Below, piece after piece: positions 1-64,000 of a DNA stretch of 64,000 nucleotides. The notes under the pieces were generated by a model. It searched no databases. It saw only the letters and a program-made list of their open reading frames with translations, and was not told the origin of the DNA. The stretch is from positions 77,160-141,159 of the forward strand of contig JADFZK010000001.1 of assembly GCA_015232565.1 (NCBI GenBank), written 5' to 3'. The position numbers and the translations under genes were made by a program. Origin of the DNA: Candidatus Omnitrophota bacterium (GTDB lineage: Bacteria > Omnitrophota > Gorgyraeia > Zapsychrales > Fredricksoniimonadaceae). Positions within the stretch are counted from its first letter, which is position 1. Every line of letters begins with the position of its first letter.

Positions 1-2
1 CA

Positions 3-542
3 TTTGGCTGTCTGGATCATGCCACAGTAGCGCGGGTTATTGGCGTGCTCGAGCAGGCTCGTTTGGGAAAGAAAAGGATCTTTTTTATTGGTAACGGCGG
101 GAGCGCGTCGACCTGCGGGCATTTTGTTAATGACCTGCATGCGGGCTCACTGCGTCATGGCGGCGGTGGTTTTCGCGCACAGGATCTGACCTGTAATGTC
201 GCATCATTGACGGCGCTGGCCAATGATGTTGGCTACGACAAGGTTTTCTCCTGCCAGCTCGAGGGGGTTTTAGACGCCGGAGATGTAGTGGTCGCTATAT
301 CGGCTAGCGGTAATTCGCCTAATTTGGTTGGGGCGGTTGAATATGCCAGGGCGCAGGGAGCTGTTACCGTAGGGCTTTTGGGGTTCGACGGCGGGTCGTT
401 GGCAAAACTATGCCATCATTGCGTGATCGTTAGTACAGAAAAAGGTGAGTACGGCCCGGTAGAAGATGTTCATATGGTTTTGGATCATTTGATATCATCT
501 TATTTTTGTTTGAGCCGGAATTCCGAGAGAAAGTGTTCATAG
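3..542 (+). CDS. SIS-domain sugar-phosphate isomerase, sedoheptulose-7-phosphate isomerase (GmhA)/DiaA-like. The 5' end is truncated by the window edge, and the reading frame is open back to position 3.
   Basis: The translation reads KKRIFFIGNGGSASTCGHFVNDL ... VVAISASGNSPNLVGAVEYARAQGAVTVGLLG, the typical single SIS fold of GmhA-type isomerases. There is no CBS domain, so it is not KpsF/GutQ type. There is no in-frame stop between position 3 and the GTG at 45. Confidence 0.6.
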   Translation, partial: FGCLDHATVARVIGVLEQARLGKKRIFFIGNGGSASTCGHFVNDLHAGSLRHGGGGFRAQDLTCNVASLTALANDVGYDKVFSCQLEGVLDAGDVVVAISASGNSPNLVGAVEYARAQGAVTVGLLGFDGGSLAKLCHHCVIVSTEKGEYGPVEDVHMVLDHLISSYFCLSRNSERKCS

Positions 543-598
543 TGTGACATTCATCTTTTTTGGGTGGATTCTTTTGCCACTGGGAATGGTCAGCAGGT

Positions 599-1351
599 AT
601 GCGTAAAAAGGATTTATTAAGATATTTGGAGCTTGCTAAGACCGCCGCTACGCAGGCCGGCATTTTTTTGTGCTCACACCAGTCTGCCTCGCAGGTTATT
701 GATAAGAATATGGCACACGACCTGAAATTGCGAGCGGATAAGGATTCGGAGACCTTGTTGATCAGGTTGTTACAGAATGGTGCCGATTTTCCAATATTAT
801 CAGAAGAATGTGGGGCTATAGGCGGGTTGACCGACGGTCTGCGCTGGATCGTGGACCCGTTGGACGGGACGATCAATTATTCCAGGAAGGTCCCGCTGTC
901 TTGCGTATCTGTTGGCTTGCGTGATGGGGCCCGGTCGGTTCTGGGCGTTATCTACGATTTTAATCGGAAAGAGTTGTTTTCCGGGATCGTCGGTCAGGGC
1001 GCCTGGCTTAATGGTAATAAAATCTCGGTCAGCCGGGTGCCCAGGAAACGCGACGCTATCCTGGCTACAGGGTTTCCGGGTAAGACGGATCTTTCGGGAA
1101 AGAGCATTGAAAGTTTTGCGCGCAATGTCCGCGTCTACAAGAAGCCGCGCTTGATCGGATCGGCGGCTCTTTCCATGGCTTATGTCGCCGCCGGGCGTTT
1201 TGACGCTTATGACGAGAAAGACATTATGCTTTGGGATATTGCGGCCGGGGCGGCCATTGTTGAAGCGGCCGGCGGTAAGGTAAAGATTAAACAGGCCGGA
1301 CATGAGTATAGTTATCATGTCCAGGCGTGCAATGGCATATTCAGGATGTGA
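599..1351 (+). CDS. Inositol-monophosphatase-family phosphatase (IMPase/SuhB/CysQ-like sugar- or nucleotide-phosphate phosphatase).
   Basis: It has the motifs WIVDPLDGTINY and LWDIAAGAAIVEAAGG, the IMPase family metal-binding and C-terminal signatures. The ATG at 599 (MRKKDLL) is chosen over the upstream alternative-start ORF. Confidence 0.7.
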   Translation: MRKKDLLRYLELAKTAATQAGIFLCSHQSASQVIDKNMAHDLKLRADKDSETLLIRLLQNGADFPILSEECGAIGGLTDGLRWIVDPLDGTINYSRKVPLSCVSVGLRDGARSVLGVIYDFNRKELFSGIVGQGAWLNGNKISVSRVPRKRDAILATGFPGKTDLSGKSIESFARNVRVYKKPRLIGSAALSMAYVAAGRFDAYDEKDIMLWDIAAGAAIVEAAGGKVKIKQAGHEYSYHVQACNGIFRM

Positions 1352-1353
1352 TA

Positions 1354-2271
1354 ATGGGTCATCATATTTACATAGCCAGTTCAACATTCTCTGAAGTTCC
1401 GGCGCAGGTCTTGACCGATAAAGGCTGGTCGCTTTCCTGGAACAGGACAGGTAAAAGGTTGAATTCCAAAGAGCTTGTTGAGCAGGCCCGCGGAGCTGAG
1501 GCGGTTATCGCAGGGCTTGAGGTATACGACCGCGCTGTTCTGGAAGCGCTCCCGCAATTGCGTTGTATCAGCCGTTGCGGTGTGGGAATGGACAATGTCG
1601 ATCTTAAATTCGCTCGGGAAAAGGGCATTACTGTTTTTAATACGCCGGATGTTGTTATTCAGCCGGTTGCCGAATTGACCTTGGCCATGATCTTTGATCT
1701 TTTGCGTAAAGTGACCTTTCAAACCGTTATGATGCGTCAGAATGTGTGGGAGCGTCAGAGCGGTTTTGAGCTTAAAGGCCGTAAAGTCGGCATTTTGGGC
1801 CTTGGGCGCATCGGCCGTCGGGTGGCGGAGCTTTTAGTAAGGCTCGAAGCAGATGTTTCGGGGTATGATCTTTATCCTGATGACGATTGGGCTGCTACTG
1901 CGGGGGTCAAGCTGGTGTGTTTTGATGATATATTGACGGGAATGGACGTTATCAGCCTTCATCTTTCCGTGACTAGTGAGAATCCTTTTTGTCTTGGTTC
2001 GGGGGAGTTGTCCCGTATGAGGTCCGGAGTTCTCCTGGTGAATGTTGCCCGGGGGGCATTGGTGGACGAAGAGGCGCTTTATGCGGCCATCGTTTCTGAA
2101 AAGGTTGGCGGTGTTGCGTTGGATGTATATGCGCAGGAGCCCTATGTTGGCCGGTTAACTGAGCTGTCGAATGTTATTATGACACCTCATGTAGGGTCTT
2201 TTACCAGGGAAAGCCGGTTGAATATGGAAACGCAGGCTGTAAGTCATGTTGTGAACTTCTTCAAGACTTAG
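1354..2271 (+). CDS. D-isomer-specific 2-hydroxyacid dehydrogenase (phosphoglycerate/glycerate dehydrogenase-like, NAD-binding).
   Basis: It has a GILGLGRIGRRVAELL Rossmann motif with the catalytic-domain/NAD-domain architecture. The ATG at 1354 overlaps the upstream stop (TGATAATG). Confidence 0.75.
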   Translation: MGHHIYIASSTFSEVPAQVLTDKGWSLSWNRTGKRLNSKELVEQARGAEAVIAGLEVYDRAVLEALPQLRCISRCGVGMDNVDLKFAREKGITVFNTPDVVIQPVAELTLAMIFDLLRKVTFQTVMMRQNVWERQSGFELKGRKVGILGLGRIGRRVAELLVRLEADVSGYDLYPDDDWAATAGVKLVCFDDILTGMDVISLHLSVTSENPFCLGSGELSRMRSGVLLVNVARGALVDEEALYAAIVSEKVGGVALDVYAQEPYVGRLTELSNVIMTPHVGSFTRESRLNMETQAVSHVVNFFKT

Positions 2272-2274
2272 GGG

Positions 2275-3159
2275 GTGTTTGTGCGTAAGACTAAAGGGAT
2301 AATTCTGGCTGGGGGCAAGGCTACGCGTTTGTATCCGATTACAAAAGTTGTTTGCAAGCAATTGTTGCCTGTTTTTGATAAGCCGATGATTTATTATCCT
2401 TTATCTGTTTTGTTGTTGGCGGATATTAGAGACATTCTAATTATTGTTAATCCAGATGACCTGCCTTTGTTTAAAGCTTTGTTAGGAGATGGTTCGGCAT
2501 TGGGGCTTACTATTGAATACGCCGTTCAGCCGGTACCTGCGGGAGTTGCGCAGGCGTTTCTTATCGGGGAAGCTTTTATTGGCCGCGATAATGTTTGTTT
2601 GATCCTGGGGGATAATGTTTTTTACGGCCACGGACTTCAAGCCATTTTACAGAGTGCGAAAGATAGGGCAGGAGCGAGCGTGTTTGCTTATACTGTCCGG
2701 GATCCTGAAAGATACGGAGTCGTGACCTTTGATACTGACGGAGTGGTCAGCAAGATCGAGGAGAAGCCTGATATGCCTGAGTCATCATGGGCGGTAACAG
2801 GGTTGTATTTCTTCGATAATGATGTGGTCGGATTTGCCAAGAAGGTGCGTCCTTCCCTAAGAGGGGAATTGGAGATAACCGATGTTCTCAAATGCTATCT
2901 TGATGAAGGTCGGTTGAATGTGTTTCCTTTTGGCCGGGGATATGCCTGGCTGGATACTGGAACGTATGAGTCCTTGGTGGATGCGGCTGTTTTTATTAAG
3001 ACGATCGAGGACCGACAGGGATTCAAGATCGGCTGTATTGAAGAGATCTCTTTTCAGAAGGGTTGGATATCGAAGGAGCAAGTTTTGGCGATTGCGCAGG
3101 GTTACAAAACGTCTTATGCCGATTATCTGCGTAAGATTGCTGGAGGAGCCATCGGATGA
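2275..3159 (+). CDS. rmlA: Glucose-1-phosphate thymidylyltransferase (long form, about 294 aa).
   Basis: It has [50 protein letters not shown], the canonical RmlA N-terminus. The length also matches RmlA. An AGGGGGTG ribosome-binding site lies upstream. Confidence 0.8.
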
Positions 3160-3980
3160 AAGATCTGGCTTATCAGATCAGGAGAATTATTCTGGAGCAG
3201 TCGTTTCGGGCGGGTGTCGGGCATATAGGTTCGGCCCTGTCTATAGCAGATATCCTGGCTTCTGTTTATGGGGATGTTCTGCGCGCTCGTTCACCTCGGG
3301 ATAAAGAAAGAGATGTGTTTATTCTTTCCAAAGGGCATGCAGCGCTTGCATTGTATGCGGCCTTATATTGCAGGGGGTGGCTTTCGAAGAAGAACCTGGG
3401 TACTTATTGCGGGGATGGCACGTGTTTAGGCGTTCATCCGGAGCACGGGCTACCTGGGATCGAATGCTCTACCGGATCGTTGGGCCAGGGGCTTTCCATG
3501 GGGGTTGGCATGGCACTGGCATTGAAAATGAAACGAAGCAAAGCAAGGGTTTTTATTGTTATAAGTGATGCCGAATATAATGAAGGTTCCCTTTGGGAAG
3601 CCGCCATGTTTGCCGCGCATCATCAATTGTCCAATATTTGCGTTATTGCTGATAATAATGGCCAGCAGGCTTTCGGGTATACTCGAGATGTTTTGAACGT
3701 TGCGCCTGTTGAGAATATATGGAAAGCGTTTGGATGGGGTGTTTATAGTGTCGATGGGCATGACCGCTTAGCTATTACGAGGACGATTAGAAAATCATTG
3801 AAGGTAAAGAACAGTCCGCATGTTATCATCGCTAATACCCAGCTGGGGTATGGTGTTTCTTATATGCAACGGCAAATAAAATGGCATTATTGGCCGATGA
3901 GTGACAAAGAGTACGGGCTGGCCTTGGAGGATATTAAGAAAGTCGGACTGAAGAAGTCACATGGAATAGGACGTGCCTGA
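3156..3980 (+). CDS. Transketolase, N-terminal (TPP-binding) subunit of a split transketolase.
   Basis: It has the motifs [29 protein letters not shown] and [15 protein letters not shown], the transketolase PP-domain signatures. It overlaps rmlA by 4 bp. Confidence 0.8.
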
Positions 3981-4908
3981 TATGCGAGACTCGTTTATCA
4001 AGACATTGATTGATTTGGCGCATAAGGACAAGAGGATCGTGCTTTTGACGGCAGATCTTGGGTATACTGTGCTCGAGTCTTTTCGGGATGTTTTCCCCGG
4101 CCGGTTTTTTAATGTGGGGGTGGCCGAGCAGAATATGGTCGGGGTGGCTACCGGGATGGCAATGCAGGGATTGATCCCGTTTGTTTATTCTATCGGTAAT
4201 TTTGCTGCTTTTCGTCCTTTTGAGTTTATTCGTAACGGCCCCGCAGGGCATGGCCTGCCTGTGCGTATTATAGGGGTTGGTGCCGGAGTAGATTATGGCA
4301 CAGCGGGGAAGAGTCACTGGACTTTGGAAGACGTGGGTGTATTGCGGAATTTGCTCGGGTTGCATATTGTTGTTCCGGCCGATCTTTTTCAGGCTCAATC
4401 TGCCTTGAAAAAAACGTGGGATCTTCCTGGGCCGGTCTATTACAGGATAGGGAAAGGCGATAAATCGGCATTGATTCCCGAAGGTTCTTTTGATCTTGGG
4501 AGAATTAATGTGCTTGCCAGAGGAGAAGATGTTCTTTTTGTTTCGATGGGAAGCGCGGTTAAGGAAGTGGTTAATGCGGTAGAGCTTCTTAGGAAAGACG
4601 GCATTTCATGTGGTGTTGCTGCAGTATCGAGTTTTAATCCTTTCCCGAATGCTGATCTGGTGCGCGTGATGGGGAAGGTTCGTTGGGTGGTTACGGTGGA
4701 GGATCATGTGGTTAATACCGGGTTGGGGGGAGCTGTTGCGCAGGCCATGGTATGTGGCTTAAGCAAAGCCCGCTTGCTATCGCTTGGGGTTACTTCGGCT
4801 GATCTTCCTAAGTCCGGGAGCAAAAAGTATCTTTATGAGCAAATGGGGTTGTCTTCCAACAAGATAGCATCGGCGGTCCGTCAGATTTTGAACAGGGAGC
4901 GTGGTTGA
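3973..4908 (+). CDS. Transketolase, C-terminal (Pyr plus C-domain) subunit.
   Basis: It has FFNVGVAEQNMVGVATGMAMQGLIPFVYSIGNFAAF, the transketolase pyrimidine-binding domain. It overlaps the N-subunit gene by 8 bp. Confidence 0.8.
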   Translation: MPDMRDSFIKTLIDLAHKDKRIVLLTADLGYTVLESFRDVFPGRFFNVGVAEQNMVGVATGMAMQGLIPFVYSIGNFAAFRPFEFIRNGPAGHGLPVRIIGVGAGVDYGTAGKSHWTLEDVGVLRNLLGLHIVVPADLFQAQSALKKTWDLPGPVYYRIGKGDKSALIPEGSFDLGRINVLARGEDVLFVSMGSAVKEVVNAVELLRKDGISCGVAAVSSFNPFPNADLVRVMGKVRWVVTVEDHVVNTGLGGAVAQAMVCGLSKARLLSLGVTSADLPKSGSKKYLYEQMGLSSNKIASAVRQILNRERG

Positions 4909-6350
4909 TGGGCCTAAAGGTTCTTTTTGTAATTGAAAAGATAGGTTTGCTGGATGTTATGTCCATTCCGGTCTTGGCGGCGGCAGTTAAACAGCATGGC
5001 CATCAGGTGCGATTGGCGGTTTATAATCAGGGTAAGATGGCGACTCGAGAGTTGTTGAGAACTTTTAAGCCGGATCTTGTCGCGTATTCTTTGACTTCAG
5101 AGGATTCGGGGCGGTATGTGGCGATCAATAGGGAGTTGAAAAAAGAAGAGAAATTCTTCGCAGTTTTCGGGGGGGCTCATCCGACGTTCTTCCCGGAATT
5201 TATACACGAAGACGGAGTTGACGCTATCTGCCTTGGAGAGGGCGATATTGTTTTTCCTGCATTGTTGGAGCGTTTTGGCTCCGAATCAATGTATGAGGTT
5301 GCTAATTTCCATTTCAAGAAGTCAGACGGGACGATACGGAAGAATCCATTATCCAATCTGGTGTCGGATCTCGACGTTTTGCCATTCCCGGACCGGGACA
5401 TTATTTTTCAGCAAAACACCTTTCTGGCGCAGAATCCGGTCAAGGCGTTTTTTGCCGGCCGAGGCTGTCCTTTTCAATGCACGTATTGTTTCAATCATTC
5501 TTATAACGAATTGTATCGCGGCAAGGGCCGGGTTATCAGGAATAAGAGTGTCGGGTACCTTATCAAAGAAATTAAAAGCGTTGCGGAGAGATACCCGGTA
5601 TCTTTTGTTAAATTCCATGACGATGTCTTTGGGTTTAATAAAGATTGGCTGGCTGAATTCACTGCGAGATATCCTCGGGAAATAGCCAAGCCTTTTCTCA
5701 GTTATGTGAATCCTTCTATGGTGACAGATGCGTATTGTCGGTCGTTAAAGGAGGCTGGATGTTTTTCTGTTTGCATGGCGTTTGAAAGCGGGAGCCGGCG
5801 TATCCGCGAAGAAATCCTTCATCGCCGGATGTCGGATCAGCAGATTATTGATGCTGCGGCTTTATGCAAAAGGCACGGCCTGCGGATATACACATTGAAC
5901 ATGATCGGGATTCCGGATGAAAGTGAAGCGGAGATTTGGGAAACGGTTGAGTTGAATCAGAAAGTGGATTCGGATTATGCTGATGCTTCGATCTTTCAAG
6001 CGTATCCTGGAACGTGGATCTCTACTTATTGTCGCGATAAGGGATTGTTGTCGGAGGATAAGGGAGGGTTTAACAGTCAGTTTTCGGGGTCGTCATTAAA
6101 CTTCTCGCAAGAATACAAGGTTAAACTTGAGATCATTCACCGTCTTTTTCCAATGTTGGTTGATTTACCCGGATTAGAAAAGGTTTATCCTTGGCTTGGC
6201 ACAAGTCGTTTTGTGAGGGGTCTTTTTCATTATTTGTACCGTTTTTATTACGGAGTATTCTTGCATCAGCGAATCTACGCGAATTCTATTCCGTTACGGC
6301 TGCAGCTTAAAGCTTTCATGACTCTTTTGTTTTCGAAGGACAGGGCTTAG
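4908..6350 (+). CDS. Cobalamin (B12)-binding radical SAM enzyme (class B).
   Basis: An N-terminal Rossmann-like B12-binding region (LKVLFVIEKIG ... HGHQVRLAVYN) is followed by the CxxxCxxC cluster motif FFAGRGCPFQCTYCFN. The ATG at 4908 overlaps the transketolase stop. Confidence 0.75.
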   Translation: MGLKVLFVIEKIGLLDVMSIPVLAAAVKQHGHQVRLAVYNQGKMATRELLRTFKPDLVAYSLTSEDSGRYVAINRELKKEEKFFAVFGGAHPTFFPEFIHEDGVDAICLGEGDIVFPALLERFGSESMYEVANFHFKKSDGTIRKNPLSNLVSDLDVLPFPDRDIIFQQNTFLAQNPVKAFFAGRGCPFQCTYCFNHSYNELYRGKGRVIRNKSVGYLIKEIKSVAERYPVSFVKFHDDVFGFNKDWLAEFTARYPREIAKPFLSYVNPSMVTDAYCRSLKEAGCFSVCMAFESGSRRIREEILHRRMSDQQIIDAAALCKRHGLRIYTLNMIGIPDESEAEIWETVELNQKVDSDYADASIFQAYPGTWISTYCRDKGLLSEDKGGFNSQFSGSSLNFSQEYKVKLEIIHRLFPMLVDLPGLEKVYPWLGTSRFVRGLFHYLYRFYYGVFLHQRIYANSIPLRLQLKAFMTLLFSKDRA

Positions 6351-6411
6351 GGATGATCCTGTGGATGGTAAATGGGGATTTAGTGGGACAAAAGAAGGGG
6401 ATATATTTAAT

Positions 6412-7104
6412 ATGCTGATTTCGATTGTTCTGCCGGTCTACAATCAGGCGGATCATATTCAACAAGTGATTGAGGAATATATGTTCTCTCTTAGGAATCT
6501 TACAGTTCCCTATGAGGCGATCTTGGTGGTCAATGGTTCGAAGGACCGGTCAATGGAGGTTTGTCTTGAATTGGCAGAGAAGTATCCTGTTGTCCGCGTT
6601 GTTGAGTCGCCTAAAGCCGGCTGGGGGGCGGCGGTGAGGTTTGGCATTGCCCAGGCAAAAGGGGAGCAGATCTGTTATACGAATACGGCGCGTACTCGAG
6701 GAAAGGATCTTTTGTTGTTTTTGTTGTATGGCATGGCGCATCAGGATACGGTAATTAAAGCGAACCGCAGAATTCGTGATGGGATAAGGCGGCGTATTGG
6801 GTCGCTGTTTTATAATCTTGAGGGACGGATGCTTTTTGATCTGTATAATTGGGATATTAATGGTACTCCCAAGGTTTTTCAGCGTCGTTGGACAGCGTTG
6901 CTGGAGATGAAGTCGGAAGATGATCTTATTGATTTGGAATTTTGCGTTTGCTGCAGGGAGAATGATCTGATGGTTTTGGAAGTACCGATCTTTTCAACCA
7001 GCCGCAAGAGCGGGCGGTCAACGACAGGTTTATTTTCAGCTTTAAAGTTGTATTGGGGCGCTTACAAACTATGGAAGTCGCGGTATGGTAAAAGGGATGT
7101 GTGA
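6412..7104 (+). CDS. Glycosyltransferase family 2.
   Basis: It has MLISIVLPVYNQADHIQQVIEEY, a GT2 N-terminus. An AAGGGGAT ribosome-binding site lies about 10 nt upstream of the ATG at 6412. Confidence 0.65.
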   Translation: MLISIVLPVYNQADHIQQVIEEYMFSLRNLTVPYEAILVVNGSKDRSMEVCLELAEKYPVVRVVESPKAGWGAAVRFGIAQAKGEQICYTNTARTRGKDLLLFLLYGMAHQDTVIKANRRIRDGIRRRIGSLFYNLEGRMLFDLYNWDINGTPKVFQRRWTALLEMKSEDDLIDLEFCVCCRENDLMVLEVPIFSTSRKSGRSTTGLFSALKLYWGAYKLWKSRYGKRDV

Positions 7105-8291
7105 TGATAAGTTCGTCAGGAAATGATCAAGTGTGGCGTAATCCGTTGCGAGTGGTGAATCAATTGGCGGATAGCTCTTTGATGGTTACTAAGAATCAGT
7201 TACAGCATAAAGTTGATGATGGATTCTGGGAGGCATTGGCCGCTACCGGGCTTTCCTTACTGGTTAGCCGGGAGTACGAACATTTCCTGTTGTGCCTGGG
7301 GTGCGGGAATAAAGGTCCAGATATTTCTTATATGTGCTTGCCTCATCCTTCGGGGATAGCGGTGGATAAGGAGCGTAGGTGTGTTTATGTGGCGAGTACG
7401 CGCAATCCGAATTTGGTTTATGAACTTGCGGCTTCAGCGGGCCTCCAGTCTCGGGCCGACCTCGGCCGTTTTGGGAAGAGGGCCGTTGAATTGGAAGGGT
7501 GCCTTATTCCTTGGCGGATATTTGTATATCCTGGAAGCTTGTATATTCATGATTTGGCATTGATTAAAGGGCGCTTGTTTGCGAACGCGGTGGCGCATAA
7601 TGCCGTGGTTCGTCTTGATGAGTCGGGGGGCGTGGAATATGCGTGGTGGCCGCGCTCGATGCAGCAAGGGAAGGGGCCTTGTACGGACCAGAACTTCCTG
7701 CAACTAAATTCTATTGCTGCGGGGCGGGATCTGGAGAGCTCGTTTTTTTCTGCTTCTTGTTCCGAGAAGGCAAAGTATCGTCCAGGTCATCGGTATTTTC
7801 GGGTCGATGGCGAGGGGGTTATATTCTCAGGAAGATCGGGAGATCCGGTATGCCGGGGATTGACTCGCCCGCATTCGGCTAGAATTCATCAGGGAAAGGT
7901 CTGGGTTGATAATAGTGGCTATGGACAGGTTGGTTTTGTTGATAAGGGAAGACTGAATGTGGTTGCCGCTCTGCCTGGATGGACTCGGGGATTGTTTTTT
8001 TGTGGGAATACGCTTTTTGTTGGTGTTTCACGTGTGTTGCCAAAATTCAGGCAGTACGCTCCGGGTTTGGATGTAAAAAAGAGCTTTTGCGGTATTTATG
8101 CTATTGATATTAATTCTGGTAAAACGATCGGCCGGCTTATTTGGCAAGAAGGGGATCAGATATTCGCGGTTGAAGGTTTGCCGCGGGAAATGGGGCGGGG
8201 GTTAATGTGTCCGGCCGGCCGGCCTTTGATGAACGAAGACGGCATAGGGAAGGCTTTTTACGGGTTCAATAAAACAACATGGAGAGGGTAG
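7101..8291 (+). CDS. Conserved hypothetical protein (396 aa, soluble, no motif recognised).
   Basis: It is a long uninterrupted ORF, translationally coupled to its neighbours by ATGA overlaps at both ends. Confidence 0.4.
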   Translation: MMISSSGNDQVWRNPLRVVNQLADSSLMVTKNQLQHKVDDGFWEALAATGLSLLVSREYEHFLLCLGCGNKGPDISYMCLPHPSGIAVDKERRCVYVASTRNPNLVYELAASAGLQSRADLGRFGKRAVELEGCLIPWRIFVYPGSLYIHDLALIKGRLFANAVAHNAVVRLDESGGVEYAWWPRSMQQGKGPCTDQNFLQLNSIAAGRDLESSFFSASCSEKAKYRPGHRYFRVDGEGVIFSGRSGDPVCRGLTRPHSARIHQGKVWVDNSGYGQVGFVDKGRLNVVAALPGWTRGLFFCGNTLFVGVSRVLPKFRQYAPGLDVKKSFCGIYAIDINSGKTIGRLIWQEGDQIFAVEGLPREMGRGLMCPAGRPLMNEDGIGKAFYGFNKTTWRG

Positions 8292-8295
8292 AAAG

Positions 8296-9222
8296 ATGGG
8301 AAAAGAATTCAAGTTGTTAATGCTTGGGGCAATGTATGAAAATGGCGGTAATACCACTCATCGTTTTCTTGATGGACATCCGCAGATGTGTGTTTATCCC
8401 TTTGAGTCCCAATTGGGATCCAGACTGGTGGTTGATCAAATGTCAACGCTATTTCCCCAGAAATATCGCTGGCCGGTTTTTCCTCTTGATGGCACGGCCT
8501 ACGGCGATTACAAGCTTATTATTGATGAGGAAGGGAAGGTGCGTTCGCGTACGCCTCAGGTTAGTAAATTCAGGCATGAGCCGTTTGATATGTCAGATGA
8601 TGAGCGTTGTGAAATCTATCAGAAATATATTGCGCGTCTTGGGCGGTCCCGGGCGCATAATATTGAAGCGTTCTTTAGAAGCACTTTTGATGCCTGGAAA
8701 GATTTCAACCGGACAGGCAGTGAGCAGTTTTATGTTGGATATTCTCCTGTTCTGGTTGTTGATGCGGACAAGATCCTTAATGATGTCCCTGGGGCTCATT
8801 TTCTTCATGTTGTGCGCAATCCATGGGCGGCGTATGCGGACACTAAGAAACGTCCGGTGCCTTTGTCGTTGGAGAATTATATGTTCTGTTGGAATATCAA
8901 CCAGTATTTTGCCTTGTTATGGAAAAAGAAATTCCCGGCCCGTTTTCATTTGATCAGGATCGAGGATGTTTTGGCTGGACCGCAAAAGACTTTGGGTGCG
9001 TTATGTCGCAAGCTTGGGTTAAAGACCAGCGAGACGCTCGGACGAGTAAGCTGGAACGGAAAAGTCTTAGAGGAAGTGTATCCATGGGGGACCATCCGTA
9101 AGCCTACAGCCGAGGCTAATCTCAAGACCGCTCAGGAGCTTTCTAAAGCTGAGATCCGCGAGATTGGCGAAAGGACTTGGCAGTATCTGGATGTGTTTGG
9201 GTATAAGGATTTTCTTAAATGA
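8296..9222 (+). CDS. Sulfotransferase-family protein (putative PAPS-dependent glycan sulfotransferase).
   Basis: FLHVVRNPWAAYADTKK resembles the 3'-phosphate-binding RDPRD...S motif of bacterial sulfotransferases. LLMLGAMYENGGNTT is a degenerate 5'-PSB-like loop. Confidence 0.45.
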   Translation: MGKEFKLLMLGAMYENGGNTTHRFLDGHPQMCVYPFESQLGSRLVVDQMSTLFPQKYRWPVFPLDGTAYGDYKLIIDEEGKVRSRTPQVSKFRHEPFDMSDDERCEIYQKYIARLGRSRAHNIEAFFRSTFDAWKDFNRTGSEQFYVGYSPVLVVDADKILNDVPGAHFLHVVRNPWAAYADTKKRPVPLSLENYMFCWNINQYFALLWKKKFPARFHLIRIEDVLAGPQKTLGALCRKLGLKTSETLGRVSWNGKVLEEVYPWGTIRKPTAEANLKTAQELSKAEIREIGERTWQYLDVFGYKDFLK

Positions 9223-10169
9223 AGCGAGTTAAGAAAGTCTTGATAACGGGGGCAAGCGGGTTTATTGGCGCTAACCTGGCCCGGGCTTTGTTGGCTCAGG
9301 GGCACGAGGTTCATGTCCTGTTGCGTCCCCAAGCGAGTCTGTGGCGCCTGCAGGGGGTGATGGCCTGTTTGCAAAAGCATGCCGTTAACCTGCAGGACGG
9401 TAAAAAGCTAGGACCATTGTTGGGCAAGATCGCGGCTGAATGGGTTTTTCATTTAGCGACATACGGCGCGTATTCCAGTCAGCAAGATATCGATACAGCA
9501 GTGCTAACTAATATAACCGGAATAAATCATTTGTTGCCTGCTGCGCTTGATGCGGGTTGCGAGTCTTTTGTTAATGTTGGTTCATCTTCAGAATACGGGT
9601 TCAAGGATCATGCGCCTAAAGAAAATGAGGTTTTGGAGCCGAACAGTCATTATGCCTTAACCAAAGCGTATGCTACGATGTTTTGTCGGCATACGTCCCT
9701 TACACGGGATCGGCATGTTGTGTCATTAAGGCCGTATTCGGTTTATGGTCCTTATGAAGAGCCGTCGCGGTTCATTCCGCAGTTGGTGTTAAGCGGGTTA
9801 AAAGGCGGGTATCCTCCGTTGGTTGGTCCCGGGGTGGCGCGTGATTATGTGTATGTGGATGATTTTGTGCGGGCTTGTATCTTGGCCGCGCAGAAAACGG
9901 ATCTACCGCGCGGCATGGTTTTTAATGTAGGTACTGGTCGACAGACCACGATTCGGCAGGCCGCGGACATAGCGCGTAAAATCTTCGGTATAGGGCGGTT
10001 GCCTGTTTTCGGCGGAATGGTGAACCGTGAGTGGGATACCAACGTCTGGGTTAGCGATAGTCGCTTGATCCGTCAATGGTTGGGCTGGGAGCCTGTGGTG
10101 GCATTCTCCGACGGTATCTTAAAGACGGTGGAATGGCTCGATCAAAACGGGGGCAAATGGAATGAATAG
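9219..10169 (+). CDS. NAD-dependent epimerase/dehydratase (extended SDR).
   Basis: It has the VLITGASGFIGANLARALLAQGHEV Rossmann motif and a YALTKAYA (YxxxK) catalytic motif. Confidence 0.75.
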   Translation: MKRVKKVLITGASGFIGANLARALLAQGHEVHVLLRPQASLWRLQGVMACLQKHAVNLQDGKKLGPLLGKIAAEWVFHLATYGAYSSQQDIDTAVLTNITGINHLLPAALDAGCESFVNVGSSSEYGFKDHAPKENEVLEPNSHYALTKAYATMFCRHTSLTRDRHVVSLRPYSVYGPYEEPSRFIPQLVLSGLKGGYPPLVGPGVARDYVYVDDFVRACILAAQKTDLPRGMVFNVGTGRQTTIRQAADIARKIFGIGRLPVFGGMVNREWDTNVWVSDSRLIRQWLGWEPVVAFSDGILKTVEWLDQNGGKWNE

Positions 10170-11802
10170 GGATCGTTGGATAGTCTTAACGGGGATTGTA
10201 GTTCTGCTGTCTTTTGCGATTGCCTGGGCTTGCCTGGCCGGGAGATTGACTCTTTGGTCCGATGAGCTTCCGCCTGTTCAAGCGGCTAAAGGTCTTTGGT
10301 TGACGGGCAAGCCTTTTTTGTATGATTTGGATATGGGTACGATAGGGGATAAACCCTATACACATGGGTACCCGATGTCCTTTCTGGGACAGTTTGTCTA
10401 CCGGGCGCTGGGTCACCCAAGTCTTTTTTGGTTTCGGGTTATTCCACTTTCTTTCGGGCTTGTGACCATTGTTTTCTTTTTGTTGTTCTTGAGATTCAGC
10501 GGCCTGGTGAACAGAGTGAAATTGTGGTTGTTGATTGCTTTGTTCTTCTCTTGCGCTATCGTTTTTGATAATTTGCTGTTTTACCGTTATTACACCCTGA
10601 TAGGGTTGTGCGCTTTGCTCAATCTGGTGGCTTTTTGGTATGGAGCGGCGGCGATCAAGGCTAGGTGTTGGTTGAAGGCGTTAATGTGGGCCCTTTTATT
10701 TATTGCCGCTTTTATTTATCCATTGGCCGGTCATTTGCAGATTGTCCATTGCGTGATTATTCCTGTGGCTGGGATTATATTGGCGTTCGGGTCCTCCGGC
10801 AGGTTGCGGGAATGGATCGTCTGTAGGCGAAAGATTCTGGTGTTTTTGGCGGCAGGCGCCGTCATTTTGTGGCCGCTCATTGTTTACGTGTGTGATCTTG
10901 GGCTTGCGCGTGTTGATGTCGGCGGAGGGGCGGTCTCCAGGACCTACATGACTATTTGGGATAATCTGTTCGGACTCGCACGGTTCGGTCTGGCCTTGAA
11001 TATTGTGATCCTGGCGGCAGTCTGGTGGGTTCGTGACAGGCAGGACAAGGCCCTGAATTTGGAAACGTTTTTGTGTTTGACCGGTGTTATTTCGGGATTA
11101 TTGATTGGATTCTGTAATCCGCATCATATGATCTTTCTGGCAAGATACTATTATGTTTCTGCCATGCTGGCTGTCCTTGGGGCTCCTGCGATACTGTTGG
11201 AAATGTGTCGTAATGGCCGCAAATTGGGCTGGTTGCTGGGGATGTTTCTTGTTATAAATTTTGCGTTAATTGCGGTGACAATGACACTGGAGCGTGACAA
11301 TATTGATCGTGCGGTCTCTTGGGTTGAGCAGAATCTGAGGCCAGATGATACGCTTTTATGCGGCCTGATCGAGTTTGAAGTTCATGGCGGGACAAACTTG
11401 GTTGGGCGTGCCCACCGTGTTGAGGCGTCCGAAGACATCCGGTCGGTGTCTCGTTTGCGGGCATTCCTTGAAGGGCAACCGTCGACCAGGGTTCTTTTGA
11501 TTTATGTTGACGCGTATCATCCTCGGGACACGCTTTATCATTGGACAACAGGTGAAAGTCGAGATCCGGTTTCTTCATTGGATGTATTTATGAGGATCAA
11601 GGCGGTTGGGAAGGATGCAGCTTATGGTCTTCGTAATTGTGGCGTGAGGGAATTTGACAGGCTGGCGCTGATTGATCAATTGCGCACGTTGGAGAAAACT
11701 GGGTTTGAGGCCCATTTTAAGGGCCTGGAAAAGCGTTGGGCCAAAAGGATATTTCAACATCTAAAGTTGTGGATCCAGGGGCGCTTCAACGGAGCACAAT
11801 GA
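10162..11802 (+). CDS. Multi-pass membrane GT-C-type glycosyltransferase (ArnT/PMT, GT39/GT83-like).
   Basis: It has more than 10 predicted TM helices. The first extracytoplasmic loop carries the acidic motif RLTLWSDELPPVQAAKGLWLTGKPF typical of the ArnT/PMT family. It has a large soluble C-terminal domain. Confidence 0.55.
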   Translation: MNRDRWIVLTGIVVLLSFAIAWACLAGRLTLWSDELPPVQAAKGLWLTGKPFLYDLDMGTIGDKPYTHGYPMSFLGQFVYRALGHPSLFWFRVIPLSFGLVTIVFFLLFLRFSGLVNRVKLWLLIALFFSCAIVFDNLLFYRYYTLIGLCALLNLVAFWYGAAAIKARCWLKALMWALLFIAAFIYPLAGHLQIVHCVIIPVAGIILAFGSSGRLREWIVCRRKILVFLAAGAVILWPLIVYVCDLGLARVDVGGGAVSRTYMTIWDNLFGLARFGLALNIVILAAVWWVRDRQDKALNLETFLCLTGVISGLLIGFCNPHHMIFLARYYYVSAMLAVLGAPAILLEMCRNGRKLGWLLGMFLVINFALIAVTMTLERDNIDRAVSWVEQNLRPDDTLLCGLIEFEVHGGTNLVGRAHRVEASEDIRSVSRLRAFLEGQPSTRVLLIYVDAYHPRDTLYHWTTGESRDPVSSLDVFMRIKAVGKDAAYGLRNCGVREFDRLALIDQLRTLEKTGFEAHFKGLEKRWAKRIFQHLKLWIQGRFNGAQ

Positions 11803-12386
11803 TGAATAGTCATGCCTGGAAATATGCTTTGTCATGGCTGATCGGGTGGGCCTACTGCCGTTGTTGTGGTGTTGAATTGGACAAAGGCCTTCGGGTTTAC
11901 GGGTTGCCTATATTGTTGCGGCATCGTAAGGCGAAGATCATTCTGGGCCGGGAGGTTGTCTTGAACAGTGATCCCCGTGTTAATCTGGCCGGTATTGTCC
12001 GCAGGGTCATACTTGCTGCGCCTTTTGCTGCAAGTGAGATCGTTGTCGGCGATCACACAGGCTTGTCGGGTGTGGTTATTTATGCCGCCCGCTCGGTCAG
12101 GATTGGAGCGCATGTTAACATTGGCGCGAATGCCTGTATTTACGATACGGATTTTCATCCATTGGATTGGCGTGCCCGGCGCGGCAATGATATTGCATTG
12201 GCGGTCTCGGCACCGGTGGTGATCGGGGATGATGTTTGGATCGGTGGAAATTCGGTCATCCTAAAGGGTGTTAATATCGGGCGCGGCGCGGTGATTGGGG
12301 CCGGGAGCATTGTCACCAGGGACGTGCCATCAGGGGAAATGTGGGCTGGAAATCCGGCCCGGTTTAGAAAGAAAGTTGTGCTTTAA
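11799..12386 (+). CDS. Hexapeptide-repeat (LbH) sugar O-acetyltransferase (WcaF/maltose-acetyltransferase-like).
   Basis: It has repeating [LIV]G hexapeptides (VGDHTGLSGVVIYAARSVRIGAHVNIGANACIY ... VIGDDVWIGGNSVILKGVNIGRGAVIGAGSIV). The ATG overlaps the upstream stop (ATGATGA). Confidence 0.7.
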   Translation: MMNSHAWKYALSWLIGWAYCRCCGVELDKGLRVYGLPILLRHRKAKIILGREVVLNSDPRVNLAGIVRRVILAAPFAASEIVVGDHTGLSGVVIYAARSVRIGAHVNIGANACIYDTDFHPLDWRARRGNDIALAVSAPVVIGDDVWIGGNSVILKGVNIGRGAVIGAGSIVTRDVPSGEMWAGNPARFRKKVVL

Positions 12387-12400
12387 GCGGTGTTGATACA

Positions 12401-13321
12401 ATGCTAAGAATCGCTTTTATTATTCCGACGAAGGATCGCGAGTTAGAGCTTGGTAGGCTCCTGAGAAGTTTGCAGGGACAGTGTCGGTTGCCGGAGGAGA
12501 TTATAATTGTTGACGCCAGTGCCGAGTTTAAGGGACAGGCCTATGTTACCGGAGGTTTCGGGCCGCTTGTGATTAAGCATATGAAAGCCCATCGCGCCTG
12601 TTTGCCGGCTCAGCGCAATCAGGGGTTAGAGCATGTAAGCTCTGGCATTGAGCTGGTGTGTTTCTTGGATGACGATATTGTGTTTTGCGAGGGCGCCGTT
12701 AAGGAGATGGCTAGCTTTTGGGATCAGGCTTCCGTCGATGTTGCTGGTGCGGTATTCAATATTATTAACGAGAAGTTTCCGACGGCTGGCGTGTATTTTA
12801 AAATGATCTTTGGAACTGGTTCAGTCCAGCGGGGTGCTGTGTTGCCCTCCGGGTATAATTCCCTGATGTGTCCTGCTATTGAGACGGCCTATGTGCAGTG
12901 GCTTTTTGGCGGGGCGACCGTTTGGCGGCGGAAAATATTCAGTGAGTTCCTTTTTGATGAGTGGTTCGAAGGGACCGGTCTGTGCGAGGATCTCGACTTC
13001 AGTTATCGTGTGGGGAGAAGATATAGACTGGTTGTGGTGGCTACGGCCCGTGTAGAGCATTTGTCCGGAGATGTCTCTCGTCGCCGTAATTTCTGGTTTG
13101 GACGTTCACAGCTCAGGAACAGGTACTACTTCGTGAAGAAGAATCAGCTGTCTATCGGCATGTGTTTATGGGCGAGTGCTGGGCAGATGCTGGAAAATAT
13201 TGTGCTGGGGGTTGCGAGGCGTAATGTAGGATATTGGCAACGGGCTTTGGGTAATTTTACCGGATTCTTTGAATTATGGACGATAAACGTTGTTTCGGGA
13301 CATCGTAAGCAGCAATCGTAA
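12401..13321 (+). CDS. Glycosyltransferase family 2.
   Basis: It has RIAFIIPTKDRELELGRLLRSLQGQ ... IIVDASAE, a GT2 fold N-terminus. Confidence 0.7.
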   Translation: MLRIAFIIPTKDRELELGRLLRSLQGQCRLPEEIIIVDASAEFKGQAYVTGGFGPLVIKHMKAHRACLPAQRNQGLEHVSSGIELVCFLDDDIVFCEGAVKEMASFWDQASVDVAGAVFNIINEKFPTAGVYFKMIFGTGSVQRGAVLPSGYNSLMCPAIETAYVQWLFGGATVWRRKIFSEFLFDEWFEGTGLCEDLDFSYRVGRRYRLVVVATARVEHLSGDVSRRRNFWFGRSQLRNRYYFVKKNQLSIGMCLWASAGQMLENIVLGVARRNVGYWQRALGNFTGFFELWTINVVSGHRKQQS

Positions 13322-13336
13322 TACGGAGTATTTTCT

Positions 13337-15172
13337 ATGTTGAAACAGTGGTCAAGTTATTTCTGCCTTGCCATGATCGGGGGCGCTTGTGTTCTTTATG
13401 CGCTGTTTGGTTCGTCCTTTGCTGAGATGCATACTCAGTTCGCTTTTCTGGACTTTCCCGTCTTTATCGGGGAATGGTTGATGATCGTTTGTTGGTGCGT
13501 GCTCATCGGTCAGATTCTTATGGAGCCTGTCCGTTGGAGTAGTTGGCGCATATTGATTTTATGCTATCTTTTTTGGGTGATGGTTAAGATGGCTGAGGGC
13601 TATATTCAGTACGGTCCTTATGCTTTGCGAAATGCGGCGTTGTTTTACTATCCTGTTCTTTCAATTATGGTGGTTCATTTTCTGCGTAGAGTCAGGTTTG
13701 GAGATGGTTTGCGAGTTGTGTTTCTTGTAACTTTATTGTACATGATTTCTTGTCTTCCTGTTCAGGCAAGTGCCCAATATGCCTGTTTGATGGGGGGCTT
13801 CTTTGTGGCGGCCGCGTTGTCCCGTTGCTGGCTTCGCAATATTTTTTTCATTCTTCTTATCTTTCTCTTTTTTATGCGTATCGTTTTGTTGAGTACCGGA
13901 CGCGGCTGTTTTACAGGCGCTTTAGTTGGTGTGTTATTTCTAGCGTGGTATAGCGTTCAGGTTTTGCGGCTTTCTGTCTGGAAACAGCTGTGCGGGATAG
14001 TGGTTTTAAGTGTATTTCTGGGTATAAGCTTATGGATGTGGGGAGACAGGAACGCGTTGCTTTCTTTGATCACGCCATGGAGAATTACCGAGAATTATCA
14101 TCTTTATGTAAGTCAAATTGAAAAGAAACGAATGGGTTTTGTTCCGCGGCAGTTAAAGGCAAAGACATACCATGAGAATCTGTCCAGGGTTGATCTCGCT
14201 AAGATTGATTCAGTCAAGACATTGTCTCAGACGCCGGTTATTGTGCATGATGTAATTACCCCTCAAGCTGTTGATCCAGAGCTGGCAGTGAAAGGGCCGG
14301 TTGCTGGGCAGTCTTCGTCAGCGGTTGCGGTTGTTGCGCCTGAAGTTATTGCCAGTCAAGCTGTCAATCAAAAGTCGGCAGTGAAGGGTCAGGTCGCTGG
14401 GAAGTCTTCATTAGCGGTTGCGGTTGTTGCGCCTGAAGTTATGGCCAGTCAAGCCGTCAATCAAAAGTCGGCAGTGAAGGGTCAGGTCGCTGGGAAGTCT
14501 TCATTAGCGGTTGCGGTTGTTGCGCCTGAAGTTATGGCCAGTCAAGCCGTCAAACAAAAACCGTCAGTTAAGTCGCGGGGTGTTGTTCGGCCTTCATCAT
14601 CGGTAATTGCTCCTGCAGTTATGGCTAAGCAGGTAGTTAATACTGAGTTCTCTGTTGACAATGAGATGTCGGGACAATTCGCACAGAGTGCAATTAATAA
14701 TTTTCGAGATCTGGACGCTGCTTATGGTAATGGCGTCTTTCGGCTCCTCATTTGGAAGGATATGCTTCATGAGCTTTTGAAGTATCGGCCTTTGTTTGGG
14801 TTTAGTTTTGGTTGGCCGCAACGATCACCGTCGCTTGAGATTTTGCGCATGGGAGAGGTCGATTGGTTACGGGACGGCTGGATTACGCCGCATAATGTTT
14901 CTTTACATTTGATCTATCGTGGCGGTATTGTTGGTCTGGCAATGATCGCTATGGTTTTGTTCTTTATTGCCCGTATGACGCATGATTTTATACGGGCACG
15001 TTCCTGGCGGGGCGGGGTGCTGGTGAGCGCTTTAATCTCTTGGATTATCATTGCGCAGTTCGGGGTGATCCTCGAATTACCATATAATGCGATTCCGTTT
15101 TGGACTTTATTTGGCGTTGTTGTGGCTTATCGTAATCGGTTGTTGGAAGGGGCTTTGGGTGAGGAAGGATGA
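13337..15172 (+). CDS. O-antigen ligase/polymerase-like (Wzy_C) polytopic membrane protein carrying an internal Ala/Val-rich tandem-repeat loop.
   Basis: It has multiple N-terminal TM helices. The C-terminal PHNVSLHLIYRGGIVGLAMIAM matches the Wzy_C HN..L...E.G..G signature. A 31-aa repeat (ASQAVNQKSAVKGQVAGKSSLAVAVVAPEVM) occurs about three times in the middle. Confidence 0.6.
   Translation: MLKQWSSYFCLAMIGGACVLYALFGSSFAEMHTQFAFLDFPVFIGEWLMIVCWCVLIGQILMEPVRWSSWRILILCYLFWVMVKMAEGYIQYGPYALRNAALFYYPVLSIMVVHFLRRVRFGDGLRVVFLVTLLYMISCLPVQASAQYACLMGGFFVAAALSRCWLRNIFFILLIFLFFMRIVLLSTGRGCFTGALVGVLFLAWYSVQVLRLSVWKQLCGIVVLSVFLGISLWMWGDRNALLSLITPWRITENYHLYVSQIEKKRMGFVPRQLKAKTYHENLSRVDLAKIDSVKTLSQTPVIVHDVITPQAVDPELAVKGPVAGQSSSAVAVVAPEVIASQAVNQKSAVKGQVAGKSSLAVAVVAPEVMASQAVNQKSAVKGQVAGKSSLAVAVVAPEVMASQAVKQKPSVKSRGVVRPSSSVIAPAVMAKQVVNTEFSVDNEMSGQFAQSAINNFRDLDAAYGNGVFRLLIWKDMLHELLKYRPLFGFSFGWPQRSPSLEILRMGEVDWLRDGWITPHNVSLHLIYRGGIVGLAMIAMVLFFIARMTHDFIRARSWRGGVLVSALISWIIIAQFGVILELPYNAIPFWTLFGVVVAYRNRLLEGALGEEG
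14256..14640. repeat. 93-bp in-frame tandem repeat array of about 3.5 units. The two central units are about 97% identical.
   Basis: Units at 14339-14431 and 14432-14524 differ at only 2-3 nt. Degenerate units flank them on both sides (14256-14338 and 14525-14640). Confidence 0.9.
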
Positions 15173-16203
15173 GTGAAGGTATGACGCAAGGCAAAGATTA
15201 TCTTGTGACCGGTGGCGCCGGTTTTATTGGGAGTAATTTTATCAGATATTTGTATCAAAATGTCGAGGGTATTCGTGTTCGGGTCCTTGATAAATTAACC
15301 TATTCCGGCAATCTGGCAAATTTATTCGAGTTCGAGGGCCGTAACGGATTTGAATTCCTCAAGGGAGACATTTGCGACGAGGCCATGGTCCGTAAGGCCA
15401 TGGATGGCGTTGATGTGGTCGTGAACTTTGCCGCCGAGGTTTCGGTAGACCGTTCGATCGACGATCCGCAATCATTCTTAAAGACCGATATCGTGGGCGT
15501 GTACACTCTTTTACAACAGGCACGAAAAATGCCGGGTCTGAAGCGTTTTATCCAGATCTCGACCGATGAAGTCTACGGGCATATCCTGGAGGGGAGTTTT
15601 CACGAAGCGTCCGAGCTGAAGCCGCGCAACCCTTACGCGGCCTCCAAGCTGGGCGGTGAACGGTTGGCTTACAGCTTCTTTGAGACCTATGGCGTCCCGG
15701 TGGTAATAACCCGGGCTTCCAATAATTACGGTCCTTACGCTTATCCCGAGAAAGTTATTCCTTTATTTATCACCAATCTGTTTGATGGCGGCACGGTCCC
15801 GGTTTTTGGCGCGGGCCGTCAGATACGGGACTGGCTTTATGTGGAGGATCATTGCCGGGCGATCAGACTTTTGGTAGATAGCGGCGTGAACGGCGAGGTG
15901 TATAACGTCGGCGGCAGTCAGGAGTGCGAAAACATCGACCTGACGCGCAAACTGCTTGTTCTGATGGGCAAGGATGAGCGCTCAATTAAATTCGTACAGG
16001 ATCGTCCGGGCCATGATATGCGCTACAGTCTGGATTCTTCCAAGTTGCTCAGGCTGGGTTGGCAGCCGGCATACGATCTGGATAAAGGCCTGCAGGCCAC
16101 TGTGGAGTGGTATCGTGCTAATGAAGCCTGGTGGCGGCCTTTAAAAGACAAACTTGATCCCCGTTACAGCAAGGGTTTCTGGGGTGAGAAGGGGGCCAAA
16201 TGA
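15169..16203 (+). CDS. rmlB: dTDP-glucose 4,6-dehydratase.
   Basis: It has YLVTGGAGFIGSNFIRYLYQN, RVLDKLTYSGNLANL and YAASKLGGE (YxxxK). Length and motifs are characteristic of RmlB/RfbB. Confidence 0.85.
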   Translation: MSEGMTQGKDYLVTGGAGFIGSNFIRYLYQNVEGIRVRVLDKLTYSGNLANLFEFEGRNGFEFLKGDICDEAMVRKAMDGVDVVVNFAAEVSVDRSIDDPQSFLKTDIVGVYTLLQQARKMPGLKRFIQISTDEVYGHILEGSFHEASELKPRNPYAASKLGGERLAYSFFETYGVPVVITRASNNYGPYAYPEKVIPLFITNLFDGGTVPVFGAGRQIRDWLYVEDHCRAIRLLVDSGVNGEVYNVGGSQECENIDLTRKLLVLMGKDERSIKFVQDRPGHDMRYSLDSSKLLRLGWQPAYDLDKGLQATVEWYRANEAWWRPLKDKLDPRYSKGFWGEKGAK

Positions 16204-16922
16204 AAGGCGTATTGCTCGCAGGCGGGACCGGGTCGCGGCTTTTGCCTTTGACCAAGGTCACCAATAAACATTTGTTGCCGGTTTATAAAAAGCCGATGAT
16301 CTATTATCCGTTGGAGACCCTGATCAGCGCCGGGATCAAGGATATCTTGATAGTTACCGGCGGTGAACATATCGGGGATTTCTTTCGCCTTTTGGGATCC
16401 GGGAAAGAATGGGGCGCGCATTTTAGTTACGAAATTCAGGAAGGTAGTGGCGGTACTGGCGCGGCCTTGCTTTTGGCCGAGTCGTTTGCCCGGGACGAAG
16501 AGTTCATGGTTATTCTAGGCGATAATATTGTGATCGAGAATGTCCGCCCTTTTGTGGATGAATTCAAGGCCGGAAAAGGACATTTTAAGGCCAAGATCCT
16601 GGTAGCTAAAGTAAAAGATCCGCAGAAATACGGAGTAGTAACCATCAAAGGTGATCGGATCGTGGATATCGTGGAGAAGCCCAAAGAGCCGGCTTCGAAT
16701 TACGTCAATACTGGCTTGTGGATGTTTCAGCCGGAAGTTTTTTCTTTGCTTAAGAATTTGAAAAAGAGCCCGCGCGGTGAGTATGAAGTTACGGATGTCC
16801 TGGCCAATTACGTTAAAGAAGGCCAATTGTCTTTTTCTATCCTTAGATCGGAGTGGACCGATGCCGGATCTTTCGAATCACTTTTTAATGCAACCGTTCT
16901 AATGCAGAAATTCGCGCCATAA
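16200..16922 (+). CDS. Short-form (about 240 aa) sugar-1-phosphate thymidylyltransferase (RmlA-like nucleotidyltransferase).
   Basis: It has [39 protein letters not shown], an RmlA-type signature. It lacks the C-terminal extension of long-form RmlA. Confidence 0.7.
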   Translation: MKGVLLAGGTGSRLLPLTKVTNKHLLPVYKKPMIYYPLETLISAGIKDILIVTGGEHIGDFFRLLGSGKEWGAHFSYEIQEGSGGTGAALLLAESFARDEEFMVILGDNIVIENVRPFVDEFKAGKGHFKAKILVAKVKDPQKYGVVTIKGDRIVDIVEKPKEPASNYVNTGLWMFQPEVFSLLKNLKKSPRGEYEVTDVLANYVKEGQLSFSILRSEWTDAGSFESLFNATVLMQKFAP

Positions 16923-17800
16923 TGAAGATCCTGGTGACCGGGGCGAATGGTTTTATCGGGCGGGCTTGTGTGGCCGCGCTGGTGGCCCGGGGCCATGAGG
17001 TCGATGCGCTTGATCTGGCGGATACGGGTTGTTTTAGTACGATCGGGATCAATAGTTTTCATGCCTGTGACATTACTGCTCCATTTACGATCGCCGGTGT
17101 TTTTGATGTGGTGGTTCATCTGGCCGCTTACAATATTACTCATGTGGGAGATACCGATCCGGCTATCTACGATCGCGTTAATGTTAACGGGACGGCCAAT
17201 GTCCTGGCTGGAATAGATACGCGCAGGTTTGTCTTTCTATCGACCAGCAAAGTTTATGGCCGGGATCAGGCTGTTATTACGGAAGAGAGCTTGATCGCGC
17301 CGTCACAGCCCTATGAAAAGAGCAAATTAAAGGCTGAAGGGTTGCTTTTAAACGCGCGCAAGGATGGCGGATTGGTGATCTTGCGTTCGGTAAATGTTTT
17401 CGGGCCCGGCCAGCCGGAGAAAGCGGTTATCCCGATATTTTGTGCCCAGGCAATGCAGAATGCTCCGGTTAAAGTGGTTGCTCCACGTGGTTCGTGGTTG
17501 CAGTTTGTGTATATTGACGATCTGGTGCGCGCTTTGGTCCTGGCGGCTTCGGCTGTTGAGTTAGCGGGGATATATAACGTGTCAACGGATGAGACCCTGC
17601 GGTTGGATGCTTTGGCGTTAATGGTCAGGAAGGTTTGCGGATCAGGGTCGGAAGTTATTTTTACCGACGAACGCTCTGTGTCGCTGAGCCGGGTTTCTTT
17701 TGACAAGTTAAAAAATAAGACTGGCTGGGAGCCGGCGGTTGCTATTGAGGAGGGTGTTCGGCGTTATCATGAATATTATGTCCAAAAGCCTTCAGCCTAA
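16922..17800 (+). CDS. NAD-dependent epimerase/reductase (extended SDR; RmlD or 4-epimerase-like).
   Basis: It has the KILVTGANGFIGRACVAALVARGHEV Rossmann motif and a YEKSKLKAE catalytic YxxxK. Confidence 0.7.
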   Translation: MKILVTGANGFIGRACVAALVARGHEVDALDLADTGCFSTIGINSFHACDITAPFTIAGVFDVVVHLAAYNITHVGDTDPAIYDRVNVNGTANVLAGIDTRRFVFLSTSKVYGRDQAVITEESLIAPSQPYEKSKLKAEGLLLNARKDGGLVILRSVNVFGPGQPEKAVIPIFCAQAMQNAPVKVVAPRGSWLQFVYIDDLVRALVLAASAVELAGIYNVSTDETLRLDALALMVRKVCGSGSEVIFTDERSVSLSRVSFDKLKNKTGWEPAVAIEEGVRRYHEYYVQKPSA

Positions 17801-18896
17801 AGTTTTGGTGTGCGGGGTTCTGCCGCCGCCTTTTTTTGGCCACAGTGTGATCTACCAGATGCTGATGGCTTCCTCTTTTCCTGCCAATGTCCGGGTGCGG
17901 TTTTTAAATATGCATTTCTGGTCTTATCAGACTAACAAGAAGGTTACCGGCCAGAAGCTTGTAAAGATGGTTAAGTATTATCTTCAGTATGTCGCCGCAA
18001 TTGTTTTTTGGCGGCCGCGCTATGTGCTCTATAACAGCAGTTTTTATCGTATGCCGTTCTGGAAGGATTTTTTGTTTTGTGCTACGGGGATCGCGCTTGG
18101 GCGTCGGGTCGTGTTTCATGATCTGGGTCAGTATGTGCGAGAATTGCATGATGGTTTGCCGGTCTTTCAGCGTGCGCTGTTGCGCTGGATGTTGCGTCAT
18201 TCAGCGGGCAGTATCGTTATGGGTGAAAGTGTGCGGGCAACCTACAAAGGGCTAATGAATAATGAAAAGATATTTGTTGTGCCTGGCGTAGTTGAAGATA
18301 CGAAGACTTTCGCTGTTGTGCCTAACCGCCCGGCAGGCTGGTTGTTAAATGTGCTTTATTTTTCGCATATGAGCCGTCCCAAGGGGATATATGTCGCTTT
18401 TGAGGCGGCGGCCAGGATCTTGCGTGTCCGTAGGGATGTGGCGGTAACCTTTGCCGGTCCACTTGAGGATGATGAGGTTGCGCGCAAACTGGACGAATTA
18501 CAGCAGGCTTACCCTGGGAGGGTGCGTTATCTGGGTTACGTTGATGACGCTCGTGAACGCACAGCCATATTTCGCGGGGCTGACGTATTCATGTTTACAA
18601 CCTTGAGAGATGTTTTCGGGTTGGTCCTTCTGCATGCCATGGCCGAGGGTTTGCCCATAGTGGCTTCTGATGAAGGAACTATTCCCGAGATCCTGCTCGA
18701 CGAAGGTCATGGGCTTTTGTTTGCGAAGGGAGAGGCTTCGGAGCTTGTTGCGAAGATCCTTTGGTTGGCAGAGAATGAGGTTCACCGGAAAACCATGGGC
18801 GTAGCCAATCGGAAACGGTTCGAGGAAGTTTACAGCCTGGAACAATATGGCGCGATTATGACAAATATATTCAGAACTCTGGATGTTTGCACGTGA
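17769..18896 (+). CDS. Glycosyltransferase family 1 (GT4, retaining).
   Basis: The C-terminal domain has the EGLPIVASDEGTIPEIL (E-x7-E-like) motif. The start is assigned to the ATG at 17769 and is uncertain. Confidence 0.65.
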   Translation: MNIMSKSLQPKVLVCGVLPPPFFGHSVIYQMLMASSFPANVRVRFLNMHFWSYQTNKKVTGQKLVKMVKYYLQYVAAIVFWRPRYVLYNSSFYRMPFWKDFLFCATGIALGRRVVFHDLGQYVRELHDGLPVFQRALLRWMLRHSAGSIVMGESVRATYKGLMNNEKIFVVPGVVEDTKTFAVVPNRPAGWLLNVLYFSHMSRPKGIYVAFEAAARILRVRRDVAVTFAGPLEDDEVARKLDELQQAYPGRVRYLGYVDDARERTAIFRGADVFMFTTLRDVFGLVLLHAMAEGLPIVASDEGTIPEILLDEGHGLLFAKGEASELVAKILWLAENEVHRKTMGVANRKRFEEVYSLEQYGAIMTNIFRTLDVCT

Positions 18897-20040
18897 GATG
18901 TTACGATTTGAAAGGGAAAATGTGGACTTTTTGACTTTTTTTAGAGGGATGAAGAGATTTCGTATTCCATTAATTGTTACGTTAATTTCCGCTTATGCTT
19001 TTTATTTGCGATTGGTCCATTTAGCCGGTCATGACCTTTGGGTTGATGAGCTTTATCAAATCAGCCAGATGAATGGGACTTTCTTTCAGATGGTCCAAGG
19101 GCTTACCCGGAGTGAATATTGCGCTTATTTGTCTGCGGACTATTATCTTACGTATCCCTTTTATAAGATTTTCTCGATGAATAAGTGGGGGCTTGCCATT
19201 CCACATATGGGGGCAACCCTTCTTGGGTTTTATTTGCTTTATTTAATCTGTCGGCGTTATTTAAAGAGTGTATTGGGCTATGTTGTTACGTTCAGCATTG
19301 TGTGTTTTAACGCTACCTTGATCTGGCATGCTACAGAGATCAGGACGTACGCGGTTCTGCCCACGGTGGCATTGGCTTCTTTATATCTTTGGTTGAGGAT
19401 AATTGACGCGAATGGTTATTTGAGCATGGGGAAGAAAGTTGTCGCGGGAGTTGTGTTCGTTTTTATACTGTGGTTCCATGTTTATGGGATAGTGATGTTC
19501 TTTTTCACAGGACTTTATGCCTTGTTGACAAGGGTGAAGGATAAGTCATTCTTTATTATTCTAAAGAATGTTGCTCCTTTCGTGTTGGTGGTTCTTTGTT
19601 TGGCCGCGCCTTTGTGGCTATTGAGCACGTTCGGTCCGCATCTTGCCAATCCCACCAGTAATAACGATACGTTTCAATTTATCCCAAGTCCTTCCAGGGA
19701 TATGATCGGATTTCTTAAAGGCGTTTTCGGCAATCTTATCGGCGACAAAAGGCTTTATTTTTTGCTTCTGGGGGGTGTGGCGCCATTCGTTATTCCGTAC
19801 AGGCAGAGGTTTCATCAGATCATTTTCCTGATAGTGCTGGTGGTGGTGCCTGTGGGGACGATATTGTCAGGAAATATTCTTACGCACTACTGGTTTCTTC
19901 AACGGGGATTTATATGGGTGATGCCTATCTTCGCTTTGTTCATTGGGTGGTCCCTGGAGTCTTTTGTATTGTATGTGAAGGATAAATGCCAGTCTTCTGG
20001 GCAACGGATCGCCAGGAACTCGGACCTGAGAATTGAATAG
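18883..20040 (+). CDS. Polytopic membrane protein, possibly a GT-C-like glycosyltransferase.
   Basis: It has about 10 TM helices and a first-loop acidic motif HDLWVDELYQISQ. Its GC content is lower than that of its neighbours. Confidence 0.4.
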   Translation: MFAREMLRFERENVDFLTFFRGMKRFRIPLIVTLISAYAFYLRLVHLAGHDLWVDELYQISQMNGTFFQMVQGLTRSEYCAYLSADYYLTYPFYKIFSMNKWGLAIPHMGATLLGFYLLYLICRRYLKSVLGYVVTFSIVCFNATLIWHATEIRTYAVLPTVALASLYLWLRIIDANGYLSMGKKVVAGVVFVFILWFHVYGIVMFFFTGLYALLTRVKDKSFFIILKNVAPFVLVVLCLAAPLWLLSTFGPHLANPTSNNDTFQFIPSPSRDMIGFLKGVFGNLIGDKRLYFLLLGGVAPFVIPYRQRFHQIIFLIVLVVVPVGTILSGNILTHYWFLQRGFIWVMPIFALFIGWSLESFVLYVKDKCQSSGQRIARNSDLRIE

Positions 20041-20048
20041 GAGCGATA

Positions 20049-21158
20049 ATGGCTGTTAATATTAGAAAGCTTACAACGTTTGCCCGATTCGCAATAATTA
20101 AGGCGGCCCCTTTTTTGTGGCCTGTTATGGCACTTCGTCCGTATTCTGCGACGATCAATATTACGGATAATTGCTGCCTTAAGTGTGTGATGTGTAATCA
20201 ATGGCAGACGTATCATAAAGATGAGCTGAGCAAGGATGAGTGGATGCGGATTCTGGGTGAGTTGTATGTCTGCGGGGTGCGGGAGATCAATTTGACTGGT
20301 GGTGAACCGTTGTGCCGATCCGATATTTTCGAGATCATTGCCGAGGCCGTTCGATTGGGGATCAAGGTCGGTGTGTCCTCAAATGGTGATATGATCGATG
20401 ATGAGATGGCAGATCAATTGCTCAGGTTAGGGGTTAAGGATATTACTATATCGGTTGATGCGATAGGGCTCGAGTATGACCGTTTACGCGGGGTTAAAGG
20501 GGCGTACCAAAGGGTTTATCGGGCTTTGGAGATACTGTCTGCCTATAACCGGGACCGGAGGATGTCGGTGCTGGTGGCATTTGTTTTGATGAAAGACACG
20601 TTGACTTCCTATAAGGAAGTGGTGAACGCTGTTAGCCCTCTGGGCATTCCTGTTGTTGTTAATTTGTTTGATACGAGTCCGTATTTCTTTCAGATCAAGG
20701 GAGCTAGGGAGAGGTTTTGGGTGACGGAAAAAGAGATGTCGCGGTTGGCGGACTTGCAACAGTTTTTTGTTGAGCAAATCCAGATAGCTTCGGTGTTCAC
20801 CAAGCATCGTTTTGTGGACATTGATTTCTTTAAACGCTATTTTCGGGATCCACTACAGAAGGATCTTCCTTGTTATGTTTCCCAAATTCGTTTGAACATA
20901 GGTCCTAAAGGGCAGATCTTTGGCGGATGTTGGTCTTTGGGTGTTCATGGCGATTTACGCAAGAATCGGCTTCAGGAGATACTCAAGTCCAAGGCTTATC
21001 GTGCGATCCAGCAGAAAATGTTCAATAAGCAGTGCCCGGGGTGTTCGTGTGGCTATATTACAACGTTAAATTATTCTTTAGGTAATTGGGTAAAGGAACT
21101 TGTTTATCGTGCTTTTCCATCGGCACGGAGGGGAATTTATGCTGGTGTCAAAAAATAA
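20049..21158 (+). CDS. Radical SAM enzyme with a Cys-rich C-terminal (SPASM/twitch-like) region.
   Basis: It has NITDNCCLKCVMCNQW, a CxxxCxxC motif with an extra Cys. Additional Cys residues lie near the C-terminus (NKQCPGCSCGY). Confidence 0.6.
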   Translation: MAVNIRKLTTFARFAIIKAAPFLWPVMALRPYSATINITDNCCLKCVMCNQWQTYHKDELSKDEWMRILGELYVCGVREINLTGGEPLCRSDIFEIIAEAVRLGIKVGVSSNGDMIDDEMADQLLRLGVKDITISVDAIGLEYDRLRGVKGAYQRVYRALEILSAYNRDRRMSVLVAFVLMKDTLTSYKEVVNAVSPLGIPVVVNLFDTSPYFFQIKGARERFWVTEKEMSRLADLQQFFVEQIQIASVFTKHRFVDIDFFKRYFRDPLQKDLPCYVSQIRLNIGPKGQIFGGCWSLGVHGDLRKNRLQEILKSKAYRAIQQKMFNKQCPGCSCGYITTLNYSLGNWVKELVYRAFPSARRGIYAGVKK

Positions 21159-21277
21159 ATGCGGAGTTTGGTCTGGCTGGGGAAGTATGTCGGCTGATGG
21201 TCAGCTGAATTCTTTCATCGGTAGCGCGGGCGTTCTGTTGGTGGCCATATCCTTGGGATGGTAGGGTTGTTTTCTAC

Positions 21278-22222
21278 ATGTGGAGAATGATGCGATCACT
21301 TGAAATAAAGCCGCATGGACTTATGTTCCATCATTTTTATAACGAGAAGCATTGCCGGGGGCAGGGGGCTATATCTATTGGCCAGTTTGAGGCTGTCCTG
21401 ACTCATTACGAGAAGCACATCCTTTCGGCTGAGGAGTGGTTTAATAGGGCGGTGAGCAACTCGTTAAAGGATCATGATATTTGCTTGACCTTTGATGATG
21501 CGTTATTGTGCCAGTATGAGGTTGCACTTCCGGTGTTGGAGCGGTATGGTTTGACCGCGTTCTGGTTTGTTTATTCCTCCGTGCTGGACGGAGGTTTGGA
21601 GAAACTAGAGATCTACCGGAAATTCAGGACAGTGTGTTATGCATGTATTGATGACTTTTATTTGGATTTCTTCTCGCGGGTGAAGGCTTCGGCTTATAAT
21701 GACGCAGTGGAGTTGGCGTTAAAAGGATATGCACATGACAATTGGAAGTATTGTCCGTTTTATTCTCCTAATGACACAAAGTTCAGGTATATAAGAGATG
21801 TTGCTTTGGGTGTTGATAAGTACCAGGAACTTATGGACAGGATGATTTGCGAACAAGGGATAGATTTGGCTTCTTTTGCTTCTGATCTGTGGATGACGAA
21901 AGAACATGTTAGGAGTTTGTGTGCACGCGGGCATGTCATAGGGTTACATTCGCATACTCATCCGACTGTTCTGGCTGATCTGCCCGCGACCGAACAGCAA
22001 AAAGAATATGGACAGAATTACCGGTTTCTTAGAGATCTTCTTGGTAAAAGCCCGGAAGTGGTCTCGCATCCTTGTAATTCTTATAATGTGGAGACTTTGA
22101 AGATCCTGGCTGCGCTTGGTATTCGGTTGGGGTTTCGGGCTAACATGGCAGATCATCAATATTCAAGGTTTGAATTCGCGCGGGAAGATCACGCGAATGT
22201 GATCCGGAGGATCGGGCAATGA
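21278..22222 (+). CDS. Polysaccharide deacetylase family (NodB-homology) protein; possible de-N-acetylase or deformylase.
   Basis: It has ICLTFDDALLCQYEVALPVLERYGLTAFWF, the NodB motif 1 (TFDD), followed by His-containing motifs HSHTHP. Confidence 0.7.
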   Translation: MWRMMRSLEIKPHGLMFHHFYNEKHCRGQGAISIGQFEAVLTHYEKHILSAEEWFNRAVSNSLKDHDICLTFDDALLCQYEVALPVLERYGLTAFWFVYSSVLDGGLEKLEIYRKFRTVCYACIDDFYLDFFSRVKASAYNDAVELALKGYAHDNWKYCPFYSPNDTKFRYIRDVALGVDKYQELMDRMICEQGIDLASFASDLWMTKEHVRSLCARGHVIGLHSHTHPTVLADLPATEQQKEYGQNYRFLRDLLGKSPEVVSHPCNSYNVETLKILAALGIRLGFRANMADHQYSRFEFAREDHANVIRRIGQ

Positions 22223-23013
22223 AAGTAACCGTGTTTACTAGTAATCAGCCTAGGCATATCGCGCTCATTCATCGTTTGGCGACGGTTGCCGATGAAGTCT
22301 TTGCAGTTTTGGAATGTAATACTGTTTTTCCGGGACAGGTTCAGGATTTCTTTAAACGAACCAATGTTATGCAGGAATATTTTAGGCATGTGATCGAAGC
22401 GGAGAGGATGGTTTTCGGGTCCCTGGACTTTTTGCCGTCAAATGTAAGGTCTTTATCTTTGAGGTCTGGAGACTTGAGCTTGCTGGACATGAGCGCACTT
22501 GTAGCGGCGTTCCAAAGTGATTATTATATTGTTTTCGGGAGCAGTTATATCAGGAACGAGCTTGCTGATTTTTTGGTAGAGCATCAGGCGATTAATATTC
22601 ATATGGGTGTGTCACCTTATTATCGTGGAAATAGTTGTAATTTCTGGGCGCTTTATGACCGGAAGCCGGATTATGTGGGGGCGACGATCCATTTGCTGTC
22701 CAAGGGGCTGGATTCTGGCGCTATGCTGTTTCATGCTGTTCCCGCGGAGCAGGCAGTGGATCCCTTCGAGTTGGGCATGTTGGCGGTTCGGGCCGCGCAG
22801 AATGGCTTGTTGCAAGCGTTAAAGACGGGAGAGTTACTGAAGATGGTGCCCGTGCTTCAGGACAAGAGTCTCCAGATTAGGTATACTCGTAATAGCGATT
22901 TTAATGACGATGTTGCTTCCGGCTATTTAAGAAGCTTGCCGGGGAAGAATGACATTGGCCGTGCGTTAAGAGACCGGGATGTGGGATTGTTGTTGCGGCC
23001 TTATATTGAATAG
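22219..23013 (+). CDS. Formyltransferase-family protein (N-terminal Fmt/ArnA-N/PurN-like catalytic domain only).
   Basis: NIHMGVSPYYRGNSCNFWALYDRKPDYVGATIHLLSKGLDSGAML aligns closely with the Fmt core HGSLLPRWRGAAPIQRSL ... GVTIMQMDVGLDTGDML. Confidence 0.7.
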   Translation: MKVTVFTSNQPRHIALIHRLATVADEVFAVLECNTVFPGQVQDFFKRTNVMQEYFRHVIEAERMVFGSLDFLPSNVRSLSLRSGDLSLLDMSALVAAFQSDYYIVFGSSYIRNELADFLVEHQAINIHMGVSPYYRGNSCNFWALYDRKPDYVGATIHLLSKGLDSGAMLFHAVPAEQAVDPFELGMLAVRAAQNGLLQALKTGELLKMVPVLQDKSLQIRYTRNSDFNDDVASGYLRSLPGKNDIGRALRDRDVGLLLRPYIE

Positions 23014-23055
23014 AGTTCGTTTCTGGATCAGGCGTACAAGATAAGGAGAGGAATA

Positions 23056-25068
23056 ATGAACGTAGCTTTATTGGATCTCAACCATTTTACCCGCGGCGTG
23101 ACGAATAACACGGTGCCTCTTGGTCTGGGTATGATAGCCGCCTTTTTACGCAAACGGATCGGGGGTGCTCTGGACATCAGGATTTTCAAGGATACCAGCA
23201 AGGCCCTGGGTGTGTTTGCATCCTGGACTCCTGACGTGATCGGTCTTGCGCAGTATGTCTGGAACAGTGAACTCAATTTGTCCGTTGCCCGCATTGTTAA
23301 AGACAGGAATCCGCGTTGTTTTGTCGTCGTTGGTGGCCCTAACCTGGATTTGTCTGCGGCCCGGCGGATGCAGTATTTTATTGACCACCCGTTAGTGGAT
23401 GCCGGGATCCTTTATGATGGGGAGATCCCTTTTGCCGGGCTGGTTGGGAGGCTTATGGCCGGGGAGTCGCGGGAAAGCATCTGCCTGACCCCTTCGGCTG
23501 GTATGTACTCGTTTGACAGGAAAGAGAATGCTTTGCGGGAATCAGCCGAACCGCCGCCGCGTCTTTCCAGTCTTGACGAGATAGGGGCGATCTATGCCGA
23601 GGGCGTTTTTGACGAGTTTCTGAATGTTGGCTGTCATCCATTTCTGCAAACACATCGCGGGTGTCCTTTTACGTGTACGTTTTGCCATACTAGCGATTCC
23701 TATTATTCTCGGATGCTTTTTCTTTCCCCTGAGATATTTCGGCGTGAGATGGAGTGCCTGGGTAAACGCTATGCTGGCCGGCATGACGTGACCCTTTTTC
23801 TGGCCAACACGAATATGTCGCTTTTCCCGGAAGATTTTACGATCGCCGGGATCATTCGCGAGACTCAGGAGAAATACGATTGGCCGCGCAACATCAGCGT
23901 TAATTCGGGCAAAGATCCCAAGAAGTTGCTGGCAATGATGGATATACTCCGTTTTCAACCATCGATCGCACTTCAGACTTTGACGCCAGCTGTCCTGAAA
24001 AATATTAAAAGAATTAATATTCCTTTTGATAATTTTGTGTCTTTTCAGCGCGCAGTCCTTAAAGAGACCGGTGCCCCGTCGGTTACCGAATTGATCTTGT
24101 GTCTTCCAGGAGAGACCCGGGCCAGCTTTCTTGAAACGTTGTGCAGGGTGCTTAATTCCGGGGTTCAGTCGGTAGTGATCTATACGCTCATGTCGCTTAA
24201 AGGGACGGAACTGGTTTCGGAAGAGAGCATCCGTAAATATCGTTTCGATATTCGCCACAGGGTTGTTCCCCGGCAGTTTAGCGTTGTGTCTGGCCGGAAA
24301 GTTCTTGACACCGAGGCGGTTGTCGTAGCGACGGATACGATGTCCTTCGGAGATTATTTGGAATTACGGGGATTGTGTTTTACTGTGACCACGTTTTATA
24401 GTTCCCTTGAGTTGATGCCTATCAAGAAATTGCTCTTGGAAAGCGGTGTGGATGTTTCAGCTTGGGTGCTGGGCATTCACGCGCGATGTGCTCAGTTTCC
24501 TGATCTTGCGTATTATCATGATGAATTTATCAAGGAGACCCAGGCTGAACTATTTTTAACCCGGGAAGCGCTGACGGACTTTTTTGAGGATCCCCGGCAT
24601 TGGGAGGATCTGTGCCAGGGGCTTTACGGGGATAACCTTACGCGTAAGTATAAACAGTTGGTATTGACGAAATGTTATAAGACGCTGCTGGAAGTTGCTT
24701 TGTCCGAGGCAAGGGATTTGCTAGCCGCGAAGCTCCTGCCTGATATGCTCGAAGATCTTTTGCGTGATCTTAGGTCTTATTTGTCGGTCAGGGACGTACG
24801 GGACATTTTTGAAGGGACTTTGTCCCTTGAAGACAGGGTTGTAACTGTTGCGTATAATATTCCGTTATGGATGATGAACTCCAATCCCGCTCTTGGAATG
24901 AACGATTTTCGGGGCAGGACTTCATACCGGGTGATTTATCCTGTTGATATAAAGGAGAAAGCCCAGGAATTCGCGAGGTCGAATAAAGACAAGGAGTTGT
25001 CGTTGCAGATCATGTATCGCGATGGACTTATCAGTGATTTCTGGCCAAGATGGATTGAGAGCAAATGA
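23056..25068 (+). CDS. Large cobalamin (B12)-binding radical SAM enzyme (670 aa).
   Basis: An N-terminal B12-binding-like domain (VIGLAQYVWNSELN ... FVVVGGPNLD) is followed by HRGCPFTCTFCHTS (CxxxCxxC) and a long C-terminal extension. Confidence 0.7.
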   Translation: MNVALLDLNHFTRGVTNNTVPLGLGMIAAFLRKRIGGALDIRIFKDTSKALGVFASWTPDVIGLAQYVWNSELNLSVARIVKDRNPRCFVVVGGPNLDLSAARRMQYFIDHPLVDAGILYDGEIPFAGLVGRLMAGESRESICLTPSAGMYSFDRKENALRESAEPPPRLSSLDEIGAIYAEGVFDEFLNVGCHPFLQTHRGCPFTCTFCHTSDSYYSRMLFLSPEIFRREMECLGKRYAGRHDVTLFLANTNMSLFPEDFTIAGIIRETQEKYDWPRNISVNSGKDPKKLLAMMDILRFQPSIALQTLTPAVLKNIKRINIPFDNFVSFQRAVLKETGAPSVTELILCLPGETRASFLETLCRVLNSGVQSVVIYTLMSLKGTELVSEESIRKYRFDIRHRVVPRQFSVVSGRKVLDTEAVVVATDTMSFGDYLELRGLCFTVTTFYSSLELMPIKKLLLESGVDVSAWVLGIHARCAQFPDLAYYHDEFIKETQAELFLTREALTDFFEDPRHWEDLCQGLYGDNLTRKYKQLVLTKCYKTLLEVALSEARDLLAAKLLPDMLEDLLRDLRSYLSVRDVRDIFEGTLSLEDRVVTVAYNIPLWMMNSNPALGMNDFRGRTSYRVIYPVDIKEKAQEFARSNKDKELSLQIMYRDGLISDFWPRWIESK

Positions 25069-25280
25069 CATTAATATCTGTAAGCCTCAAAAAGAAAGAA
25101 GTGGTTCGTTGAAGTCGATTGTTTGATGCCTGTTGGCACGATATTGGCTGGAAATAGGTCTGGGATTCTTTGATCTCGAGAAATATCTGCCCTGATCGTA
25201 AGACGGCGTAGTTTCGCCGGCAAGTTTGTTAAGTGATCAACGAAGAAGCTGTTTGCACAATCTAATGTAATGAGGTGTTC

Positions 25281-26711
25281 ATGTTGAAGATTGGTAAGTT
25301 CTCTGTGTCGTGGATCATCTTTAGCGTTATTCTGGTTTCTTTATGTTACCGTATCTATTTGGCATGCACTACGAATATGATCATTTGCTGGGATTCTTTG
25401 GAATATCGGGACTTGGGGCGCTTGCTTCAGAATAATGACTTCCTGTCTTATTTTAAGGGAGGCCCTAGGCGGGAACCGATTTATCCTGTTTTGGTGTCGG
25501 TGGCGATGCATATGGAGTCGTGGAGTGGAATTGTTTACACCAGGATTCTGGCCGGTATCGGGGTAGGGATACTTTTTATTACACAGGTGTTGATGTACAT
25601 TGTTTTGCGTAAACTTAATGTCCGCATCTGGATTTGCGCGTTCATTCTTTTATATTTTGGTTTTTCACCAGCGATAAACAATACTGCTTTCAGCTTATAT
25701 TCAGAGATCTCAGTCCTGCCGTGGACGTTATTAAGCGCCTTGTTGATCGCGAAATCTTTTGAGACCATTATATCAAAGAATATTGTGCGAAGTTTCTTTG
25801 CGGGGGCGGGGATCGGATCGCTTTTTGTGATTATGACAATGATCAAGGCTCCTTTTGAGCTTGTTTTCTTCGTTTTTGTGGGGCTTTATTTTGTGCTGCT
25901 GTTGCGGGCGTTCATACAAAAGAACAGGCCTGTTATCATAAAAGCACTTGTTTTTATCTTTACACTTTGTTTGGTGTATGAAGTCCCGGTTACCGCTTAC
26001 AAAATGTTAAACAAAGTTTTCAATAATAATTACGCTCTTACCGGAAGAGGTAGTTGGGCACTTTATGGCGGCGTTGCGCTTAAGACCGAGCCTATGACAG
26101 CCAGGAAGATATTGACTGCAATTGCGCATATTCCTGGTAATGGTGCCTGTATGCGTTTCTTTTCCGAGGAAGAATGTACTTATTGGGAAGCATTTTCTGC
26201 CAGTGATGGTTTTGGGTTAGGAAAGTATGGCCAGGTTAGTTCTACAACGCCAGCGGCCGATGTTGACAGGGTTATTTTGGGAGATTGCAAAAAAAGGATC
26301 CTGGAGCATCCTTTTCAGTATGTTTTCATGTCCAGTTTCGATTGGATAAAAATGTTTTTTTGGGAATCGACCAAGATAGGGTTCGTTGAATATCCGCCCT
26401 GGCTGGAAACATTGTATAATAAGACGATTTTTAAAGATGGTTTGCGTTTATTGGTGTCTCTAGGGTCTTTAATAGCTTTCATCATATTGTTGCTTTCTAT
26501 TAGAAATCCAGTAAAGTTGACTGATTCGCAATGTCCGGCCACTAAAGAGCAATATTTGCGTTTTACAATTTTCGTTATCTTATTGTTCTACACTGGTTTA
26601 CATTCGATGTTTAATACAGTAACGCGGTGGGCATTGCCTCTGGCTCCATTGTATCTTGTTTGCGTGGGTTACGCTTTGCAACTCTTGTGGCCAAAGCCTC
26701 GGAGCAAGTGA
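25281..26711 (+). CDS. Polytopic membrane GT-C-like glycosyltransferase (ArnT/PMT-like).
   Basis: It has about 11 TM helices and an N-terminal loop ICWDSLEYRDLGRLL carrying an acidic motif. Its GC content is low. The ATG at 25281 is preferred because of the TGAGGTG ribosome-binding site. Confidence 0.5.
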   Translation: MLKIGKFSVSWIIFSVILVSLCYRIYLACTTNMIICWDSLEYRDLGRLLQNNDFLSYFKGGPRREPIYPVLVSVAMHMESWSGIVYTRILAGIGVGILFITQVLMYIVLRKLNVRIWICAFILLYFGFSPAINNTAFSLYSEISVLPWTLLSALLIAKSFETIISKNIVRSFFAGAGIGSLFVIMTMIKAPFELVFFVFVGLYFVLLLRAFIQKNRPVIIKALVFIFTLCLVYEVPVTAYKMLNKVFNNNYALTGRGSWALYGGVALKTEPMTARKILTAIAHIPGNGACMRFFSEEECTYWEAFSASDGFGLGKYGQVSSTTPAADVDRVILGDCKKRILEHPFQYVFMSSFDWIKMFFWESTKIGFVEYPPWLETLYNKTIFKDGLRLLVSLGSLIAFIILLLSIRNPVKLTDSQCPATKEQYLRFTIFVILLFYTGLHSMFNTVTRWALPLAPLYLVCVGYALQLLWPKPRSK

Positions 26712-26742
26712 TAATGTTGCCTTTTAACAATATTGGGAGCTT

Positions 26743-27504
26743 ATGATCCATTTCATCTTCCCCGTTTATAACGAAAAAGCCAATTTGCCGGAATTGATCG
26801 CGGGTATTCGCCGCCTTATGGCTGGCAAGGCTTACCGCATGGTGGCGGTCAATGACGGCTCTACCGACGGCTCGCTGGAATTCCTGAAAGAACAGCAAGG
26901 TGTGGATCTGGTAATTACCGGTTCGGTCATCAATATGAATGTCGGGGCGGTATTCTCCTCCGGGATCCATGAAGCGCTTAAGGGTGCCAAAGACGATGAT
27001 GTGATCGTCATTATGGAAAGTGACCAGACCAGTGAGCAAGAACTGGTCCTGCCGATGGCTGAGAGCATCGGCCTTGGAACTGCCGACATTGTTATAGCCT
27101 CGCGCTATGTTTCGGGAGGGAGATATGTTAATTTTCCTTTGCCGCGAGTGATCTTTAGCCATTGCGCCAATCGCCTTATGCGGGCTTTTTTCCCGGTTGC
27201 TTCAGTGCGTGATTACACAATATTCTTCCGGGCCTATCGGGCGGGCATCCTTAAGCGAGCCTCGGATTATTTCGGTCCGTTCGGCCTGATCCAGTCCAAA
27301 GGGTTTGTGGCCAACGCGGAACTCCTGGTAAAGCTGGCTTTCTTTACCGACCGTATTATGGAGGTTCCGTTCGTTTATAATTACGGCATGAAAAAAGGCG
27401 CCAGCAAGATCAACGTTCTGCGCACGATCAATGAGTACTTTACTCTGATAAATTATTTGAAACGCCTTATTTCGAAACATAGTGCTCTCGGGAGAAGAAT
27501 ATGA
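26743..27504 (+). CDS. GT2 polyprenyl-phosphate sugar synthase (Dpm1/ArnC/GtrB-like).
   Basis: It has IHFIFPVYNEKANLPELI and VAVNDGSTDGS, and is short (253 aa) with no TM anchor in the N-terminal half. This is typical of Dpm1-like GT2 enzymes that load sugars onto polyprenyl phosphate. Confidence 0.7.
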   Translation: MIHFIFPVYNEKANLPELIAGIRRLMAGKAYRMVAVNDGSTDGSLEFLKEQQGVDLVITGSVINMNVGAVFSSGIHEALKGAKDDDVIVIMESDQTSEQELVLPMAESIGLGTADIVIASRYVSGGRYVNFPLPRVIFSHCANRLMRAFFPVASVRDYTIFFRAYRAGILKRASDYFGPFGLIQSKGFVANAELLVKLAFFTDRIMEVPFVYNYGMKKGASKINVLRTINEYFTLINYLKRLISKHSALGRRI

Positions 27505-28538
27505 AGATCTTGATCACCGGCGGCGCCGGAATGGTGGGTTCGCACGCGGCGGAACATTTTGCCGGGCAGGGCAATCAGGTTCTGGTGTACGACAATCTTC
27601 TGCGTTCGCAGATCTTTGGGGTGGATACGCAGTCGGTCGAATTTAACTGGAAATATTTACAACGCTTCAAGAATATCAAGCTGGTCAAGGCCGATATCCG
27701 TGACCGGAAAACATTGGAAGCGACCTTACGGAAGTTCAAGCCCGATGCTGTTATTCATGCCGCGGGCCAGCCGGGTGTGGGGTTCTCCCTTAACGATCCT
27801 TGTGAAGACGCTTCCATTAATGCCACAGGTACACTGAACGTGGTCGAAGCTTTGCGTCAGGTTAACTCCAAAGCCGCGCTGGTTTACTGTTCCACAAATA
27901 AAGTCTACGGTGATAATGTTAACCTTTATCCCATCAGCGAGAAGAAGACCCGTTACGCCTTTCGGAACATCAAGGGTGTGCCGGAAACCTGTTCTATCGA
28001 TCATTGCGGCCATACTCCATATGGTGTATCCAAACTTACCGGCGATCTTTACGCCCAGGATGCCGCACAGTCGTTCGGTTTGCGCACCGGTGTTTTTCGG
28101 ATGAGTTGTACCTATGGCACCCGGCAATTTGGTTTTGAAGATCAGGGCTGGATCGCCTGGTTTGCTATCCGTTTTATGCAGGGCCGGCCGATCACGATAT
28201 ATGGCGACGGCAAACAGGTGCGCGATGTTCTATGGGTCGGCGATCTGGTTAATGCTTTCGATAAGTTTATTACACAGAAAGCGCCTTCCGGGGTTTTCAA
28301 CATGGGCGGCGGAGCGGATAATACGCTGTCCTTGCTTGAATTGCTCGAGCTCCTGGAAAGCATTACCGGCCGTGCGGTCAAGATCGGTTTCGACGACTGG
28401 CGCAAGTTCGACCAGAAAGTTTATATTTCCGATATTGCCAAGGTAAAGCGCGCGCTTAAATGGAAGCCGACCGTAGGGCCTCGTGAAGGCGTAAGCCGCA
28501 TTGTGCGCTGGATCCAGGATAATAGCAGGATCTTTTGA
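27501..28538 (+). CDS. CDP-paratose 2-epimerase (tyvelose epimerase, RfbE)-family extended SDR.
   Basis: It has MKILITGGAGMVGSHAAEHF, YCSTNKVYGD, TYGTRQFGFEDQGWIAWF, YGDGKQVRDVLWVGDLV and NMGGGADNTLSLLELLELLE. These are collinear with characteristic tyvelose-epimerase blocks. Confidence 0.7.
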   Translation: MKILITGGAGMVGSHAAEHFAGQGNQVLVYDNLLRSQIFGVDTQSVEFNWKYLQRFKNIKLVKADIRDRKTLEATLRKFKPDAVIHAAGQPGVGFSLNDPCEDASINATGTLNVVEALRQVNSKAALVYCSTNKVYGDNVNLYPISEKKTRYAFRNIKGVPETCSIDHCGHTPYGVSKLTGDLYAQDAAQSFGLRTGVFRMSCTYGTRQFGFEDQGWIAWFAIRFMQGRPITIYGDGKQVRDVLWVGDLVNAFDKFITQKAPSGVFNMGGGADNTLSLLELLELLESITGRAVKIGFDDWRKFDQKVYISDIAKVKRALKWKPTVGPREGVSRIVRWIQDNSRIF

Positions 28539-28566
28539 TCAACAATAAACGGATTGAGCGTTTCTG

Positions 28567-30081
28567 ATGAAAAGAGTTACCTGGTTGATCTTCCTTTCAG
28601 CTTTTCTTTTGCTTCGTCCATATAACTTCTCTACCACCGGACAAATGTATTCCGGTGATGATTGGTCTTATTTTGCGCATGCGTCCGCGTTGGCGTTTGG
28701 AGAATTCCCCTCTTATAGCAAGGAGTCCTGGATGACCGGAGAGGGTGTTCCGTCTCATTCGGTAGGTGCCGGAGTCCTGGCGGCCCCTTTTGTTTATCTG
28801 TTTTCGCGGTTAGATTTGCTAAATGGTAACGATATTGTTTCGGAACGAAAGCCGAACAACATTCCGGGTAGTTGGGCTTTATTCGGATTTGTGGTGGCGA
28901 GTTCAGTGTATTTCTGGTTAGCGTGTTTATTTCTTTTTCTTTCAGCTCGAATGTTCGTTAGCAGCACTGCCGCTTCCTGGGCGGTTATCGGGATGGTGTT
29001 GGTACAAGGCGCCCCGCTGTTTATTTTTCGTCGTCCGGTTTTCTCTCATGTTTATGAGCTGGTGTTATTGGCTTTCCTGGTCTGGTTGTTTTGCCGGGTG
29101 AAACAGGCCGGCGCGGTGTTCGGCCGGGGCAGTATGTTGGTGGCCGGAATAGCCGGTGGCCTTCTTTCTTTAACCAGACTGGATGATCTGGGTTTTGTAT
29201 TAGGTTTTCAGATCTTGTTCGTGTGGCAAATGAAGGGGGCCGTTTATCGTAAAGCGTTGGCCTTAGGCCTGATGGTTTTCCTGGGAGCCTTGGTGGTGGC
29301 GGTATTTAAAGTCTGGCCGGAAATGCTGGTTGCGCATCATTCTTTACATGGTGTTGATAATTTGATGAAGCACCTTTCTGTTTTGGATTATATGCGCAGG
29401 TTGTGGCATATCATCGTCGGGCCCGATTGGGGTTTGGTGTTTACGGCGCCTTTTATTCTGGTAACTGTCGTATTTTTGTATACTTCGGCTAACAGTGTTC
29501 TCGTTCAGTTTAAATGGATAAGTGTTTTGTTATTGATCAAGCTTTGGGTAGTGATGCAGTGGATGACCCAGGGTGGTTGGTATGGCTATCGTTATTTGCT
29601 TTTGAGTGCGATGGCCTTGTTGACAGTGCCGTTTGCGGTATTTCTGGAAGAGAAGGTTCTGAAAGGGGCATTATGGCGGCGAGTGGCAGTTGTGTTGATC
29701 GCTTTACCGCCACTTTTGTCGATGTTGTTCTTTGAGGGTAATGCCGAGGGGTTGACCTTGCATATTGTCGAGCAATATTTTGCTGTTAGTGGATGGGGTA
29801 ATAATATATATCAGTGGGAGGTGTGGAGAGCCTTATTGTGGACGCCTTTGGAGGCTGTTATGGTTTTGTGCAAAGGGGGAGTCTTGTATTTTTTCTATCT
29901 GTTCTGCCAGGCATTTTCTCTGGACAGCGTATTGCCAATTATTGTGCGTGGTAAATATCCGTCTTTTCAATGGGTCGTGCTGGTTAAGACTATTCTGGTT
30001 TATGTTATTCCGTTCGTTTTGTTTCTTTTATGGCAAGCCAGCAACTTTAAGCCCGGACGCAAAGCCTGGTTGCAAGAATAG
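28567..30081 (+). CDS. Polytopic membrane protein (504 aa), possibly a GT-C-like glycosyltransferase or polymerase.
   Basis: It has more than 10 TM helices and an N-terminal loop YSGDDWSYFAHASALAFGEFP with a DD motif. No soluble domain was recognised. Confidence 0.45.
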   Translation: MKRVTWLIFLSAFLLLRPYNFSTTGQMYSGDDWSYFAHASALAFGEFPSYSKESWMTGEGVPSHSVGAGVLAAPFVYLFSRLDLLNGNDIVSERKPNNIPGSWALFGFVVASSVYFWLACLFLFLSARMFVSSTAASWAVIGMVLVQGAPLFIFRRPVFSHVYELVLLAFLVWLFCRVKQAGAVFGRGSMLVAGIAGGLLSLTRLDDLGFVLGFQILFVWQMKGAVYRKALALGLMVFLGALVVAVFKVWPEMLVAHHSLHGVDNLMKHLSVLDYMRRLWHIIVGPDWGLVFTAPFILVTVVFLYTSANSVLVQFKWISVLLLIKLWVVMQWMTQGGWYGYRYLLLSAMALLTVPFAVFLEEKVLKGALWRRVAVVLIALPPLLSMLFFEGNAEGLTLHIVEQYFAVSGWGNNIYQWEVWRALLWTPLEAVMVLCKGGVLYFFYLFCQAFSLDSVLPIIVRGKYPSFQWVVLVKTILVYVIPFVLFLLWQASNFKPGRKAWLQE

Positions 30082-30125
30082 GGCGATATAACAACCGCAG
30101 AACACCCAAGAAAATATTGTTTGCG

Positions 30126-30677
30126 TTAGGTGTGTTCCAGGATAAATAACTGGTTGGCGCCCCATAAAAAACGCTGATATGCGCCGATCTTAAGGCGGCA
30201 TTCTTTCGTTAATTGATCCATTGCTGCCCAATCAAGATATTGATGATGTTCTTCTGCTGCGGAGTGGTTAAAGAGGCCCAGGCAGGCGCCAGTTTCGTAA
30301 ATCTTCCTAAAGGCCGGATGTGGCGTTGTGATTATGATCTTTCCTTCAGGTTCCAGCTTGTCGGCCAGTTTATGCATAAAAGAGCCGGGGTCAGCCAGGT
30401 GTTCAATAACGGCCAGTAAAGCGATAGTCCTGAATTTTATGTTTGGGGGCAGTTCGGCCATCAGGTGGAAACAATGGCGCGGATGATCCTTTTTTGCGCA
30501 AGCGATGGCTTCGGGGTTGATATCTGTTCCGGTATAAGAATTGGGATCAAAATATTGGGCCAGATGGCCTTTGCCACAGCCAACGTCCAGTATGGCCGGA
30601 GCGAGAAAGGGTTTGGCGGTATGCAGCCGGATAAAGCGCAGATAACCGGATAGAGCCCCATCGGCCTGTTCATTCAT
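30126..30677 (-). CDS. Class I SAM-dependent methyltransferase.
   Basis: It has ILDVGCGKGHLAQYFD (motif I GxGxG) and IIITTP downstream. It is one of only two minus-strand genes in the window. Confidence 0.7.
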   Translation of the reverse strand: MNEQADGALSGYLRFIRLHTAKPFLAPAILDVGCGKGHLAQYFDPNSYTGTDINPEAIACAKKDHPRHCFHLMAELPPNIKFRTIALLAVIEHLADPGSFMHKLADKLEPEGKIIITTPHPAFRKIYETGACLGLFNHSAAEEHHQYLDWAAMDQLTKECRLKIGAYQRFLWGANQLFILEHT

Positions 30678-31623
30678 GGGAAGCGTCTTTAAGTTGATCT
30701 TTCTTAAGGCGATATTGCACGTCTTCCATTATTCGCCGATTGATCGCGGAAACATCGGTAATGAACGCAGTGAGGATAATCTGAAATCCAAGGCCGAGCA
30801 GGATGGAGGCGGCTATCAGGGATTGAACATGGCCATTGCCGGAATGATGATAGAACAGCCACAGGAAGCGTATTATCATCAGGCTTCCTATTACAGCAAA
30901 AAAGGTTCCGATCGAGAAAAAGAATCGAAAAGGGTGGTAGTTTACTGATATCCTGATGATGGTTTGGAGAGAATTTAACACATATGAAAGGGTGCTTTTT
31001 GCCAGGCGTGAAGGGCGCAGGTAGCCGTTAACTCGGATGGGGACACTTACTACCGTCAGGTTCTTTTGTTTGGCCTGGATCAACATCTCCAGAGTATAAG
31101 TGTATTTGCTGAATATGTTTATCTTTAACGCCGCTTCCCGATTCAGGGCGCGAAATCCGCTGGTAGCGTCCAGTATATTGACTCCGCTTATCCAGCGGAC
31201 TATTGCGCTTCCAATGTTTTGCAAAAGTTTTTTAGTGAAAGAAAAATGCTGTATTTGGCCGATTGGCCTGGTGCCGATCACTATATCGGCGTGTTTTTGT
31301 GTTATTGGGGCGGTAAGTTTATTAATATCTTCCGCGTTGTATTGATTGTCGGCATCGGTATTTACAATTATATCGGCGCCCAGTTTTACGCTGGCTTCCA
31401 TTCCCATGGTGAAAGCGCGAGCCAGGCCCTGGTGAGAGGTCATTTTAACAATGTGATCGGCACCGTTCTGGCGGGCCACTTCGATTGTGTTGTCGGTACT
31501 GCCATCGTCTATTATCAACACTTTTACATCGCGACATCCGGTTACTGAACGCGGGATCTTGGCCAAGGTAACGGGTAGCGTAGCGGCTTCATTATAACAG
31601 GGTATTTGTATGAAAAGTTGCAT
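30670..31623 (-). CDS. Glycosyltransferase family 2 (membrane-anchored by C-terminal TM helices).
   Basis: It has MQLFIQIPCYNEAATLPVTLAKI and LIIDDGSTDNT, with C-terminal hydrophobic helices. The ATG at 31623 is preferred (MQLFIQIP). Confidence 0.7.
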   Translation of the reverse strand: MQLFIQIPCYNEAATLPVTLAKIPRSVTGCRDVKVLIIDDGSTDNTIEVARQNGADHIVKMTSHQGLARAFTMGMEASVKLGADIIVNTDADNQYNAEDINKLTAPITQKHADIVIGTRPIGQIQHFSFTKKLLQNIGSAIVRWISGVNILDATSGFRALNREAALKINIFSKYTYTLEMLIQAKQKNLTVVSVPIRVNGYLRPSRLAKSTLSYVLNSLQTIIRISVNYHPFRFFFSIGTFFAVIGSLMIIRFLWLFYHHSGNGHVQSLIAASILLGLGFQIILTAFITDVSAINRRIMEDVQYRLKKDQLKDASHE

Positions 31624-31659
31624 GGCATTAATGATATTAAAAAAATACCTAAATAACAA

Positions 31660-31797
31660 TGTTTTTCGGTACGTAATTATATTATGCTTTTATGCCAAGG
31701 CTTGATTTGTGTTGCTTAGTGACCGGTTCAAATGTTTTTTATGAATTTAATTTGTGCTGGCTGGCTTGATCGTGTTTGAAACTATAACGGATTCTTT
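31660..31797. promoter_or_regulatory. AT-rich divergent intergenic region between the minus-strand GT2 gene and the plus-strand wecB-like gene; probable bidirectional promoter region.
   Basis: The 138-bp non-coding stretch is strongly AT-rich (aaaaaatacctaaataacaatgttttt ... tttttatgaatttaatttg) and lies between divergently oriented starts. Confidence 0.3.
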
Positions 31798-32547
31798 ATG
31801 ACCACCTATAGCGTTCTGGATATTCAGGTTTCCGCGGTTAATCCCGACCTGGCGTTCTCTGTTATTCGCGATCTTGTTGCTTCCCGTGCTAAAGCTTATG
31901 TTTGCGTGGCACCGGTGTCTACTATTGTGGACGCGCGGCGTGATCCGCAGTACCGGGCGGTGGTTAACGCCGCGGCTATGGTAACGCCGGATGGCGCTCC
32001 GGTGGCCTGGCTGGGGCGTTGGCACGGGCATAAGTCCGTGCGCCGGACTTATGGGCCGGATCTTATGTTGCAGGTCTGCGCTGAAGGCCGTGCGCAGGGA
32101 TTTCGTCATTTTTTCTATGGCGCAAGCGCCCCTGTTTGTGATAGATTGGAACACAATTTAAGGTCCCGGTTCCCAGGCATTCACATAGCGGGCAAGATTG
32201 CTCCGCCTTATATTAGTAAAGCCGCAGTGTTGGCGGACGCCGTGATCAAGGAGATCAATGCCGCGCGCCCGGATGTGCTGTGGGTGGGGCTGGGGTCGCC
32301 CAAACAGGATCTTTGGATGGCGCTAAACCGTGCGGCTTTGGATGTGCCGGTAATGATCGGCATTGGCGCGGCGTTCGACTTTATCGCCGGCGAGAAGCCG
32401 CAGGCGCCCGGCTGGATGCGGGCTTGCGCGCTCGAATGGCTTTTTCGGTTATGTTGCGAACCCCGGCGGCTCTGGAAGCGTTATCTGCTGGGCAACACCT
32501 TGTTTATTTTCTGGTTGATCAAGGACGCTGTTTTTAAACGCCGTTAA
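31798..32547 (+). CDS. WecB/TagA/CpsF-family glycosyltransferase (GT26).
   Basis: It has VLDIQVSAVNPDLAFSVI and VTPDGAPVAWLGRWHG, characteristic of GT26 N-acetylmannosaminyl/glucuronosyl transferases. Confidence 0.75.
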   Translation: MTTYSVLDIQVSAVNPDLAFSVIRDLVASRAKAYVCVAPVSTIVDARRDPQYRAVVNAAAMVTPDGAPVAWLGRWHGHKSVRRTYGPDLMLQVCAEGRAQGFRHFFYGASAPVCDRLEHNLRSRFPGIHIAGKIAPPYISKAAVLADAVIKEINAARPDVLWVGLGSPKQDLWMALNRAALDVPVMIGIGAAFDFIAGEKPQAPGWMRACALEWLFRLCCEPRRLWKRYLLGNTLFIFWLIKDAVFKRR

Positions 32548-32586
32548 GAAAGCACCTTTAGGGAAATCTTCGGAGATAAGGCCTTA

Positions 32587-34001
32587 ATGATCAGCCGCGC
32601 CCTTTCTTTTCTTATTCGCTTGTCCTATGTCCTGGTTGACATCGGGTGTATTTTCTTCAGTATCTTTCTGGCCTCCTGGCTCAGGCAGAACGCTTTCCCC
32701 ATGACTTTGCAGGAATTGTTTTTTGATACCAGCAATCCTTTTCATCTGGTTTTCGTTATCTGGTTTGTGACCGTCCTGTTCTTTAATGGTCTGCATCATT
32801 TGTATCAGACCCGGCGGGAAGTGGTGGAGTTCCACGAGATCGGGCAGGTGGTGCGTTCGGTGCTTTTTGCGGCCGGGACCGTGCTGGTGTTTGTTTATGG
32901 CATGAAGATCGTGGGGTTTCCGCGGTCAGTCTTTTTTCTTATAGTGTTCTTCACGTTCGTGTTATTTTGTTTGTGGCGTTTCCTTAAACGTCTTTTCGTG
33001 GAATTCCTGGCGGCCAATGGTTACAACAATTTCAATGTCCTGATCGTGGGCGCCGGGCGGACCGGTATGATGCTGGCCCAGGAAATAAAGCTTCATCCGG
33101 GACTGGGTTTGCGGGTGGTCGGGTTCTTGGATGATGTCAAAACGGCTACCGAACTGGGTCCCGAACATAAGGTGCTGGGCAAGCTTTCCCAGCTGGAAGA
33201 GGTGGCCAGGAAGAATTTCGTGCACAAGGTTTTCTTTACCATTCATCCTCCGGGTAATATTTTCTACGATATGATCGAGACCGCCAAGGCCCTGCGTATC
33301 GCGGTCCGCGTTATTCCCGTGGCTTTCGACCGGGCGGTGGGTGAGATATTCAAATTCAATATTGGGTATATCCCGGTCCTGGAGTATTCCGGACTGGGTC
33401 ATAATCGGGTGCAATACGGCAAGCGCGTTTTTGACCTGATGATGTCGGGGGTGGCGTTGGTTTTGCTCATGCCTTGCGTCTTTCTGATCGGCCTTTTGAT
33501 CAAACTCGACAGCGTTGGCCCGGTGTTCTATTTCTCCAGTCGTTATGGTTGTGGTGGCCGGGTATTTAAGATGTGGAAATTCCGTAGTATGGTGGTGGAT
33601 GCGGATGCCCGCCTGGCCGAGCTTAAGGCTAAGAACGAGGTCGATGGCCCGATATTCAAGATCAAACAGGATCCGCGGGTTACGGCTATCGGTAAATTCT
33701 TAAGAAAATACAGCCTGGATGAACTGCCGCAGATATTCAATGTTCTTATGGGGGATATGAGCCTGGTCGGCCCGCGGCCTTTACCCCTGGACCAGGTTGA
33801 GCGGGAAGATCCCAATCAGCTTAAGCGCCTGGAGGTCCGTCCGGGCATTACCGGTTTATGGCAGGTGCGCGGCCGCAGTGACCTGCCTTTTCATCGTTTG
33901 ATAAAATGGGATACGTGGTACATAAATAACTGGTCGTTCATGCTGGATATCGGCATTCTGCTGGAAACGGTGCCGGTGGTGATAAAAGGAAAAGGAGCGT
34001 A

Positions 34002-34005
<4 letters not shown>
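32587..34005 (+). CDS. Polyprenyl-phosphate sugar phosphotransferase (WbaP/bacterial sugar transferase family); initiating enzyme.
   Basis: It has N-terminal TM helices and a central Rossmann-like domain ([15 protein letters not shown]). The C-terminal Bac_transf domain reads [18 protein letters not shown] ... [25 protein letters not shown] ... [13 protein letters not shown]. Confidence 0.8.
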
Positions 34006-35958
<1,953 letters not shown>

Positions 35959-35959
<1 letters not shown>

Positions 35960-37203
35960 TGATAGCTATCACTTTTCTTGATCGGGCGATCTTTGTTCTA
36001 CTTTGTCTTTTGGTTTTCTTTTTGCCTGCCACCAATGCTTTTGTGGAAGTGGCGTCTGCTTTGGCTATACTGGCTTTCCTCATAAAACAGTTTCTGCTGG
36101 GCCCCGCGGCTTTAAAACGCCTGCCGGGCAAGATGGTGCTTATTCCGGCTTTGTTGTTTTTTGTCTGGTCGGGGCTTTCCATTGTCTGGAGCCAGTTCCC
36201 GTTGTTAAGCCTGAAGGGTTTTCTCGGCAAATCTTTGCAGGCCGCTTTTTTGTTCATTATTAGTTATGAAACTTTGTCTTCCGGCAAGCGCTACTGGATC
36301 CTGATCGCGGTTTTTATGGTCTCGGCGGGCATTGTATCTTTGGATGGCTTATGGCAGGCTTATTCGGGGTTCGACATCTTTGTGCGCGCTCCGTTCTCGG
36401 ACGGGCGGGTAATGGCGTCTTTCCGGCACCCTAATGATTTTGGGGCTTACCTTATCCTGGCGATCCTGCCGGTCATAGTGCTTACCATAACAGCCGGAGT
36501 GCGTTCTTTTACCGATTACAGTCTTAAGAACGCCATGTTGTTCTTTGGCGGTTTTCTCTTTGTGGGCGTAGCTTCAACAGCTTTGGGATTAACTTATTCC
36601 CGGGGTGCCTGGTTCGGCATGGTAGTGGCGGCGATCATTTTGATCGCCCATAACCGCCGTTTGTGGCCGGCGGTGCTGGCTTTCACGTCTTTGTTCATCC
36701 TTATTTTTCAGCCTTTATTGCTTAAGATCCGGGATGTTTCTTTTGTGGCGGATACGGTCGGCGGGCAGTCAAGTTTCGGGGTTTTTAACGGTAATGGTCG
36801 GCTGGTTTTCTGGCGCGACGCACTGAAGGTCATCGCCGATAACCCCATCTTCGGCACCGGGTTGAATTCCTACACTATGGTAATTAAGAAGTATGTGCCT
36901 ATGTGGGCTATTTATCCGCATAACTGCTATTTGCAAATGGGCGCCGAGTTGGGGCTGGTGGGGTTGGCTTTGTTCCTTTGGTTCATGATTGCGCTAATGA
37001 TCAAGATGTCGTCGGGGATCGGGCGTTTGCCCAAAGAGCCCGAGCGCTGGTTATTGACGGCTTTCTTTGCCGGCTGGTGCGGTTTTCTGGTCCATAGCGG
37101 GCTGGATACCTCGTTATATTCGTCCCAGTTGACCGCTATTTTCTGGGTCGTTACCGGAGCGATGGCAGCTTTCGGTAAGCAGATATCATGTCGTCAGGTA
37201 TGA
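35959..37203 (+). CDS. O-antigen ligase / Wzy-type polymerase family membrane protein.
   Basis: It has about 11 TM helices. The C-terminal region YPHNCYLQMGAELGLVGLALFLWF matches the Wzy_C motif. Confidence 0.65.
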
Positions 37204-37234
37204 TCTGAATGGTTTCTGGCGTTTGAATTGCGAT

Positions 37235-37262
37235 TTGACAAAACGGGTTCAATAAATATAAT
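37235..37262 (+). promoter_or_regulatory. Consensus sigma70-type promoter (TTGACA-N16-TATAAT) upstream of pgk.
   Basis: Exact TTGACA at 37235-37240 and exact TATAAT at 37257-37262 with a 16-nt spacer. It lies in the 300-bp gap that separates the glycan locus from pgk. Confidence 0.45.
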
Positions 37263-37404
37263 AGGGAATCTTTTGGGGTGGTTAATGCTGTAGGTAGTGT
37301 GTCTGACGCTTCTTTACATTTGAAGAGCATTGGAAAATCGAGAATAGACCGCAATGGAGCCAAATGTTTTATTATTTCTCCATTTTCGATTGCTTCATTG
37401 CTCC

Positions 37405-37448
37405 AGTGTGGTGATTCAAATGTAAAGAGATATGTGAATCACCACACT
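37405..37448. promoter_or_regulatory. 14-bp perfect inverted repeat (hairpin or palindromic operator) in the pgk leader.
   Basis: aGTGTGGTGATTCA (37405-37418), a 16-nt loop, then TGAATCACCACACt (37435-37448). It lies about 60 nt upstream of the pgk ATG and downstream of the consensus promoter. No U-tract follows. Confidence 0.35.
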
Positions 37449-37504
37449 AGCGGCCACTGGTCAAAAACGAACTCTTACCTGAAATAACTCTTAAGCGAGG
37501 TTTT

Positions 37505-38728
37505 ATGAACAAGCAGACGGTGCGGGATGTGGTTTTAAAGGGCAAGAAAGTTATTATTCGCGTGGATTTTAATGTGCCGCTGGATGGCGACAAGATCACG
37601 GACGACATACGGATCAGGGCCGCTGTTCCGACGATAAAATATGTGCTGGATAATGGCGCCGCGAAGGTTGTCTTAATGAGCCATTTGGGCCGGCCCAAAG
37701 GCACGGGTTTCGAGAAAGAATTTTCACTGGCTCCGGCGGCTAAATGTTTGGCCGGGCTTTTGGGAACGCCGGTAAAACTTTTGTCCGATTGCATTGGCCC
37801 GGAAGTCAAGGCTGGTATAGCCGCGGCCACCGAGAAAGTGGTCTTGCTGGAAAACCTGCGTTTTCATAAGGAAGAAGAAAAGAACGACCCCGCTTTTGCC
37901 AAAGAGCTGGCCAGTTTAGCTGATATTTATGTTAATGACGCTTTCGGCACCGCGCATCGTGCGCATGCTTCAACTGCGGGTGTGGCGGCGTTCCTTCCGG
38001 CGGTGAGCGGCTTTCTGATCGAAAAAGAGTTAACTTACCTGGGAGCCGCGGTCAACAATCCGGAGCGGCCTTTTGTGGTTATCCTGGGCGGCGCCAAGGT
38101 GTCGGACAAGATCCTGCTTATCGAGAGCCTGCTTAAGAAGGCCAACACTATTATCATCGGCGGCGGGATGGCATACACGTTCCTTAAGTCACAGGGTATC
38201 AATATTGGAAATTCTAAGCTGGAGAAAGACAAGGTTGACCTGGCCCGGGGGTTGCTGGAAAAGGCCAAGGCGGCGGGTGTGCGCATTGAGCTTACCGAAG
38301 ACTTTGTGATCGTGCCCAATTTTGAATCTAACGACGGTAAGATCTCGGATGTTATTCCGGATGGTTTCGAGTCTTTGGATATTGGCCCCAAAACGCGTGC
38401 CAAGTTCAAGAAAATACTGGATGGCGCCAGGACGGTGGTGTGGAACGGCCCTCTGGGGGTGTTCGAGCGCGATGCTTTTGCCAATGGCACCAAAGAGATC
38501 GCCCAGCATTTGGCCGCTTTGAAAGACAAAGGCGTCAAGACCATTATCGGCGGCGGCGATTCGGCGGCCGCGGTACTTAAGTTCGGCCTGGACGACAAGA
38601 TGACGCATATTTCGACCGGCGGCGGGGCTTCGCTGGAGTATCTGGAAGGCAAGGAATTGCCCGGGATCACGGCGCTGAACGACAAGAAAGCCAAGGGTTG
38701 CTGTAGCGGCGGTTGCGTTTGTTCTTAA
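37505..38728 (+). CDS. pgk: Phosphoglycerate kinase.
   Basis: It has [35 protein letters not shown] and GGGASLE, the canonical Pgk motifs. It carries an unusual C-terminal tail [14 protein letters not shown]. Confidence 0.9.
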
Positions 38729-38781
38729 GGTAGTTCGGGGAAACGTTTTTAGTAAAGTTCAAAAATCTTGCGGAGATATAA

Positions 38782-39540
38782 ATGAGAAAAAAGATCATTG
38801 CCGGCAACTGGAAAATGTATAAGACCGCGCCTGAGGCGCTGGAGCTGGTGGCGGCGCTTAAGAAGGAAATTGGCGGCGTGACCGCGGTGGATGTGGTGGT
38901 TTGTCCTCCTTTCGTTCATTTGGGAGCGGTGGTGGATAATTGCCGTGCCAGTTCGATCGCGGTTGGCGCGCAGAATATTTATTGGGAAGATGCGGGTGCT
39001 TTCACCGGTGAAGTTTCGGGCCCTATGCTGGCTTCGGTGGGAGTAAAATACGTTATTATCGGGCATTCGGAACGCCGTCAGTTCTTCGGTGAGACCAATG
39101 AGACCGTCAACAAGCGTACCCGGGCGGCCCTTAAGAATGGGTTAAAGCCTATTGTTTGCGTGGGGGAGAACCTGGCTGAGCGCGAGTCCGGCCGGACCTT
39201 TGATGTTATTCGCGATCATGTTACCGGATCGCTGGCGGGCCTCACCAAGGAAGACATGCTCAGGATCGTACTGGCTTATGAACCGGTGTGGGCTATCGGC
39301 ACGGGCAAAACCGCCTCTGCCGCCCAGGCGCAGGAAGTGCATAAGTTCATCCGCGAAATATTGCTCAAGATGTTCGACAAGGCTACGGCGGACGCTACAC
39401 GGATCCAGTACGGCGGCAGTGTGAAGCCCGAGAATATCGCCGAGCTGGTGGCCCAGCCGGATATCGATGGCGCTTTGGTGGGCGGAGCCAGCCTGAAGGC
39501 GGATTCTTTTGCCGCGCTGGTTAGAAATTCAATGAATTAA
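38782..39540 (+). CDS. tpiA: Triose-phosphate isomerase.
   Basis: It has IIAGNWKMYKT, VIIGHSERRQFFGE, YEPVWAIGTGKTAS and QYGGSV, the canonical TIM motifs. Confidence 0.9.
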   Translation: MRKKIIAGNWKMYKTAPEALELVAALKKEIGGVTAVDVVVCPPFVHLGAVVDNCRASSIAVGAQNIYWEDAGAFTGEVSGPMLASVGVKYVIIGHSERRQFFGETNETVNKRTRAALKNGLKPIVCVGENLAERESGRTFDVIRDHVTGSLAGLTKEDMLRIVLAYEPVWAIGTGKTASAAQAQEVHKFIREILLKMFDKATADATRIQYGGSVKPENIAELVAQPDIDGALVGGASLKADSFAALVRNSMN

Positions 39541-39555
39541 TAGGGGGTATTGCCA

Positions 39556-39975
39556 GTGATCACATTTCTAACTATCGTTCATATCATCGCCTGTATTTTA
39601 CTAGTGGCCACTATTTTGATGCAGTCCGGCAAGGGCGGCGGGTTGGCCGAAGGCTTTAGTTCGGCCGAGAATCTGCTGGGCGCGCAGACCAATGTGGTAA
39701 TGGTGCGGGTCACTACCTTTATCGGGGTGATCTTTCTGGTCACTTGCCTGAGCCTGGCGGTTTTAACGGCCAAGCAGGGGACTTCCTTGATGAAAAAGAT
39801 CCCGGCGCGGACTCCGAAAGCCAAGACCGTTGATGTGGACAAGCTTTTTGATCAGGCGCCTTCGCAGACCATTACTTTGAATGCCGAAGGCCCGGCGGGT
39901 GAAGCGGCGGCTGTGCCGGCGGAAAAGTCCGCGGCTCCGGTCAGTCCAGGGGTTTTGGTGAACACTACAAAATAA
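39556..39975 (+). CDS. secG: Preprotein translocase subunit SecG (with a low-complexity C-terminal extension).
   Basis: ITFLTIVHIIACILLVATILMQSGKGGGLAEGF matches the SecG N-terminal TM helix plus the LMQ.GKG motif. The pgk-tpiA-secG order is conserved. The GTG at 39556 has a GGGGGT ribosome-binding site 8 nt upstream. Confidence 0.75.
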   Translation: MITFLTIVHIIACILLVATILMQSGKGGGLAEGFSSAENLLGAQTNVVMVRVTTFIGVIFLVTCLSLAVLTAKQGTSLMKKIPARTPKAKTVDVDKLFDQAPSQTITLNAEGPAGEAAAVPAEKSAAPVSPGVLVNTTK

Positions 39976-41702
39976 TGAGATCTCTTCTTAATATCACAAG
40001 GAGCACGGCATGTTTATTGCTGTGCTCCTTGTTGTTTTCGGGGGCGGGCCAGGCCGCTGATGCCCGCTATGGCGGCGAGCTGGTGTTGGCAATAACTTCC
40101 GATCCGAAATCGTTTAATCCCATACTGGCCAAAGAAACTTCCACTACCACTATCACCGGGCATTTGTTCGAAGGCCTGACCAGGCTGGACGCTTTCGATA
40201 TGACCGTCAAGCCCAATCTGGCCAGTCGCTGGCAGGTAAGCGCCGATGGCCTGACCTGGACCTTTGAATTGCGTGAAGGTTTGCGCTGGTCGGACGGCGC
40301 GCCGTTAACCGCCGATGATGTGGTGTTCACGTTTAATGACCTGATCTTTAACGACGCGGTTCCCAATTCGGCCCGGGATATATATACCATCAAGGGCCAG
40401 CCTTTGCAGGTTGAGAAGGTCGACGCTCTGACCGTGCGCTTTATTTTGCCTTTCCGTTTTGCGCCATTCCTGCGCAGTATGGGCCAGGAGATCCTGCCGA
40501 AACATGTTTTGAGCCCGGCGGTCAAGGCCGGACGGTTTGCTTTTACCTGGGGGATCGATGCGGTGCCGGGAATGGTAGTCGGTAATGGGGCTTTTGTATT
40601 GGAATCGTATTATCCCGGCCAGGAAGTTGTTCTGCGGCGTAACCCATACTATTGGAAGAAGTCACCGGCGGGGGGCGCTTTGCCTTACCTGGACCGGGTG
40701 CGTTATGTGATCGTGCCGAGCATGGATGTGGAACTGCTTAAGTTCCTGGAAGGTTCGATAGACGCCTATGGTGTGCGCGGCATGGATTTTCCCTTGTTGA
40801 AACCTTTGGAGCGTAAGCGCGATTTTCGGATCTTTGACCTGGGGCCGGATATGGGCGCGAGTTTTGTGGTCTTTAATCAGAATCCGGGCCAGGATCAAAA
40901 GACCGGCCAGCCTTTTGTTCCGCCGTTCAAGCTGGCCTGGTTTACCAATCGTGATTTTCGTCGAGCCGTGGCTTATTCCATCGATAAGGCGCGTATAATC
41001 GCGATCGTCAAGAACGGCCTGGGTTATCCGCAGTATTCACCGGAAAGTCCGGGGTCCGGCTTCTTTTATTGTGACCAGGTGCGTAAATACGACTACGATC
41101 CTGCCAAGGCCCGGGAATTGTTGGGCCAGGCGGGCTTCCGGGATGTTAATGGTGACGGGATCCTGGAAGATTTTGCCGGGCATCCTTTGGAGTTCACTTT
41201 GCTGACCAACGCGGATAATACCGAACGGGTGGACATTGCCTCGATCATCCGCCGTGACCTGGAGAATCTGGGGGTGAAGGTTAATTTTCAGCTGGTTGAG
41301 TTTAATACTTTGGTCGCCAAGCTTACTTCTACCTTTGACTGGGAAGTGGTAGTGCTCGGCCTTACCGGCTCGACCGATCCGCATTTCGGGCAGAATGTCT
41401 GGCTGTCATCCGGCCAGTTGCATATGTGGTCGCCCCGGCAGGCGGCTCCGCAGACCCGTTGGGAGAAACGTATCGACGAGCTCTTCGCCGCCGGGGTGCA
41501 GGAGTTGGACGAAACCCGGCGCAAGGCTTATTACGACGAGTACCAGCAGATCGTGGCCGAGGAAGTGCCCATGGCTTATACTGCGCTGGGTGCGCGGCTT
41601 ACCGCGGTGCGCAACAAGTTCGGCAATTTACAGCCTGCCCGGTTTGGCGGGGTGTTCCATAATATCGAGGAACTTTACGTTCTGCCTGGTGAGGGGAGAT
41701 GA
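39975..41702 (+). CDS. ABC transporter substrate-binding protein, family 5 (peptide/nickel/oligosaccharide, Opp/Dpp type).
   Basis: It has an N-terminal signal peptide. The length and motif layout match SBP_bac_5 (DGAPLTADDVVFTFND, WSDG, YYW). Confidence 0.8.
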   Translation: MRSLLNITRSTACLLLCSLLFSGAGQAADARYGGELVLAITSDPKSFNPILAKETSTTTITGHLFEGLTRLDAFDMTVKPNLASRWQVSADGLTWTFELREGLRWSDGAPLTADDVVFTFNDLIFNDAVPNSARDIYTIKGQPLQVEKVDALTVRFILPFRFAPFLRSMGQEILPKHVLSPAVKAGRFAFTWGIDAVPGMVVGNGAFVLESYYPGQEVVLRRNPYYWKKSPAGGALPYLDRVRYVIVPSMDVELLKFLEGSIDAYGVRGMDFPLLKPLERKRDFRIFDLGPDMGASFVVFNQNPGQDQKTGQPFVPPFKLAWFTNRDFRRAVAYSIDKARIIAIVKNGLGYPQYSPESPGSGFFYCDQVRKYDYDPAKARELLGQAGFRDVNGDGILEDFAGHPLEFTLLTNADNTERVDIASIIRRDLENLGVKVNFQLVEFNTLVAKLTSTFDWEVVVLGLTGSTDPHFGQNVWLSSGQLHMWSPRQAAPQTRWEKRIDELFAAGVQELDETRRKAYYDEYQQIVAEEVPMAYTALGARLTAVRNKFGNLQPARFGGVFHNIEELYVLPGEGR

Positions 41703-42673
41703 TGAAATATATTGCGCGGCGAATAGTTACGGCAGTTTTTCTGTTATTGGCCATGAGCTTTCTTACTTTTATGCTTATGCGCCTGACCCCGGGTAATTAT
41801 CTGGATACGCTCCGGCTGGATCCGCAAGTGTCTGCGGAAACCCTGGCGCATTATGAGAAACTTTACCATTTGAATGATCCGGCCTTTATGCAATATGGTT
41901 ACTGGTTGACCAATCTTTTGCGCGGTGAAATGGGGTATTCTTTTTATTATAACGTGCCGGTGGTGAATATTATCGGCGGCCGGATCTGGAATACCTTTGT
42001 GCTGTCGCTGTGCGCTTTTCTGGTTACTTGGCTGTTGGCCATACCGCTGGGGGTTTGGGCGGCTCTGCGGCGTAATCGTTTCTCCGACCGGCTGGTGCAG
42101 GTCTTGAGTTATGTTTTTCTTTCCTTACCGGGTTTCTTTGTGGCAATGATCTTTCTTTTCTGGGCCAGCCAGACCGGTATCCTGCCGCTGGGAGGGATGC
42201 ATAGTCCGGGTTACGCGGTCTGGCCGTGGTGGCGCCAGTGGCTTGATCTGGGGGCGCATTTGGTTATACCGACCGCGGCTTTGTCTTTGGGTTCGGTGGC
42301 CGCTTTACAGCGGATCATGCGCGGCAATATGCTCGAGGAGCTGGGTAAACAATATGTTCTGGCCGCGCGGGCCAAAGGCCTGCCCGAGAACCGGATCATT
42401 TATGTGCATGTCCTGCGCAATGCGCTCAACCCTTTGATCACGCTGTTGGGTTATGAATTCGCCGGATTGCTCAGCGGTGCGGCGATCATGGAGATCATCA
42501 CCAGCTGGCCGGGCCTGGGCGCGCTGATGCTTACCGCGGTACGGTCTAAGGATATTTACCTGGTTATGGCGAGCATGCTGATGGGTGGAGTGATGTTCAT
42601 TGCCGGCAATTTGCTGGCTGATATCCTGCTGGCCAAGGCTGATCCGCGTATCCGGGCTGAGAGTGCTGTTTAG
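41699..42673 (+). CDS. ABC transporter permease (OppB/DppB-like).
   Basis: It has the MMKYIARRIVTAVFLLL start typical of DppB. It also has an EAA-like loop (YVLAARAKGLPENRIIYVHVLRNAL). Confidence 0.8.
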   Translation: MMKYIARRIVTAVFLLLAMSFLTFMLMRLTPGNYLDTLRLDPQVSAETLAHYEKLYHLNDPAFMQYGYWLTNLLRGEMGYSFYYNVPVVNIIGGRIWNTFVLSLCAFLVTWLLAIPLGVWAALRRNRFSDRLVQVLSYVFLSLPGFFVAMIFLFWASQTGILPLGGMHSPGYAVWPWWRQWLDLGAHLVIPTAALSLGSVAALQRIMRGNMLEELGKQYVLAARAKGLPENRIIYVHVLRNALNPLITLLGYEFAGLLSGAAIMEIITSWPGLGALMLTAVRSKDIYLVMASMLMGGVMFIAGNLLADILLAKADPRIRAESAV

Positions 42674-42688
42674 AAATCTACAGGTGCT

Positions 42689-43708
42689 ATGAAAAAGATG
42701 ACCGGCTTGTTTTTCAAGAATAAATGGGCGCTGGCGGCGCTCTGGGCTCTGGGTGTGCTATATGCCGGAGCTTTACTGGCCGATTTTGTGGCGCCGTACT
42801 CTTTTAAGGACGAGGCGCGGGACCTGTCTTATTGCCCGCCTACCGCGATCCAGGTGGTCCATGATGGCAAATTGCGTTCGCCCTTTGTTTATGGCCGCAA
42901 GTTGACGTTTAACGAATACCGCCAGCGGATATATGTAACGGACCAGACTGTTTTGTATGCGGTCAAGTTCTTTACTCCCAGGCTTTTTACGGTTGAGGCT
43001 CCGGGCCGGGTATATTTGCTGGGCGCAGATAGCCGCGGGCGCGATATATTGTCGCGCATTATTTATGGGGCGCGGGTATCTTTGACCATTGGTTTGATCG
43101 GCGTGCTGATCTCTTTTGCCCTCGGGTTGCTGGTGGGTGGTATCGCCGGGTATTATGGCGGACGGGTAGATAATGTGTTGATGCGGCTGTGCGAAGTGTT
43201 GATGATGGCTCCGGGTTTTTATTTGTTATTGGCCTTGCGTGCCGCAGTGCCGGATAACTTTAATTCGGTGCAGGTATACTTTTCTATTGTGATAATCTTG
43301 TCAGTGATCGGCTGGGCGGGTTTGGCCAGGGTAGTGCGCGGGATGTGCCTGTCTTTACGGGAACGGGATTATGTGCTGGCGGCAAAGACTTTTGGCTTGA
43401 GTGACTTACAGATAATTGTCCGTCATATTCTACCGCATACGGTGTCGTATTCGATCGCCGCGGTCATGTTATCGATACCAGGCTATATTCTGGGTGAGTC
43501 GGCTCTAAGCCTCATAGGTTTGGGGATACAGGATCCTTATGCCAGCTGGGGCAATATGCTGTCGGACGCGATGAGTATAGTGCGTATCAAGTTCGCGCCC
43601 TGGATCCTGTGGCCCGCGTTCTTTATTTTTGTGAGTGTGGTATGTTTTAATGTGATCGGCGATGCACTGCGTGATGTTTTGGACCCTATGATAAAGCGGG
43701 ATACATGA
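42689..43708 (+). CDS. ABC transporter permease (OppC/DppC-like).
   Basis: It has the long N-terminal periplasmic segment typical of OppC and an EAA loop (YVLAAKTFGLSDLQIIVRHILPH). Confidence 0.8.
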   Translation: MKKMTGLFFKNKWALAALWALGVLYAGALLADFVAPYSFKDEARDLSYCPPTAIQVVHDGKLRSPFVYGRKLTFNEYRQRIYVTDQTVLYAVKFFTPRLFTVEAPGRVYLLGADSRGRDILSRIIYGARVSLTIGLIGVLISFALGLLVGGIAGYYGGRVDNVLMRLCEVLMMAPGFYLLLALRAAVPDNFNSVQVYFSIVIILSVIGWAGLARVVRGMCLSLRERDYVLAAKTFGLSDLQIIVRHILPHTVSYSIAAVMLSIPGYILGESALSLIGLGIQDPYASWGNMLSDAMSIVRIKFAPWILWPAFFIFVSVVCFNVIGDALRDVLDPMIKRDT

Positions 43709-44490
43709 ATAATCTCCTGGAAGTGCAAGGTTTGTCAGTCAGTTTGCCGCAATCTGGCGTTGCCGGAGCCAGGAGTGTGCTGAGTAATGTTTCTTTTGCA
43801 GTGTCGCGCGGTGCTGTTTTGGGTATTGTGGGTGGTTCAGGGAGCGGCAAAACCACCCTGGGTCTGGCGTTGTTGGGGCTTTTGCCCTCGGTAATGGTCC
43901 TGGCGGGCGGACAAGTGATATTTGATGGCCGAGAGTTGACGAAACTCTCGCCGGAAGAATGGCGGGCGTTGCGTGGGGCAGGCATCAGCATGGCCTTTCA
44001 GGAGCCGATGAGCGCGTTTGATCCGGTGATGACCATTGGCGCCCAGATCCAGGAGACCGTGTTGGCACATGAAAAAATTTCGTCTGCGGCGGCGCGCGAG
44101 CGTGCTTTGGAAGCTTTGCGTCTTTCCGGGTTGGCCGATCCTGTGCGGATAGCCGCGGCCTATGCTTTTGAATTAAGCGGCGGCTTGCGCCAGCGCGCGA
44201 TGATCGCGCAGGCGCTGGCCTGTCGTCCCGCGCTGTTAATTGCCGACGAGCCTACCAGCAGTCTGGATGTTAATACCCAGGAAAAGATCCTGGAGCTTTT
44301 TCAGGAGTTGCGCCGTTCTTTGGGGTTGTCGATAATTATCATTACGCACGATCTGGGGGTGGTGCGCCGGACGGCGGATGAAGTGGTGGTGTTATGCCGC
44401 GGCGTAGTCGTTGAGCAGGGCAAGGTGGCGCAGATGATGAGTGCGCCGCGTGCGGACTACACCCGGTTGCTGCTTGAAGCGGAAGGATGA
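43705..44490 (+). CDS. ABC transporter ATP-binding protein (OppD/DppD-like).
   Basis: It has Walker [10 protein letters not shown], the signature LSGGLRQR and Walker [13 protein letters not shown]. Confidence 0.85.
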
Positions 44491-44496
44491 AATTTC

Positions 44497-45198
44497 ATGC
44501 TTTTGGAATTAAAGGATATCAGCAAGACTTTTTCTGACCGGGCCGGAGGTAAGGTTAAGGCCGTGGATGGGGTTTCTTTGTGTATAACGGCTCAGGAAAG
44601 CTGTGCTATCGTTGGCGAGTCCGGTTGTGGTAAGACCACCCTGGCACGGATCGCCATGGGCCTGGTACGGCCGGATGCCGGCAAGATTTTATTTGAGGGC
44701 CAGCCGGTCTGGGGTGACCGCAAGCGTGAGCAGAATTTCCGCCTCAAGGTGCGGATGGTTTTTCAGGATCCTTTCGCCAGCCTGGACCCGCGGTATTCGG
44801 TGCGGGCTATTTTAGACGAGGCTTTGCATCTTCAGGGGCGTATCAGTCGTGATGAGCGGAAAGTTAAAATGGCGGCCGTTCTGGAGGCGGTCGCTCTGCC
44901 TGCGGATATCCTGTCCCGTTATCCGCATGAATTCAGTGGCGGCGAAAGACAGCGCCTGGCGATCGCCCGGGCCCTGATGACCGACCCCGCCCTGTTAATC
45001 CTTGACGAAGCGGTTTCTTCGCTGGACGTAATTGTGCAGAAAGAAGTCCTGGATTGTCTGGCCGGCTTGCAAAGCGCCAAACAGCTTACCTATCTGTTCA
45101 TTACTCATAATCTTGCGGCCGCGCGCCGTATTACGCGTAAGATCATCGTTATGCGATCTGGTAAAATTATTAACGTCACGGGCGCAAATGATCTATAG
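44497..45198 (+). CDS. ABC transporter ATP-binding protein (OppF/DppF-like).
   Basis: It has Walker A GESGCGKTT, the signature FSGGERQR and Walker B LLILDEAVSSLD. Confidence 0.85.
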   Translation: MLLELKDISKTFSDRAGGKVKAVDGVSLCITAQESCAIVGESGCGKTTLARIAMGLVRPDAGKILFEGQPVWGDRKREQNFRLKVRMVFQDPFASLDPRYSVRAILDEALHLQGRISRDERKVKMAAVLEAVALPADILSRYPHEFSGGERQRLAIARALMTDPALLILDEAVSSLDVIVQKEVLDCLAGLQSAKQLTYLFITHNLAAARRITRKIIVMRSGKIINVTGANDL

Positions 45199-45227
45199 TA
45201 GTGTTTTGGCAACAGGAGGTTGTATTA

Positions 45228-45845
45228 ATGGCAGGTTCGATCGTTCCGGGTAACGCAACGTTGCAAACCATCAATGATCGCCGCAGTACCAGGATGTTCC
45301 TGGACACTCCGGTTTCGGAAGATGATATCCGCACTATTTTGGACGCGGCACATCAGGCGCCTTCGGCGCACAATCAGCAGTCCTGGCGTTTTATTGTCAT
45401 TAGCGGGGCGCAGAAAGACGCGTTTGCCGCATTGATCAATGATAAAGCCGCCGATTTCCCCAAGCCTTCCTCAACTTTGTTACGCCTGGCGTCACGCGCT
45501 GTTAATTCCGCTCCGGTGGTGGTGGGGATCGCCAATTCCGGCGAGCTGATCTCCCGCGGAGCGGGTTTGTTCAATCTGGATGATTCGGCGGCCTTCGATT
45601 TTTTCCGGGTCATGGAGATCCAGAGCTCGGCCGCAGCGGTGCAGAATTTATTGCTGGCCGCCACTTCCCTGGGGCTTTCCACGGTTTGGCTGGGGGTCCT
45701 GGTGCTCATTAAGGCTGATATCCTGAAGTTCATCGGCGAGCCTCAAGGTGAGTTCATGGCTGTTATCCCGGTAGGGTATTCGGTGCCGTCCACCAGCGGC
45801 CCAAAAAAGAAAGCGCTGGATATGGTTATTCGGCGTCTTGCATAA
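45228..45845 (+). CDS. Nitroreductase-family protein.
   Basis: It has RRSTRMFLDTPVSEDDIRTILDAAHQAPSAHNQQSWRF, the canonical nitroreductase N-terminus. An AGGAGGT ribosome-binding site lies 7 nt upstream of the ATG at 45228. Confidence 0.75.
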   Translation: MAGSIVPGNATLQTINDRRSTRMFLDTPVSEDDIRTILDAAHQAPSAHNQQSWRFIVISGAQKDAFAALINDKAADFPKPSSTLLRLASRAVNSAPVVVGIANSGELISRGAGLFNLDDSAAFDFFRVMEIQSSAAAVQNLLLAATSLGLSTVWLGVLVLIKADILKFIGEPQGEFMAVIPVGYSVPSTSGPKKKALDMVIRRLA

Positions 45846-45865
45846 CTTGAACAGGCGGTCATCAT

Positions 45866-48004
45866 ATGAGCATTGATTTCTTTCGCAAACTTAACTGGGC
45901 TTTCGGGCTGATCGCGCTGGGCATTTTGTTCGGCGTCATACTCTTTGCCGCTACGGTCGAGGTCAAAGACCTGGACCTTTGGCTGCATTTGAGAATGGGC
46001 GAATACATTGTCCGCTACGGCTATGTGCCTTCGTTCGATGTCCTTTCGGCTTCATTCTTTGGCCAGCCGTGGGTGAATCATGAATGGCTTTTTCAGGTGG
46101 TGGTCCATTTGGTGCGCCAGGGCTGGGGCATGGATGGGCTTATTTACATGCAGGCCGGGCTGGTGCTGGTTACGTTTTTGCTGGCTTTGTTGCTGGTGTA
46201 CGACAAGGATCGTCAGCTGGTGCTGATCCCGTTTCTTTTTCTGGTCTTACAGATCTATCAAACTCGTTTTACGATCCGTCCGGATATCTTCAGCCTGTTC
46301 TTTTTTATCTGCTACATTGTGATCCTCTCGTCGCATTTGCACAAGCGCTGGTCGGTGTGGGCGCTGTTCATTTTGCAGGTAATTTGGACGAACATGCACG
46401 GGTATTCCTTGTGGGGTATCATTTTTGTCCTCATCGGCCTGGCCGCCGAGGCGCTCAAGCGCCGGGTGCCTTTGCCGTATCAGTGGAATGTGATCGGCCG
46501 TTTGACTGATGATGAGTTTCAGCGCCTGGGGCTCATTGCCGCCGCTTTGCTCGCCGCCATGTTCTTTAATCCGATGGGACTGGAAGGGGCTTTGTACCCT
46601 GTTCGGACGCTGATCGGTATCACCGGGGACTCCCGGGTGTTCTTCGACAGCATCACCGAGCTGCAGCGTTCGCTGTCCTGGAATACGCTTTTCAACATTG
46701 ACGATCAGTGGGCTTTCAAGTCGCTCATTGTGCTTTCTTTCATAAGTTTTATATTTAACCGCCGCAAACTTGATATCAGCGCTCTGATGCTCTGGTTGGT
46801 TTTTCTGCTTTTTTCCATCAGCGCTGTCCGGAACATGACCTATTTTGCTTTTGCGGCTTTTCTGGTTACCGGCTATAACCTGGCCGAGGTCCGGTTTCGG
46901 GATGTGGTGCCTTTGCGTTTCCGGAACATCAAGTTCTTTTTCTTAACCGGCACGGCGGGGGCGTTTTTTCTGGCGCTGTATCTGGTGGACTTTGGCAATA
47001 ATCTGGCCGAACGCGGCTATTATGATTTCGACAAATACCGTCAGAAGAGCGAGTTTCTGGGTGTTTCCCAGCGCAATTTCCCGGATAAGGCCGCGCAGTT
47101 CCTGATCGATAAAAAGATCACGGGTAACTTTTTCAACGATTTTAATTCCGGGGCTTATCTGGTAGGCCGCGTTTGTCCGGGCGTGATGGTTTATATCGAC
47201 GGGCGAACCGAGTTGCGCGGGCCGGTATTCTTCAAAGAGTATCAGAAGATCTGGAATAACGGCGATGCCCAGGCTTTTGAGGCGGTAGTGCGCAGGTATA
47301 ATCTGACCGGCGCTTTTATTAATACCTCCGGACATTTCGCCTCCGAGAAATTCCTTAAGATGCTGGCCGGTAAGCCGGAATGGAAGCCGGTCTATTTTGA
47401 TTACGACGCGCTGGTTTTGTTAAAAGATGTGCCGGGGAACCGGCAATGGATAAAGCAGTATGGCATTAACCTGGCGTCCTGGAAACCTGTGGAGCTTAAC
47501 TTGCAGGAACTGGGCCCGGCGCGCGTGGTGCCTTACCGTTATGTCCGTCGGGCGCGTACTTTGTATGATATGGGTTTTGTGGATCCGGCAGTGCGGGAGG
47601 CTCAGGCGGCGCTGAGGGTATTGCCGGCTTATGACGAAGCTTTCCGGATCCTGGGCGATGCGGCCAGTAAAAAAGGTGATATTATCAAGGCGTTTGAATA
47701 TTATCGCCTGGTCTGTGCGCACGCTGGCGGTGATGCTTTGGCCCGCAAGAAGCTGGCGATGGCGTATTTGACCCTCAACAATCCTGCCAAGGCCGTGGAA
47801 CAGGCCCGGCTGGCGGTAGAACTGGACGGGTCGAGCGTGGAATATAAATATGCCCTGGCCAGGGCGCTGGCGAAAAACAAGCAATTTAAAGAAGGTTATG
47901 ATATATTAGTGCCGATTTTGGCGGACCAAAAAGACTCGTCCGGGATCAAGGAGAAGGCCGGGGTGCTTCTTAAAGAGATAAAGTTACATATGGAGAAGAA
48001 ATAG
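45866..48004 (+). CDS. Large polytopic membrane protein with C-terminal TPR repeats (712 aa); possible GT-C/oligosaccharyltransferase-like enzyme.
   Basis: It has about 11 N-terminal TM helices, then a soluble domain ending in TPR-like repeats ([38 protein letters not shown] ... [29 protein letters not shown]). Confidence 0.5.
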
Positions 48005-48006
48005 TT

Positions 48007-49224
48007 ATGTCCAAGCAGGTGCTTACATTCATTCTGGCGGGCGGTAAGGGCGAGCGGTTAAATCCGCTTACGCGCGATCGGGCCAAGCCGGCGGTCCCTT
48101 TTGGCGGGATATACCGGATCATCGATTTTACCCTTTCCAATTGCATCAACTCCGGCCTGCGGCGGATCTTTGTGCTTATTCAGTACAAGTCTTTTTCCTT
48201 ACAGCGGCATATCCTTTCGGGTTGGGATGTGGTATCCAGCCAGCTGGGTGAATTTATCGATGTTATTCCGGCCCAACAGCGCCTGGGTGAGGACTGGTAT
48301 AAAGGTACGGCCGATGCCATCTATCAGAATTTGTATGCCATCAGCGATTACGCTCCGGAGTATATCCTTATACTGGCCGGCGACCATCTTTACAAAATGG
48401 ATTATCAGAAGATGATCGACGATCATATTAAAAACCAGGCCGACGTTACGGTGGCCTGTATCAAGATGCCCAAAGACGAGGCTTCCAGTTTTGGCGTGAT
48501 CGAGGTCGATAAACATAGCTTTATAACCGGTTTTCAGGAAAAGCCGGCGGCTCCCAAGACCGTGCCTAATGAGCCCGACAAGATCTTTGCCTCGATGGGT
48601 ATTTACCTGTTTAGCCGCAAGATGCTGATTTCGGAACTGGAACGCGATTCGCTGGATGTGCGCTCCGACCATGATTTCGGCAAGAATATCATCCCCAAGA
48701 TGCTGGCCGGCAAGAAGAAGATCCTGGCCTATGATTTTGGCCAGCAATCGCATTACTGGCGTGATATCGGGACTCGCGATGCTTATTACGAAGCCAATAT
48801 GGACCTGGTCAGCCTTAAGCCGGCGTTCAACTTGTTCGATAAAGTTTGGCCCCTGCGTACCCATTATTCACATTATCCGCCAGTGTTAATGCGGACGATC
48901 TGCGAGAAAGACCGTTGTGTTACCGGCATGGTGGTGGACTCGATTATTTCTCCCGGCTGTGTGATCGAAGGCGGCCGGGTGGAACGCTCCATACTGTCTT
49001 CCCAGGTGACTTTGCGCCGCGACAGCCTGGTGCAGGACTCGGTTATTATGGAAAGCGTGGTGGTAGGCGAAGGCGCGCAGATCAGGAATGCGATCATCGA
49101 CAAGCAGGTGCATGTCCCGCCCGGCGAGAAGATCGGCTACGACCTGGAGCTGGACCGCAAACGTTTCGCGGTTACCGCTTCCGGCATAGTTATCGTGGCC
49201 AAAAGGACCTCGATCGAGAGCTGA
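48007..49224 (+). CDS. glgC: Glucose-1-phosphate adenylyltransferase.
   Basis: It has [45 protein letters not shown], the canonical GlgC N-terminus. It also has the C-terminal LbH domain. Confidence 0.85.
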
Positions 49225-49371
49225 GCAAAAATTTTATAAAATATTTTGCTTTCCCGTTATTTGTGGTATTATTCCTGACATTTGCAGGGTAGGGGTCTTT
49301 CTTCCGGGCCGGCTTTTCATGTATCCGGAGATGGATCAAATCAAAAACAGGGCTTTTTTGGAGAGGTTAAA

Positions 49372-50526
49372 ATGATAGATTATCTTCTTACCGAAGAACA
49401 AACCATGATCCGGGATATGGCCCGTCAGATCACCGATGAAAAGATCCGCCCGGTGGCGGCTGAGTACGATCACACCGAGAAATTCCCATGGGATATTATG
49501 AAGGTCATGGGTAAATCCGACCTTTTTGGTGTTTATATCGATCAAAAGTATGGCGGCATGGGCGGCGGCGTGTTCGAGCTGTGCCTGGCTACCGAAGAAT
49601 TCTCCCGGGGTTGCGCGGGTATCGCTATTTGCTATTCCGCTTCGGCCTTAGGCGCTTACCCTATTATCCTGCATGGTAGTGAAGAACAAAAGATGAAATA
49701 TTTGCCCGCAATCGCCAAAGGCGAGAAGCTGGCGGCTTTTGGTTTAACTGAACCCGCCGCCGGTTCCGATGCCAGTGCTATTCAGACCACGGCCGAGAAA
49801 AAAGGCGATCACTATATCCTCAATGGTACCAAGCACTTTATAACCAATGGTGGTGAGGCCGAGATCTATACCATCATTGCCATGACCGACAAATCCAAGG
49901 GCCCGCGTGGCGCCAGTCTTTTTGTAGTGGAAAAAGGCACTCCGGGTTTTACTTTCGGTAAAAAAGAGGACAAGCTCGGCATTCGCGCTTCCGCCACCCG
50001 GGAGCTGATCTTTGATAATTGCAAGATCCCGAAAGAGAATTTGATCGGTCGGGAAGGTACCGGTTTTATTGCCGCTATGCGGACTTTTGATATGTCACGT
50101 CCGGGCATTGGCGCTCAGGCCGTTGGTATTGCTCAGGGTGCTTTGGATGCCGCGCTCAAATATGCCAAGCAGAGAAAACAGTTTGGCAAATCTATTTCGA
50201 CTTTCCAGGGAATACAGTGGATGCTGGCCGATATGGCCACCGAGACTGAAGCGGCCCGGGCTCTGGTGTATGCTTCGGCCAGGGAAGTTAATGCGGGCAA
50301 GAAAGATGTTGGCACGCATTCGGCTATGGCCAAGTTGTACGCTTCGGATGTGGCTATGAAAGTAGCTACGGACGCGGTGCAGATATTTGGCGGTTATGGT
50401 TACCTCAAGGAGTATCCCGCCGAGAAATATATGCGCGATGCCAAAATAACCCAAATTTACGAAGGTACGAATCAGATCCAGCGCAATATTATCGCCATGG
50501 GCCTGATCAAAGAATCCGCTAAATGA
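49372..50526 (+). CDS. Acyl-CoA dehydrogenase (short-chain/butyryl-CoA dehydrogenase type).
   Basis: It has LTEEQTMIRDMARQ, GLTEPAAGSDASAIQTTAEK, YASD and QIFGGYGY ... IYEGTNQIQR, the ACAD N, middle and C-terminal domains. Confidence 0.85.
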   Translation: MIDYLLTEEQTMIRDMARQITDEKIRPVAAEYDHTEKFPWDIMKVMGKSDLFGVYIDQKYGGMGGGVFELCLATEEFSRGCAGIAICYSASALGAYPIILHGSEEQKMKYLPAIAKGEKLAAFGLTEPAAGSDASAIQTTAEKKGDHYILNGTKHFITNGGEAEIYTIIAMTDKSKGPRGASLFVVEKGTPGFTFGKKEDKLGIRASATRELIFDNCKIPKENLIGREGTGFIAAMRTFDMSRPGIGAQAVGIAQGALDAALKYAKQRKQFGKSISTFQGIQWMLADMATETEAARALVYASAREVNAGKKDVGTHSAMAKLYASDVAMKVATDAVQIFGGYGYLKEYPAEKYMRDAKITQIYEGTNQIQRNIIAMGLIKESAK

Positions 50527-51305
50527 ATATTATAGTCTGCGTTAAACAGGTACCTGATACCACGGAAGTCAGGATCGATCCGGTCACCAAGAACCTTGTT
50601 AGAGAAGGCGTCAAGGCGATCATTAATCCTTTCGACATGTATGCTATCGAAGAAGGCTTGCGCCTGAAAGAAAAGTTTGGCGGCAAGGTTACGGCTATTA
50701 CCATGGGTCCGCCCCAGGCCGAGGCTATTCTTCGGGAAGCCATTTCCCTGGGTTGCGACGATGTTGTTCTGGTCAGCGACCGCGGCTTTGCCGGGTCGGA
50801 TACTTTGGCTACCGGATACACCTTGTCCAAGGCCATTGAAAAGATCAAGGATTACGATCTTATCATTTGCGGCAAACAGGCCATCGACGGTGATACCGCC
50901 CAGGTGGGGCCGGGCATCGCGGCAACTCTGGATATTGCCCAGATCGCGTATGTGCGCAAAGTCGAAGAGATCAAAGACGGCTACATTACGGCCGAACGGG
51001 CCACCGAAGCGGGCTACGAAGTCGTGCAGTCCAAACTGCCCTGTTTGTTGACGGTGGTAAAGGAGATCAATGATCCGCGCCTGCCTTCTTTGAAAGGCAA
51101 GATGCGGGCCAAGAGCGCGGTGGTTACGGTCTGGAAAGCGGCCGATATCCTGGCGGAAGAGAGCCGTATCGGATTGAAAGGCTCGCCGACCTGGGTGTTG
51201 AACATTTTCACGCCGCCGCCCAGGTCAAAAGGTAAAATCTTTGCGGGAGAACCGCAGGAAGCTGTTGATCAGCTTTTTGAATCAGTGAAAGGCTTGCTAC
51301 ATTAA
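50523..51305 (+). CDS. etfB: Electron-transfer flavoprotein beta subunit.
   Basis: It has MNIIVCVKQVPDTTEVRIDP and DLIICGKQAIDGDTAQVGP, the canonical EtfB motifs. Confidence 0.85.
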   Translation: MNIIVCVKQVPDTTEVRIDPVTKNLVREGVKAIINPFDMYAIEEGLRLKEKFGGKVTAITMGPPQAEAILREAISLGCDDVVLVSDRGFAGSDTLATGYTLSKAIEKIKDYDLIICGKQAIDGDTAQVGPGIAATLDIAQIAYVRKVEEIKDGYITAERATEAGYEVVQSKLPCLLTVVKEINDPRLPSLKGKMRAKSAVVTVWKAADILAEESRIGLKGSPTWVLNIFTPPPRSKGKIFAGEPQEAVDQLFESVKGLLH

Positions 51306-51306
51306 A

Positions 51307-52503
51307 ATGAGCGGAATAACAGTCTATAAAGATAAGTGCATCGGTTGCCAGCTGTGCGTAAAGTCCTGTCCTTTCGACGCTATTAAAATGGTTGAAAAGA
51401 AAGCGGTGATCGACCTGGATAAGTGTACCTTGTGCAGTTCCTGCGTGGAAGCCTGCCGCAAGACCGGTGCGATCGAGATCGTGCGCACCACCACCCAGAC
51501 TCCCGATATCGAGAAATACAAAGGGGTATGGGTATTCGTGGAGCAGAGAAAAGGCGTTATTCAGTCGGTGTCGTACGAGCTATTGGGCAAGGCCCGGGAG
51601 CTGGCCGACAAGCTGAAGGTCGAAGTGTCTTGTCTTTTGCTGGGAGCGAATGTTACGAATGTCGCCCAGGACCTGGTGCACCGCGGGGCCGATAAAGTTT
51701 ATGTGGTCGACGACGCGCGCCTGGAAAACTTGCTGGATGAGCCCTACGCGCGTATCGTATCTAATCTTATAAGAAAGCATCGTCCGGAAATCCTTTTGTG
51801 CCCGGCAACCACTATCGGCCGTTCGGTCATCTCTCGCGTTGCCGTTCAGTTGCGTGTGGGTTTAACCGCGGATTGTACCGAGCTGGATGTAAATGTTGCC
51901 GAGCGTTATCTTATGCAGACCCGGCCGGCTTTTGGCGGCAATATCATGGCCACTATTCTTTCCAAGCATCATCGTCCGCAGTTGGCGACGGTGCGCCACA
52001 AGGTGATGAAAGAGGCCGAAGTTGACCTGAAGCGTAAGGGAGTGATAGAGGCTGTAAAATTTGACAATTCTTTCTTTGCTTCCAAGACCAAAGTGCTGAG
52101 CGTGGTTGACGAGGTTACTTCAACTATCAACATAGCCGAAGCCAATGTGATCGTTTCCGGCGGACGGGCTATGGGTAAGGCCGAGAATTTCAAGATTCTC
52201 GAAGATTTGGCCAAGGTGTTAAACGGTGCGGTGGGTGGTTCGCGTGCCGCTATCGACGAGGGTTGGCTGCCGTATTCGCACCAGGTGGGCCAGACCGGTA
52301 AAACAGTTTGTCCAACTATTTATATCGCTTGCGGCATCTCCGGCCAGATCCAGCATTTGGTCGGTATGCAGTCATCCGACATAATTATTGCTATTAACAG
52401 GGACCCTTCCGCACCTATCTTTAACGTTGCTAACTATGGCATTGTAGGCGATCTTTTCGAGATCGTGCCTATGTTGACCAAGCGTTTTAAAGAAGTGCGT
52501 TAA
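51307..52503 (+). CDS. etfA: Electron-transfer flavoprotein alpha subunit with an N-terminal 2x[4Fe-4S] ferredoxin domain.
   Basis: It has CIGCQLCVKSCP and CTLCSSCVEAC (two CxxCxxCxxxC motifs), then the EtfA domain with the FAD-binding C-terminus (IYIACGISGQIQHLVGM). Confidence 0.85.
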   Translation: MSGITVYKDKCIGCQLCVKSCPFDAIKMVEKKAVIDLDKCTLCSSCVEACRKTGAIEIVRTTTQTPDIEKYKGVWVFVEQRKGVIQSVSYELLGKARELADKLKVEVSCLLLGANVTNVAQDLVHRGADKVYVVDDARLENLLDEPYARIVSNLIRKHRPEILLCPATTIGRSVISRVAVQLRVGLTADCTELDVNVAERYLMQTRPAFGGNIMATILSKHHRPQLATVRHKVMKEAEVDLKRKGVIEAVKFDNSFFASKTKVLSVVDEVTSTINIAEANVIVSGGRAMGKAENFKILEDLAKVLNGAVGGSRAAIDEGWLPYSHQVGQTGKTVCPTIYIACGISGQIQHLVGMQSSDIIIAINRDPSAPIFNVANYGIVGDLFEIVPMLTKRFKEVR

Positions 52504-52540
52504 CCCCGGGGCGTTAAGTCCCGGTTAACTTAAGCCCATC
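52501..52540 (+). terminator. Candidate stem-loop at the 3' end of etfA (GC-rich palindrome containing GTTAAC arms; no clear U-tract).
   Basis: gttaaCCCCGGGgcgttaagtCCCGGttaac forms CCGGG/CCCGG arms and is flanked by the palindromic gttaac. A 380-bp non-coding region follows. Confidence 0.2.
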
Positions 52541-52882
52541 GGGTTTCTTCCATAACGAGAATGATTATTTCTTTGTGCGCAAAACTGTATCGCGGCATTG
52601 TCCGCGGTATTATCTTTAATGTGCATGTTTTGCACGTATAGAGATCGCAATGTAACAAGATGGCACTTTTCGCGTGGACGGTTCGGTGATTTCTTTGGTC
52701 AAGTTTTTGGGGTAGAAGCCGGGTTCTCGTCGTTGATTTGGGTTTAAGTGCCGGATTGGCGGTGCGGCATAAATAAAATATTAAACTTCCGTTGACGCTT
52801 TTCAGTTCTTTTATTAAAGTATCATCGTGGCAAAAGTTTTATAACAGGGATGTATCATTAAACAGGGAGGCTACATACAATT

Positions 52883-53089
52883 ATGGAAAACAACAAGCCT
52901 AATATCGAGCAGATCGGCAGTTTGATGACTATCGATGAAGTGGCCGGTTATTTAAGGGTTAAGAAGCGCACGGTTTACGACTGGGTGAAAAAGGGCAAGA
53001 TCCCGGCTATGAAAACGGTGGGCCTGTGGCGTTTCCGCCGCGACCGCATCGATCAGTGGCTCGAAGCGGATGCCACTGTGGAAGCCTGA
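52883..53089 (+). CDS. Small helix-turn-helix DNA-binding protein of the excisionase/MerR-like (HTH_17) type.
   Basis: It has MTIDEVAGYLRVKKRTVYDWVKKGKIPAMKTVGLWRFRRDRIDQWL, which fits the pattern of excisionase-family DNA-binding domains. Confidence 0.6.
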   Translation: MENNKPNIEQIGSLMTIDEVAGYLRVKKRTVYDWVKKGKIPAMKTVGLWRFRRDRIDQWLEADATVEA

Positions 53090-53124
53090 TCTTTGTTTGA
53101 GCGTTCATACCAGGAAAGCCTTGC

Positions 53125-56100
53125 ATGTATTTTAAACGGTTGGAAATATTCGGCTTTAAGTCGTTTGCAGAGAAGACTGTCTTTAATTTCGAGCCCGGGG
53201 TCACGGCGGTAGTCGGCCCCAACGGCTGTGGTAAAAGCAATGTCTTCGATGCTATCCGCTGGGTTCTGGGTGAACAAAGCGTTAAGCAATTGCGCGGCGG
53301 CGAGATGCAGGATGTTATTTTTAACGGTACCGACACCAAGCTGGCCTTGGGGTTTGCCGAGGTCAGCGTGGGGTTCAGTAACACCACGCGCACGTTGCAG
53401 ATCAATTCTGATGAAGTGGTGATCACCCGCCGTTTATTCCGTTCCGGTGAGAGCGAATACCTCATAAATAAAGAACCTTCCCGCCTTAAAGATATCACCG
53501 AATTGTTCATGGGTACCGGCGTGGGCGCTGAGTCCTATTCTCTGGTCCAGCAGGGCCGGGTGGACCTGGTGGTCAGCGCCAAAGCCGAAGACCGCCGGAT
53601 GATCTTCGACGAAGCGGCCGGCATCACCAAATACAAATCTAAAAAACGCGAAGCCCAGCTTAAGCTTAAAGAGACCGACGATAATCTTTTGCGTATCAAT
53701 GATATTGTCGTCGAGGTTAAGCGGCAGATCTCGTCCATTGAGCGGCAGGCCCAAAGGGCCCAGCGTTACAAGGAAGAGTTCGAAAAGCTTAAAGGCCTGG
53801 AGCAGGTGCTGGCGTGTTATCAGCTGGATGGCTTTCGCCGGGAGAAAGACGAAGTACTGGCTTTCCTGGCGGAAGTGCAGGGTAAAGAAACCACCGGTTC
53901 GCTCGAGCTGGATGAATACCGTCAGGTAGTGGAGCGCGAAGCTTTGCTCGTGGAGGACTTGGCGGCGCAGGTGCAGTCCTTGCGTGAGCAGGATATAAAA
54001 TTACAGAACCAGATCGACATGGCCAACCGCCAGTCCGGCTTTGATGAAGAGCGTTTGACGAACCTGGACCAGAATGAAGAACGCATTGCCGCGCAAAGAA
54101 TAGTCCTGGCTGAGAAATGCCGCAATCATCAGGAAAAGATCACCGAGCTGGAGGCGGCGCTGGGTCTGTTCGACCAGACAGTTGCGGAAGCTCTGGCCGG
54201 CTTGAACGAGAAAAAGACGGCGCTGACGAATGCCGCCCGGGCTATCGAAGAGTGCCAGGACGCCATGCGCAACGACGAGGAGAGCATCCTGGGCATTACG
54301 TCCCGCCAGGTGCAGAATGTTAATGCTTTGACGGAAGTAATGAAGGAAACGCAGGGGTTCCTGGCGCGCCGCCGCCGGCTGGAAGTGGAGCAGGCCAAGT
54401 CGCAGGGCGAGAAAGAAGATATCGACCGCCGGCTGGCCGGAGTGTCACAGGGCATGGTGGATGTTATGGCCCGGCGCGACCGTTTAAGCCAGGATCTGCA
54501 GCGGGAGAAAGCCCTTTTGGCCAGCCAGAATGAAGAGCTGAATGCCCTTTCTTTGTCTATCGACGGGCTGGAGAAAAAGAAATTTTTCCTGATCTCGCAA
54601 AAAGATTTTATTGAAAAGATGCATGTGCAGTACCAGGATATGCCGGATCCGGTGATCGACGGGCGTTTCCTGTCGGGCAGTGTGCCGGTGGCCGGGCAGA
54701 CCGGGTTTATGGGCAAGATCAAGGAAGTTATTGCGGTGGATCCGGCCCGTAACGAGAATTTGCAGAGCCAGTTAAGCCGTTTTACCGGCCCGGCTCTTTA
54801 CGAAATCATTTGCGAAACCAAATTCATCGAACTGGACCCGCAGTCCCTGGCGGCGCAGATCAGCGCTATTGAGGACGAGATCAAGTCGTTGGTCATTGAG
54901 AAACAGGTTAAAGTGGCAATGGTCTCGGACCAGTCCCGGCTGGTGGAGCGGGTGCAGGCTGATATCCATGCCGAAGAACGCCGTTTGTCGGTGTGTGAAG
55001 CCCAGCAGAATGATATCGGCCTGGAAGCCAGAAAGATCATGGACGAGATCCAGGCGGTGGCTTTGGAGGTGTCCGAGGTGGAGCAGGGTTTGCTGCGCCT
55101 TAAGGATAGTGATGACCTGTTAAAAGCCGAAGCCGCCCGGATCGACGAGGAGCTGGCTTTTATCCGTAACGGGCTTAAAGGCCGGGAAGAATCGCTGGCG
55201 GGCAAGCGTCGGGAACGGGAAGAGGCCGCGGTGGCTTGCGCCCAGATGGAGAGTGAGCTTAAGGCTTTGAAAGATAAAGAACGTTCCTGGCGCGATAATC
55301 TGGCGATGTTCCGGGAGAGCCTCAACAGCTGTCTGGATGAGATCAGCCGGTTGCAGGTTGAAGCGGATTCCTGCGGCGAGCGGCGCCTGAAACTTAACGA
55401 GGACATTGCTCTTCTGCAACGCAATATTGAGGAGTTCAAGGCGGCGAGCCAGGAATTACGCGGCTCATTGGGCCGCCTGGAGGCCGAGGAACAGGATGTT
55501 TCCCAGCGTTTGTCGAGCGTGCGTACGCAGATCATGATGATGGAAAAAGAGATCGCCGACAATCGCGATATGGTCCATGAAAAAGAAATGAAGGTCCAGC
55601 AAATAGAGTACCAGGAGCAGGCGGTCCGGGAGCGCGTGTTCCAGAAATATAACATTGACCTGGCCGTGGCTATGGCTTCGCCGGGTGTGGCTTTGGACCT
55701 GCCTGGTTTCAACGGCGTGGATTCCGAAGGGACTGCGGGTCAGCCGGCGGCCGAGCCGCAGATCGATAGCGAGGCCCTCAAGCGCGATATCCAGGCTTTG
55801 GCCAAGCGTTGCGAATCTTTCGGCGGTGTTAATTTGATGGCGATCGAGGAATTTGAAGAGCTGAAGAACCGCTTTCATTTTCTGACCAAACAGCAAAGTG
55901 ACCTGTTGGCTGCCAAGGACTTGCTGGACCAGACCATCCGCAAGATTAATAAAACCACCCGGCAATTGTTCACCGATACTTTTGTGAAGGTCAACGAGCA
56001 GTTCCGGATGTATTTCCGTATGCTGTTTAACGGCGGCGAGGCCCAGCTGGTTTTGCTGGACCCCGAGAACGCCCTGGAGTCCGGGATCGAGATCGTGGCC

Positions 56101-56565
56101 CGCCCGCCCGGCAAGAAATTGCAGACCATCAGCCTCCTTTCCGGCGGCGAGAAGACCATGACGGCGATCGCTTTGATCTTTGCGGTATTCCGTGTTAACC
56201 CCAGCCCGTTCTGCGTGCTCGACGAGATTGATGCGGCTCTCGACGAGGCCAATGTGGACCGTTTTGCCAGTGTGCTTAAGGAATTCGCCAAGATAGCGCA
56301 GTTCATAGTTATTACGCATAATAAAAAGACTATTGCCCATGCGGATGTGATGTATGGCATTACCATGCAACAGACCGGCGTTTCCCGAGTGGTGTCGGTG
56401 AAATTTGCCGAGAAGGCCAAAGAGCCGCTGGGTGCCGCGGCGATCGAAACGGCAGCGTCCGAAACATCTCCGGCAGTTGAGCCTCAGCAGGAAACCGTCT
56501 CAACTCCGTCGGTGCTCCCCGAAGCGCCAGCCCAGTCCCCGTCCGAAGCTTTCGCTGAAGTATAA
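53125..56565 (+). CDS. smc: Chromosome segregation protein SMC.
   Basis: It has MYFKRLEIFGFKSFAEKTVFNFEPGVTAVVGPNGCGKSN (Walker A head) and long coiled coils. The hinge is followed by the C-terminal LSGGEKTMTAIALIFAVF ... CVLDEIDAALD signature and Walker B/D-loop. Confidence 0.9.
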   Translation: MYFKRLEIFGFKSFAEKTVFNFEPGVTAVVGPNGCGKSNVFDAIRWVLGEQSVKQLRGGEMQDVIFNGTDTKLALGFAEVSVGFSNTTRTLQINSDEVVITRRLFRSGESEYLINKEPSRLKDITELFMGTGVGAESYSLVQQGRVDLVVSAKAEDRRMIFDEAAGITKYKSKKREAQLKLKETDDNLLRINDIVVEVKRQISSIERQAQRAQRYKEEFEKLKGLEQVLACYQLDGFRREKDEVLAFLAEVQGKETTGSLELDEYRQVVEREALLVEDLAAQVQSLREQDIKLQNQIDMANRQSGFDEERLTNLDQNEERIAAQRIVLAEKCRNHQEKITELEAALGLFDQTVAEALAGLNEKKTALTNAARAIEECQDAMRNDEESILGITSRQVQNVNALTEVMKETQGFLARRRRLEVEQAKSQGEKEDIDRRLAGVSQGMVDVMARRDRLSQDLQREKALLASQNEELNALSLSIDGLEKKKFFLISQKDFIEKMHVQYQDMPDPVIDGRFLSGSVPVAGQTGFMGKIKEVIAVDPARNENLQSQLSRFTGPALYEIICETKFIELDPQSLAAQISAIEDEIKSLVIEKQVKVAMVSDQSRLVERVQADIHAEERRLSVCEAQQNDIGLEARKIMDEIQAVALEVSEVEQGLLRLKDSDDLLKAEAARIDEELAFIRNGLKGREESLAGKRREREEAAVACAQMESELKALKDKERSWRDNLAMFRESLNSCLDEISRLQVEADSCGERRLKLNEDIALLQRNIEEFKAASQELRGSLGRLEAEEQDVSQRLSSVRTQIMMMEKEIADNRDMVHEKEMKVQQIEYQEQAVRERVFQKYNIDLAVAMASPGVALDLPGFNGVDSEGTAGQPAAEPQIDSEALKRDIQALAKRCESFGGVNLMAIEEFEELKNRFHFLTKQQSDLLAAKDLLDQTIRKINKTTRQLFTDTFVKVNEQFRMYFRMLFNGGEAQLVLLDPENALESGIEIVARPPGKKLQTISLLSGGEKTMTAIALIFAVFRVNPSPFCVLDEIDAALDEANVDRFASVLKEFAKIAQFIVITHNKKTIAHADVMYGITMQQTGVSRVVSVKFAEKAKEPLGAAAIETAASETSPAVEPQQETVSTPSVLPEAPAQSPSEAFAEV

Positions 56566-56664
56566 ATTCTTTCAGTTAATTAGCTTGGGGCATTGATCAG
56601 TTTTTGGCTGTAAATTCGTCCTCCCCTTGAAATTTCCCCTTTTATAGTGTTTACTTACCAGTAA

Positions 56665-59600
56665 ATGATGGCGCTAAGCTTCCGATTACGCAGGTGGGTG
56701 TCTTTTTTTGTCTTTTGGGCTTTCCTGGCCGCTGAAACGGTCTCGACGGCACGGATGGCTCCGGGCCTCGGCCTGTCGTCGGAACCGGCTTTGGTGAATT
56801 TAAGCCGGCCGGTTAAGCCGTTGCTTAAAGGTTTACAGCTGGATCCGGCTCAGCCGTACAAGATCAATTTCCTGGTGGATAAAGGCGGCCTGGATAATGA
56901 AGGTAACAAATCCCGGGCGCTGGGTTTTCGCCGGGATACCGATGAGCTGGTGAAATATTTTCTGGCCGGCCTGACGGTTCCCCGGGGTGAGTTCTGGGTT
57001 AACCTTTCGCCGTATGAAGTCCGCAGGATAATCCCCGATGGTTTGGGCCGGACCGGTCTGGGCCGGGTTTTCCTTGAGCAGGACCTAAGGCTGAAGAACT
57101 TAACCGCCAGCCTGTTGTACCCGCAGAGCGTTACCGGTCGAAAGGTCTGGGAGCAGATCTACGCCGCGGCGTATGCAAAATACGGCACCACCGAGATCGG
57201 GATGGATATATTCAACAAAGTGTGGGTAGTGCCTGATGATCCTATGATCTATGAACGGCCTTTGCCGGCTGCCGGCGCGGGCTTGGAGACGGCGTATATT
57301 ACCCGCGCGAAGTTGAAGGTTATGCTGGATTGCGATTATGCGGCGGCAGGTTCCGCCGAGGCCCGTGCGCAGGCCGCTATTGATCCAGGCCAGAGCGGGG
57401 CCGTTGTAAATGCGGAGGTTTCTTCAGCCAGTGATCATGAGCTGGCCAGGAATATTCTGCGTAATGTTGTTATTCCCGTGCTGGAACAGGAAGTAAATGA
57501 AGGCGCTGGTTTTGCGCCATTACGGCAGGTTTACAATGCTTTGATACTGGCGGGATGGATGAGAAGCAAGATCCAGGCGCGGGAATTGGCTGCCTATGTT
57601 GATGCCAATAAGACTGCGGGGGTGGAAAATGGCGAGCCGGGCCTGAAAGAACGGGTCTGGAACAAGTATGTTGAGACATTCCGAAAAGGTGTTTTTGATC
57701 TTATACAGGAAGAGGAAGATCCCGCAACGCATGAACTTCTGCCGCGCAAATATTTCTCCGGGGGTTTTGATCTCAGCCAGGCGGCAGTCCCGCGGGTCAG
57801 TCACGATCTGGACGCCTCGGCGCTTCCTGTGAGACAGGAAATGGTGACGTATAGAATTAATCCGTTATCAGGCAATGGGGTGTTTAATATGGCGGACCTG
57901 GAGCGTCAGAAGAAGCCCCGGAAAGTAATTACTGAACAGCCCGCTGATTCGGACTCATCGGCAAATGCATTGGCAGATCTGTCAATTGAGGCAGATGAGC
58001 TGGTCCCGGAGCAGGTGCCTCTCGGTTCTAAAGAGCGGGAGCAGTGGATAGCTGGGCATATGGTGCCAGATACGGATCTGGAATTTAGTCTTGGGCGTAG
58101 GGCTGTTTTTGCCGATTATGTTAAAGCCGCCCGGGAAGCTTTTGCGGTGAAACATCATTCCAGGCAGTCGCGCTTGCGCGCAGGCGACTTTGGAGTGCAG
58201 GCACTTAATGTTCTTGTTCAGGAGTATGCGGCCAAAAATCGTTCCGGGATTATCGATGTAGGAAGCTTGATCCCGATGTTGGAGAGTTTTGCACCACTGG
58301 CGTATGACACCGGGTCTTTACAAGCCGTAGTGGATTTTATTAAAGTTAATTCATTGATTGATCAGCATAATATCGGAGCTTTGGCAAACCTTTTGCAGTC
58401 AGCCAAACTAGTTGGTTTGCGGACCGAGCTGTCCTTCTGGTTTCTGCAAGAAGAGATCCAAATGGATAATTTTATGACTAATATGCAAAGCCTGTTGTTT
58501 GCCTTGGAGAATCAACCTGCAGAAGCCTTAATGAGTAGGCTGGTTGGGCGAATGGGCTGGATTCAGGTAATGCATAGTACTGTTCGGCGACGTATTCAAG
58601 AAAGGGTCAAGCCGAAGGGTATAGGGATCCGGCAAATTATGACTGAGGCTGAAAAGGCGGTCTGGCGGGGTTTTTTTGTTGAATTTGAACAGATATTAAA
58701 TGATGGTGCTTTGCGGTCGTTCTTTGCACAAAGTTCATTTGAGGATATTTATGATGATGTGGTTTTTCACATCCATAATGTTTTGTCTTTAGTTGAGCGT
58801 GGAGAATTGCCGTTTATGACAGAAAACGGGACTGTGGCGGAGGCGATCGGGCGGGCGCATATTCCGGCAGAAACAATGTTCTTGCATATCAGCCCGGTTG
58901 TTAGGACGGCAGGAATAGAAAATCTTATTAAGGTCTTAAGATCCAGAGACAGGGCTTTTTCGGATGGTGAACTATATTTTCTGGATCGGTTAGGGAAAAG
59001 ATATTTTGTCCATAGTTTAGGAACTGATATTCGGGGATATTTTCCGGTAATTTCTGGCTTGATCGGCTTGGTTTCGCGTTATGTCAATGGGGGTTTTGAA
59101 GAGGTTCGGGAGGTGAATGATTTAGGGTCGGCTCAGCAGATTATTGGAGAATTGAATACCATTGCGAACATGCACGAGATGCGTCATGTGGCAGATGTGG
59201 CAGATGCATTGTCGGTTTTCTTGGTTTATGGTATTACTGCCAGGCCGGAAGATCAGGCGGTTTTCGATCTGTTGGAAGAGCGGCGTTTGGCGATGTGGGA
59301 CCTGATCAAGGCCTTGGCATATATGATCGGAAACTTTAAGTTGGAAACCGACCGCTCGGTCTCTGTGTTCTCTTTGGCTGAGATTAAAAGAATGTTGCTT
59401 GCTGTTGAGACATTGAATGCTCAGCTGGTTAAACATTTACAGGATTATGAGGTGCCAGAGGATTCTTTGGAGTTAATGTTGGAGTCTGTGGATTCAAGCT
59501 ATGACAGCATGTTTAGTCTTGAGCGGATTATCGAGCTTGCCGGATCAGGCGTGGCTAGTCCTGCAAGGGGGGCTTTCCGGGAGATACTTCAGGAGGTTAT

Positions 59601-62600
59601 TAAGCAGATCTCCAAATCTCAAGATGGTTTCGCCGGAACAATAGAAGGGGTACTTCCTGATGTGCGGATCCTTCGTTACGACATTTATTTATTGCTTAAA
59701 AATCTGGTCGTTAATGCCAAACAAGCGGGGGCTCGAAATGTGGTTTTGACGGCCCGGGCGGTTGGCACTGAAGTTTCAGGATCGGGATCAAAAGGTACTG
59801 GGCTGGAGCTGGTGGTTAAGGATGATGGGCCGGGAATGGCTGAGGAACAAGTTTCCAGGATAATGAGCCGGCAGGGTTTTTCCACCAAAGAGCTGGGCCA
59901 GGGAAAGGGCCTGTTGGGTGTGTGGCAAATAGTGGATCGTTATAACGGTGTGATGAAGGTCAAATCAGCCCCGGGTCAGGGGGCAACGTTTACGATTGTT
60001 TTTCCGGAAAGCGCATCGGCAGGCGGGGTGCGCATTGAAGGGCAGTCAGCATTGCTACCGTTAAGTGAAGATCTCGCCGGTAATGTGGCCGATCACGCCG
60101 CCCAGTCCGAGTTGCTGGCGCAGTTTCCGGAGGAGTATTTTGACCGTGAGTCAATCATTGCCCGGTTACGCGGTATGCCCGGCCCGGAATACAGTATTGC
60201 CTATGAGCCGTTTGTGGTAATGGGGGAAGGGCGGGAGGTCTCGGTTAAAGTTGCCTGGAACATCATTATTAAAGGAACGATGAGAAGCGCGCATTTGACA
60301 GTGAGGTTAAACGGGCAAGGAAATCAATATTATGAAGTGGATTATGATTACAATATCAGTGCTGGTGTTGAGCGTTTAATAAATGCTCATGAGTATGCCA
60401 GTTTTGAGAGAACTCCGCGAATGAAGGGCCTACTTAAAGCGTTGCGCTTCTTGGCGCTTGATCGAAAGGTGCCTGTTATAAATGTTAGGTTAATGAATTC
60501 AGAAACTTTAAGTCTTCTTATGAGTTTCGATAATATGGGAGCTGCACATTCTCAGAAGGCAATTTCGTTAATAGGCAGAACGACGCCAGCCTATTTCTTG
60601 TGGTGGGACATGACTGCGTTTGAAGATGTGTATTTGCCTAGCGGGTTGCGGCTATCTATCGGGCGTTATTGTTTTAATTTTAATCAATTTGGTTCTTCGG
60701 AGAAAGCCGAGCGTTTGCAAGGGATGTTCCGTCAAGCCACGGAGGTCGAGCTGGCTAATTATGCCGGGCCGGTTGATATTAAACTTGCACCGGAACGCCG
60801 CGATCTGTTGCGTGCCCGATACCCCGGCCGTGGCGCGATTGAAGCCCTGGCTGCTGTATTCAAGTATGAGCGAAAGAAGGTGCCGGTAAATGGCGATGCC
60901 TACGATCGCATTCTGTCCTCGGCCCTTCAGCGTCAAGAAAAGCGCTTGCGTTCTATTGCCGCCGCGAGTCTCAGTCAAAAGGAAATGGCAATTAACCCGG
61001 CGGCTTCGGTTGTGGCGGATAAAACAAAAGATTTCTCCGCGGCTCAGGAGGCGTTTACGGCACGATTCAAGCCTGTTGAGTTTAGCGGCGCAGGCAGGCT
61101 GGTTCGGATGGAGACATACGTAGATGACTTCTTTTACAAAAGTATTTTGAAGAACGGCTTTGTCCCCAGAAGCCTTAGGGCTGATCCTGGTATTGGCGTA
61201 ACGTATTTTCCGGATAATGTATCATTTCTCTTGTTGTTCGATTATTTAAAAAATCTGGGCATGCTGTTATCAACGAATAATTCCGGGGATGATGTTTCTA
61301 ACATTATTTACCTGCTGGATCCGCAAAAGGTTAAGGCGGGCCGCCAAAGTTTTGAATTGGCGGGAAGTTTCTTTGCTGAGGATTCTAAGCGTGACAAAGT
61401 ATTCAAACGGGGTTTGGCAATGCTGGGCTATACGGAAAATGACAAGTGGACTGGGCGCTTAAATGCGGCGCCCGATGAAATTCAGGCCCGCGACAAGGAG
61501 ATTGTTCCGTTTGATTATGTGGATAGCGTGGTTGTTCACCCGGACAACTTCGATACGGTTGTGCGCTGGAATGCCCAGATGGGAAGAAATGATCTGAAGG
61601 TATATGTTTTTGATCCGCAAAACAAGCGGGAATATGTCCTTTATGAGCCTAAAGAGCTTTCGGCAGGTTTGTTGCCGGAAAAGCCAGGAATCCAGGCTGA
61701 TTCGGGTTTGATCGGGTTGGAGGCGTTGAGTGCGTTGTTAAAAAGCCCTGGCGAGCGTACGCCCTTTCCTGTGGAGGCGTTTGACCTTCAGTATAATGTC
61801 AATAAATTACGGGCTCTGAGGGGAAGCAAGAAAAAGAGCGTTTCTTATTGGCCGTTTAAAGTGGTAGCGGGCGGACGGGAGGTTTTAGTTAGCATTGTTT
61901 GGGAAAGGGGAGAATTATTAACGGGGCAGGAGCATTTCTCTTTTAAAATTTTCTTTGATGGAGAAAAGACTGAAGGTTTTTGTTTGAATTTTTCCTACGG
62001 GAATGGCGTTGACCAGAAGCAAGGGATCATTGATAGCAATGCTTTGTCGTTGACGAGAACACCTGAAGCCGGGGAGATTGTTAAAGTGTTAAGCCCTTTG
62101 ATTTTGGCTGGTTCGGGGGGTGTGCTTGAAGGATCAGAGACTAAGTCTGCCGCCCAGTCCGAGTTGCTGGCGCAGTTTCCGGCGGAGTTTTTTGACCGTG
62201 AGTCAATCATTGCCCGGTTACGCGGTATGCCTGGCCCGGAACGCAGTGTTTCCTATGAGCCGTTTGTGGTAAGGGGGGAAGGGCGGGAGGTGTCTGTTAA
62301 AGTTGCTTGGTATATGTCTTTATCCGGAGACAAAGAATTAAAGTATCGTTTGAGCATTATTCTTAATGGGGATAAAAAACAATATTACACGGTTTATTAC
62401 GACTACTATCGGACTATTGAAGGAAGGGAGAAATTAAGGTCGGTTGATGAGTATGCCAGTTTCAAAGATGCCCCGCGCATGGCCGGATTGTTTAAGATAT
62501 TGCGTTCTTTAGCGCTGGACCGGAGTGTCCCTCTTATTGATGCAAATATAACCAATCAGGAAAGCCTCGATCTGTTAAGAAGTTTTGCTTATCCGGGGGA

Positions 62601-63303
62601 TAATGTTTTAGGGGTGGCGCATTCGCAGGAAGCGGTCACCTTGATAGGCAGAGTGACACCGGAATATTTTCTATGGTGGGATATGACTTCTTATGTTGAA
62701 AACCTATATTCACTAGATGGGTTTAAGTTTTCGCGGGGGCGTTATTGTTTTAATTTTAATCAATTTGGTTCTCCGGAGAAAGCCGAGCGCTTGCAAAGAA
62801 TGTTTCGTCAAGCCACTGAGATCGAGCTGGCGTATTATGCCGGACCGATTGATATTAAGTTTTCGCCGGAACGCCGCGATCTGTTGCGTGGCAAATACCC
62901 CGGCCGTGCCGCTGTTGAAGCCCTGGCCGCTGAATTCAAGAATGAGCGAGCGCAGCTGCCGGAGAAAGGCGATGCCTACGATCGCATTCTGTCTTCAGCC
63001 CTCGAGCGGCAGGAAAAGCGTCTGCAAGTTATTGCGTCCACTTTGGACTTTGCCGATAGAGCGCAGGTTCCAGAAGATGCATCGTCATCCGGGGCGTCTG
63101 CTGAGGCTTCGGTTGTTCCTGGTGGTGTGGACATGAACGCTGCAATGGCGCCGGGTGTTGGCGGGCCAGCCGCGGAGACTATTAGTGAGGCGAAGAGTGG
63201 TGCAACTGGCGATATTCTGGGTTTCGAACCGGTCTTCATTGGCGTTAAGACTGTCCATGACCTGCCGGCGTTTCTGGCTCCTGCCGGGCTCTTGGCGGAA
63301 TGA
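56665..63303 (+). CDS. Giant (2,212 aa) putatively secreted protein with an embedded GHKL/HATPase_c ATP-binding core and two copies of an uncharacterised domain of about 290 aa.
   Basis: The N-terminus MMALSFRLRRWVSFFVFWAFLAAETVS looks like a Sec signal peptide (n-, h- and c-regions). Near the middle it has LLLKNLVVNAKQAG (N-box), VKDDGPGM (G1), GQGKGLLGVWQIV (G2) and GQGATFTIVFP. A duplicated module begins AAQSELLAQFP(E/A)E(Y/F)FDRESIIARLRGMPGPE. Confidence 0.7.
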   Translation: MMALSFRLRRWVSFFVFWAFLAAETVSTARMAPGLGLSSEPALVNLSRPVKPLLKGLQLDPAQPYKINFLVDKGGLDNEGNKSRALGFRRDTDELVKYFLAGLTVPRGEFWVNLSPYEVRRIIPDGLGRTGLGRVFLEQDLRLKNLTASLLYPQSVTGRKVWEQIYAAAYAKYGTTEIGMDIFNKVWVVPDDPMIYERPLPAAGAGLETAYITRAKLKVMLDCDYAAAGSAEARAQAAIDPGQSGAVVNAEVSSASDHELARNILRNVVIPVLEQEVNEGAGFAPLRQVYNALILAGWMRSKIQARELAAYVDANKTAGVENGEPGLKERVWNKYVETFRKGVFDLIQEEEDPATHELLPRKYFSGGFDLSQAAVPRVSHDLDASALPVRQEMVTYRINPLSGNGVFNMADLERQKKPRKVITEQPADSDSSANALADLSIEADELVPEQVPLGSKEREQWIAGHMVPDTDLEFSLGRRAVFADYVKAAREAFAVKHHSRQSRLRAGDFGVQALNVLVQEYAAKNRSGIIDVGSLIPMLESFAPLAYDTGSLQAVVDFIKVNSLIDQHNIGALANLLQSAKLVGLRTELSFWFLQEEIQMDNFMTNMQSLLFALENQPAEALMSRLVGRMGWIQVMHSTVRRRIQERVKPKGIGIRQIMTEAEKAVWRGFFVEFEQILNDGALRSFFAQSSFEDIYDDVVFHIHNVLSLVERGELPFMTENGTVAEAIGRAHIPAETMFLHISPVVRTAGIENLIKVLRSRDRAFSDGELYFLDRLGKRYFVHSLGTDIRGYFPVISGLIGLVSRYVNGGFEEVREVNDLGSAQQIIGELNTIANMHEMRHVADVADALSVFLVYGITARPEDQAVFDLLEERRLAMWDLIKALAYMIGNFKLETDRSVSVFSLAEIKRMLLAVETLNAQLVKHLQDYEVPEDSLELMLESVDSSYDSMFSLERIIELAGSGVASPARGAFREILQEVIKQISKSQDGFAGTIEGVLPDVRILRYDIYLLLKNLVVNAKQAGARNVVLTARAVGTEVSGSGSKGTGLELVVKDDGPGMAEEQVSRIMSRQGFSTKELGQGKGLLGVWQIVDRYNGVMKVKSAPGQGATFTIVFPESASAGGVRIEGQSALLPLSEDLAGNVADHAAQSELLAQFPEEYFDRESIIARLRGMPGPEYSIAYEPFVVMGEGREVSVKVAWNIIIKGTMRSAHLTVRLNGQGNQYYEVDYDYNISAGVERLINAHEYASFERTPRMKGLLKALRFLALDRKVPVINVRLMNSETLSLLMSFDNMGAAHSQKAISLIGRTTPAYFLWWDMTAFEDVYLPSGLRLSIGRYCFNFNQFGSSEKAERLQGMFRQATEVELANYAGPVDIKLAPERRDLLRARYPGRGAIEALAAVFKYERKKVPVNGDAYDRILSSALQRQEKRLRSIAAASLSQKEMAINPAASVVADKTKDFSAAQEAFTARFKPVEFSGAGRLVRMETYVDDFFYKSILKNGFVPRSLRADPGIGVTYFPDNVSFLLLFDYLKNLGMLLSTNNSGDDVSNIIYLLDPQKVKAGRQSFELAGSFFAEDSKRDKVFKRGLAMLGYTENDKWTGRLNAAPDEIQARDKEIVPFDYVDSVVVHPDNFDTVVRWNAQMGRNDLKVYVFDPQNKREYVLYEPKELSAGLLPEKPGIQADSGLIGLEALSALLKSPGERTPFPVEAFDLQYNVNKLRALRGSKKKSVSYWPFKVVAGGREVLVSIVWERGELLTGQEHFSFKIFFDGEKTEGFCLNFSYGNGVDQKQGIIDSNALSLTRTPEAGEIVKVLSPLILAGSGGVLEGSETKSAAQSELLAQFPAEFFDRESIIARLRGMPGPERSVSYEPFVVRGEGREVSVKVAWYMSLSGDKELKYRLSIILNGDKKQYYTVYYDYYRTIEGREKLRSVDEYASFKDAPRMAGLFKILRSLALDRSVPLIDANITNQESLDLLRSFAYPGDNVLGVAHSQEAVTLIGRVTPEYFLWWDMTSYVENLYSLDGFKFSRGRYCFNFNQFGSPEKAERLQRMFRQATEIELAYYAGPIDIKFSPERRDLLRGKYPGRAAVEALAAEFKNERAQLPEKGDAYDRILSSALERQEKRLQVIASTLDFADRAQVPEDASSSGASAEASVVPGGVDMNAAMAPGVGGPAAETISEAKSGATGDILGFEPVFIGVKTVHDLPAFLAPAGLLAE
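60097..60955 (+). repeat. Copy 1 of an approximately 860-bp intragenic direct repeat (the partner lies 2,052 bp downstream).
   Basis: Near-identical stretches occur at 60097-60250 and 60640-60955, matching 62149-62300 and 62695-63025. They are also visible as near-identical out-of-frame ORF translations (60620-60889 and 62717-63136). Confidence 0.85.
62149..63025 (+). repeat. Copy 2 of the approximately 860-bp intragenic direct repeat.
   Basis: See copy 1. The protein-level identity of the two modules is about 65-70% overall, with identical blocks GRYCFNFNQFGS and AYDRILSSAL. Confidence 0.85.
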
Positions 63304-63333
63304 TCAGCTCCAGGTGTTTTGTCAGCCAATACC

Positions 63334-63362
63334 TTGACATTATGTATGTTATAAGCTACACT
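63334..63362 (+). promoter_or_regulatory. Candidate promoter for the toxin-antitoxin pair (TTGACA-N17-TACACT).
   Basis: TTGACA at 63334-63339 and TACACT at 63357-63362, immediately upstream of the ATG at 63368. Confidence 0.25.
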
Positions 63363-63367
63363 TATGA

Positions 63368-63700
63368 ATGACAATGACTAAGACAATCATTTTCTATCAA
63401 ACGCTGACCGGAGAAGAACCAGTAATGGAATGGTTCCTGTCTTTTCGGGATAAAATATATCGGCACCGTATTCAGGCAAGGATCGACAGAATAAAACAAG
63501 GCAATTATGGAGATCATAAACGTTTAAATGGAATCATAGAGATTAGAATGGACTTTGGTAAGGGGTACCGGCTCTATTGTGGAGAAGAAGGTCAAGTTCT
63601 TGTAATATTACTTGCCGGTGGAGACAAGTCAACGCAAGGCCGGGACATAAAAAGAGCCTTGGAATATTGGAGGGATTATCATGATCAAAAGAAAATTTAG
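63368..63700 (+). CDS. Type II toxin-antitoxin toxin, RelE/ParE superfamily (HigB-like 'addiction module killer').
   Basis: It has QGNYGDHKRLNGIIEIRMDFGKGYRLYCGEEGQVLVILLAGGDKSTQGRDIKRA. This follows the conserved pattern of the addiction-module-killer family (..GNFGD.K.V..GV.ELR...GPGYR.Y......LIILL.GGDKSSQ..DI..A). Confidence 0.7.
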   Translation: MTMTKTIIFYQTLTGEEPVMEWFLSFRDKIYRHRIQARIDRIKQGNYGDHKRLNGIIEIRMDFGKGYRLYCGEEGQVLVILLAGGDKSTQGRDIKRALEYWRDYHDQKKI

Positions 63701-63986
63701 AACATACGATGAGGCTATGATTGCACATTATAAGCAACATCCCGACGAACTTAAAGGGTATGTAAGTGTTGCTTTGTCTGAATATCAGAAAGACGGTGAT
63801 GAGAAGGCCTTTCTTTTAGCTCTTTCTCTTGCAACGCAAGTTCATGGTGGTTTTAGCAAGCTTTCCAAAGCTACTGGCTTAAATCGTGAAAATCTTTACA
63901 AAGCATTGTCAGTGCGCGGTGATCCACGCCTATCAACGATTATGCAGGTTATGGGAACCCTGGGCTTGTCATTAAAGATCGGTTGA
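63681..63986 (+). CDS. Type II toxin-antitoxin antitoxin (HigA-like 'addiction module antidote', HTH).
   Basis: It has DEKAFLLALSLATQVHGGFSKLSKATGLNRENLYKALSVRGDPRLSTIMQVMGTLGL. This follows the conserved antidote-family pattern. It overlaps the toxin gene by 20 bp. Confidence 0.7.
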   Translation: MIKRKFRTYDEAMIAHYKQHPDELKGYVSVALSEYQKDGDEKAFLLALSLATQVHGGFSKLSKATGLNRENLYKALSVRGDPRLSTIMQVMGTLGLSLKIG

Positions 63987-64000
63987 GCATAAACAAATAT

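What the first reader, a model, noticed from the sequence alone, without database searches (positions are those of the whole stretch)
4908..6350. Two cobalamin-binding radical SAM enzymes in a polysaccharide locus (first copy)
Class B (B12-dependent) radical-SAM enzymes typically carry out C-methylation or other reactions at unactivated carbons. Two copies in a glycan locus (here and at 23056-25068) predict C-methylated or otherwise rearranged sugars. These are rare in bacterial surface polysaccharides and biosynthetically interesting. They also imply an anaerobic, cobalamin-using organism, consistent with the Fd-fused EtfA/Bcd elsewhere in the window.
Basis: partly seen in the sequence, partly recalled or inferred. 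Interest (0 to 1): 0.65.

Follow-up and report, generated by a model that had tools for sequence, protein, structure and literature searches.

The report
B12-type radical SAM in glycan cassette
The gene is a real, intact radical SAM enzyme with a cobalamin-type domain, of unknown reaction, inserted into a widespread but undescribed sugar-tailoring gene cassette in an Omnitrophota surface-polysaccharide locus; sequence alone cannot tell whether it methylates a sugar.

Summary
Observation confirmed. ORF 4908-6350 (+), 480 aa, has a Pfam B12-binding domain (55 bits, cutoff 32.1), a Radical_SAM core (75 bits) and the motif C187-x3-C191-x2-C194. Its predicted fold (pLDDT 91) is that of class I B12 radical SAM enzymes. 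It lies in a ~37 kb surface-glycan locus of an Omnitrophota MAG.

Interpretation partly supported. It reaches no named family's cutoff: HpnJ scores 112 bits against 578, and the best PDB match is the cobalamin-free sugar dehydratase AprD4. It belongs to a huge uncharacterised subfamily (12,929 50%-identity clusters at E<=1e-30). C-methylation is only a base-rate guess.

The "two copies" are distant paralogues (24% identity over 167 aa). The second, at 23056-25068, is TokK/CysS-like and keeps the methylase Trp motif, so it is the better C-methyltransferase candidate.

New context: the gene is translationally coupled inside a conserved cassette. The order is split transketolase, GT2, DUF4915 beta-propeller, sulfotransferase-like protein and SDR, followed by a GT-C-like membrane protein. 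Aerobic cyanobacteria carry this cassette without any radical SAM gene. Close orthologues flank the cassette in two other arrangements, but others are orphans or sit in acyl-CoA clusters.

B12 radical SAM genes are common in glycan-like loci of uncultured anaerobes, not rare.

The parts
4908..6350 (+). rSAM1: 480-aa radical SAM enzyme with an N-terminal cobalamin-type Rossmann domain, a radical SAM barrel and a C-terminal helical domain. This is the finding.
   Evidence: ORF. Pfam PF02310 at 55 bits and PF04055 at 75 bits. AF2 model pLDDT 91.4. Foldseek matches to MgmA, TsrM, AprD4, CysS, OxsB and TokK.
4895..4910 (+). Ribosome-binding site GGGAG (4895-4899) and ATG start (4908-4910). The ATG overlaps the TGA stop (4906-4908) of the transketolase C-subunit gene, which indicates translational coupling.
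   Evidence: Read directly from the sequence.
4962..5267 (+). Cobalamin-type Rossmann domain, residues 19-120. Conserved features are (Y/F)60-(S/T)61, F-G-G-x-H-x-T at 87-93 and G-E-G-(D/E) at 110-113.
   Evidence: Pfam. Conservation in 31 and 102 homologues. The domain aligns to the cobalamin domains of TokK, OxsB, MgmA and 4Q37.
5466..5489 (+). [4Fe-4S]/SAM-binding motif C187-P-F-Q-C191-T-Y-C194, followed by a nearly invariant F195-N196.
   Evidence: The cysteines are invariant. N196 aligns to TokK Trp215, which sits two residues after the third Cys.
3156..3980 (+). Cassette gene 1: transketolase N-terminal (ThDP-binding) subunit.
   Evidence: Pfam Transketolase_N at 125 bits. It is 58-64% identical to the same gene in cassette loci L086 and L169-L174.
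3973..4908 (+). Cassette gene 2: transketolase C-terminal (pyrimidine-binding) subunit.
   Evidence: Pfam Transket_pyr and Transketolase_C. It is 45-52% identical in the cassette loci.
6361..7104 (+). Cassette gene 3: small GT2 without transmembrane segments. It is inferred to be a polyprenyl-phosphate sugar synthase. The true start may be the ATG at 6412.
   Evidence: Pfam Glycos_transf_2. Weak NCBIfam matches to ArnC, PgfS, AglJ and PpgS. It is 48-57% identical in the cassette loci.
7101..8291 (+). Cassette gene 4: DUF4915/TIGR03032-like protein, a predicted 6-bladed beta-propeller of unknown function.
   Evidence: Pfam DUF4915 at 179 bits. AF2 pLDDT 89.9. Only generic propeller matches in the PDB. 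A 100% identical Omnitrophica entry, P0241, exists.
8296..9222 (+). Cassette gene 5: Sulfotransfer_3-like protein, very strongly conserved (68-77% identity across phyla).
   Evidence: Pfam at 38 bits. There are 3,990 homologues at E<=1e-20. A 100% identical entry, P0121, comes from a Candidatus Omnitrophica MAG.
9219..10169 (+). Cassette gene 6: NAD-dependent SDR epimerase/dehydratase.
   Evidence: Pfam Epimerase at 151 bits. It is 38-56% identical in the cassette loci.
10162..11802 (+). Polytopic membrane protein with about 11 transmembrane segments plus a C-terminal soluble domain. It is inferred to be the GT-C-type transferase that uses the lipid-linked sugar.
   Evidence: No Pfam or NCBIfam hit. 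Hydropathy scan. The same position is occupied by YfhO, PMT_2 or large unknown membrane proteins in L086 and L169-L172.
2275..3159 (+). RmlA (glucose-1-phosphate thymidylyltransferase), which overlaps the start of the transketolase N-subunit gene.
   Evidence: TIGR01207 at 433.8 bits, above the cutoff of 360.65.
23056..25068 (+). rSAM2: 670-aa TokK/CysS/KedN5-like B12 radical SAM enzyme.
   Evidence: TokK at 108.7 bits and CysS at 91.6 bits, with the 'YVWN' motif (TokK Trp76) conserved. Only 24% identical to rSAM1.
20049..21158 (+). Third radical SAM enzyme of the locus, of the SPASM/twitch type.
   Evidence: Pfam Radical_SAM at 94.7 bits plus SPASM. No NCBIfam cutoff is reached.

Best explanation
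rSAM1 is a functional class-B-architecture radical SAM enzyme. In this Omnitrophota genome it most likely serves as an accessory tailoring enzyme of a conserved sugar-modification cassette. The cassette is split transketolase, GT2, DUF4915 beta-propeller, sulfotransferase-like protein and SDR, followed by a GT-C-like membrane transferase.

Proposed mechanism. The reduced [4Fe-4S] cluster on C187/C191/C194 cleaves SAM to the 5'-deoxyadenosyl radical. That radical abstracts a hydrogen from an unactivated carbon of the cassette's sugar, which is either nucleotide-linked or polyprenyl-phosphate-linked. The substrate radical is then resolved with the help of the cofactor in the N-terminal Rossmann domain.

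The single most likely outcome is C-methylation from methylcobalamin, at about 40-45%. A non-methylating outcome, such as dehydration or ring rearrangement as in AprD4 or HpnJ, is almost as likely.

Shown: gene integrity, domain architecture, fold, cluster motif, operon position, and recurrence of the gene next to the cassette. Inferred: cobalamin binding, the sugar substrate, the lipid-linked route, and the reaction outcome.
For: Architecture and fold. The cobalamin-domain motifs are conserved across 102 homologues and align with the cobalamin domains of TokK, OxsB and MgmA.

Operon integration: the ATG overlaps the TK_C stop, and the GT2 gene follows after 10 nt. GC and GC3 are like those of the neighbours.

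Cassette conservation: the cassette keeps the same order in a cyanobacterium (L169, no radical SAM gene), L170, L171 and L172.

Recurrent linkage: rSAM1 orthologues (51% identity) adjoin the cassette in two further arrangements. One is directly upstream on the same strand (L173/L174). The other is divergently transcribed next to a reshuffled cassette (L086).

Other support: unrelated B12 radical SAM genes flank or interrupt the cassette in L172 and L173, which suggests repeated recruitment of such tailoring enzymes in anaerobes. The neighbour census of the wider family is dominated by radical SAM enzymes and glycosyltransferases. The base rate favours methylation, because every characterised group of the B12 radical SAM network contains C-methyltransferases, including sugar methylases such as GenK and MoeK5 (PMC12931638).
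Against: No named family's cutoff is met, and the nearest models are the non-methylating HpnJ and, in the PDB, AprD4.

The positions aligned to TokK Trp76 and Trp215 are Glu65 (Gly or Asn in the family) and an invariant Asn196. These are unlike the hydrophobic residues described for radical methylases (PMC12931638). The loop alignment behind this comparison is uncertain.

Orthologues of 49-71% identity are orphans (L001, L003, L087) or sit in acyl-CoA metabolism clusters (L006, and L088 with an enoyl-CoA hydratase upstream).

The cassette appears in only one of about 160 loci retrieved through family similarity.

The cassette works without any radical SAM gene in cyanobacteria, so rSAM1 is not essential to it.
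Confidence: 0.42

Rival explanations
1. The substrate context is the same (the cassette's sugar), but the chemistry is non-methylating. After hydrogen abstraction the sugar radical undergoes 1,2-diol dehydration (AprD4-like deoxygenation, completed by an SDR), ring contraction or rearrangement (HpnJ- or OxsB-like), or oxidation. The Rossmann domain either holds cobalamin as an electron sink or holds no cobalamin at all.
For: HpnJ is the best NCBIfam model for all 31 clade members, with best E 5e-40. AprD4 is the best PDB sequence match of the core, at 103 bits with the family profile against 65 for MgmA and 41 for TokK. Both enzymes act on amino-sugar rings. The residues aligned to TokK's methylase-type Trp76 and Trp215 are polar or small. 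AprD4 shows that a Rossmann domain need not bind cobalamin (PMC12931638). An SDR gene is part of the cassette.
Against: All scores are far below the family cutoffs: 111.6 against 577.6 for HpnJ and 63.6 against 500 for AprD4. The N-terminal domain passes Pfam's B12-binding cutoff and aligns with true cobalamin domains, whereas the AprD4 alignment covers only the core, residues 152-392. The cassette's SDR is present even where no radical SAM gene is. Most characterised members of the superfamily are methylases.
Confidence: 0.3
2. rSAM1 does not act on the glycan at all. It modifies some other cellular molecule, such as a lipid, cofactor, protein or small acyl-CoA-derived metabolite, and its position in the cassette reflects shuffling within a glycan island.
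For: Orthologues lie next to ribosomal protein genes (L003), a GlcD/CCG-type oxidase and UvrC (L001), unrelated genes in a Bacteroidota MAG (L087), and enoyl-CoA hydratase, amidohydrolase and 2-hydroxyacyl-CoA dehydratase genes (L006, L088). P0002, an orphan, is 71% identical to the cassette-adjacent P0011. Related NCBIfam hits include lipid-modifying enzymes such as the ladderane enzyme and HpnR.
Against: The gene is linked to the cassette in three different gene arrangements in two lineages (window, L086, L173/174). Start and stop codons overlap inside the operon. The wider family is enriched for glycosyltransferase, GT-C, DegT and further radical SAM neighbours. Orphan genomes may carry the cassette elsewhere, which was not testable here.
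Confidence: 0.2
3. rSAM1 is an anaerobic substitute for an oxygen-dependent step that aerobic cassette owners perform with an enzyme encoded elsewhere. This would be analogous to BchE versus AcsF, or HemN versus HemF.
For: The cassette without any radical SAM gene occurs in an oxygenic cyanobacterium. Cassette loci from anaerobe-type metagenome bins carry one or two B12 radical SAM genes at variable positions.
Against: The sample is only seven cassette loci. L171 comes from the same MAG as L172 and lacks any radical SAM gene. The radical SAM genes near different cassettes belong to different subfamilies, at about 23% identity, which fits optional decoration better than a fixed pathway step.
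Confidence: 0.08

Closest known systems
HpnJ (TIGR03471), the hopanoid-associated B12-type radical SAM protein implicated in converting the glucosaminyl group of bacteriohopanetetrol to a cyclitol ether
   Same: It has the same length class (472 against 480 aa) and the same two-domain order. It is the best-scoring named model for the window protein and for all 31 close homologues. It acts on a lipid-linked amino sugar made by a GT2, which parallels the GT2 next to rSAM1. The HpnJ chemistry is from established knowledge, and the review lists it under non-methyl or unknown transformations.
   Different: The score is 111.6 bits against a cutoff of 577.6. The window holds no hopanoid genes, and the neighbours are a transketolase-containing glycan cassette.
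AprD4 (PDB 6FD2), the radical SAM 1,2-diol dehydratase of apramycin biosynthesis
   Same: It is the best PDB sequence match of the radical SAM core and C-terminal part, at E 4e-15 with the single sequence and 1.6e-28 with the family profile. The overall fold is similar, with TM about 0.64. Its substrate is a sugar ring.
   Different: The AprD4 alignment stops at residue 152, so its cobalamin-free N-terminal domain does not match by sequence. rSAM1's N-terminal domain passes Pfam's B12-binding cutoff. The NF033070 score is 63.6 against a cutoff of 500.
MgmA/QCMT (PDB 9CCB), TokK, CysS, TsrM and OxsB: structurally defined class I B12 radical SAM enzymes
   Same: The domain order and fold are the same, with Foldseek probability 1.0 and TM 0.61-0.65. 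The GG...GEG(E/D) region aligns with MgmA and TokK.
   Different: Identity is 14-20%. TokK's lower-axial Trp76 and stacking Trp215 are replaced by Glu65 and Asn196. There is no extra N- or C-terminal domain of the OxsB or TokK type.
Sugar C-methylating B12 radical SAM enzymes of antibiotic pathways (GenK, GenD1, Fms7, MoeK5)
   Same: They are a precedent for cobalamin radical SAM methylation of unactivated sugar carbons (listed in PMC12931638).
   Different: They belong to secondary-metabolite pathways. rSAM1 matches the methylase subfamily models only weakly (KedN5 at 50 bits against 700). rSAM2 at 23056-25068 is closer to this type.
Three-component lipid-carrier glycosylation systems (CsbB/GtcA/YfhO, GtrB/GtrA/GtrC, ArnC/ArnT)
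   Same: The cassette pairs a small GT2 with a large polytopic membrane protein. That protein is annotated YfhO or PMT_2 in L172, L086 and L171.
   Different: No flippase was identified. The transketolase, beta-propeller and sulfotransferase-like genes have no counterpart in those systems. The assignment is an inference, not a test.

Membership tests
Class B (cobalamin-type) radical SAM enzymes | CxxxCxxC cluster motif within a radical SAM (partial TIM barrel) domain | tested here: met
   C187/C191/C194 are invariant. PF04055 scores 75 bits against a cutoff of 29.5.
Class B (cobalamin-type) radical SAM enzymes | N-terminal Rossmann-type B12-binding domain | tested here: met
   PF02310 scores 55 bits against a cutoff of 32.1. 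The domain aligns to the cobalamin domains of TokK, OxsB, MgmA and 4Q37. The (Y/F)-(S/T), GG and GEG(E/D) motifs are conserved.
Class B (cobalamin-type) radical SAM enzymes | Overall fold of the structurally defined class I enzymes | tested here: met
   Foldseek matches 9CCB, 6WTE, 9N1B, 5UL2 and 7KDY at TM 0.61-0.65. The cobalamin-free AprD4 matches equally well.
Class B (cobalamin-type) radical SAM enzymes | Actual binding of cobalamin | not testable with these tools
   AprD4 and ArsL show that the domain alone is not proof (PMC12931638).
Radical C-methyltransferases within class B (TokK/CysS/KedN5 type) | Hydrophobic residue under the corrin (TokK Trp76) and between the corrin and the cluster (TokK Trp215) | tested here: not met
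   By profile alignment these positions are Glu65 (Gly or Asn in the family) and an invariant Asn196. The loop alignment is uncertain. rSAM2, by contrast, keeps 'YVWN'.
Radical C-methyltransferases within class B (TokK/CysS/KedN5 type) | NCBIfam NF033712 score of at least 700 | tested here: not met
   rSAM1 scores 50.4 bits and rSAM2 scores 121.7 bits.
HpnJ (TIGR03471) | Model score of at least 577.6 | tested here: not met
   The score is 111.6 bits. The best E-value among 31 homologues is 5e-40, still far below the cutoff.
HpnJ (TIGR03471) | Hopanoid gene neighbourhood (hpn genes, squalene-hopene cyclase) | tested here: not met
   No such genes occur among the annotated ORFs of the window.
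AprD4 family diol dehydratases (NF033070) | Model score of at least 500 | tested here: not met
   The score is 63.6 bits.
BchE (TIGR02026) | Model score of at least 481 | tested here: not met
   The score is 53.6 bits. The 'anaerobic Mg-protoporphyrin cyclase' names on homologues are automatic labels.
Conserved TK_N-TK_C-GT2-DUF4915-Sulfotransfer_3-SDR cassette (undescribed) | All six genes present in that order | tested here: met
   The window spans 3156-10169, with rSAM1 inserted after TK_C. The same order is seen in L169, L171, L172 and L173.
Conserved TK_N-TK_C-GT2-DUF4915-Sulfotransfer_3-SDR cassette (undescribed) | A radical SAM gene as a constant member | tested here: not met
   It is absent from L169, L170 and L171. 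Other subfamilies occupy that role in L172.

The most novel reading that the evidence does not exclude
rSAM1-clade enzymes are anaerobe-specific add-ons to a widespread, undescribed envelope-glycosylation cassette. They would install a C-methyl or rearranged branch on a lipid-linked sugar that a GT-C enzyme then transfers to the cell surface. This would be the first cobalamin-type radical SAM enzyme shown to act in cell-surface glycan assembly, and it would give a route into the function of the roughly 4,000-member cassette.
Probability: 0.3. Interest if true: 0.7.

Novelty: new member of a known kind. Interest (0 to 1): 0.5.

Why it matters
If rSAM1 does tailor the cassette's sugar, it would extend cobalamin radical SAM chemistry from antibiotics, lipids and cofactors to bacterial surface glycans. 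It would also predict unusual C-branched or deoxygenated sugars on Omnitrophota and other uncultured anaerobes.

The cassette itself is conserved in gene order from cyanobacteria to Omnitrophota. Its sulfotransferase-like protein is about 70% identical across phyla, and no paper in the searched library mentions its DUF4915 member. The cassette may be the larger open question, and rSAM1 gives a way to approach it experimentally.

As it stands, the finding is a sound annotation with an unresolved reaction, not a surprise for specialists.

Tried and rejected
- **Family assignment.** NCBIfam scans of the protein and of 31 homologues reached no cutoff.
- **Fold search of the model against the PDB.** All class I B12 radical SAM structures and the cobalamin-free AprD4 scored alike, so it did not discriminate.
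- **Locating the lower-axial residue from coordinates.** I used HMM alignments to TokK and OxsB instead. These disagree by two residues, so I treat the result as weak.
- **Looking up the window's own contig through its 100% identical sulfotransferase-like protein.** No record was found.
- **Literature searches.** 'DUF4915' and 'TIGR03032' returned nothing. Searches on radical SAM with polysaccharide and C-methyl terms, and on transketolase in glycan clusters, gave nothing specific. The one relevant item was an Actinoplanes EPS cluster with an uncharacterised split transketolase.
- **DUF4915 structure.** It is a confident 6-bladed beta-propeller with only generic matches, so it gave no functional lead.
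- **Rfam scan for a cobalamin riboswitch.** No hit of any family.
- **Recent horizontal insertion of rSAM1.** Rejected as a visible signal, because its GC and GC3 are like those of its neighbours.
- **BchE and YgiQ names on homologues.** Rejected as automatic labels.
Full report

Yes. The + strand carries an ORF from ATG 4908 (an in-frame TTG lies at 4905) to the stop at 6348-6350, giving 480 aa. The ATG shares its A with the TGA stop (4906-4908) of the preceding gene, and a GGGAG lies at 4895-4899. The gene is therefore translationally coupled to its upstream neighbour.

Pfam finds a B12-binding domain at residues 19-120 (E 8.8e-15, 55 bits, cutoff 32.1). It also finds a Radical_SAM domain at residues 184-349 (E 1.1e-20, 75 bits). 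The cluster motif C187-x3-C191-x2-C194 is invariant in 31 close homologues and 102 wider ones.

An AlphaFold2 model built on the 31-sequence alignment is confident, with mean pLDDT 91.4 and pTM 0.90. It shows a five-stranded Rossmann domain, a radical SAM barrel and a C-terminal helical domain. Foldseek matches it to MgmA/QCMT (9CCB), TsrM, AprD4, CysS, OxsB and TokK at probability 1.0 and TM 0.61-0.65.

**2. The surroundings.**

The first ~37 kb of the window, almost all on the + strand, is a surface-polysaccharide locus. In order it contains:
- a SIS/GmhA-like protein, an inositol-monophosphatase-family protein and a 2-hydroxyacid dehydrogenase;
- RmlA (above its NCBIfam cutoff), then the genes discussed below;
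- a hexapeptide acyltransferase and GT2 enzymes;
- RmlB (TIGR01181 at 420 bits, cutoff 365), a second nucleotidyltransferase, SDRs, a GT4 and membrane proteins;
- a SPASM-type radical SAM enzyme (20049-21158);
- a polysaccharide deacetylase and a formyltransferase-like protein;
- the second B12-type radical SAM enzyme (23056-25068);
- more GT2 and SDR genes, a WecG-type GT, a Bac_transf initiating transferase, Gmd, an Fcl-like SDR and a Wzy_C protein.

Housekeeping genes follow: pgk, tpi, secG, an Opp-type transporter, bcd, etfB, a ferredoxin-fused etfA and smc.

Two neighbouring proteins have 100% identical database entries from a 141,577-bp contig of a Candidatus Omnitrophica MAG. This identifies the source phylum. 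rSAM1 itself has no database relative above 55% identity.

**3. The two 'copies'.**

rSAM1 and the enzyme at 23056-25068 share only 24% identity over 167 residues. The second protein aligns to TokK (E 2.5e-30) and CysS (E 3.8e-25). It keeps the 'YVWN' motif whose Trp is TokK's lower-axial Trp76. Its best NCBIfam model is the KedN5-type methylcobalamin C-methyltransferase subfamily, at 121.7 bits and well below the cutoff.

rSAM2 is therefore the more credible C-methyltransferase. rSAM1 belongs to a different subfamily.

**4. What family is rSAM1?**

None that has a name. The best NCBIfam model is HpnJ, at 111.6 bits against a cutoff of 577.6. It is followed by ApyD, the ladderane-lipid enzyme, MJ_1487, a P-methyltransferase, AprD4, MgmA, BchE and HpnR, all far below their cutoffs. 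The ranking holds for all 31 close homologues.

Against PDB sequences the best match is AprD4, at E 4e-15 with the single sequence and 1.6e-28 with the family profile. That alignment covers only the core, residues 152-392. MgmA, TokK, CysS, OxsB and 4Q37 align with the N-terminal domain.

A profile search of 1.84 billion cluster representatives finds 12,929 at E<=1e-30, but only four above 600 bits. rSAM1 is thus a small clade within a very large subfamily in which I found no characterised member.

A 2026 review (PMC12931638) makes three relevant points. Non-methylating enzymes such as BchE, HpnJ, the ladderane enzyme and ThnL sit in the largest network group and cannot be told from methylases by sequence. 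AprD4 and ArsL have a Rossmann domain but bind no cobalamin. Radical methylases place a hydrophobic residue under the corrin (TokK Trp76), and usually another between the corrin and the cluster (TokK Trp215).

By profile alignment those positions are Glu65 (Gly or Asn in the family, next to a conserved Thr/Ser64) and a nearly invariant Asn196. This leans away from a TokK-type methylase. The evidence is weak, because the TokK-based and OxsB-based alignments of this loop differ by two residues.

**5. Genomic context of relatives.**

Close orthologues (49-55% identity to rSAM1, up to 89% among themselves) occur in mixed contexts:
- Some are orphans: next to a GlcD/CCG-type oxidase and UvrC in a Desulfomonile MAG (L001), next to rplM/rpsI (L003), and in a Bacteroidota MAG (L087).
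- Some lie beside an enoyl-CoA hydratase (L088), or within an acyl-CoA cluster with amidohydrolase, SDR and 2-hydroxyacyl-CoA dehydratase genes (L006).
- One lies in a multi-radical-SAM glycan locus that also holds an rSAM2 homologue (L005).
- One is divergent from a block of genes that matches the window's neighbours (L086).

For the wider family (33-42% identity; Anaerolineae, Omnitrophota, Desulfobacterota, DPANN archaea, CPR), I scanned the 142 immediate neighbours of 75 loci. The commonest Pfam families were Radical_SAM (18, of which 13 have a B12 domain), GT4-type (9) and GT2 (8) glycosyltransferases, methyltransferases (about 5), SPASM (3), PMT_2 (3), DegT (2) and TMEM260-like (2).

B12 radical SAM genes are therefore a recurrent, though uncharacterised, component of glycan-like loci in uncultured anaerobes.

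**6. The cassette.**

A search with the sulfotransferase-like neighbour (8296-9222) returned 3,990 proteins at E<=1e-20. They are 68-77% identical across Cyanobacteria, Chloroflexota, Acidobacteriota and Omnitrophota.

In the cyanobacterium Leptothermofonsia sichuanensis the gene sits in the order TK_N, TK_C, GT2, DUF4915, Sulfotransfer_3, SDR, then a large unknown protein. This is exactly the window's order from 3156 to 11802, except that the window has rSAM1 between TK_C and GT2.

The same order recurs in L170, L171 and L172, with 45-76% identity per protein. The following gene is a YfhO, PMT_2 or unannotated polytopic membrane protein. The window's counterpart (10162-11802) has about 11 predicted transmembrane segments and a soluble C-terminal domain.

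The last context look-up showed an rSAM1 orthologue (51% identity) directly upstream of the cassette on the same strand in L173/L174. A different B12 radical SAM gene is inserted there between the sulfotransferase-like and SDR genes. L172 carries two further, unrelated B12 radical SAM genes around its cassette, at about 23% identity to rSAM1.

The rSAM1 clade therefore adjoins the cassette in three different arrangements in two lineages. The cassette itself does not need a radical SAM gene. Among about 160 loci fetched through family similarity, only one carries the cassette, so the link is confined to the closest clade.

DUF4915 is predicted with confidence (pLDDT 89.9) to be a six-bladed beta-propeller with many invariant His, Arg and Glu residues. 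It has only generic structural matches. No paper in the searched library mentions DUF4915 or TIGR03032.

**7. Most likely mechanism.**

Shown: the gene is intact and co-transcribed, it has the class-B architecture, and it recurs next to a conserved sugar-tailoring cassette.

Inferred: it binds a [4Fe-4S] cluster and SAM, and probably cobalamin. It generates the 5'-deoxyadenosyl radical and abstracts a hydrogen from an unactivated carbon of the cassette's sugar. That sugar may be nucleotide-linked, or polyprenyl-phosphate-linked if the small GT2 and the GT-C-like protein work as in CsbB/YfhO- or ArnC/ArnT-type systems.

The outcome is unresolved. I put C-methylation first on base rates, at about 40-45%. 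A non-methylating dehydration or rearrangement is a close second at about 30%, supported by the nearest homologues HpnJ and AprD4 and by the polar residues at the TokK Trp positions. A role unrelated to the glycan has about 20%, supported by the orphan and acyl-CoA contexts.

**8. Novelty and score.**

The protein is a new member of a known kind. It is a class-B-architecture radical SAM enzyme from a huge uncharacterised subfamily. I found no precedent, in the papers searched or from my own knowledge, for a B12 radical SAM enzyme in cell-surface glycan assembly. That makes the hypothesis worth testing.

Nothing about the sequence itself is surprising, and the reaction cannot be predicted. The conserved cassette is the most interesting by-product of this work. 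Interest 0.5.

Noticed in passing
window 3156-11802 (also L169, L170, L171, L172, L173, L086): A conserved, apparently undescribed cassette: split transketolase (N and C subunits), small GT2, DUF4915 beta-propeller, Sulfotransfer_3-like protein and SDR, usually followed by a GT-C-like membrane protein. The order is the same from cyanobacteria to Omnitrophota. The sulfotransferase-like protein is 68-77% identical across phyla, with 3,990 homologues at E<=1e-20. No paper in the library mentions DUF4915 or TIGR03032.
   Followed up: partly
window 8296-9222 and 7101-8291: These two proteins have 100% identical database entries from a 141,577-bp Candidatus Omnitrophica MAG contig. rSAM1, encoded between them and the transketolase genes, has no database relative above 55% identity, and the contig is not on record in the gene-position index.
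   Followed up: partly
window 20049-21158: A third radical SAM enzyme in the locus, of the SPASM/twitch type. It reaches no named family's cutoff. SPASM radical SAM genes also recur in homologous glycan-like loci (20 genes in 12 loci).
   Followed up: partly
window 21278-25068: A polysaccharide deacetylase and a formyltransferase-like gene lie directly upstream of the TokK/CysS-like rSAM2. The pair is reminiscent of ArnD and the formyltransferase part of ArnA. It suggests an amino-sugar that is formylated, deformylated and possibly C-methylated.
   Followed up: no
L005 2551-13027: One metagenomic locus holds homologues of both window enzymes (rSAM2-like at 33% identity, rSAM1-like at 51%). It also holds a further B12 radical SAM gene, two SPASM enzymes, NeuB, DegT, WbqC, PIG-L and a YfhO-like protein, which looks like a nonulosonic-acid-type glycan locus.
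   Followed up: no
L006 9081-15988 and L088 4357-6665: Two rSAM1 orthologues (53% and 49% identity) lie directly downstream of an enoyl-CoA hydratase. In L006 an amidohydrolase, an SDR and two 2-hydroxyacyl-CoA dehydratase D-component genes follow. This second recurrent context is not glycan-related.
   Followed up: partly
window 56665-63303: A 2,212-aa ORF whose only Pfam match is a single HATPase_c domain (residues 1006-1115). Long proteins are a reported trait of Omnitrophota.
   Followed up: no
window 1-64000: Nearly all sizeable ORFs are on the + strand. GC skew is positive in every 2-kb bin and the cumulative skew rises monotonically, so the whole window lies on one replichore's leading strand. 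G+C is about 47-49% in the glycan locus and about 52-55% in the housekeeping part (32-58 kb).
   Followed up: no
window 13337-15172, 25275-26711, 28567-30081: Three ORFs of 478-611 aa inside the glycan locus have no Pfam or NCBIfam match. They may be Wzx-, Wzy- or GT-C-like membrane proteins.
   Followed up: no
This is consistent with an anaerobic lifestyle.
   Followed up: yes

Follow-up and report, generated by a model that had tools for sequence, protein, structure and literature searches.

The window analysed here, a stretch of 64,000 nucleotides of Omnitrophota DNA, carries within a gene for a predicted membrane protein a run of 93-bp units set head to tail, two of which are almost the same letter for letter. 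Such a run raises the question of whether the repeat is a device by which the cell adjusts the protein, a product of the assembly, or the mark of a place where added sequence is simply tolerated. The reading that we consider probable is the last one, namely that the repeat belongs to a weakly constrained, disordered spacer at a point of a predicted periplasmic loop that permits growth, where it would lengthen through slippage or unequal recombination. No new mechanism is revealed at present, and coding tandem repeats, disordered linkers and the Wzy_C superfamily are all already known and ordinary. What appears to be undescribed is a protein family whose Wzy_C domain is divided and whose hot spot for repeats can be put in numbers; no account of repeats in Wzy_C/WaaL loops, nor of this Omnitrophota family, was found in the literature searched.

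Results

Young and old units in one array

The 93-bp in-frame tandem array extends from 14235 to 14641, within the ORF 13337-15172 (Table 1). Tandem Repeats Finder reports it at 14284-14559, with a period of 93, 3.0 copies, 94% matches, no indels and a score of 482, and finds no array with a score above 55 in the rest of the 64-kb window. A gap-free repeat search recovers five in-register copies, starting at 14235, 14328, 14421, 14514 and 14601, the last spacing being 87. The first-pass annotation had described a near-perfect 93-bp in-frame repeat with two central units about 97% identical and had taken the duplication to be very recent. Units B and C do indeed differ at only 2 of 93 bases (97.8% identity), one of the differences being synonymous and the other changing I to M, and the repeat peptide quoted in that annotation occurs exactly twice, starting at residues 339 and 370. 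The near-identity of the two units bears out a recent event, either a duplication or a homogenisation.

Shifted by an offset of 93, the sequence matches itself almost perfectly from 14320 to 14460, with 2 mismatches in 141 nt and an exact run of 98 nt. Because the background for the same offset across the whole window has a mean of 26/93 (sd 5.6), the identity within the array is far beyond chance. A 33-nt core of the unit is found in three places in the window, all of them within the array, while 0 are expected in shuffles. Unit D is 98% identical to unit C over its first 41 nt and has diverged over the remainder; the overall C-D identity is ~70%. The array is composed of ~2.5 near-identical young units embedded in an older, diverged array. 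Its period corresponds to 31 codons, a multiple of 3, and it lies wholly inside the ORF, and with units that are near-identical, head-to-tail and in frame it has the sequence form of a variable-number coding tandem repeat.

Table 1. Features of the repeat-bearing gene and of the surrounding cluster (positions in the window)
Feature	Position	Strand	Details
Membrane protein gene	13337..15172	+	611 aa, 12 TM (predicted); ORF list, AF2 model, family profile search
Large TM9-TM10 loop	14042..14920	+	Residues 236-528; AF2 helices, positive-inside rule; predicted periplasmic
Hypervariable spacer	14177..14698	+	Residues 281-454, 174 aa, between two family-conserved anchors
Unit A	14235..14327	+	Residues 301-331, VIVHDVITPQAVDPELAVKGPVAGQSSSAVA; old, diverged; 77% identical to unit B
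Unit B	14328..14420	+	Residues 332-362, VVAPEVIASQAVNQKSAVKGQVAGKSSLAVA; 91/93 identical to unit C
Unit C	14421..14513	+	Residues 363-393; same peptide as unit B except I338M
Unit D	14514..14600	+	Residues 394-422, 29 aa, 87 nt
Unit E	14601..14641	+	From residue 423; partial, diverged; 73% identical to the 41-nt core
Conserved Wzy_C-type segment	14711..14947	+	Residues 459-537, after the spacer; Wzy_C profile positions 63-148
Upstream of the gene			GT2, hexapeptide acyltransferase, 11-TM protein without a family
Downstream of the gene			RmlB-like, RmlA-like, epimerase, GT4
Further downstream			Radical-SAM enzymes, deacetylase, formyltransferase-like, more GT2
Cluster end			WecG, Bac_transf initiating transferase, GDP-mannose dehydratase, canonical Wzy_C protein
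Canonical Wzy_C protein	35959..37203	+	414 aa; Pfam Wzy_C 77.3 bits; cluster end, separate from the repeat
Beyond the cluster			pgk and tpi

A divergent relative of the Wzy_C proteins

The protein of this ORF is 100% identical to MBF0386298.1 (HQL20_00415), a 'hypothetical protein' on a 141.6-kb contig of a Candidatus Omnitrophica MAG. At its full length of 611 aa it has neither a Pfam nor an NCBIfam match. Its C-terminal 176 aa, searched alone, match Wzy_C (PF04932) with 29.6 bits (E=7e-7) over profile positions 63-148 of 149, just under the gathering score of 31.7 bits. When members of the family were scanned singly, 7 of 12 matched the same profile (E<=0.01), and one relative, P0088, reached 33.2 bits. 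Members with long loops match only profile positions ~73-149, i.e. the second half; the insert cuts the Wzy_C domain in two, which is why Pfam misses the full protein. Using hhalign, the profile of the family was aligned to the canonical Wzy_C protein encoded elsewhere in the window (35959-37203) with a probability of 84.5%, and the alignment superposes the GN-x-x-R-L-x-x-W-R-D and P-H-N-x-x-L-...-G-x-V-G-L patterns of the two. In the protein studied here, the segment of residues 459-537 comprises an amphipathic helix with R469 and W473 and a P-H519-N motif followed by GG-x-VG, where R469 and W473 are near-invariant and P-H519-N is kept in all the full-length members aligned. A role for the conserved Arg and His is suggested by analogy with WaaL (PMC10920833).

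The AF2 model of the window protein gave no PDB match in Foldseek, and a profile search against PDB sequences produced spurious low-complexity matches only. The model of a homologue with a short loop, P0003 (pLDDT 77, pTM 0.78), has WaaL (7tpg_B) as its top Foldseek match, with E=8.3e-3, prob 1.00 and a weak TM of 0.35/0.41, followed in the list by FtsW and RodA. Taken with the profile alignments, this weak match leads us to regard the 611-aa protein as a divergent member of the Wzy_C superfamily, one that is only weakly recognised by sequence, in agreement with its earlier reading as an O-antigen-ligase-like membrane protein. In place of 'hypothetical protein', the gene product may now be described as a candidate divergent glycan ligase or polymerase of the Wzy_C type. 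As a separate canonical Wzy_C protein is encoded in the same cluster, the 611-aa protein need not be the ligase, which in the strict sense of WaaL is the enzyme that transfers Und-PP-linked glycan to lipid A-core.

The repeat in a predicted periplasmic loop

AlphaFold2, run on a 12-sequence alignment, returned a model with a mean pLDDT of 62.7 (~75-94 in the TM core) in which 12 TM helices are predicted. Counting K and R residues by the positive-inside rule gives 12 in 58 aa of the short 'in' loops versus 2 in 48 aa 'out', and from the two together the protein is predicted to be N-in/C-in, with its 293-residue TM9-TM10 loop in the periplasm. The repeat occupies residues ~301-435, downstream of two conserved short helices and the F-V-P-x-x-L-K-A-x-x-Y-H anchor and upstream of both the conserved R469/W473 helix and the H519 PHN motif. 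The predicted topology is consistent with the placement proposed in the first-pass annotation, in an extracytoplasmic loop between the TM bundle and the Wzy_C motif. The same annotation had also allowed for a hypervariable, surface-exposed segment; hypervariability was found family-wide, as described below, but exposure at the surface is not expected, since a loop facing the periplasm from the inner membrane, as predicted here, would not be exposed on the cell surface.

Model confidence falls below a pLDDT of 50 over residues 266-463, and over residues 298-439 it is 24-32 with no secondary structure, which suggests that the spacer encoded by the repeat is intrinsically disordered. The repeat region consists of V (24%), A (19%), S (13%), Q (8%), K (8%) and P (7%), among others, with a net charge of +7, and none of its 19-residue windows has TM-like hydrophobicity, the maximum over all of them being 1.26.

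Rfam, promoter and terminator scans around the gene gave nothing above background. Two candidate features were set aside: a minus-strand ORF at 14597-14821, which had no support, and the idea that the unit is built around a functional, conserved V-x-V-V-A-P-E-V motif, which was rejected, the motif being present in the window protein only among 151 family members.

A family with a spacer of variable length

An exhaustive profile search of 1.84 billion representatives returned 1481 proteins at E<=1e-3 and 498 clusters at E<=1e-30. The top 150 proteins are 461 to 994 aa long and match end to end, and more than 150 clusters (50% identity) are found at E<=1e-120, so that conservation is strong over much of a phylum. 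A further protein search, word-indexed and run with the alignment, added no members, and the exhaustive profile search was needed to reveal the family. A scan of one genome per species gave 95 relatives, of which 80 were kept, the window genome not being among these 80. They are mostly titled Candidatus Omnitrophota/Omnitrophica (or Ca. Zapsychrus); ~20 come from third-party bins under the title 'uncultured Planctomycetales/Planctomycetia', and a few bear other titles ('Planctomycetales bacterium', 'bacterium', 'Deltaproteobacteria'). The family is confined largely to Omnitrophota.

The spacer was measured between two conserved anchors in 151 proteins, plus 77 genes from the genome set. It ranges from 21 to 516 aa in the proteins (median 134), where the remainder of the protein is ~445 aa, and from 17 to 516 aa in the genes, with medians across both sets of 89-134 aa. 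The spacer is never lost in the family, its minimum being 17-21 aa, and some spacer may therefore be needed. Tandem repeats at the protein level exceed every shuffled control in 14 of the 151 spacers, with unrelated units of 30-104 aa. At the DNA level, tandem repeats are found in the loop in 14 of the 77 genes, 13 of them in frame, and the strong arrays are all in frame. Arrays with a period of at least 30 and a score of at least 130 number 7 in 28.8 kb of loop DNA versus 1 in 946.7 kb of other DNA of the loci, i.e. the density of long-period arrays in loop DNA is ~230-fold above that in the surrounding locus DNA. The closest homologue, P0002 (46% identical), carries at the same loop position an unrelated 129-bp array of 2.9 copies with 91% matches. 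Unrelated repeats have arisen independently at the same loop position in different lineages, and the fact that this position has been grown by unrelated repeats in many relatives points to a tolerated expansion site, not to a special device.

The spacers also differ in what they are made of, being E/K/S-rich family-wide versus V/A-rich in the window protein, and no k-mers are common to them beyond shuffles. In ten of the longest proteins (nine long-spacer members and a fusion protein, P0013, described below), no Pfam match other than Wzy_C was found. Two further relatives, P0007 and P0008, have a Laminin_G_3 lectin-like domain inside a loop insert of ~500 aa, and the site is therefore able to host functional modules.

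It can be imagined that the repeat multiplies a hydrophobic V-A-V-V-A-P-E-V strand that binds a partner or the cell wall, each copy adding a binding site. Similar strings do occur once each in the nearest relatives (VAVSVVAPL in P0004, KISVVQPEV in P0006 and VVAVAPEL in P0010), but proteins so closely related may owe such likeness to their shared ancestry. The defined pattern is present in the window protein only, 1 of 151 family spacers, the shared k-mers that such a strand would leave are not seen beyond shuffled controls, and AF2 gives neither a strand nor a fold. We regard a binding strand as highly improbable.

Turnover and copy number

Relatives with 65-91% core identity mostly differ in the length of the spacer (e.g. 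493 vs 516, or 17 vs 67 vs 76). The proteins P0028 (759 aa) and P0161 (802 aa) belong to one 90% cluster and are identical apart from a 43-aa gap. Over 8280 nt their respective contigs, L086 and L085, show no difference other than one 129-bp unit, which is present in 1.9 copies in the former and 2.9 in the latter. The two contigs (L085/L086) are from different ENA assemblies, ERZ978390 and ERZ27253378 (k141 and k127), and have nearly the same coordinates, and the difference may be heterogeneity or may be assembly collapse on the same sample. In the MAG UBA10174, the orthologue of P0002 is broken over two contigs, both of which end within the array.

These cases bear on whether the number of central near-identical copies in the window could itself be an assembly error, in which a de Bruijn loop collapsed or expanded, so that the array would be real and its size not. 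The exact repeat of 98 nt and the near-exact one of 141 nt are beyond common assembly k-mers, and the count of near-identical units may consequently be wrong in a short-read MAG; the orthologous gene split within its array, and the identical DNA assembled one unit apart, are in line with such an error. On the other hand, the two substitutions between units B and C help to anchor reads, and the diverged flanking units A, D and E mean that an array is present whatever the central copy number. An error in the central copy number seems to us somewhat unlikely, though it has to be reckoned with.

The same variation could also be taken as adaptive. The array would then be a length-tuning or contingency device that alters the reach or geometry of the loop, and so chain length, substrate handling or partner binding. 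Under such a scheme, selection within populations would act on copy-number variation. Near-identical units lend themselves to being gained and lost often, and the one relative with 1.9 versus 2.9 copies in otherwise identical DNA would be what the scheme calls for, except that here two assemblies of one sample may simply differ. The window gene itself is without comparators: among ~15 billion proteins its nearest relative is 46% identical, with nothing closer, and metagenome contigs, scanned twice for exact DNA matches, gave no sign of the same species. Nothing in the analysis ties the length of the spacer to that of the polymer, a link that the first-pass annotation had put forward. That the strong arrays of the family are all in frame would suit tuning, but such periods would be seen in any case, as an array that broke the frame would ruin an enzyme that is otherwise conserved. 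Likewise, a spacer is found in every member and carries the lectin-like domain in two, yet the family spacers have no common motif, differ widely in composition and, in the window protein, are given no structure by AF2. On this evidence we consider length tuning unlikely.

Adjacent units were compared by the Nei-Gojobori method. Pooled, they give a pS of 0.151 and a pN of 0.078, a ratio of 0.52 that rests on small counts (24.5 synonymous and 37.5 non-synonymous differences), and the ratio for units A-B of the window is 0.83. As the pooled ratio is below 1, some constraint is possible; small as these numbers are, they suggest that constraint on the sequence of the repeat is weak.

Discussion

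Probable growth of the spacer

In the reading that we prefer, that of a permissive site, the 93-bp array would encode ~135 disordered residues in which V, A, S, Q and K are prominent. These would form a spacer in the periplasmic TM9-TM10 loop of a divergent Wzy_C-superfamily glycosyltransferase, shortly before its conserved Arg/His segment. Since conserved parts of the protein, modelled with confidence, hold the spacer on either side, the insert should be free to loop out, and an insert that loops out freely would allow nearly any length and sequence to be tolerated, as is apparently the case. The sequence of the spacer would then be largely unimportant for function. It is most likely that the array grew by replication slippage or by unequal recombination between units, with ~1.5 extra near-identical units added or homogenised after an old array had already diverged. 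Every unit is a multiple of three bases, and gains and losses would therefore preserve the reading frame.

Several points sit less easily with this proposal: the lectin-like domain in two relatives, the constant presence of a spacer, a pooled pN/pS below 1, the lack of a PDB match for the window protein's model and the weakness of its homologue's match to WaaL, a unit count that may be wrong, and the fact that the topology and the disorder are predictions.

The family provides a quantified example of a permissive loop as a tandem-duplication hot spot in a polytopic membrane enzyme. It is thus of relevance to the evolution of disordered regions and repeats, the units having been born independently in separate lineages. 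In practical terms, the annotation of many Omnitrophota relatives would gain from a model that skips the spacer, and the contig breaks and the identical DNA assembled one unit apart are a warning that array copy numbers in short-read MAGs are unreliable.

Comparison with known systems

The family resembles WaaL (PF04932; CAZy GT121; 7TPG) in its 12 predicted TM helices with both termini in the cytoplasm, in a long, predicted periplasmic TM9-TM10 loop where an amphipathic helix bears a conserved Arg and a conserved His-Asn motif is present, and in the position of the gene within a sugar-nucleotide/glycosyltransferase cluster; WaaL is also the best, if weak, fold match of a short-loop homologue. 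It differs from WaaL in that the likeness in sequence is slight and reaches only the second half of the Wzy_C profile, in that its N-terminal ~eight helices have invariant motifs of their own (FPVFIGE and ALRNAALFYYP), and in that its Wzy_C domain is split by an insert of 17-516 aa that is predicted to be disordered. With the Wzy polymerases of O-antigen and capsule it shares the superfamily, the membrane plan and an occurrence in glycan clusters of the Wzx/Wzy type, a Polysacc_synt flippase being encoded near the family gene in relatives. Wzy proteins are usually very diverse, even within one species, whereas the Omnitrophota family is strongly conserved over much of its phylum.

The array itself recalls the variable-number tandem repeats of envelope and surface proteins, with its near-identical in-frame neighbours, its low-complexity or disordered product and, in one family member, a difference in copy number. 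Unlike those, it lies in a loop of a polytopic inner-membrane enzyme and not in a secreted or wall-anchored adhesin. A further parallel can be drawn with WbdD, a coiled-coil molecular ruler of O-antigen chain length, which acts in an ABC-transporter pathway and whose ruler is a structured coiled coil in the cytoplasm. Here the likeness is one of idea only, namely that a protein of glycan assembly could fix the length of the polymer through that of its spacer. The present spacer is instead predicted to lie disordered in the periplasm, held on both sides, and in place of a structured ruler the repeat has no predicted secondary structure, its pLDDT being 24-32 throughout.

Genomic context

The gene lies within a glycan cluster of ~36 kb on one strand, whose contents are listed in Table 1. 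The arrangement recurs in relatives: on contig L083 the family gene is followed by WecG, Bac_transf, a canonical Wzy_C protein and PGK, as in the window. In one genome (P0013, on contig L055), a canonical Wzy_C protein is fused to the family member in a single ORF of 994 aa, a fusion that hints that the two proteins act together. One could also envision the ever-present, fast-evolving spacer as a functional tether in a phylum-specific Wzy_C pair, where gain and loss of repeats sets the periplasmic reach of the catalytic or lectin-bearing part of the loop. We think this quite improbable; if it were true, the surface glycan of ultra-small, possibly host-attached cells would change, and the 93-bp array of the window would be one live example of tuning. 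The part of the cluster that directly follows the gene is likewise kept on contig L084, where RmlB, RmlA, epimerase, GT4 and flippase genes come after the family gene in the same order as in the window.

Variation of the repeat-bearing loop among relatives

Two contigs from different ENA assemblies, L085 and L086 (encoding the family proteins P0161 and P0028, respectively), have the same sequence throughout 8280 nt, save for a single 129-bp repeat unit in the loop of the family gene. Their difference in copy number could reflect genuine VNTR variation or, alternatively, the collapse of a unit during assembly. Short-read assemblies are broken by the 129-bp repeat, as in the MAG UBA10174, where the orthologue of P0002, the closest homologue of the window protein, is divided between two contigs (proteins P0158 and P0159), each terminating within the array. 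Outside the loops, the 947 kb of locus DNA scanned (period at least 30, score at least 130) held a single long-period array, located in L022 immediately upstream of the family gene of that locus (match 2735-4357).

The same loop that bears the repeat in the window protein carries, in P0007 and P0008, an insert of about 500 aa with a Laminin_G_3 (concanavalin-like lectin) domain as well as helical, charged stretches. A 7-aa duplication, KEPIKDY, is present in P0008 and absent from P0007.

Positions of features in the window and in loci of relatives
Feature	Locus	Position	Strand	Detail
Split transketolase	window	3156-4908	+	
B12-binding radical-SAM enzyme, first of two	window	4905-6350	+	
DUF4915	window	7101-8291	+	
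Sulfotransferase	window	8296-9222	+	
Unannotated membrane protein	window	10162-11802	+	546 aa, about 11 hydrophobic segments
Radical-SAM/SPASM enzyme	window	20049-21158	+	
B12-binding radical-SAM enzyme, second of two	window	23056-25068	+	
Canonical Wzy_C protein	window	35959-37203	+	414 aa, Wzy_C match 77 bits
SMC-like gene, precedes large ORF	window	53125-56565		
Large ORF	window	56665-63303	+	2212 aa
129-bp loop array, family gene	L085	4327-4705		2.9 copies
129-bp loop array, family gene	L086	4327-4576		1.9 copies
122-bp array	L022	2435-2683		2.0 copies, 96% matches
Contig end, UBA10174	L003	~6927		P0158, P0159
P0007 / P0008	L058, L084	10001-12937 (L084)		
P0013, natural fusion ORF	L055	5059-8103		994 aa

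Two Wzy_C-type enzymes in one glycan cluster

The glycan cluster of the window family gene ends with a second, canonical Wzy_C protein, with pgk and tpi directly after it. As the gene order WecG / Bac_transf / ... / Wzy_C / PGK was found again in the relative L083, each such cluster in these genomes encodes a pair of Wzy_C-type enzymes, of which one may be a polymerase and the other a ligase. The single ORF of P0013 encodes first a canonical Wzy_C domain (residues 192-398, 61.7 bits) and then a complete family member (residues 476-989), a fusion which hints that the two proteins act together.

Unusual tailoring genes lie at 3156-9222 and 20049-25068 (+) of the window cluster. Two genes upstream of the family gene, with an acyltransferase and a GT2 in between, is the gene of the 546-aa protein, which had no match in Pfam or NCBIfam; L001, L083 and L084 likewise encode unannotated proteins of 600-700 aa close to their family genes. 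Late in the window, the sole Pfam match of the 2212-aa ORF is a HATPase_c domain (residues 1006-1115).

Many third-party bins with the family (L008-L011, L014, L021 and other TPA loci) are titled "uncultured Planctomycetales/Planctomycetia", and one bin, L067, Deltaproteobacteria. Beyond these bins this Wzy_C-related family is found mostly in Omnitrophota MAGs, and the titles probably reflect taxonomic labelling or binning issues.

Follow-up and report, generated by a model that had tools for sequence, protein, structure and literature searches.

A translationally coupled NodB-family deacetylase and formyltransferase in a mosaic surface-polysaccharide cluster of a Candidatus Omnitrophota bacterium

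Related systems and the Omnitrophota locus

Deacetylation followed by re-acylation is performed by NodB and NodA on Nod factors and by LpxC and LpxD on lipid A; each pair begins with a de-N-acetylase that bares the amine at C2 of a substrate derived from GlcNAc, after which its partner enzyme adds another kind of acyl group. The deacetylase fold of which NodB is the founding member is shared by the CE4 enzymes PplD, PgaB, IcaB and BpsB, secreted or membrane-anchored proteins whose substrates are finished polymers. A NodB-fold amidase is also part of the Ara4N pathway (ArnB, ArnA, ArnC, ArnD, ArnT and ArnE/F), alongside a formyltransferase fold, a polyprenyl-phosphate GT2 and a GT-C enzyme. Sugar N-formyltransferases such as PseJ, VioF, WbtJ and the dTDP-Qui4N formyltransferase use an amine supplied by a DegT aminotransferase, and in the Dpm1/PMT, GtrB/GtrC and PpgS/Rv3779 systems a Dol-P-Man-synthase-like GT2 adjoins one or more GT-C-fold membrane proteins.

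A precedent for formylated nonulosonates exists, as 5-N-formyl-legionaminic acid occurs naturally (PMC6137143). Moreover, the leg cluster of Ca. Kuenenia stuttgartiensis contains genes for a deacetylase and a formyltransferase, and metabolomics in this organism revealed CMP-nonulosonates with formyl and free amine groups, pointing to editing at the nucleotide-sugar level (SugarBase preprint, bioRxiv 10.64898/2026.04.20.719630). The product with one formyl group and one free amine suggests action on two different nitrogens, and the authors regard the formyltransferase as a LegH substitute, annotated ‘legH/fmt’ (bioRxiv 10.64898/2026.04.20.719630).

We examined a 64 kb stretch of DNA from a Candidatus Omnitrophota bacterium (the window, numbered from its first letter), in which an original prediction had described an Arn-like lipid-linked sugar modification set without an aminotransferase. 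The flagged interval, 21278-28538, holds six plus-strand ORFs (Table 1), and the flagged genes and their family assignments were all confirmed at their coordinates by Pfam or, for the GT-C protein, by fold. The B12-binding radical-SAM gene inside the interval had gone unnamed.

Table 1 Genes of the flagged interval and their context in the window
Feature	Coordinates	Strand	Evidence
Context: sugar-nucleotide genes, same cluster	2275..17800	+	Pfam; RmlA/RmlB family scores
RmlA	2275-3159	+	433.8 bits; cut-off 360.7
RmlB	15169-16203	+	419.8 bits; cut-off 365.1
Second nucleotidyltransferase	16200-16922	+	
Context: 385-aa membrane protein, then radical-SAM/SPASM enzyme	18883..21158	+	PMT_2 E 6.4e-4 (below cut-off); Radical_SAM 94.7 bits plus SPASM
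NodB/CE4-family de-N-acetylase, cassette gene 1	21278..22222	+	PF01522 (Polysacc_deac_1/NodB), 66.7 bits
Stand-alone 264-aa formyltransferase (FT), cassette gene 2	22219..23013	+	PF00551 (Formyl_trans_N), 31.3 bits; cut-off 26.1
B12-binding radical-SAM enzyme, probable C-methyltransferase	23056..25068	+	Radical_SAM 42.5 bits; B12-binding 29.5 bits
GT-C-fold polytopic membrane glycosyltransferase	25275..26711	+	AF2 model against PDB folds; no Pfam match
Soluble 253-aa GT2, probably polyprenyl-phosphate hexose synthase	26743..27504	+	PF00535, 60.3 bits
Extended SDR, CDP-tyvelose 2-epimerase-like	27501..28538	+	166 bits; PDB matches
Context: 504-aa polytopic membrane protein	28567..30081	+	~12 TM-like segments
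Context: remaining surface-glycan cluster	30126..37203	.	Pfam

The interval is a mosaic within an extensive cluster of surface-polysaccharide genes (approximately bases 1-37200) and does not encode a single Arn-type pathway. The upstream sugar-nucleotide genes, which include further SDRs by Pfam, lead to deoxyhexoses, and none of them makes an amine. At the other end, the minus strand encodes a methyltransferase and a GT2 by Pfam, and the other Pfam assignments are to a WecG/TagA-family transferase, an initiating phosphoglycosyltransferase (Bac_transf), a GDP-mannose dehydratase, an SDR resembling fucose synthase and a Wzy_C/O-antigen-ligase-like protein. The reported lack of an aminotransferase was borne out, as Pfam scans of essentially all large window ORFs returned no such domain and a DegT profile of 22 relatives had zero matches among all six-frame window ORFs of at least 60 aa; the accompanying remark, which called for an amine made elsewhere or else a different acceptor, was apt. 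A search of the 64 kb for the nonulosonate partner set (NeuB, CMP-synthetase, hydrolysing 2-epimerase, DegT and PglD/LegH-type N-acetyltransferase) likewise found none.

The NodB-formyltransferase cassette and its distribution

The deacetylase probably starts at M16 (position 21323), which is also the likely NCBI start. T71-F72-D73-D74, H224, H228, P265, Y269 and H305 are invariant among 33 homologues, and with all catalytic motifs kept the enzyme looks catalytically competent. In a fold search of the PDB, its AF2 model (pLDDT 91) matched PplD best (8.6e-13), followed by PgaB, BpsB and IcaB (range to 9e-8), and PplD was also closest in a sequence search of solved structures (3.7e-16). ArnD ranked only 31st by fold (E 2e-3, TM 0.35) and was missing from the sequence matches, so the label of an ArnD-like deformylase was abandoned. 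The window protein shares the metal triad and the catalytic Asp and His with the CE4 enzymes but has no detectable TM-like segment or signal peptide; in the model it carries an extra helical insertion of ~90 residues (109-192), and its gene is coupled to that of a folate enzyme of the cytoplasm. It is therefore predicted to be soluble and cytoplasmic.

In the formyltransferase, N126, H128 and D165 are invariant among 27 homologues, and in alignments they coincide with the catalytic Asn, His and Asp of the best-matching sugar N-formyltransferases; the intact triad makes this enzyme, too, look catalytically competent. Its profile placed PseJ (5.5e-8) and VioF (1e-6) first among solved structures, followed by the LgrA formylation domain (4e-5), ArnA (2.8e-4), Fmt (6e-4) and PurN (7e-3), with PseJ, VioF, WbtJ and the dTDP-Qui4N formyltransferase together spanning 5.5e-8 to 5e-5. 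An H-x-x-x-x-P-x-x-[RK]-G loop is shared with these enzymes, although the similarity is limited to about 75-110 core residues and the protein falls far below every curated family cut-off. The homologues listed have 56-70% identity and come from many phyla, and neither a TM segment nor a signal peptide was found. The profile thus points to an enzyme of the sugar-N-formyltransferase kind, whose nearest solved relatives are PseJ and VioF rather than ArnA, Fmt or PurN. A formyltransferase grouping with Fmt/PurN, or a deacetylase devoid of catalytic His and Asp, had been named as evidence against the Arn idea; since the former resembles sugar N-formyltransferases and the latter keeps D73, D74, H224, H228 and H305, the idea is not refuted on either ground.

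The NodB stop overlaps the FT start by 4 nt (ATGA). Across 83 related loci, which represent about 15 phyla (FT identity 52-68%), NodB is present in 75 and lies directly upstream of FT on the same strand in 72, with the 4-nt overlap kept in 59 of 78, while a DegT gene occurs within 10 kb in only 20-22 of the 83. This adjacency is not due to chance, and the obligate partner of FT appears to be NodB, not an aminotransferase, in contrast to the DegT-supplied sugar N-formyltransferases. Many cassettes are solitary, surrounded by housekeeping genes such as rpoD, guaA and permeases, some occupy flagellar or Maf loci, and 29-30 of 64 long loci have nonulosonate (legionaminic/pseudaminic-acid) genes within 10 kb, including NeuB, CMP-synthetase, Epimerase_2, DegT and a PtmE-like nucleotidyltransferase, a frequent association that recalls PseJ. 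Median FT identity is 55% and 57% within nonulosonate and other contexts, respectively, and 56% between them; the sequences are thus inseparable by context, suggesting one function. A PglD/LegH-type N-acetyltransferase is retained in 18 of 28 NeuB-containing loci, implying that FT is no simple replacement for it, and this retention fits editing of the GlcNAc-derived nitrogen. Judging from these comparisons, NodB and FT form a self-contained, translationally coupled two-gene unit that is probably horizontally mobile. A literature search found no paper on the NodB-FT family.

Within the Omnitrophota, another cassette (locus L007) lies between a WecA-like GlcNAc-1-P transferase and rmlA, and no nonulosonate genes were found in its 10 kb. 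In the syntenic locus L085, a GT4 gene (63% identity) is directly followed by a GT-C homologue, and the block made up of the 18883..21158 genes, the cassette and the B12-radical-SAM gene is absent, so the cassette appears to sit in a block inserted relative to that locus.

The GT-C, GT2 and SDR genes

In a Foldseek search of the PDB with the GT-C model (AF2, pLDDT 94.4, pTM 0.93), every confident match was a GT-C enzyme, in the order STT3 (1.9e-4), PglB, Pmt1/2 and ALG3/9, with ArnT 12th (E 0.037). The predicted GT-C fold of this membrane transferase accordingly stood, but a specifically ArnT-like identity did not, STT3, PglB and PMT being nearer. D40 in the first loop is invariant, and the family, unannotated unlike the GT-C partners of the systems named above, comes mostly from Omnitrophota. 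The best solved relative of the GT2 is the P. furiosus Dol-P-Man synthase (5mlz, 1.3e-17), with ArnC (9e-8) and GtrB (5e-3) behind, upholding the Dpm1 half of its description as Dpm1/ArnC-like more than the ArnC half; weak NCBIfam matches to AglJ, ArnC and PpgS all lie far below cut-offs, and a metagenome scan yielded only two close relatives.

The SDR matches 9rl0 (4.1e-72) and 1orr (4.6e-71) in the PDB, ahead of UDP-glucose 4-epimerase (1e-40), and an ArnA-type UDP-GlcA decarboxylase was rejected in favor of the CDP-tyvelose-2-epimerase match (4e-72). It is probably a nucleotide-sugar C2 epimerase feeding the GT2, and the GT2-SDR pairing is retained in a metagenome locus (L090; 70% and 64% identity). 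The window resembles the Dpm1/PMT, GtrB/GtrC and PpgS/Rv3779 systems in its GT2 beside GT-C-fold protein(s), with an epimerase placed to supply the donor, whereas its GT2 is only 253 aa long and has no detectable TM segment; this lack of the membrane anchor found in most polyprenyl-phosphate synthases counts against the lipid-loading role proposed for it below. Nor was any GtrA-type flippase identified.

The membrane protein at 28567..30081 has an invariant D31 in a GDD motif after TM1. It gave no match in Pfam or PDB searches and no significant hhalign match to the 25275-26711 family (probability 0.3), and could be a second GT-C-type transferase. Among NCBIfam models, the radical-SAM enzyme at 23056..25068 scores best against the KedN5 C-methyltransferase family (121.7 bits, far short of the cut-off of 700); with one weak homologue only among the 83 cassette loci, it does not seem to be conserved with the cassette.

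Relatives of the window GT-C occur in 0 of the 83 cassette loci and those of the GT2 as two weak matches only, a pair adjoining GT-C, GT2 and SDR genes recurs in none, and GT-C homologues elsewhere were found to have no NodB, FT or ArnC-like neighbors. From this distribution, the cassette and the GT-C/GT2/SDR set appear to be independent modules.

Possible functions of the locus

We tentatively favor, at somewhat less than even probability, a reading in which the two cassette enzymes act in the cytoplasm on a nucleotide-activated amino sugar, removing its N-acetyl group and N-formylating it, while the GT-C, GT2 and epimerase genes form a separate module. The metal-dependent NodB would de-N-acetylate a precursor of the UDP/GDP-HexNAc type or one of its derivatives, and FT would formylate the freed amine using N10-formyl-tetrahydrofolate and its Asn-His-Asp triad, converting an acetamido sugar to a formamido sugar. 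The nitrogen would then derive from the housekeeping UDP-GlcNAc pool, making an aminotransferase in the cluster unnecessary, and the cytoplasmic folate donor, together with the lack of TM segments and signal peptides in both proteins, suggests a cytoplasmic substrate. What the substrate is, which step comes first and that both act on the same nitrogen are our inferences; such a scheme would parallel NodB/NodA and LpxC/LpxD except that here a folate-dependent formyltransferase takes the place of the acyl-ACP or acyl-CoA transferase. [quoted passage not shown] Counting against this reading, the nearest characterized enzymes (PseJ, VioF and the dTDP-Qui4N formyltransferase) formylate an aminotransferase-made C4 amine, not a C2 amine freed by deacetylation, the Kuenenia product suggests two different nitrogens, and the Kuenenia deacetylase is of the PIG-L/LmbE family, not NodB. 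In the second module (25275-28538), the SDR would produce a C2-epimerised NDP-hexose, the GT2 would load its sugar onto polyprenyl phosphate, and the GT-C protein, perhaps with that at 28567-30081, would move it to a glycan outside the membrane; the identity of this sugar is a guess from the nearest structures. The radical-SAM enzyme encoded between the modules would be a separate tailoring enzyme, probably a C-methyltransferase.

The true substrate may instead be a nonulosonate intermediate made by genes outside the 64-kb window (the source contig spans 141.6 kb). An unlikely but substantial alternative is that the substrate of the cassette is a 2,4-diamino sugar or a nonulosonic acid of the legionaminic/pseudaminic type, edited on two different nitrogens, with an aminotransferase required and the core pathway, including DegT/LegC, encoded elsewhere in the genome. 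FT would act on the C4-derived amine (future N7) like PseJ, its closest relative, replacing or working alongside LegH/PseH, and NodB would separately remove the GlcNAc-derived acetyl group (future N5). Early N4 acylation is chemically favored, as a free 4-amino sugar tends to cyclise after nucleotide loss. The nonulosonate, flagellar and Maf neighborhoods of other cassettes, the inseparability of FT by context and the Kuenenia products and ‘legH/fmt’ annotation all argue for this alternative. The Kuenenia cluster differs from the window, which has no leg genes, in having a WbqC-family gene between the deacetylase and the formyltransferase. Against this alternative stand the missing partner set in the window and around L007, the retention in NeuB loci of a PglD-like N-acetyltransferase that would compete for the same amine, and the tie of FT to NodB instead of DegT.

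An Arn-like lipid-linked route, in which FT formylates, the GT2 loads undecaprenyl phosphate, NodB deformylates at the membrane and, after flipping, the GT-C protein transfers a cationic sugar outside, is improbable. Four Arn superfamilies do lie within 7.3 kb on one strand with FT triad and NodB motifs intact, ArnC is among the solved relatives of the GT2, and ArnT and ArnD are detectable as distant structural relatives. However, an ArnB-type aminotransferase and a UDP-GlcA-decarboxylase-type SDR are both absent, each shared component has a closer relative outside the Arn pathway (PseJ/VioF, PplD/PgaB, Dol-P-Man synthase and STT3/PMT), NodB precedes FT in a coupled order, and the four genes occur together in 0 of 83 + 5 comparison loci. 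Since most genomes with the cassette do not encode a lipid-transfer step alongside it, a formylate-then-deformylate pair would be futile there. The four-step logic originally proposed is thus not supported, and the original interpretation as a whole is partly supported, its Arn analogy holding at the superfamily level only. Still more improbable is a non-sugar acceptor, such as an amino acid, peptide or small metabolite, with the NodB-like enzyme hydrolysing another amide and the glycan-cluster position incidental: the LgrA domain among FT relatives and the many cassettes amid unrelated housekeeping genes speak for it, but sugar N-formyltransferases outrank LgrA, every one of the folds closest to NodB is that of a carbohydrate de-N-acetylase, and cassettes show strong enrichment in clusters for nonulosonates, flagellin glycosylation and polysaccharides.

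Gene content of the glycan cluster

Pfam scans identify positions ~1-37200 as a single large surface-polysaccharide cluster that holds RmlA, RmlB, several SDRs, GT2 and GT4 enzymes, a sulfotransferase, a methyltransferase, an acyltransferase, a WecG/TagA transferase, a Bac_transf initiating enzyme, a GDP-mannose dehydratase, a fucose-synthase-like SDR and a Wzy_C/ligase-like protein, followed by housekeeping genes (pgk, tpi, an Opp-type transporter, a GlmU-like enzyme, ETF and SMC). Six open reading frames, all on the plus strand, lie where the original prediction had placed them, and the superfamilies it assigned are confirmed by ORF calls, Pfam/NCBIfam and AlphaFold2 folds; that account, which saw in the region an Arn-like, lipid-linked sugar modification set lacking its aminotransferase, had passed over the B12-binding radical-SAM gene. 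The missing ArnB/DegT-type aminotransferase is borne out as well, with no aminotransferase domain in Pfam scans of the window's ORFs and no match of a DegT profile HMM (22 relatives) to its six-frame ORFs of >=60 aa.

Features of the window discussed in the text, with family evidence
Feature	Position	Strand	Evidence
Sulfotransfer_3-family gene	8296-9222
Polytopic membrane protein, 546 aa	10162-11802		no Pfam match
Polytopic membrane protein, 611 aa	13337-15172		no Pfam match
Hairpin	21190-21208		8-bp stem, T-rich tail
NodB gene	21278-22222	+	Pfam Polysacc_deac_1, 66.7 bits
Formyltransferase (FT) gene	22219-23013	+	Pfam Formyl_trans_N (PF00551), 31.3 bits vs cut-off 26.1
B12-binding radical-SAM gene	23056-25068	+	best match KedN5 C-methyltransferase family, 121.7 bits, far under cut-off
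GT-C membrane protein gene	25275-26711	+	no family match (Pfam, NCBIfam)
GT2 gene	26743-27504	+	Pfam, 60.3 bits
SDR gene	27501-28538	+	extended SDR
Membrane protein, 504 aa	28567-30081		no Pfam or PDB match
Wzy_C protein	35959-37203
2212-aa ORF	56665-63303		HATPase_c, residues 1006-1115

The genes at the start of the cluster (45-8291) look suited to building a branched or chain-extended sugar: they encode a GmhA-like SIS isomerase, an inositol-monophosphatase-like protein, a D-2-hydroxyacid dehydrogenase, RmlA, a split transketolase whose N and C halves are separate ORFs, a second B12-radical-SAM enzyme (HpnJ-like), a GT2 and a DUF4915 protein. The Sulfotransfer_3-family gene within the cluster suggests that the surface polysaccharide is sulfated, and either of the two polytopic membrane proteins of 546 and 611 aa might be a polymerase or flippase. 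The longer of these shares 30% identity with a 660-aa protein of the syntenic locus L085, which carries a GT-C homologue, and faintly resembles the Wzy_C protein over a local stretch. Further along, the sole recognisable domain of a 2212-aa ORF is a central HATPase_c. The large ORFs of the window lie nearly all on the plus strand (exceptions at 30126-31659), GC skew is positive throughout and cumulative skew climbs monotonically, consistent with a leading-strand segment that has no origin or terminus inside.

Between 17.5 and 32 kb, predicted promoters and terminators are as numerous as in shuffled controls, a result that is therefore uninformative on operon structure. The hairpin listed in the table sits in the gap between a radical-SAM/SPASM gene and NodB; terminator-like sites are no commoner here than in shuffled sequence.

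The deacetylase-formyltransferase cassette

[quoted passage not shown] They supply the Asp-His-His metal triad, catalytic base Asp and acid His of a CE4 enzyme, in a distorted (beta/alpha) barrel; for its AlphaFold2 model (pLDDT 91), the probability of the matches to CE4 structures is 1.00. The proposal of an ArnD-like deformylase does not hold up. Foldseek ranks PplD best (8.6e-13), then PgaB, BpsB and IcaB, then peptidoglycan deacetylases, and ArnD (8t0j) only at rank 31 (E 2.3e-3, TMq 0.35); at the sequence level ArnD gives no match at E<=1. Neither this protein nor FT has a signal peptide or TM-like segment.

In FT, the Asn-His-Asp triad (N126, H128 and D165) is invariant across 27 homologues, and the folate-binding loop of the Formyl_trans_N domain is kept too. 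Among solved sugar N-formyltransferases the best matches are 6v2t and PseJ, whose catalytic motifs line up with the triad residues. Ranked by E-value against solved structures, which is not a phylogenetic tree, the family profile comes closest to PseJ (5.5e-8), followed by VioF (1e-6), a dTDP-Qui4N formyltransferase (2e-6), the LgrA F domain (4e-5), WbtJ (5e-5), ArnA (2.8e-4), Fmt (6e-4) and PurN (6.7e-3). By this ranking, FT is a predicted sugar-type rather than housekeeping formyltransferase, as had been anticipated, and its nearest relative is not ArnA. From genomic context we infer that its acceptor would be a nucleotide-linked amino sugar. Public annotations of the 264-aa FT family read 'methionyl-tRNA formyltransferase' or 'PurN'; given the PDB ranking and the genomic context, these labels are almost certainly wrong.

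The best 120 matches listed for this family are 56-70% identical to the window FT and come from distant phyla. A scan that took a single genome for each GTDB species yielded 125 relatives, of which 80 loci were retrieved and joined by three from exact look-ups, giving 83. Species-representative genomes with the cassette number at least 125 and range from Paenibacillus, Halobacillus and Lachnospira to Gimesia, Magnetospirillum and Omnitrophota. In 72 of the 83 loci FT is immediately preceded by a same-strand NodB homologue, and the 4-nt overlap (ATGA) of NodB stop and FT start seen in the window recurs in 59/78; no constant third neighbour was found among the loci compared. A 589-aa ORF in one locus (L067) that might have been a NodB-FT fusion proved to be merely a long stop-free upstream stretch, with NodB in another frame.

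Nonulosonic-acid genes lie <=10 kb from the cassette in 29-30 of the 64 loci of >=12 kb, and include NeuB, CMP-synthetase, Epimerase_2, DegT, a PtmE-like CBS-nucleotidyltransferase, a PglD-like acetyltransferase and HisH/HisF-type amidine genes. Other cassettes sit amid flagellar genes or beside Maf/MptE-like proteins, and many stand alone amid unrelated housekeeping genes. Median FT identity is 55% and 57% within nonulosonate and other contexts and 56% between them, so that pairwise identity does not separate FT into subfamilies for the two contexts. A tblastn search of PLSDB plasmids gave no FT match, and we found no papers on the NodB-formyltransferase pair, including with legionaminic or nonulosonic acids.

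Possible chemistry of the cassette

The most economical reading is one of two independent modules. The cassette would have a nucleotide-activated amino sugar as its cytoplasmic substrate, from which NodB would take off the N-acetyl group and FT would formylate the freed amine with N10-formyl-THF; since the nitrogen would come from UDP-GlcNAc, no aminotransferase would be needed in the cluster. The downstream epimerase-like SDR, Dpm1-like GT2 and GT-C protein may constitute a second module, resembling a polyprenyl-phosphate-hexose decoration system. Deacetylation followed by re-acylation has precedents in NodB/NodA and LpxC/LpxD. Such a model would explain why NodB rather than DegT is the obligate partner of FT, and why stand-alone cassettes exist. 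It fits the retention of a PglD/LegH-type acetyltransferase in 18 of 28 NeuB loci, and draws support from a WecA-like GlcNAc-1-P transferase adjoining the other Omnitrophota cassette. We count two published observations on the same side: 5-N-formyl-legionaminic acid is found in nature (PMC6137143), and metabolomics of Ca. Kuenenia places nonulosonate deacetylation and formylation at the nucleotide-sugar stage (bioRxiv 10.64898/2026.04.20.719630).

The Kuenenia work also bears on a different explanation, in which the substrate is a legionaminic/pseudaminic-type intermediate made by genes outside the window, NodB and FT act on different nitrogens, and the aminotransferase is encoded elsewhere. 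The Kuenenia product carries one formyl group and one free amine, and its authors label the formyltransferase 'legH/fmt', which suggests that deacetylase and formyltransferase act there on different nitrogens. As a direct precedent, however, this leg cluster was set aside as an analogue rather than a homologue: its deacetylase belongs to the PIG-L family, whereas that of the window is NodB, and a WbqC gene parts it from the formyltransferase, whereas the window genes adjoin. The strong enrichment of the cassette in nonulosonate loci and an FT family that genomic context does not split argue for a nonulosonate substrate. The nearest characterised formyltransferases act on C4 amines produced by aminotransferases. 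Profile HMMs for NeuB-type synthase, CMP-synthetase, hydrolysing 2-epimerase and DegT find no match in the 64-kb window. We regard this explanation as a serious alternative, though less likely than the deacetylate-then-formylate model.

In its most general form, the deacetylate-then-formylate model would make the cassette a portable acetamido-to-formamido editor of a widely shared precursor (UDP- or GDP-GlcNAc, for instance), acting ahead of the host's own pathway. This is a speculative extension that we consider unlikely to be correct as stated; it would explain both the ~55-70% conservation over ~15 phyla and the occurrence of the cassette inside glycan clusters and alone. If true, two genes could, in any genome, recode N-acetyl as N-formyl sugars without an aminotransferase, acting on hexosamines in the Omnitrophota window and on legionaminic/pseudaminic acids elsewhere.

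The proposal is not categorically new, because the enzymes come from known superfamilies and comparable logic is already known from NodB/NodA, LpxC/LpxD and the Kuenenia cluster. Its interest lies in a cassette that is widespread, mis-annotated and directly testable, and in setting right a tempting mis-annotation, its proteins presently being called "methionyl-tRNA formyltransferase/PurN" and "polysaccharide deacetylase". For the window alone the implication is more modest: an Omnitrophota surface-glycan cluster with an acquired cassette and several other tailoring genes. More broadly, immune recognition, phage adsorption and flagellar assembly are shaped by how the N-acyl groups of bacterial amino sugars, and of nonulosonic acids resembling sialic acid, vary. 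The enzymes for most non-acetyl N-substituents, and for N-modification of pseudaminic acids, have been called 'largely unknown' (PMC11040635).

The downstream genes and the Arn comparison

The 478-aa GT-C protein has no PDB or Pfam match at the sequence level, and its assignment to the GT-C glycosyltransferases follows from a predicted fold. For its AlphaFold2 model (pLDDT 94), the top 17 Foldseek matches are all GT-C enzymes, among them STT3, PglB, Pmt1/2 and ALG3/9; ArnT ranks twelfth (E 0.037, TMq 0.31), behind STT3, PglB and PMT. An invariant D40 lies in the first extracytoplasmic loop. The family is essentially unannotated, its named members being Omnitrophota. The best solved match of the GT2 is the dolichol-phosphate-mannose synthase of P. 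furiosus (5mlz, 1.3e-17, residues 3-237), with ArnC at 9e-8; its NCBIfam matches all fall far under cut-offs, and neither a TM nor an amphipathic anchor was detected. For the SDR the closest match is CDP-tyvelose 2-epimerase (4e-72), with UDP-GlcA decarboxylases far behind at about 1e-26 to 4e-26; its top NCBIfam matches do not include the ArnA-type model.

Nor do these genes accompany the cassette as a conserved set. Relatives of the window GT-C occur in 0/83 cassette loci and a very weak GT2 match in 2/83, while NodB, FT and a Dpm1-like GT2 are absent near GT-C homologues in all five loci compared. Close GT2 relatives appear in only two metagenomic loci, too few for neighbourhood statistics, one of which has the GT2+SDR pairing. 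Locus L085 is syntenic with the window: besides its 660-aa protein it has RmlB at 70% identity, a nucleotidyltransferase at 76%, an SDR, and a GT4 at 63%. By comparison, the window has five extra genes at 18883-25068, encoding a membrane protein with a weak PMT_2 match, the radical-SAM/SPASM protein, NodB, FT and the B12-radical-SAM enzyme. This stretch looks like an inserted tailoring block, because the GT-C homologue directly follows GT4 in L085 (L085/L086 6850-9410).

Set against the Ara4N pathway, the window lacks the ArnB/DegT-type aminotransferase; its SDR is CDP-tyvelose 2-epimerase-like, whereas Arn uses an ArnA C-terminal-type SDR (UDP-GlcA oxidative decarboxylase). For the ArnC-type GT2 and the ArnT-type GT-C of Arn, the comparison is less clear-cut: the window GT2 is nearer Dol-P-Man synthase and its GT-C nearer STT3/PglB/PMT, with ArnC and ArnT among their more distant relatives. 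The Arn analogy is one of superfamily resemblance only, since each component has a closer non-Arn relative, the aminotransferase and decarboxylase are absent, and the genes do not travel together. What survives of the original prediction is thus the enzyme families and the theme of sugar N-formylation, but not the lipid-linked formylate/deformylate scheme.

Immediately downstream of the SDR, the 504-aa protein (~12 TM) belongs to a small family of 247 cluster representatives and carries, right behind TM1, a GDD motif that includes an invariant Asp; it may represent an unrecognised GT-C-type family, and when compared as a possible paralogue of the window GT-C it reaches an hhalign probability of 0.3. 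A methylenetetrahydrofolate reductase gene (PF02219) repeatedly adjoins GT-C homologues (L084 16173-17036, L087 9346-10218), and one 779-aa GT-C homologue (P0166) itself carries PF02219. Additionally, the GT-C homologue of L084, from another Omnitrophota genome, lies beside genes (1564-7303) for a 706-aa fused SDR+DegT protein, a CTP_transf_3 cytidylyltransferase, a Polysacc_synt_2 dehydratase and two carbamoyltransferases, a set from which some Omnitrophota are predicted to make CMP-activated amino sugars.

Follow-up and report, generated by a model that had tools for sequence, protein, structure and literature searches.

In this study, we analysed a stretch of DNA of 64,000 nucleotides (hereafter the window) that encodes a protein of 670 amino acids. 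On the basis of its sequence, its predicted structure and analogy with characterised enzymes, this protein is probably a cobalamin-dependent radical C-methylase with the architecture of TokK and CysS, which would act on an activated amino sugar or a nonulosonic acid for a surface glycan. It belongs to a large family that is conserved in uncultivated lineages very distant from one another and that is linked to nonulosonic-acid gene clusters. The features of the gene and its surroundings are as follows.

20049..21158, + strand: radical SAM/SPASM protein, 369 aa (Pfam Radical_SAM plus SPASM)
21278..22222, + strand: polysaccharide deacetylase family protein, 314 aa (Pfam Polysacc_deac_1, 66.7 bits)
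22219..23013, + strand: formyltransferase-like protein, 264 aa (Pfam Formyl_trans_N, 31.3 bits; weak NCBIfam match to dTDP-4-amino-4,6-dideoxyglucose formyltransferase)
23044..23048, + strand: Shine-Dalgarno-like AGGAG, 7 nt 5' of the ATG (read from the sequence)
23056..25068, + strand, stop codon included: gene for the putative TokK/CysS-type cobalamin-dependent radical SAM enzyme, 670 aa (ORF list, homologues, predicted structure)
23056..23610, + strand: predicted N-terminal Rossmann-type cobalamin-binding domain, about residues 1-185 (sub-cutoff Pfam B12-binding, TokK/CysS alignment)
23623..24333, + strand: predicted radical SAM partial TIM-barrel core, about residues 190-426 (Pfam PF04055, TokK/CysS alignment)
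24334..25065, + strand: C-terminal domain, predicted to be mostly helical, residues 427-670, 244 aa (domain model, bridged profile comparisons)
25275..26711, + strand: strongly hydrophobic protein of 478 aa with no Pfam or NCBIfam match (translation)
26743..27504, + strand: GT2 glycosyltransferase (Pfam)
27501..28538, + strand: NAD-dependent sugar epimerase/dehydratase (Pfam)

An earlier, sequence-only reading had described the ORF as a B12-type radical SAM enzyme, and its coordinates, length and ATG proved exact, while the Pfam and TokK/CysS matches agree with the description. The protein is 100% identical to a GenBank protein of a Candidatus Omnitrophica MAG and has more than 120 full-length homologues. 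As the homologues align from residue 1 and thereby match the ATG, the annotated start is right. A scan for promoters and terminators around the gene returned sites no commoner than in shuffled sequence and, therefore, does not inform the operon boundaries.

The radical SAM assignment is supported by Pfam PF04055 (Radical_SAM), which matches residues 199-362 (42.5 bits; cutoff 29.5), and by the [4Fe-4S] motif C203-x3-C207-x2-C210 (nt 23662-23685), whose three cysteines are invariant among 46 homologues. Structure prediction, a check that the earlier reading had proposed, gave a full-length AF2 model of high confidence (pLDDT 92.3, pTM 0.91), for which Foldseek returned a probability of 1.00 to many radical SAM structures, including TokK, CysS, TsrM, MiaB, HemN, and viperin. 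In this model, the protein has a predicted partial (β/α)6 TIM-barrel core, which fits the radical SAM superfamily.

The N-terminal part of the protein is predicted to form a Rossmann-type domain that binds cobalamin; its boundary is approximate, as it was borrowed from the domain definition of CysS (PMC12846815). Pfam B12-binding matches residues 16-129 with 29.5 bits, slightly under the cutoff of 32.1. The main support for the B12 assignment is therefore that the full-length model matches the structures of TokK and CysS and that a lower-axial tryptophan is conserved. In those two enzymes, Trp76 and Trp75, respectively, lie beneath the cobalt as the lower-axial residue (PMC12846815), and W69 of the present protein (codon 23260-23262) aligns with both in phmmer and hmmsearch comparisons with 7kdx and 9n1b. 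W69, G93, G94, D121, and E123 are invariant in the 46 homologues, as are the GGP and DGE loops. When the translation was read, no DxHxxG motif was seen in residues 1-135, which would fit base-off/His-off cobalamin binding of the TokK/CysS type.

The top match in both sequence and structure is TokK from Streptomyces tokunonensis (PDB 7KDX/7KDY), a cobalamin-dependent radical SAM C-methylase of carbapenem biosynthesis (phmmer E 2.5e-30; profile hmmsearch E 4e-45; Foldseek E 4e-33, TM 0.71-0.74 over about 690 columns). The two proteins are near-equal in length (681 and 670 aa), have their domains in the same three-part order, and share the CxxxCxxC motif and the tryptophan under the cobalt. A similar likeness is seen with CysS from Corallococcus sp. 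(PDB 9N1B-D), the cobalamin-dependent radical SAM iterative methylase of cystobactamid biosynthesis, which also has three domains (1-185, 186-432, and 433-630) and the lower-axial Trp75 (phmmer E 3.8e-25; profile hmmsearch E 4e-37; Foldseek TM 0.72-0.77 over 706-721 columns). The full-length model superposes on TokK and CysS from end to end (Foldseek E 1e-30 to 1e-33, TM 0.71-0.77, about 690-720 aligned columns); the two-domain relatives TsrM, MgmA, and AprD4 give only about 440-550 columns with a TMq of 0.39-0.45.

Despite these similarities, sequence identity is only about 22% to TokK and 18-20% to CysS, and the residues with which the two enzymes hold their substrates are changed. The substrate-binding R280 of TokK is replaced by S281 (N in the family consensus), and the contact or gate residues W188 and W271 of CysS by G192/H194 and S281. 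Moreover, TokK acts on a pantetheinylated carbapenam within an antibiotic gene cluster and CysS on pantetheinylated 3-methoxy-4-aminobenzoate, whereas the present family lies in surface-glycan loci. Neither the contact residues nor the pantetheinylated natural-product setting of the two enzymes is found for the 670-aa protein. Owing to the changed contact residues, no substrate inference can be transferred from TokK or CysS. By analogy, the enzyme would work like TokK and CysS, yet it is not an orthologue of either. Its best NCBIfam match is NF033712, the KedN5 family of methylcobalamin-dependent radical SAM C-methyltransferases (residues 18-389, 121.7 bits, E 2.7e-35). However, this score lies far under the cutoff of 700, and the match covers profile positions 14-390 of 624 and ends before the C-terminal domain; by the NCBI criterion, the sequence does not place the protein in that family.

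The sequence-only reading had left a C-terminal extension of about 250 aa unassigned, and in fact no Pfam or NCBIfam model covers about residues 427-670. The extension is nevertheless no unassignable novelty: by profile and model comparisons, the 244 residues are a strongly diverged version of the TokK-type third domain, which forms the substrate channel in TokK and CysS, rather than a new fold. The alternative is that they form an independent novel domain, unrelated to the third domain of TokK, with a role such as partner-protein docking or regulation. Beyond the lack of a Pfam model, this alternative can draw on the direct searches in which the domain was used by itself. Although the domain modelled alone gave a pLDDT of 90.6, Foldseek against the PDB found no match for it below E 0.26, its HMM retrieved only spurious coiled-coil matches from the PDB sequences, and direct hhalign against a TokK-like clade gave a probability of 0.7-2%. 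Inferring homology from the full-length Foldseek match alone was therefore judged insufficient, and a bridging test was needed.

TokK itself was absent from the results of a search with a TokK fragment, which did recover a clade of TokK-like proteins with 45-61% identity to the query; this clade served as a proxy for the C-terminal sequence of TokK. As a bridge, we used a sister clade of distant relatives, with at most 32% identity among the matches listed, taken from a full-length profile search of genome contigs. The C-terminal domain of the present family matched that of the sister clade with 99.7% probability in hhalign, and the sister clade matched the TokK-like clade with 85% (E 6e-6), the bridged comparisons together giving 85-88%. 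A deep C-terminal profile matched the TokK-like clade with 96% (E 4e-9) over 227 columns, collinear and spanning the whole domain, whereas reversed controls of these comparisons reached only 0.1-0.5% (0.2% for the deep profile). The homology of the domain is concluded from these bridged and deep profile matches, with their failing controls, together with the full-length Foldseek match. That superposition passes through the domain, as its TMq of 0.71-0.74 exceeds the maximum of 426/670 = 0.64 that the first 426 residues could give, and the phmmer alignment with CysS reaches query residue 486, in the first helices of the domain. In addition, the domain occupies about residues 425-680 in all full-length matches, which are alike in size (650-720 aa). 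We therefore consider an independent novel domain very unlikely and favour remote homology with the third domain of TokK, at a distance beyond direct detection.

The family's domain has motifs of its own, GDNLxRKYK (525-533) and LSLQIxYRDG (648-657), and its conserved basic residues include R438, R530, K531, K533, R579, and R655. According to the TokK and CysS structure papers (for CysS, PMC12846815), the third domain forms the substrate channel in both enzymes; it is therefore a specificity domain, and its assignment is neutral with regard to a glycan role. A widespread accessory domain known to serve a purpose unrelated to glycans would have spoken against a sugar-modifying activity, but the extension is not of this kind. 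For annotation, the 244 residues would be better described as a diverged TokK-type substrate domain than as a separate module.

The gene context of the family was surveyed with the C-terminal alignment in a metagenome scan, which yielded 63 metagenome loci; the family-specific domain forms 670 clusters at 50% identity, and members occur in Omnitrophota, Scalindua, Asgard archaea, Nanoarchaeota, and CPR. Examination of homologue contexts, as the earlier reading had suggested, revealed a family-wide association with nonulosonic-acid pathway genes. Flanks of 8 kb or more were available for 35 loci, of which 24 contain NeuB, NeuC, or CTP_transf_3 (a CMP-sugar synthetase) and 27 contain some marker of the pathway. 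A WbuX amidotransferase lies near the family gene in 14 loci, at a median distance of 704 bp, and the gene of the closest homologue overlaps two others by 4 bp each, one for a GFO oxidoreductase and one for a CMP-sugar cytidylyltransferase.

It is conceivable that the glycan neighbourhood is incidental and that the substrate is not a sugar but a lipid, peptide, or small-molecule natural product, since the characterised close structural relatives of the enzyme all use pantetheinylated natural-product intermediates, and in one locus (L004) the family copy adjoins the lipid A genes LpxK and Lip_A_acyltrans, where a lipid substrate could be imagined. However, the family gene lies among sugar-nucleotide or glycan genes in all 11 Pfam-annotated contexts, that of the window included, and in the majority of the 63 metagenome loci. 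The 11 annotated contexts showed no genes for PKS, NRPS, carrier proteins, or RiPP precursors. In some cases the family gene overlaps one for a CMP-sugar synthetase, and the TokK and CysS residues that bind pantetheinylated substrates are not conserved. A non-sugar substrate therefore seems very improbable for this family, and we favour a sugar-type one.

Within the window, the gene is part of an O-antigen-like locus that spans about 37 kb and contains nucleotidyltransferases, SDR dehydratases/epimerases, GT2 and GT4 glycosyltransferases, WecG, Bac_transf, Gmd, and a Wzy_C ligase. A conventional SAM methyltransferase is also encoded in the window, at 30126-30677. When proteins from the family loci were searched against the window by tblastn, NeuB, NeuC, CTP_transf_3, WbuX, GFO, and GSU2086 gave no match at E ≤ 1e-5. 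Co-location with a nonulosonic-acid locus thus holds for the family at large but not in the window, where the copy is atypical of its family: it sits in an O-antigen-like locus from which the NeuB, NeuC, and CMP-sugar synthetase genes are absent. Therefore, the family-wide link to nonulosonic acids may not extend to it. The copies in the family loci L151 and L004 are likewise without nonulosonic-acid genes.

As the earlier reading had noted, the gene follows a deacetylase and formyltransferase pair, starting 43 bp after the formyltransferase-like gene, which itself overlaps the deacetylase gene by 4 bp. The proposal of a sugar-modifying activity that accompanied this observation is supported by the sugar and glycan biosynthesis genes that consistently surround this copy and its homologues in more than 60 loci, but the adjacency itself is specific to this locus. 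No counterpart of the formyltransferase-like protein was found in the other family loci, and just one of these has a protein that clusters with the window's deacetylase type; for these reasons the pair was rejected as a conserved functional partner. Deacetylases of other types adjoin the family gene in L005 and L096 and lie nearby in L004 and L122.

If its mechanism resembles that of TokK and CysS, the enzyme would use two SAM molecules for each C-methyl transfer, yielding SAH and 5'-deoxyadenosine. One SAM would methylate cob(I)alamin, and the second would be cleaved at the [4Fe-4S] cluster to a 5'-deoxyadenosyl radical, which would abstract hydrogen from an unactivated sp3 carbon; the resulting substrate radical would then gain the methyl group of methylcobalamin. 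Methylation may be iterative, as in TokK and CysS. Judging from the gene context, the substrate, bound for a cell-surface glycan, would be an amino sugar or nonulosonic acid in activated form, or the N-acyl or acetimidoyl side chain of such a sugar. For most family members, this could be a legionaminic- or pseudaminic-type sugar, and for the window copy a component of an O-antigen-like polysaccharide. The new specificity may have arisen from the diverged C-terminal domain and the altered barrel residues.

However, an enzyme with the same fold and cofactors could act on a sugar-type substrate by chemistry other than methyl transfer, e.g., by forming a C-S or C-C bond, by contracting or rearranging a ring, or by dehydrating or epimerising the sugar. 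Methylation is the commonest chemistry of the clade, though not the sole one: ThnL, OxsB, BchE, and HpnJ are listed as B12-dependent radical SAM enzymes beyond the methylases, with ThnL among those of other or unknown transformation (PMC12931638), and OxsB and AprD4 are among our structural matches. The loci already have conventional methyltransferases, not only in the window but also in L005 and L151 (Methyltransf_21/23), so a capacity for methylation is already present there, and the adjacent SPASM-type and smaller B12-type radical SAM enzymes suggest a multi-step radical pathway. On the other hand, both solved structures with three domains and a lower-axial tryptophan, by far the best matches, are C-methylases, and the best NCBIfam model describes a methylcobalamin C-methyltransferase family. 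Thus we regard a non-methylating reaction as unlikely and retain C-methylation as the preferred function.

To our knowledge, nearly all known cobalamin-dependent radical SAM methylases belong to antibiotic, cofactor, lipid, or RiPP pathways. There is precedent for C-methylation by class B radical SAM enzymes both of sugars, in the aminoglycosides and moenomycin, and of a CMP-linked substrate, by Fom3. GenK, GntE/GenD1, Fms7, MoeK5, and Fom3 are all cobalamin-dependent radical SAM Csp3-methylases (PMC12931638); we liken them to the present family by description alone, and they belong to secondary-metabolite pathways, not to envelope-glycan or nonulosonic-acid loci. None of the enzymes listed in a 2026 review works in surface-polysaccharide or nonulosonic-acid biosynthesis (PMC12931638), and our literature searches yielded no relevant report of a B12 radical SAM enzyme in connection with O-antigen, nonulosonic or legionaminic acid, or Omnitrophota. 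We therefore put forward, tentatively and with less confidence than the C-methylase assignment itself, that the family may be the first cobalamin-dependent radical SAM enzyme for envelope glycans. It could add one or more C-methyl groups, possibly building ethyl or isopropyl groups iteratively in the manner of TokK and CysS, to legionaminic- or pseudaminic-type nonulosonic acids or to their acetyl or acetimidoyl side chains, with another amino sugar as the substrate in the Omnitrophota locus. If so, undescribed C-alkylated surface sugars would exist across Omnitrophota, anammox bacteria, Asgard archaea, DPANN, and CPR, and those derived from nonulosonic acids could be sought in mass-spectrometric surveys. 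Structural enzymology would likewise gain a TokK-type scaffold with a different, anionic, sugar-like substrate.

Other radical SAM enzymes accompany the family. Proteins of the radical SAM/SPASM type recur near the family gene, with one rSAM/SPASM cluster represented in 15 family loci; the radical SAM/SPASM protein of the window (20049-21158) is only distantly similar to this cluster (tblastn E 4e-9). The window also encodes a smaller protein (4908-6350, 480 aa), to which the sequence-only reading had ascribed the same architecture as the 670-aa enzyme. The two do share both Pfam domains, but the smaller protein lacks the TokK-type third domain, is 24% identical across 167 residues only, and has HpnJ as its best NCBIfam match, in a different subfamily. 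In other loci, this smaller B12 radical SAM type often lies beside the family gene.

The 670-aa B12-type radical SAM (rSAM) protein encoded at 23056-25068 is, on balance, probably a cobalamin-dependent radical C-methylase that acts on a sugar precursor of a surface glycan. It unites an architecture of three domains, the cluster motif, a lower-axial tryptophan and a remotely homologous third domain with a consistent sugar-pathway context. The gene, its domains and the two genes that precede it are as follows:

21278-22222, + strand, polysaccharide-deacetylase-family gene
22219-23013, + strand, formyltransferase-like gene
23056-25068, + strand, query gene, ATG start and 670 codons in the ORF list
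residues 16-129 of its product, B12-binding (Pfam, 29.5 bits, slightly under the 32.1 cutoff)
residues 199-362 of its product, Radical_SAM (Pfam, 42.5 bits, over the cutoff)

An AGGAG lies 7 nt 5' of the ATG, the alignments of homologues begin at residue 1, and GenBank has an identical protein from a Candidatus Omnitrophica MAG, encoded on a contig of 141,577 bp. Residues ~427-670 have no match in Pfam or NCBIfam. The sequence-only reading of the gene as a B12-binding radical SAM enzyme with an uncovered C-terminus of about 250 aa, placed after a deacetylase and formyltransferase pair, is therefore confirmed. Its likening of the protein to the B12-rSAM at 4908-6350 holds for the two Pfam domains, which are common to both, but not beyond: identity is only 24% over 167 residues, the best NCBIfam match of the 4908-6350 protein is HpnJ-like, and, judged by sequence, the two are not close paralogues.

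In a sequence search of solved structures, the two outstanding matches were TokK (681 aa; E 2.5e-30 with the single sequence and 4e-45 with a 46-sequence family profile) and CysS (645 aa; E 3.8e-25 and 4e-37, respectively). These two cobalamin-dependent radical SAM C-methylases are close to the query in length, and in each of them a Rossmann fold for cobalamin binding and a radical SAM barrel are joined by a C-terminal domain that helps to form the substrate channel. The full-length AlphaFold2 model of the query, built with 46 homologues as input, was confident throughout (pLDDT 92.3, pTM 0.91) and matched TokK and CysS in Foldseek over ~690-720 columns (TMq 0.71-0.74, TMt at most 0.77), in contrast to MgmA, TsrM and AprD4, which have only the first two domains in common with it (~440-550 columns, TMq 0.39-0.45). 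W69 of the query aligns with the tryptophan beneath the cobalt of TokK (W76) and CysS (W75), and is invariant across the family together with C203, C207, C210, the GGP loop and the DGE loop.

Despite these similarities, the query is not an orthologue of TokK or CysS, as it scored 121.7 bits against the NCBIfam KedN5-family model (below the 700-bit cutoff), lacks their substrate residues, and lies in another genomic setting; by analogy, it would nevertheless work as they do. The substrate-contact residues W188 and W271 of CysS and R280 of TokK correspond to G192/H194 and S281 (family consensus N) in the query. These changes and the divergence of the third domain fit a substrate other than those of TokK and CysS. 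The near-invariant or invariant C-terminal residues of the family include the basic R438, R530, K531, K533, R579 and R655, which would suit an anionic ligand.

Whether the C-terminal part belongs to the TokK type cannot be read from the full-length Foldseek match alone, as searches with the domain by itself contradicted such a proof. Residues 427-670 were confidently modelled separately (pLDDT 90.6), but the best Foldseek match in the PDB had an E of 0.26, with TokK and CysS absent, and the domain HMM matched none of the PDB sequences. Direct hhalign comparison with a TokK-like clade, 26 proteins with 45-61% identity to the TokK core, gave a probability of 0.7%. The connection emerged through a sister clade of 650-780-aa proteins that, among the matches listed, are 28-32% identical to the query. 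The sister-clade domain matched that of the query family at 99.7% (E 4.5e-26) and that of the TokK-like clade at 85% (E 6e-6), with 212 columns aligned collinearly. Merged C-terminal-domain profiles matched the TokK-like clade at 88% (E 3e-6), and a deep profile, to which 52 diverse full-length matches from the representative library had been added, reached 96.0% (E 4e-9) over 227 columns, the whole domain; reversed-sequence controls gave 0.1-0.5% every time. Moreover, the first 426 residues could yield a TMq of at most 0.64 (426/670), so that the observed 0.71-0.74 cannot stem from them alone. Taken together, the bridged and deep profile matches, the negative reversed-sequence controls and this arithmetic support the assignment of the C-terminal 244 residues as a putative, strongly diverged TokK-type third domain, with the TokK-like clade standing in for TokK's own sequence. 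The extension that had seemed unassignable is indeed blank in Pfam and NCBIfam, but can be placed as a probable substrate domain.

At E ≤ 1e-3 this domain was found in 670 representatives, each standing for a cluster at 50% identity; at E ≤ 1e-10 the number is 390. It occupies residues ~425-680 in all full-length proteins of 650-720 aa, with one exception of 1247 aa, and is specific to this three-domain architecture. The exception, P0261 of the representative library, has it at residues 452-664, a position that implies ~580 further residues fused downstream. Sister-clade loci (L007-L018) came from MAGs of Rhizobiaceae, Flavobacteriales, Gemmatimonadota, Desulfuromonadales, Acidobacteriota and Reyranella; among the matches listed, they share the C-terminal domain with the query family (hhalign 99.7-100%) at an overall identity of only 28-32%.

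More than 120 full-length homologues with 47-60% identity were found in organisms named by the sources as Omnitrophota, Candidatus Scalindua, Promethearchaeota (Asgard), Nanoarchaeota and Falkowbacteria (CPR). We collected 69 family loci, 63 by a metagenome scan with family-specific C-terminal motifs and six by protein look-ups, with three more look-ups afterwards. The ORFs were clustered and cluster representatives annotated.

Gene families at the family loci (number of loci; median distance where given)
SDR epimerases/dehydratases: 30
CTP_transf_3 cytidylyltransferases: 18, plus 7 with a second type
rSAM/SPASM proteins: 15
NeuC-type hydrolysing 2-epimerase: 15
GFO/IDH/MocA oxidoreductase: 15
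WbuX N-acetyl-sugar amidotransferase: 14; 704 bp
hexapeptide acetyltransferase: 12
CBS-nucleotidyltransferase: 12
NeuB-type synthase: 11
one GT2 transferase family: 10; 87 bp
adh_short: 10
GSU2086-family protein (NF052581): 8, directly downstream of the family gene; 92 bp
sulfotransferase: 7

Of the 35 loci flanked by 8 kb or more, 24 had NeuB, NeuC or CTP_transf_3 and 27 had some nonulosonic-acid pathway marker; a few of these 35 are near-duplicates of others. The gene of the closest homologue (60% identity) has 4-bp overlaps with GFO upstream and CTP_transf_3 downstream; after these come adh_short, NeuB, NeuC, genes for a PglD-like acetyltransferase and a CBS-nucleotidyltransferase, and a HisF/HisH-like pair, a set which we take to resemble the Campylobacter ptm/leg legionaminic-acid cluster. 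The GSU2086 arrangement was noted at the Scalindua-type loci L001/L002, L098-L101 and L112. In most of the eight GSU2086 loci, the next genes are heptose-like ones of the cytidylyltransferase, PfkB and SIS types, together with one for an rSAM/SPASM protein.

This family-wide context strengthens the proposed candidacy for sugar modification, whereas the deacetylase/formyltransferase link on which it had drawn is local to this one locus, the formyltransferase having no counterpart among the other family loci. Deacetylase-type proteins do, in a looser way, turn up again elsewhere: in L005/L096 the family gene is overlapped at its 3' end by Polysacc_deac_1, and in L151, where the homologue is 59% identical, an 877-aa protein (3461-6094), in which B12-binding and Radical_SAM are fused to DUF2334, lies just upstream of the family gene and adjoins another B12-rSAM of 533 aa. 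Another glycan locus, L150, likewise has as many as three or four genes of the radical SAM type.

By analogy with TokK and CysS, catalysis would comprise two SAM-dependent half-reactions. In the first, SAM would methylate cob(I)alamin; in the second, a 5'-deoxyadenosyl radical would take a hydrogen from an sp3 carbon of the substrate, and the substrate radical would then receive the methyl group from methylcobalamin. Gene context suggests that the substrate may be an activated amino sugar or nonulosonic acid, or its N-acyl/acetimidoyl group. Sugars are the substrates of GenK, GntE/GenD1, Fms7 and MoeK5, and that of Fom3 is CMP-linked. To our knowledge, sugar-acting class B radical SAM methylases occur in secondary metabolism only. 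The enzymes just named are listed among the class B radical SAM methylases in PMC12931638. In the part of the literature that was searched, no such enzyme was reported for O-antigen or nonulosonic-acid biosynthesis. Rather than a new type of system, the query family is a large clade of TokK-type enzymes, so far uncharacterised and associated with glycan genes.

The query gene itself lies within a co-directional glycan locus of ~37 kb (560-37203). For sugar nucleotides, this locus encodes nucleotidyltransferases, several SDR dehydratases/epimerases and a GDP-mannose dehydratase. Its other products are transferases of the GT2, GT4 and WecG types, the priming transferase Bac_transf, a hexapeptide acyltransferase, a sulfotransferase, a transketolase split into a pair, and a Wzy_C ligase/polymerase. 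A search of the window for NeuB, NeuC, CTP_transf_3, WbuX, GFO and GSU2086 homologues found none. One group of genes within it is as follows:

3156-3980 and 3973-4908, transketolase-like split pair
4908-6350, 480-aa B12-rSAM, followed by a GT2
7101-8291, DUF4915 protein
8296-9222, sulfotransferase

In the Asgard locus L003, a transketolase pair, a small B12-rSAM and a sulfotransferase likewise occur near the 670-aa family gene, and the transketolase pair is found in Scalindua loci and the P0003 contig too, which suggests that the 3156-9222 group is a recurrent toolkit for sugar branching or modification. Five large proteins of the glycan locus (385-611 aa; 10162-11802, 13337-15172, 18883-20040, 25275-26711 and 28567-30081) had no Pfam match except a weak PMT_2 for 18883-20040. 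The three inspected (18883-20040, 25275-26711 and 28567-30081) have strongly hydrophobic translations, and the five may be GT-C-type transferases or polymerases. The window (1-64000) has a strong, uniformly positive GC skew, with values of 0.05-0.28 in every 2-kb segment, and its + strand holds almost every long ORF, which fits a single replichore with extreme gene-strand bias. Two very long + strand ORFs, 53125-56565 (1146 aa) and 56665-63303 (2212 aa), lie near its end.
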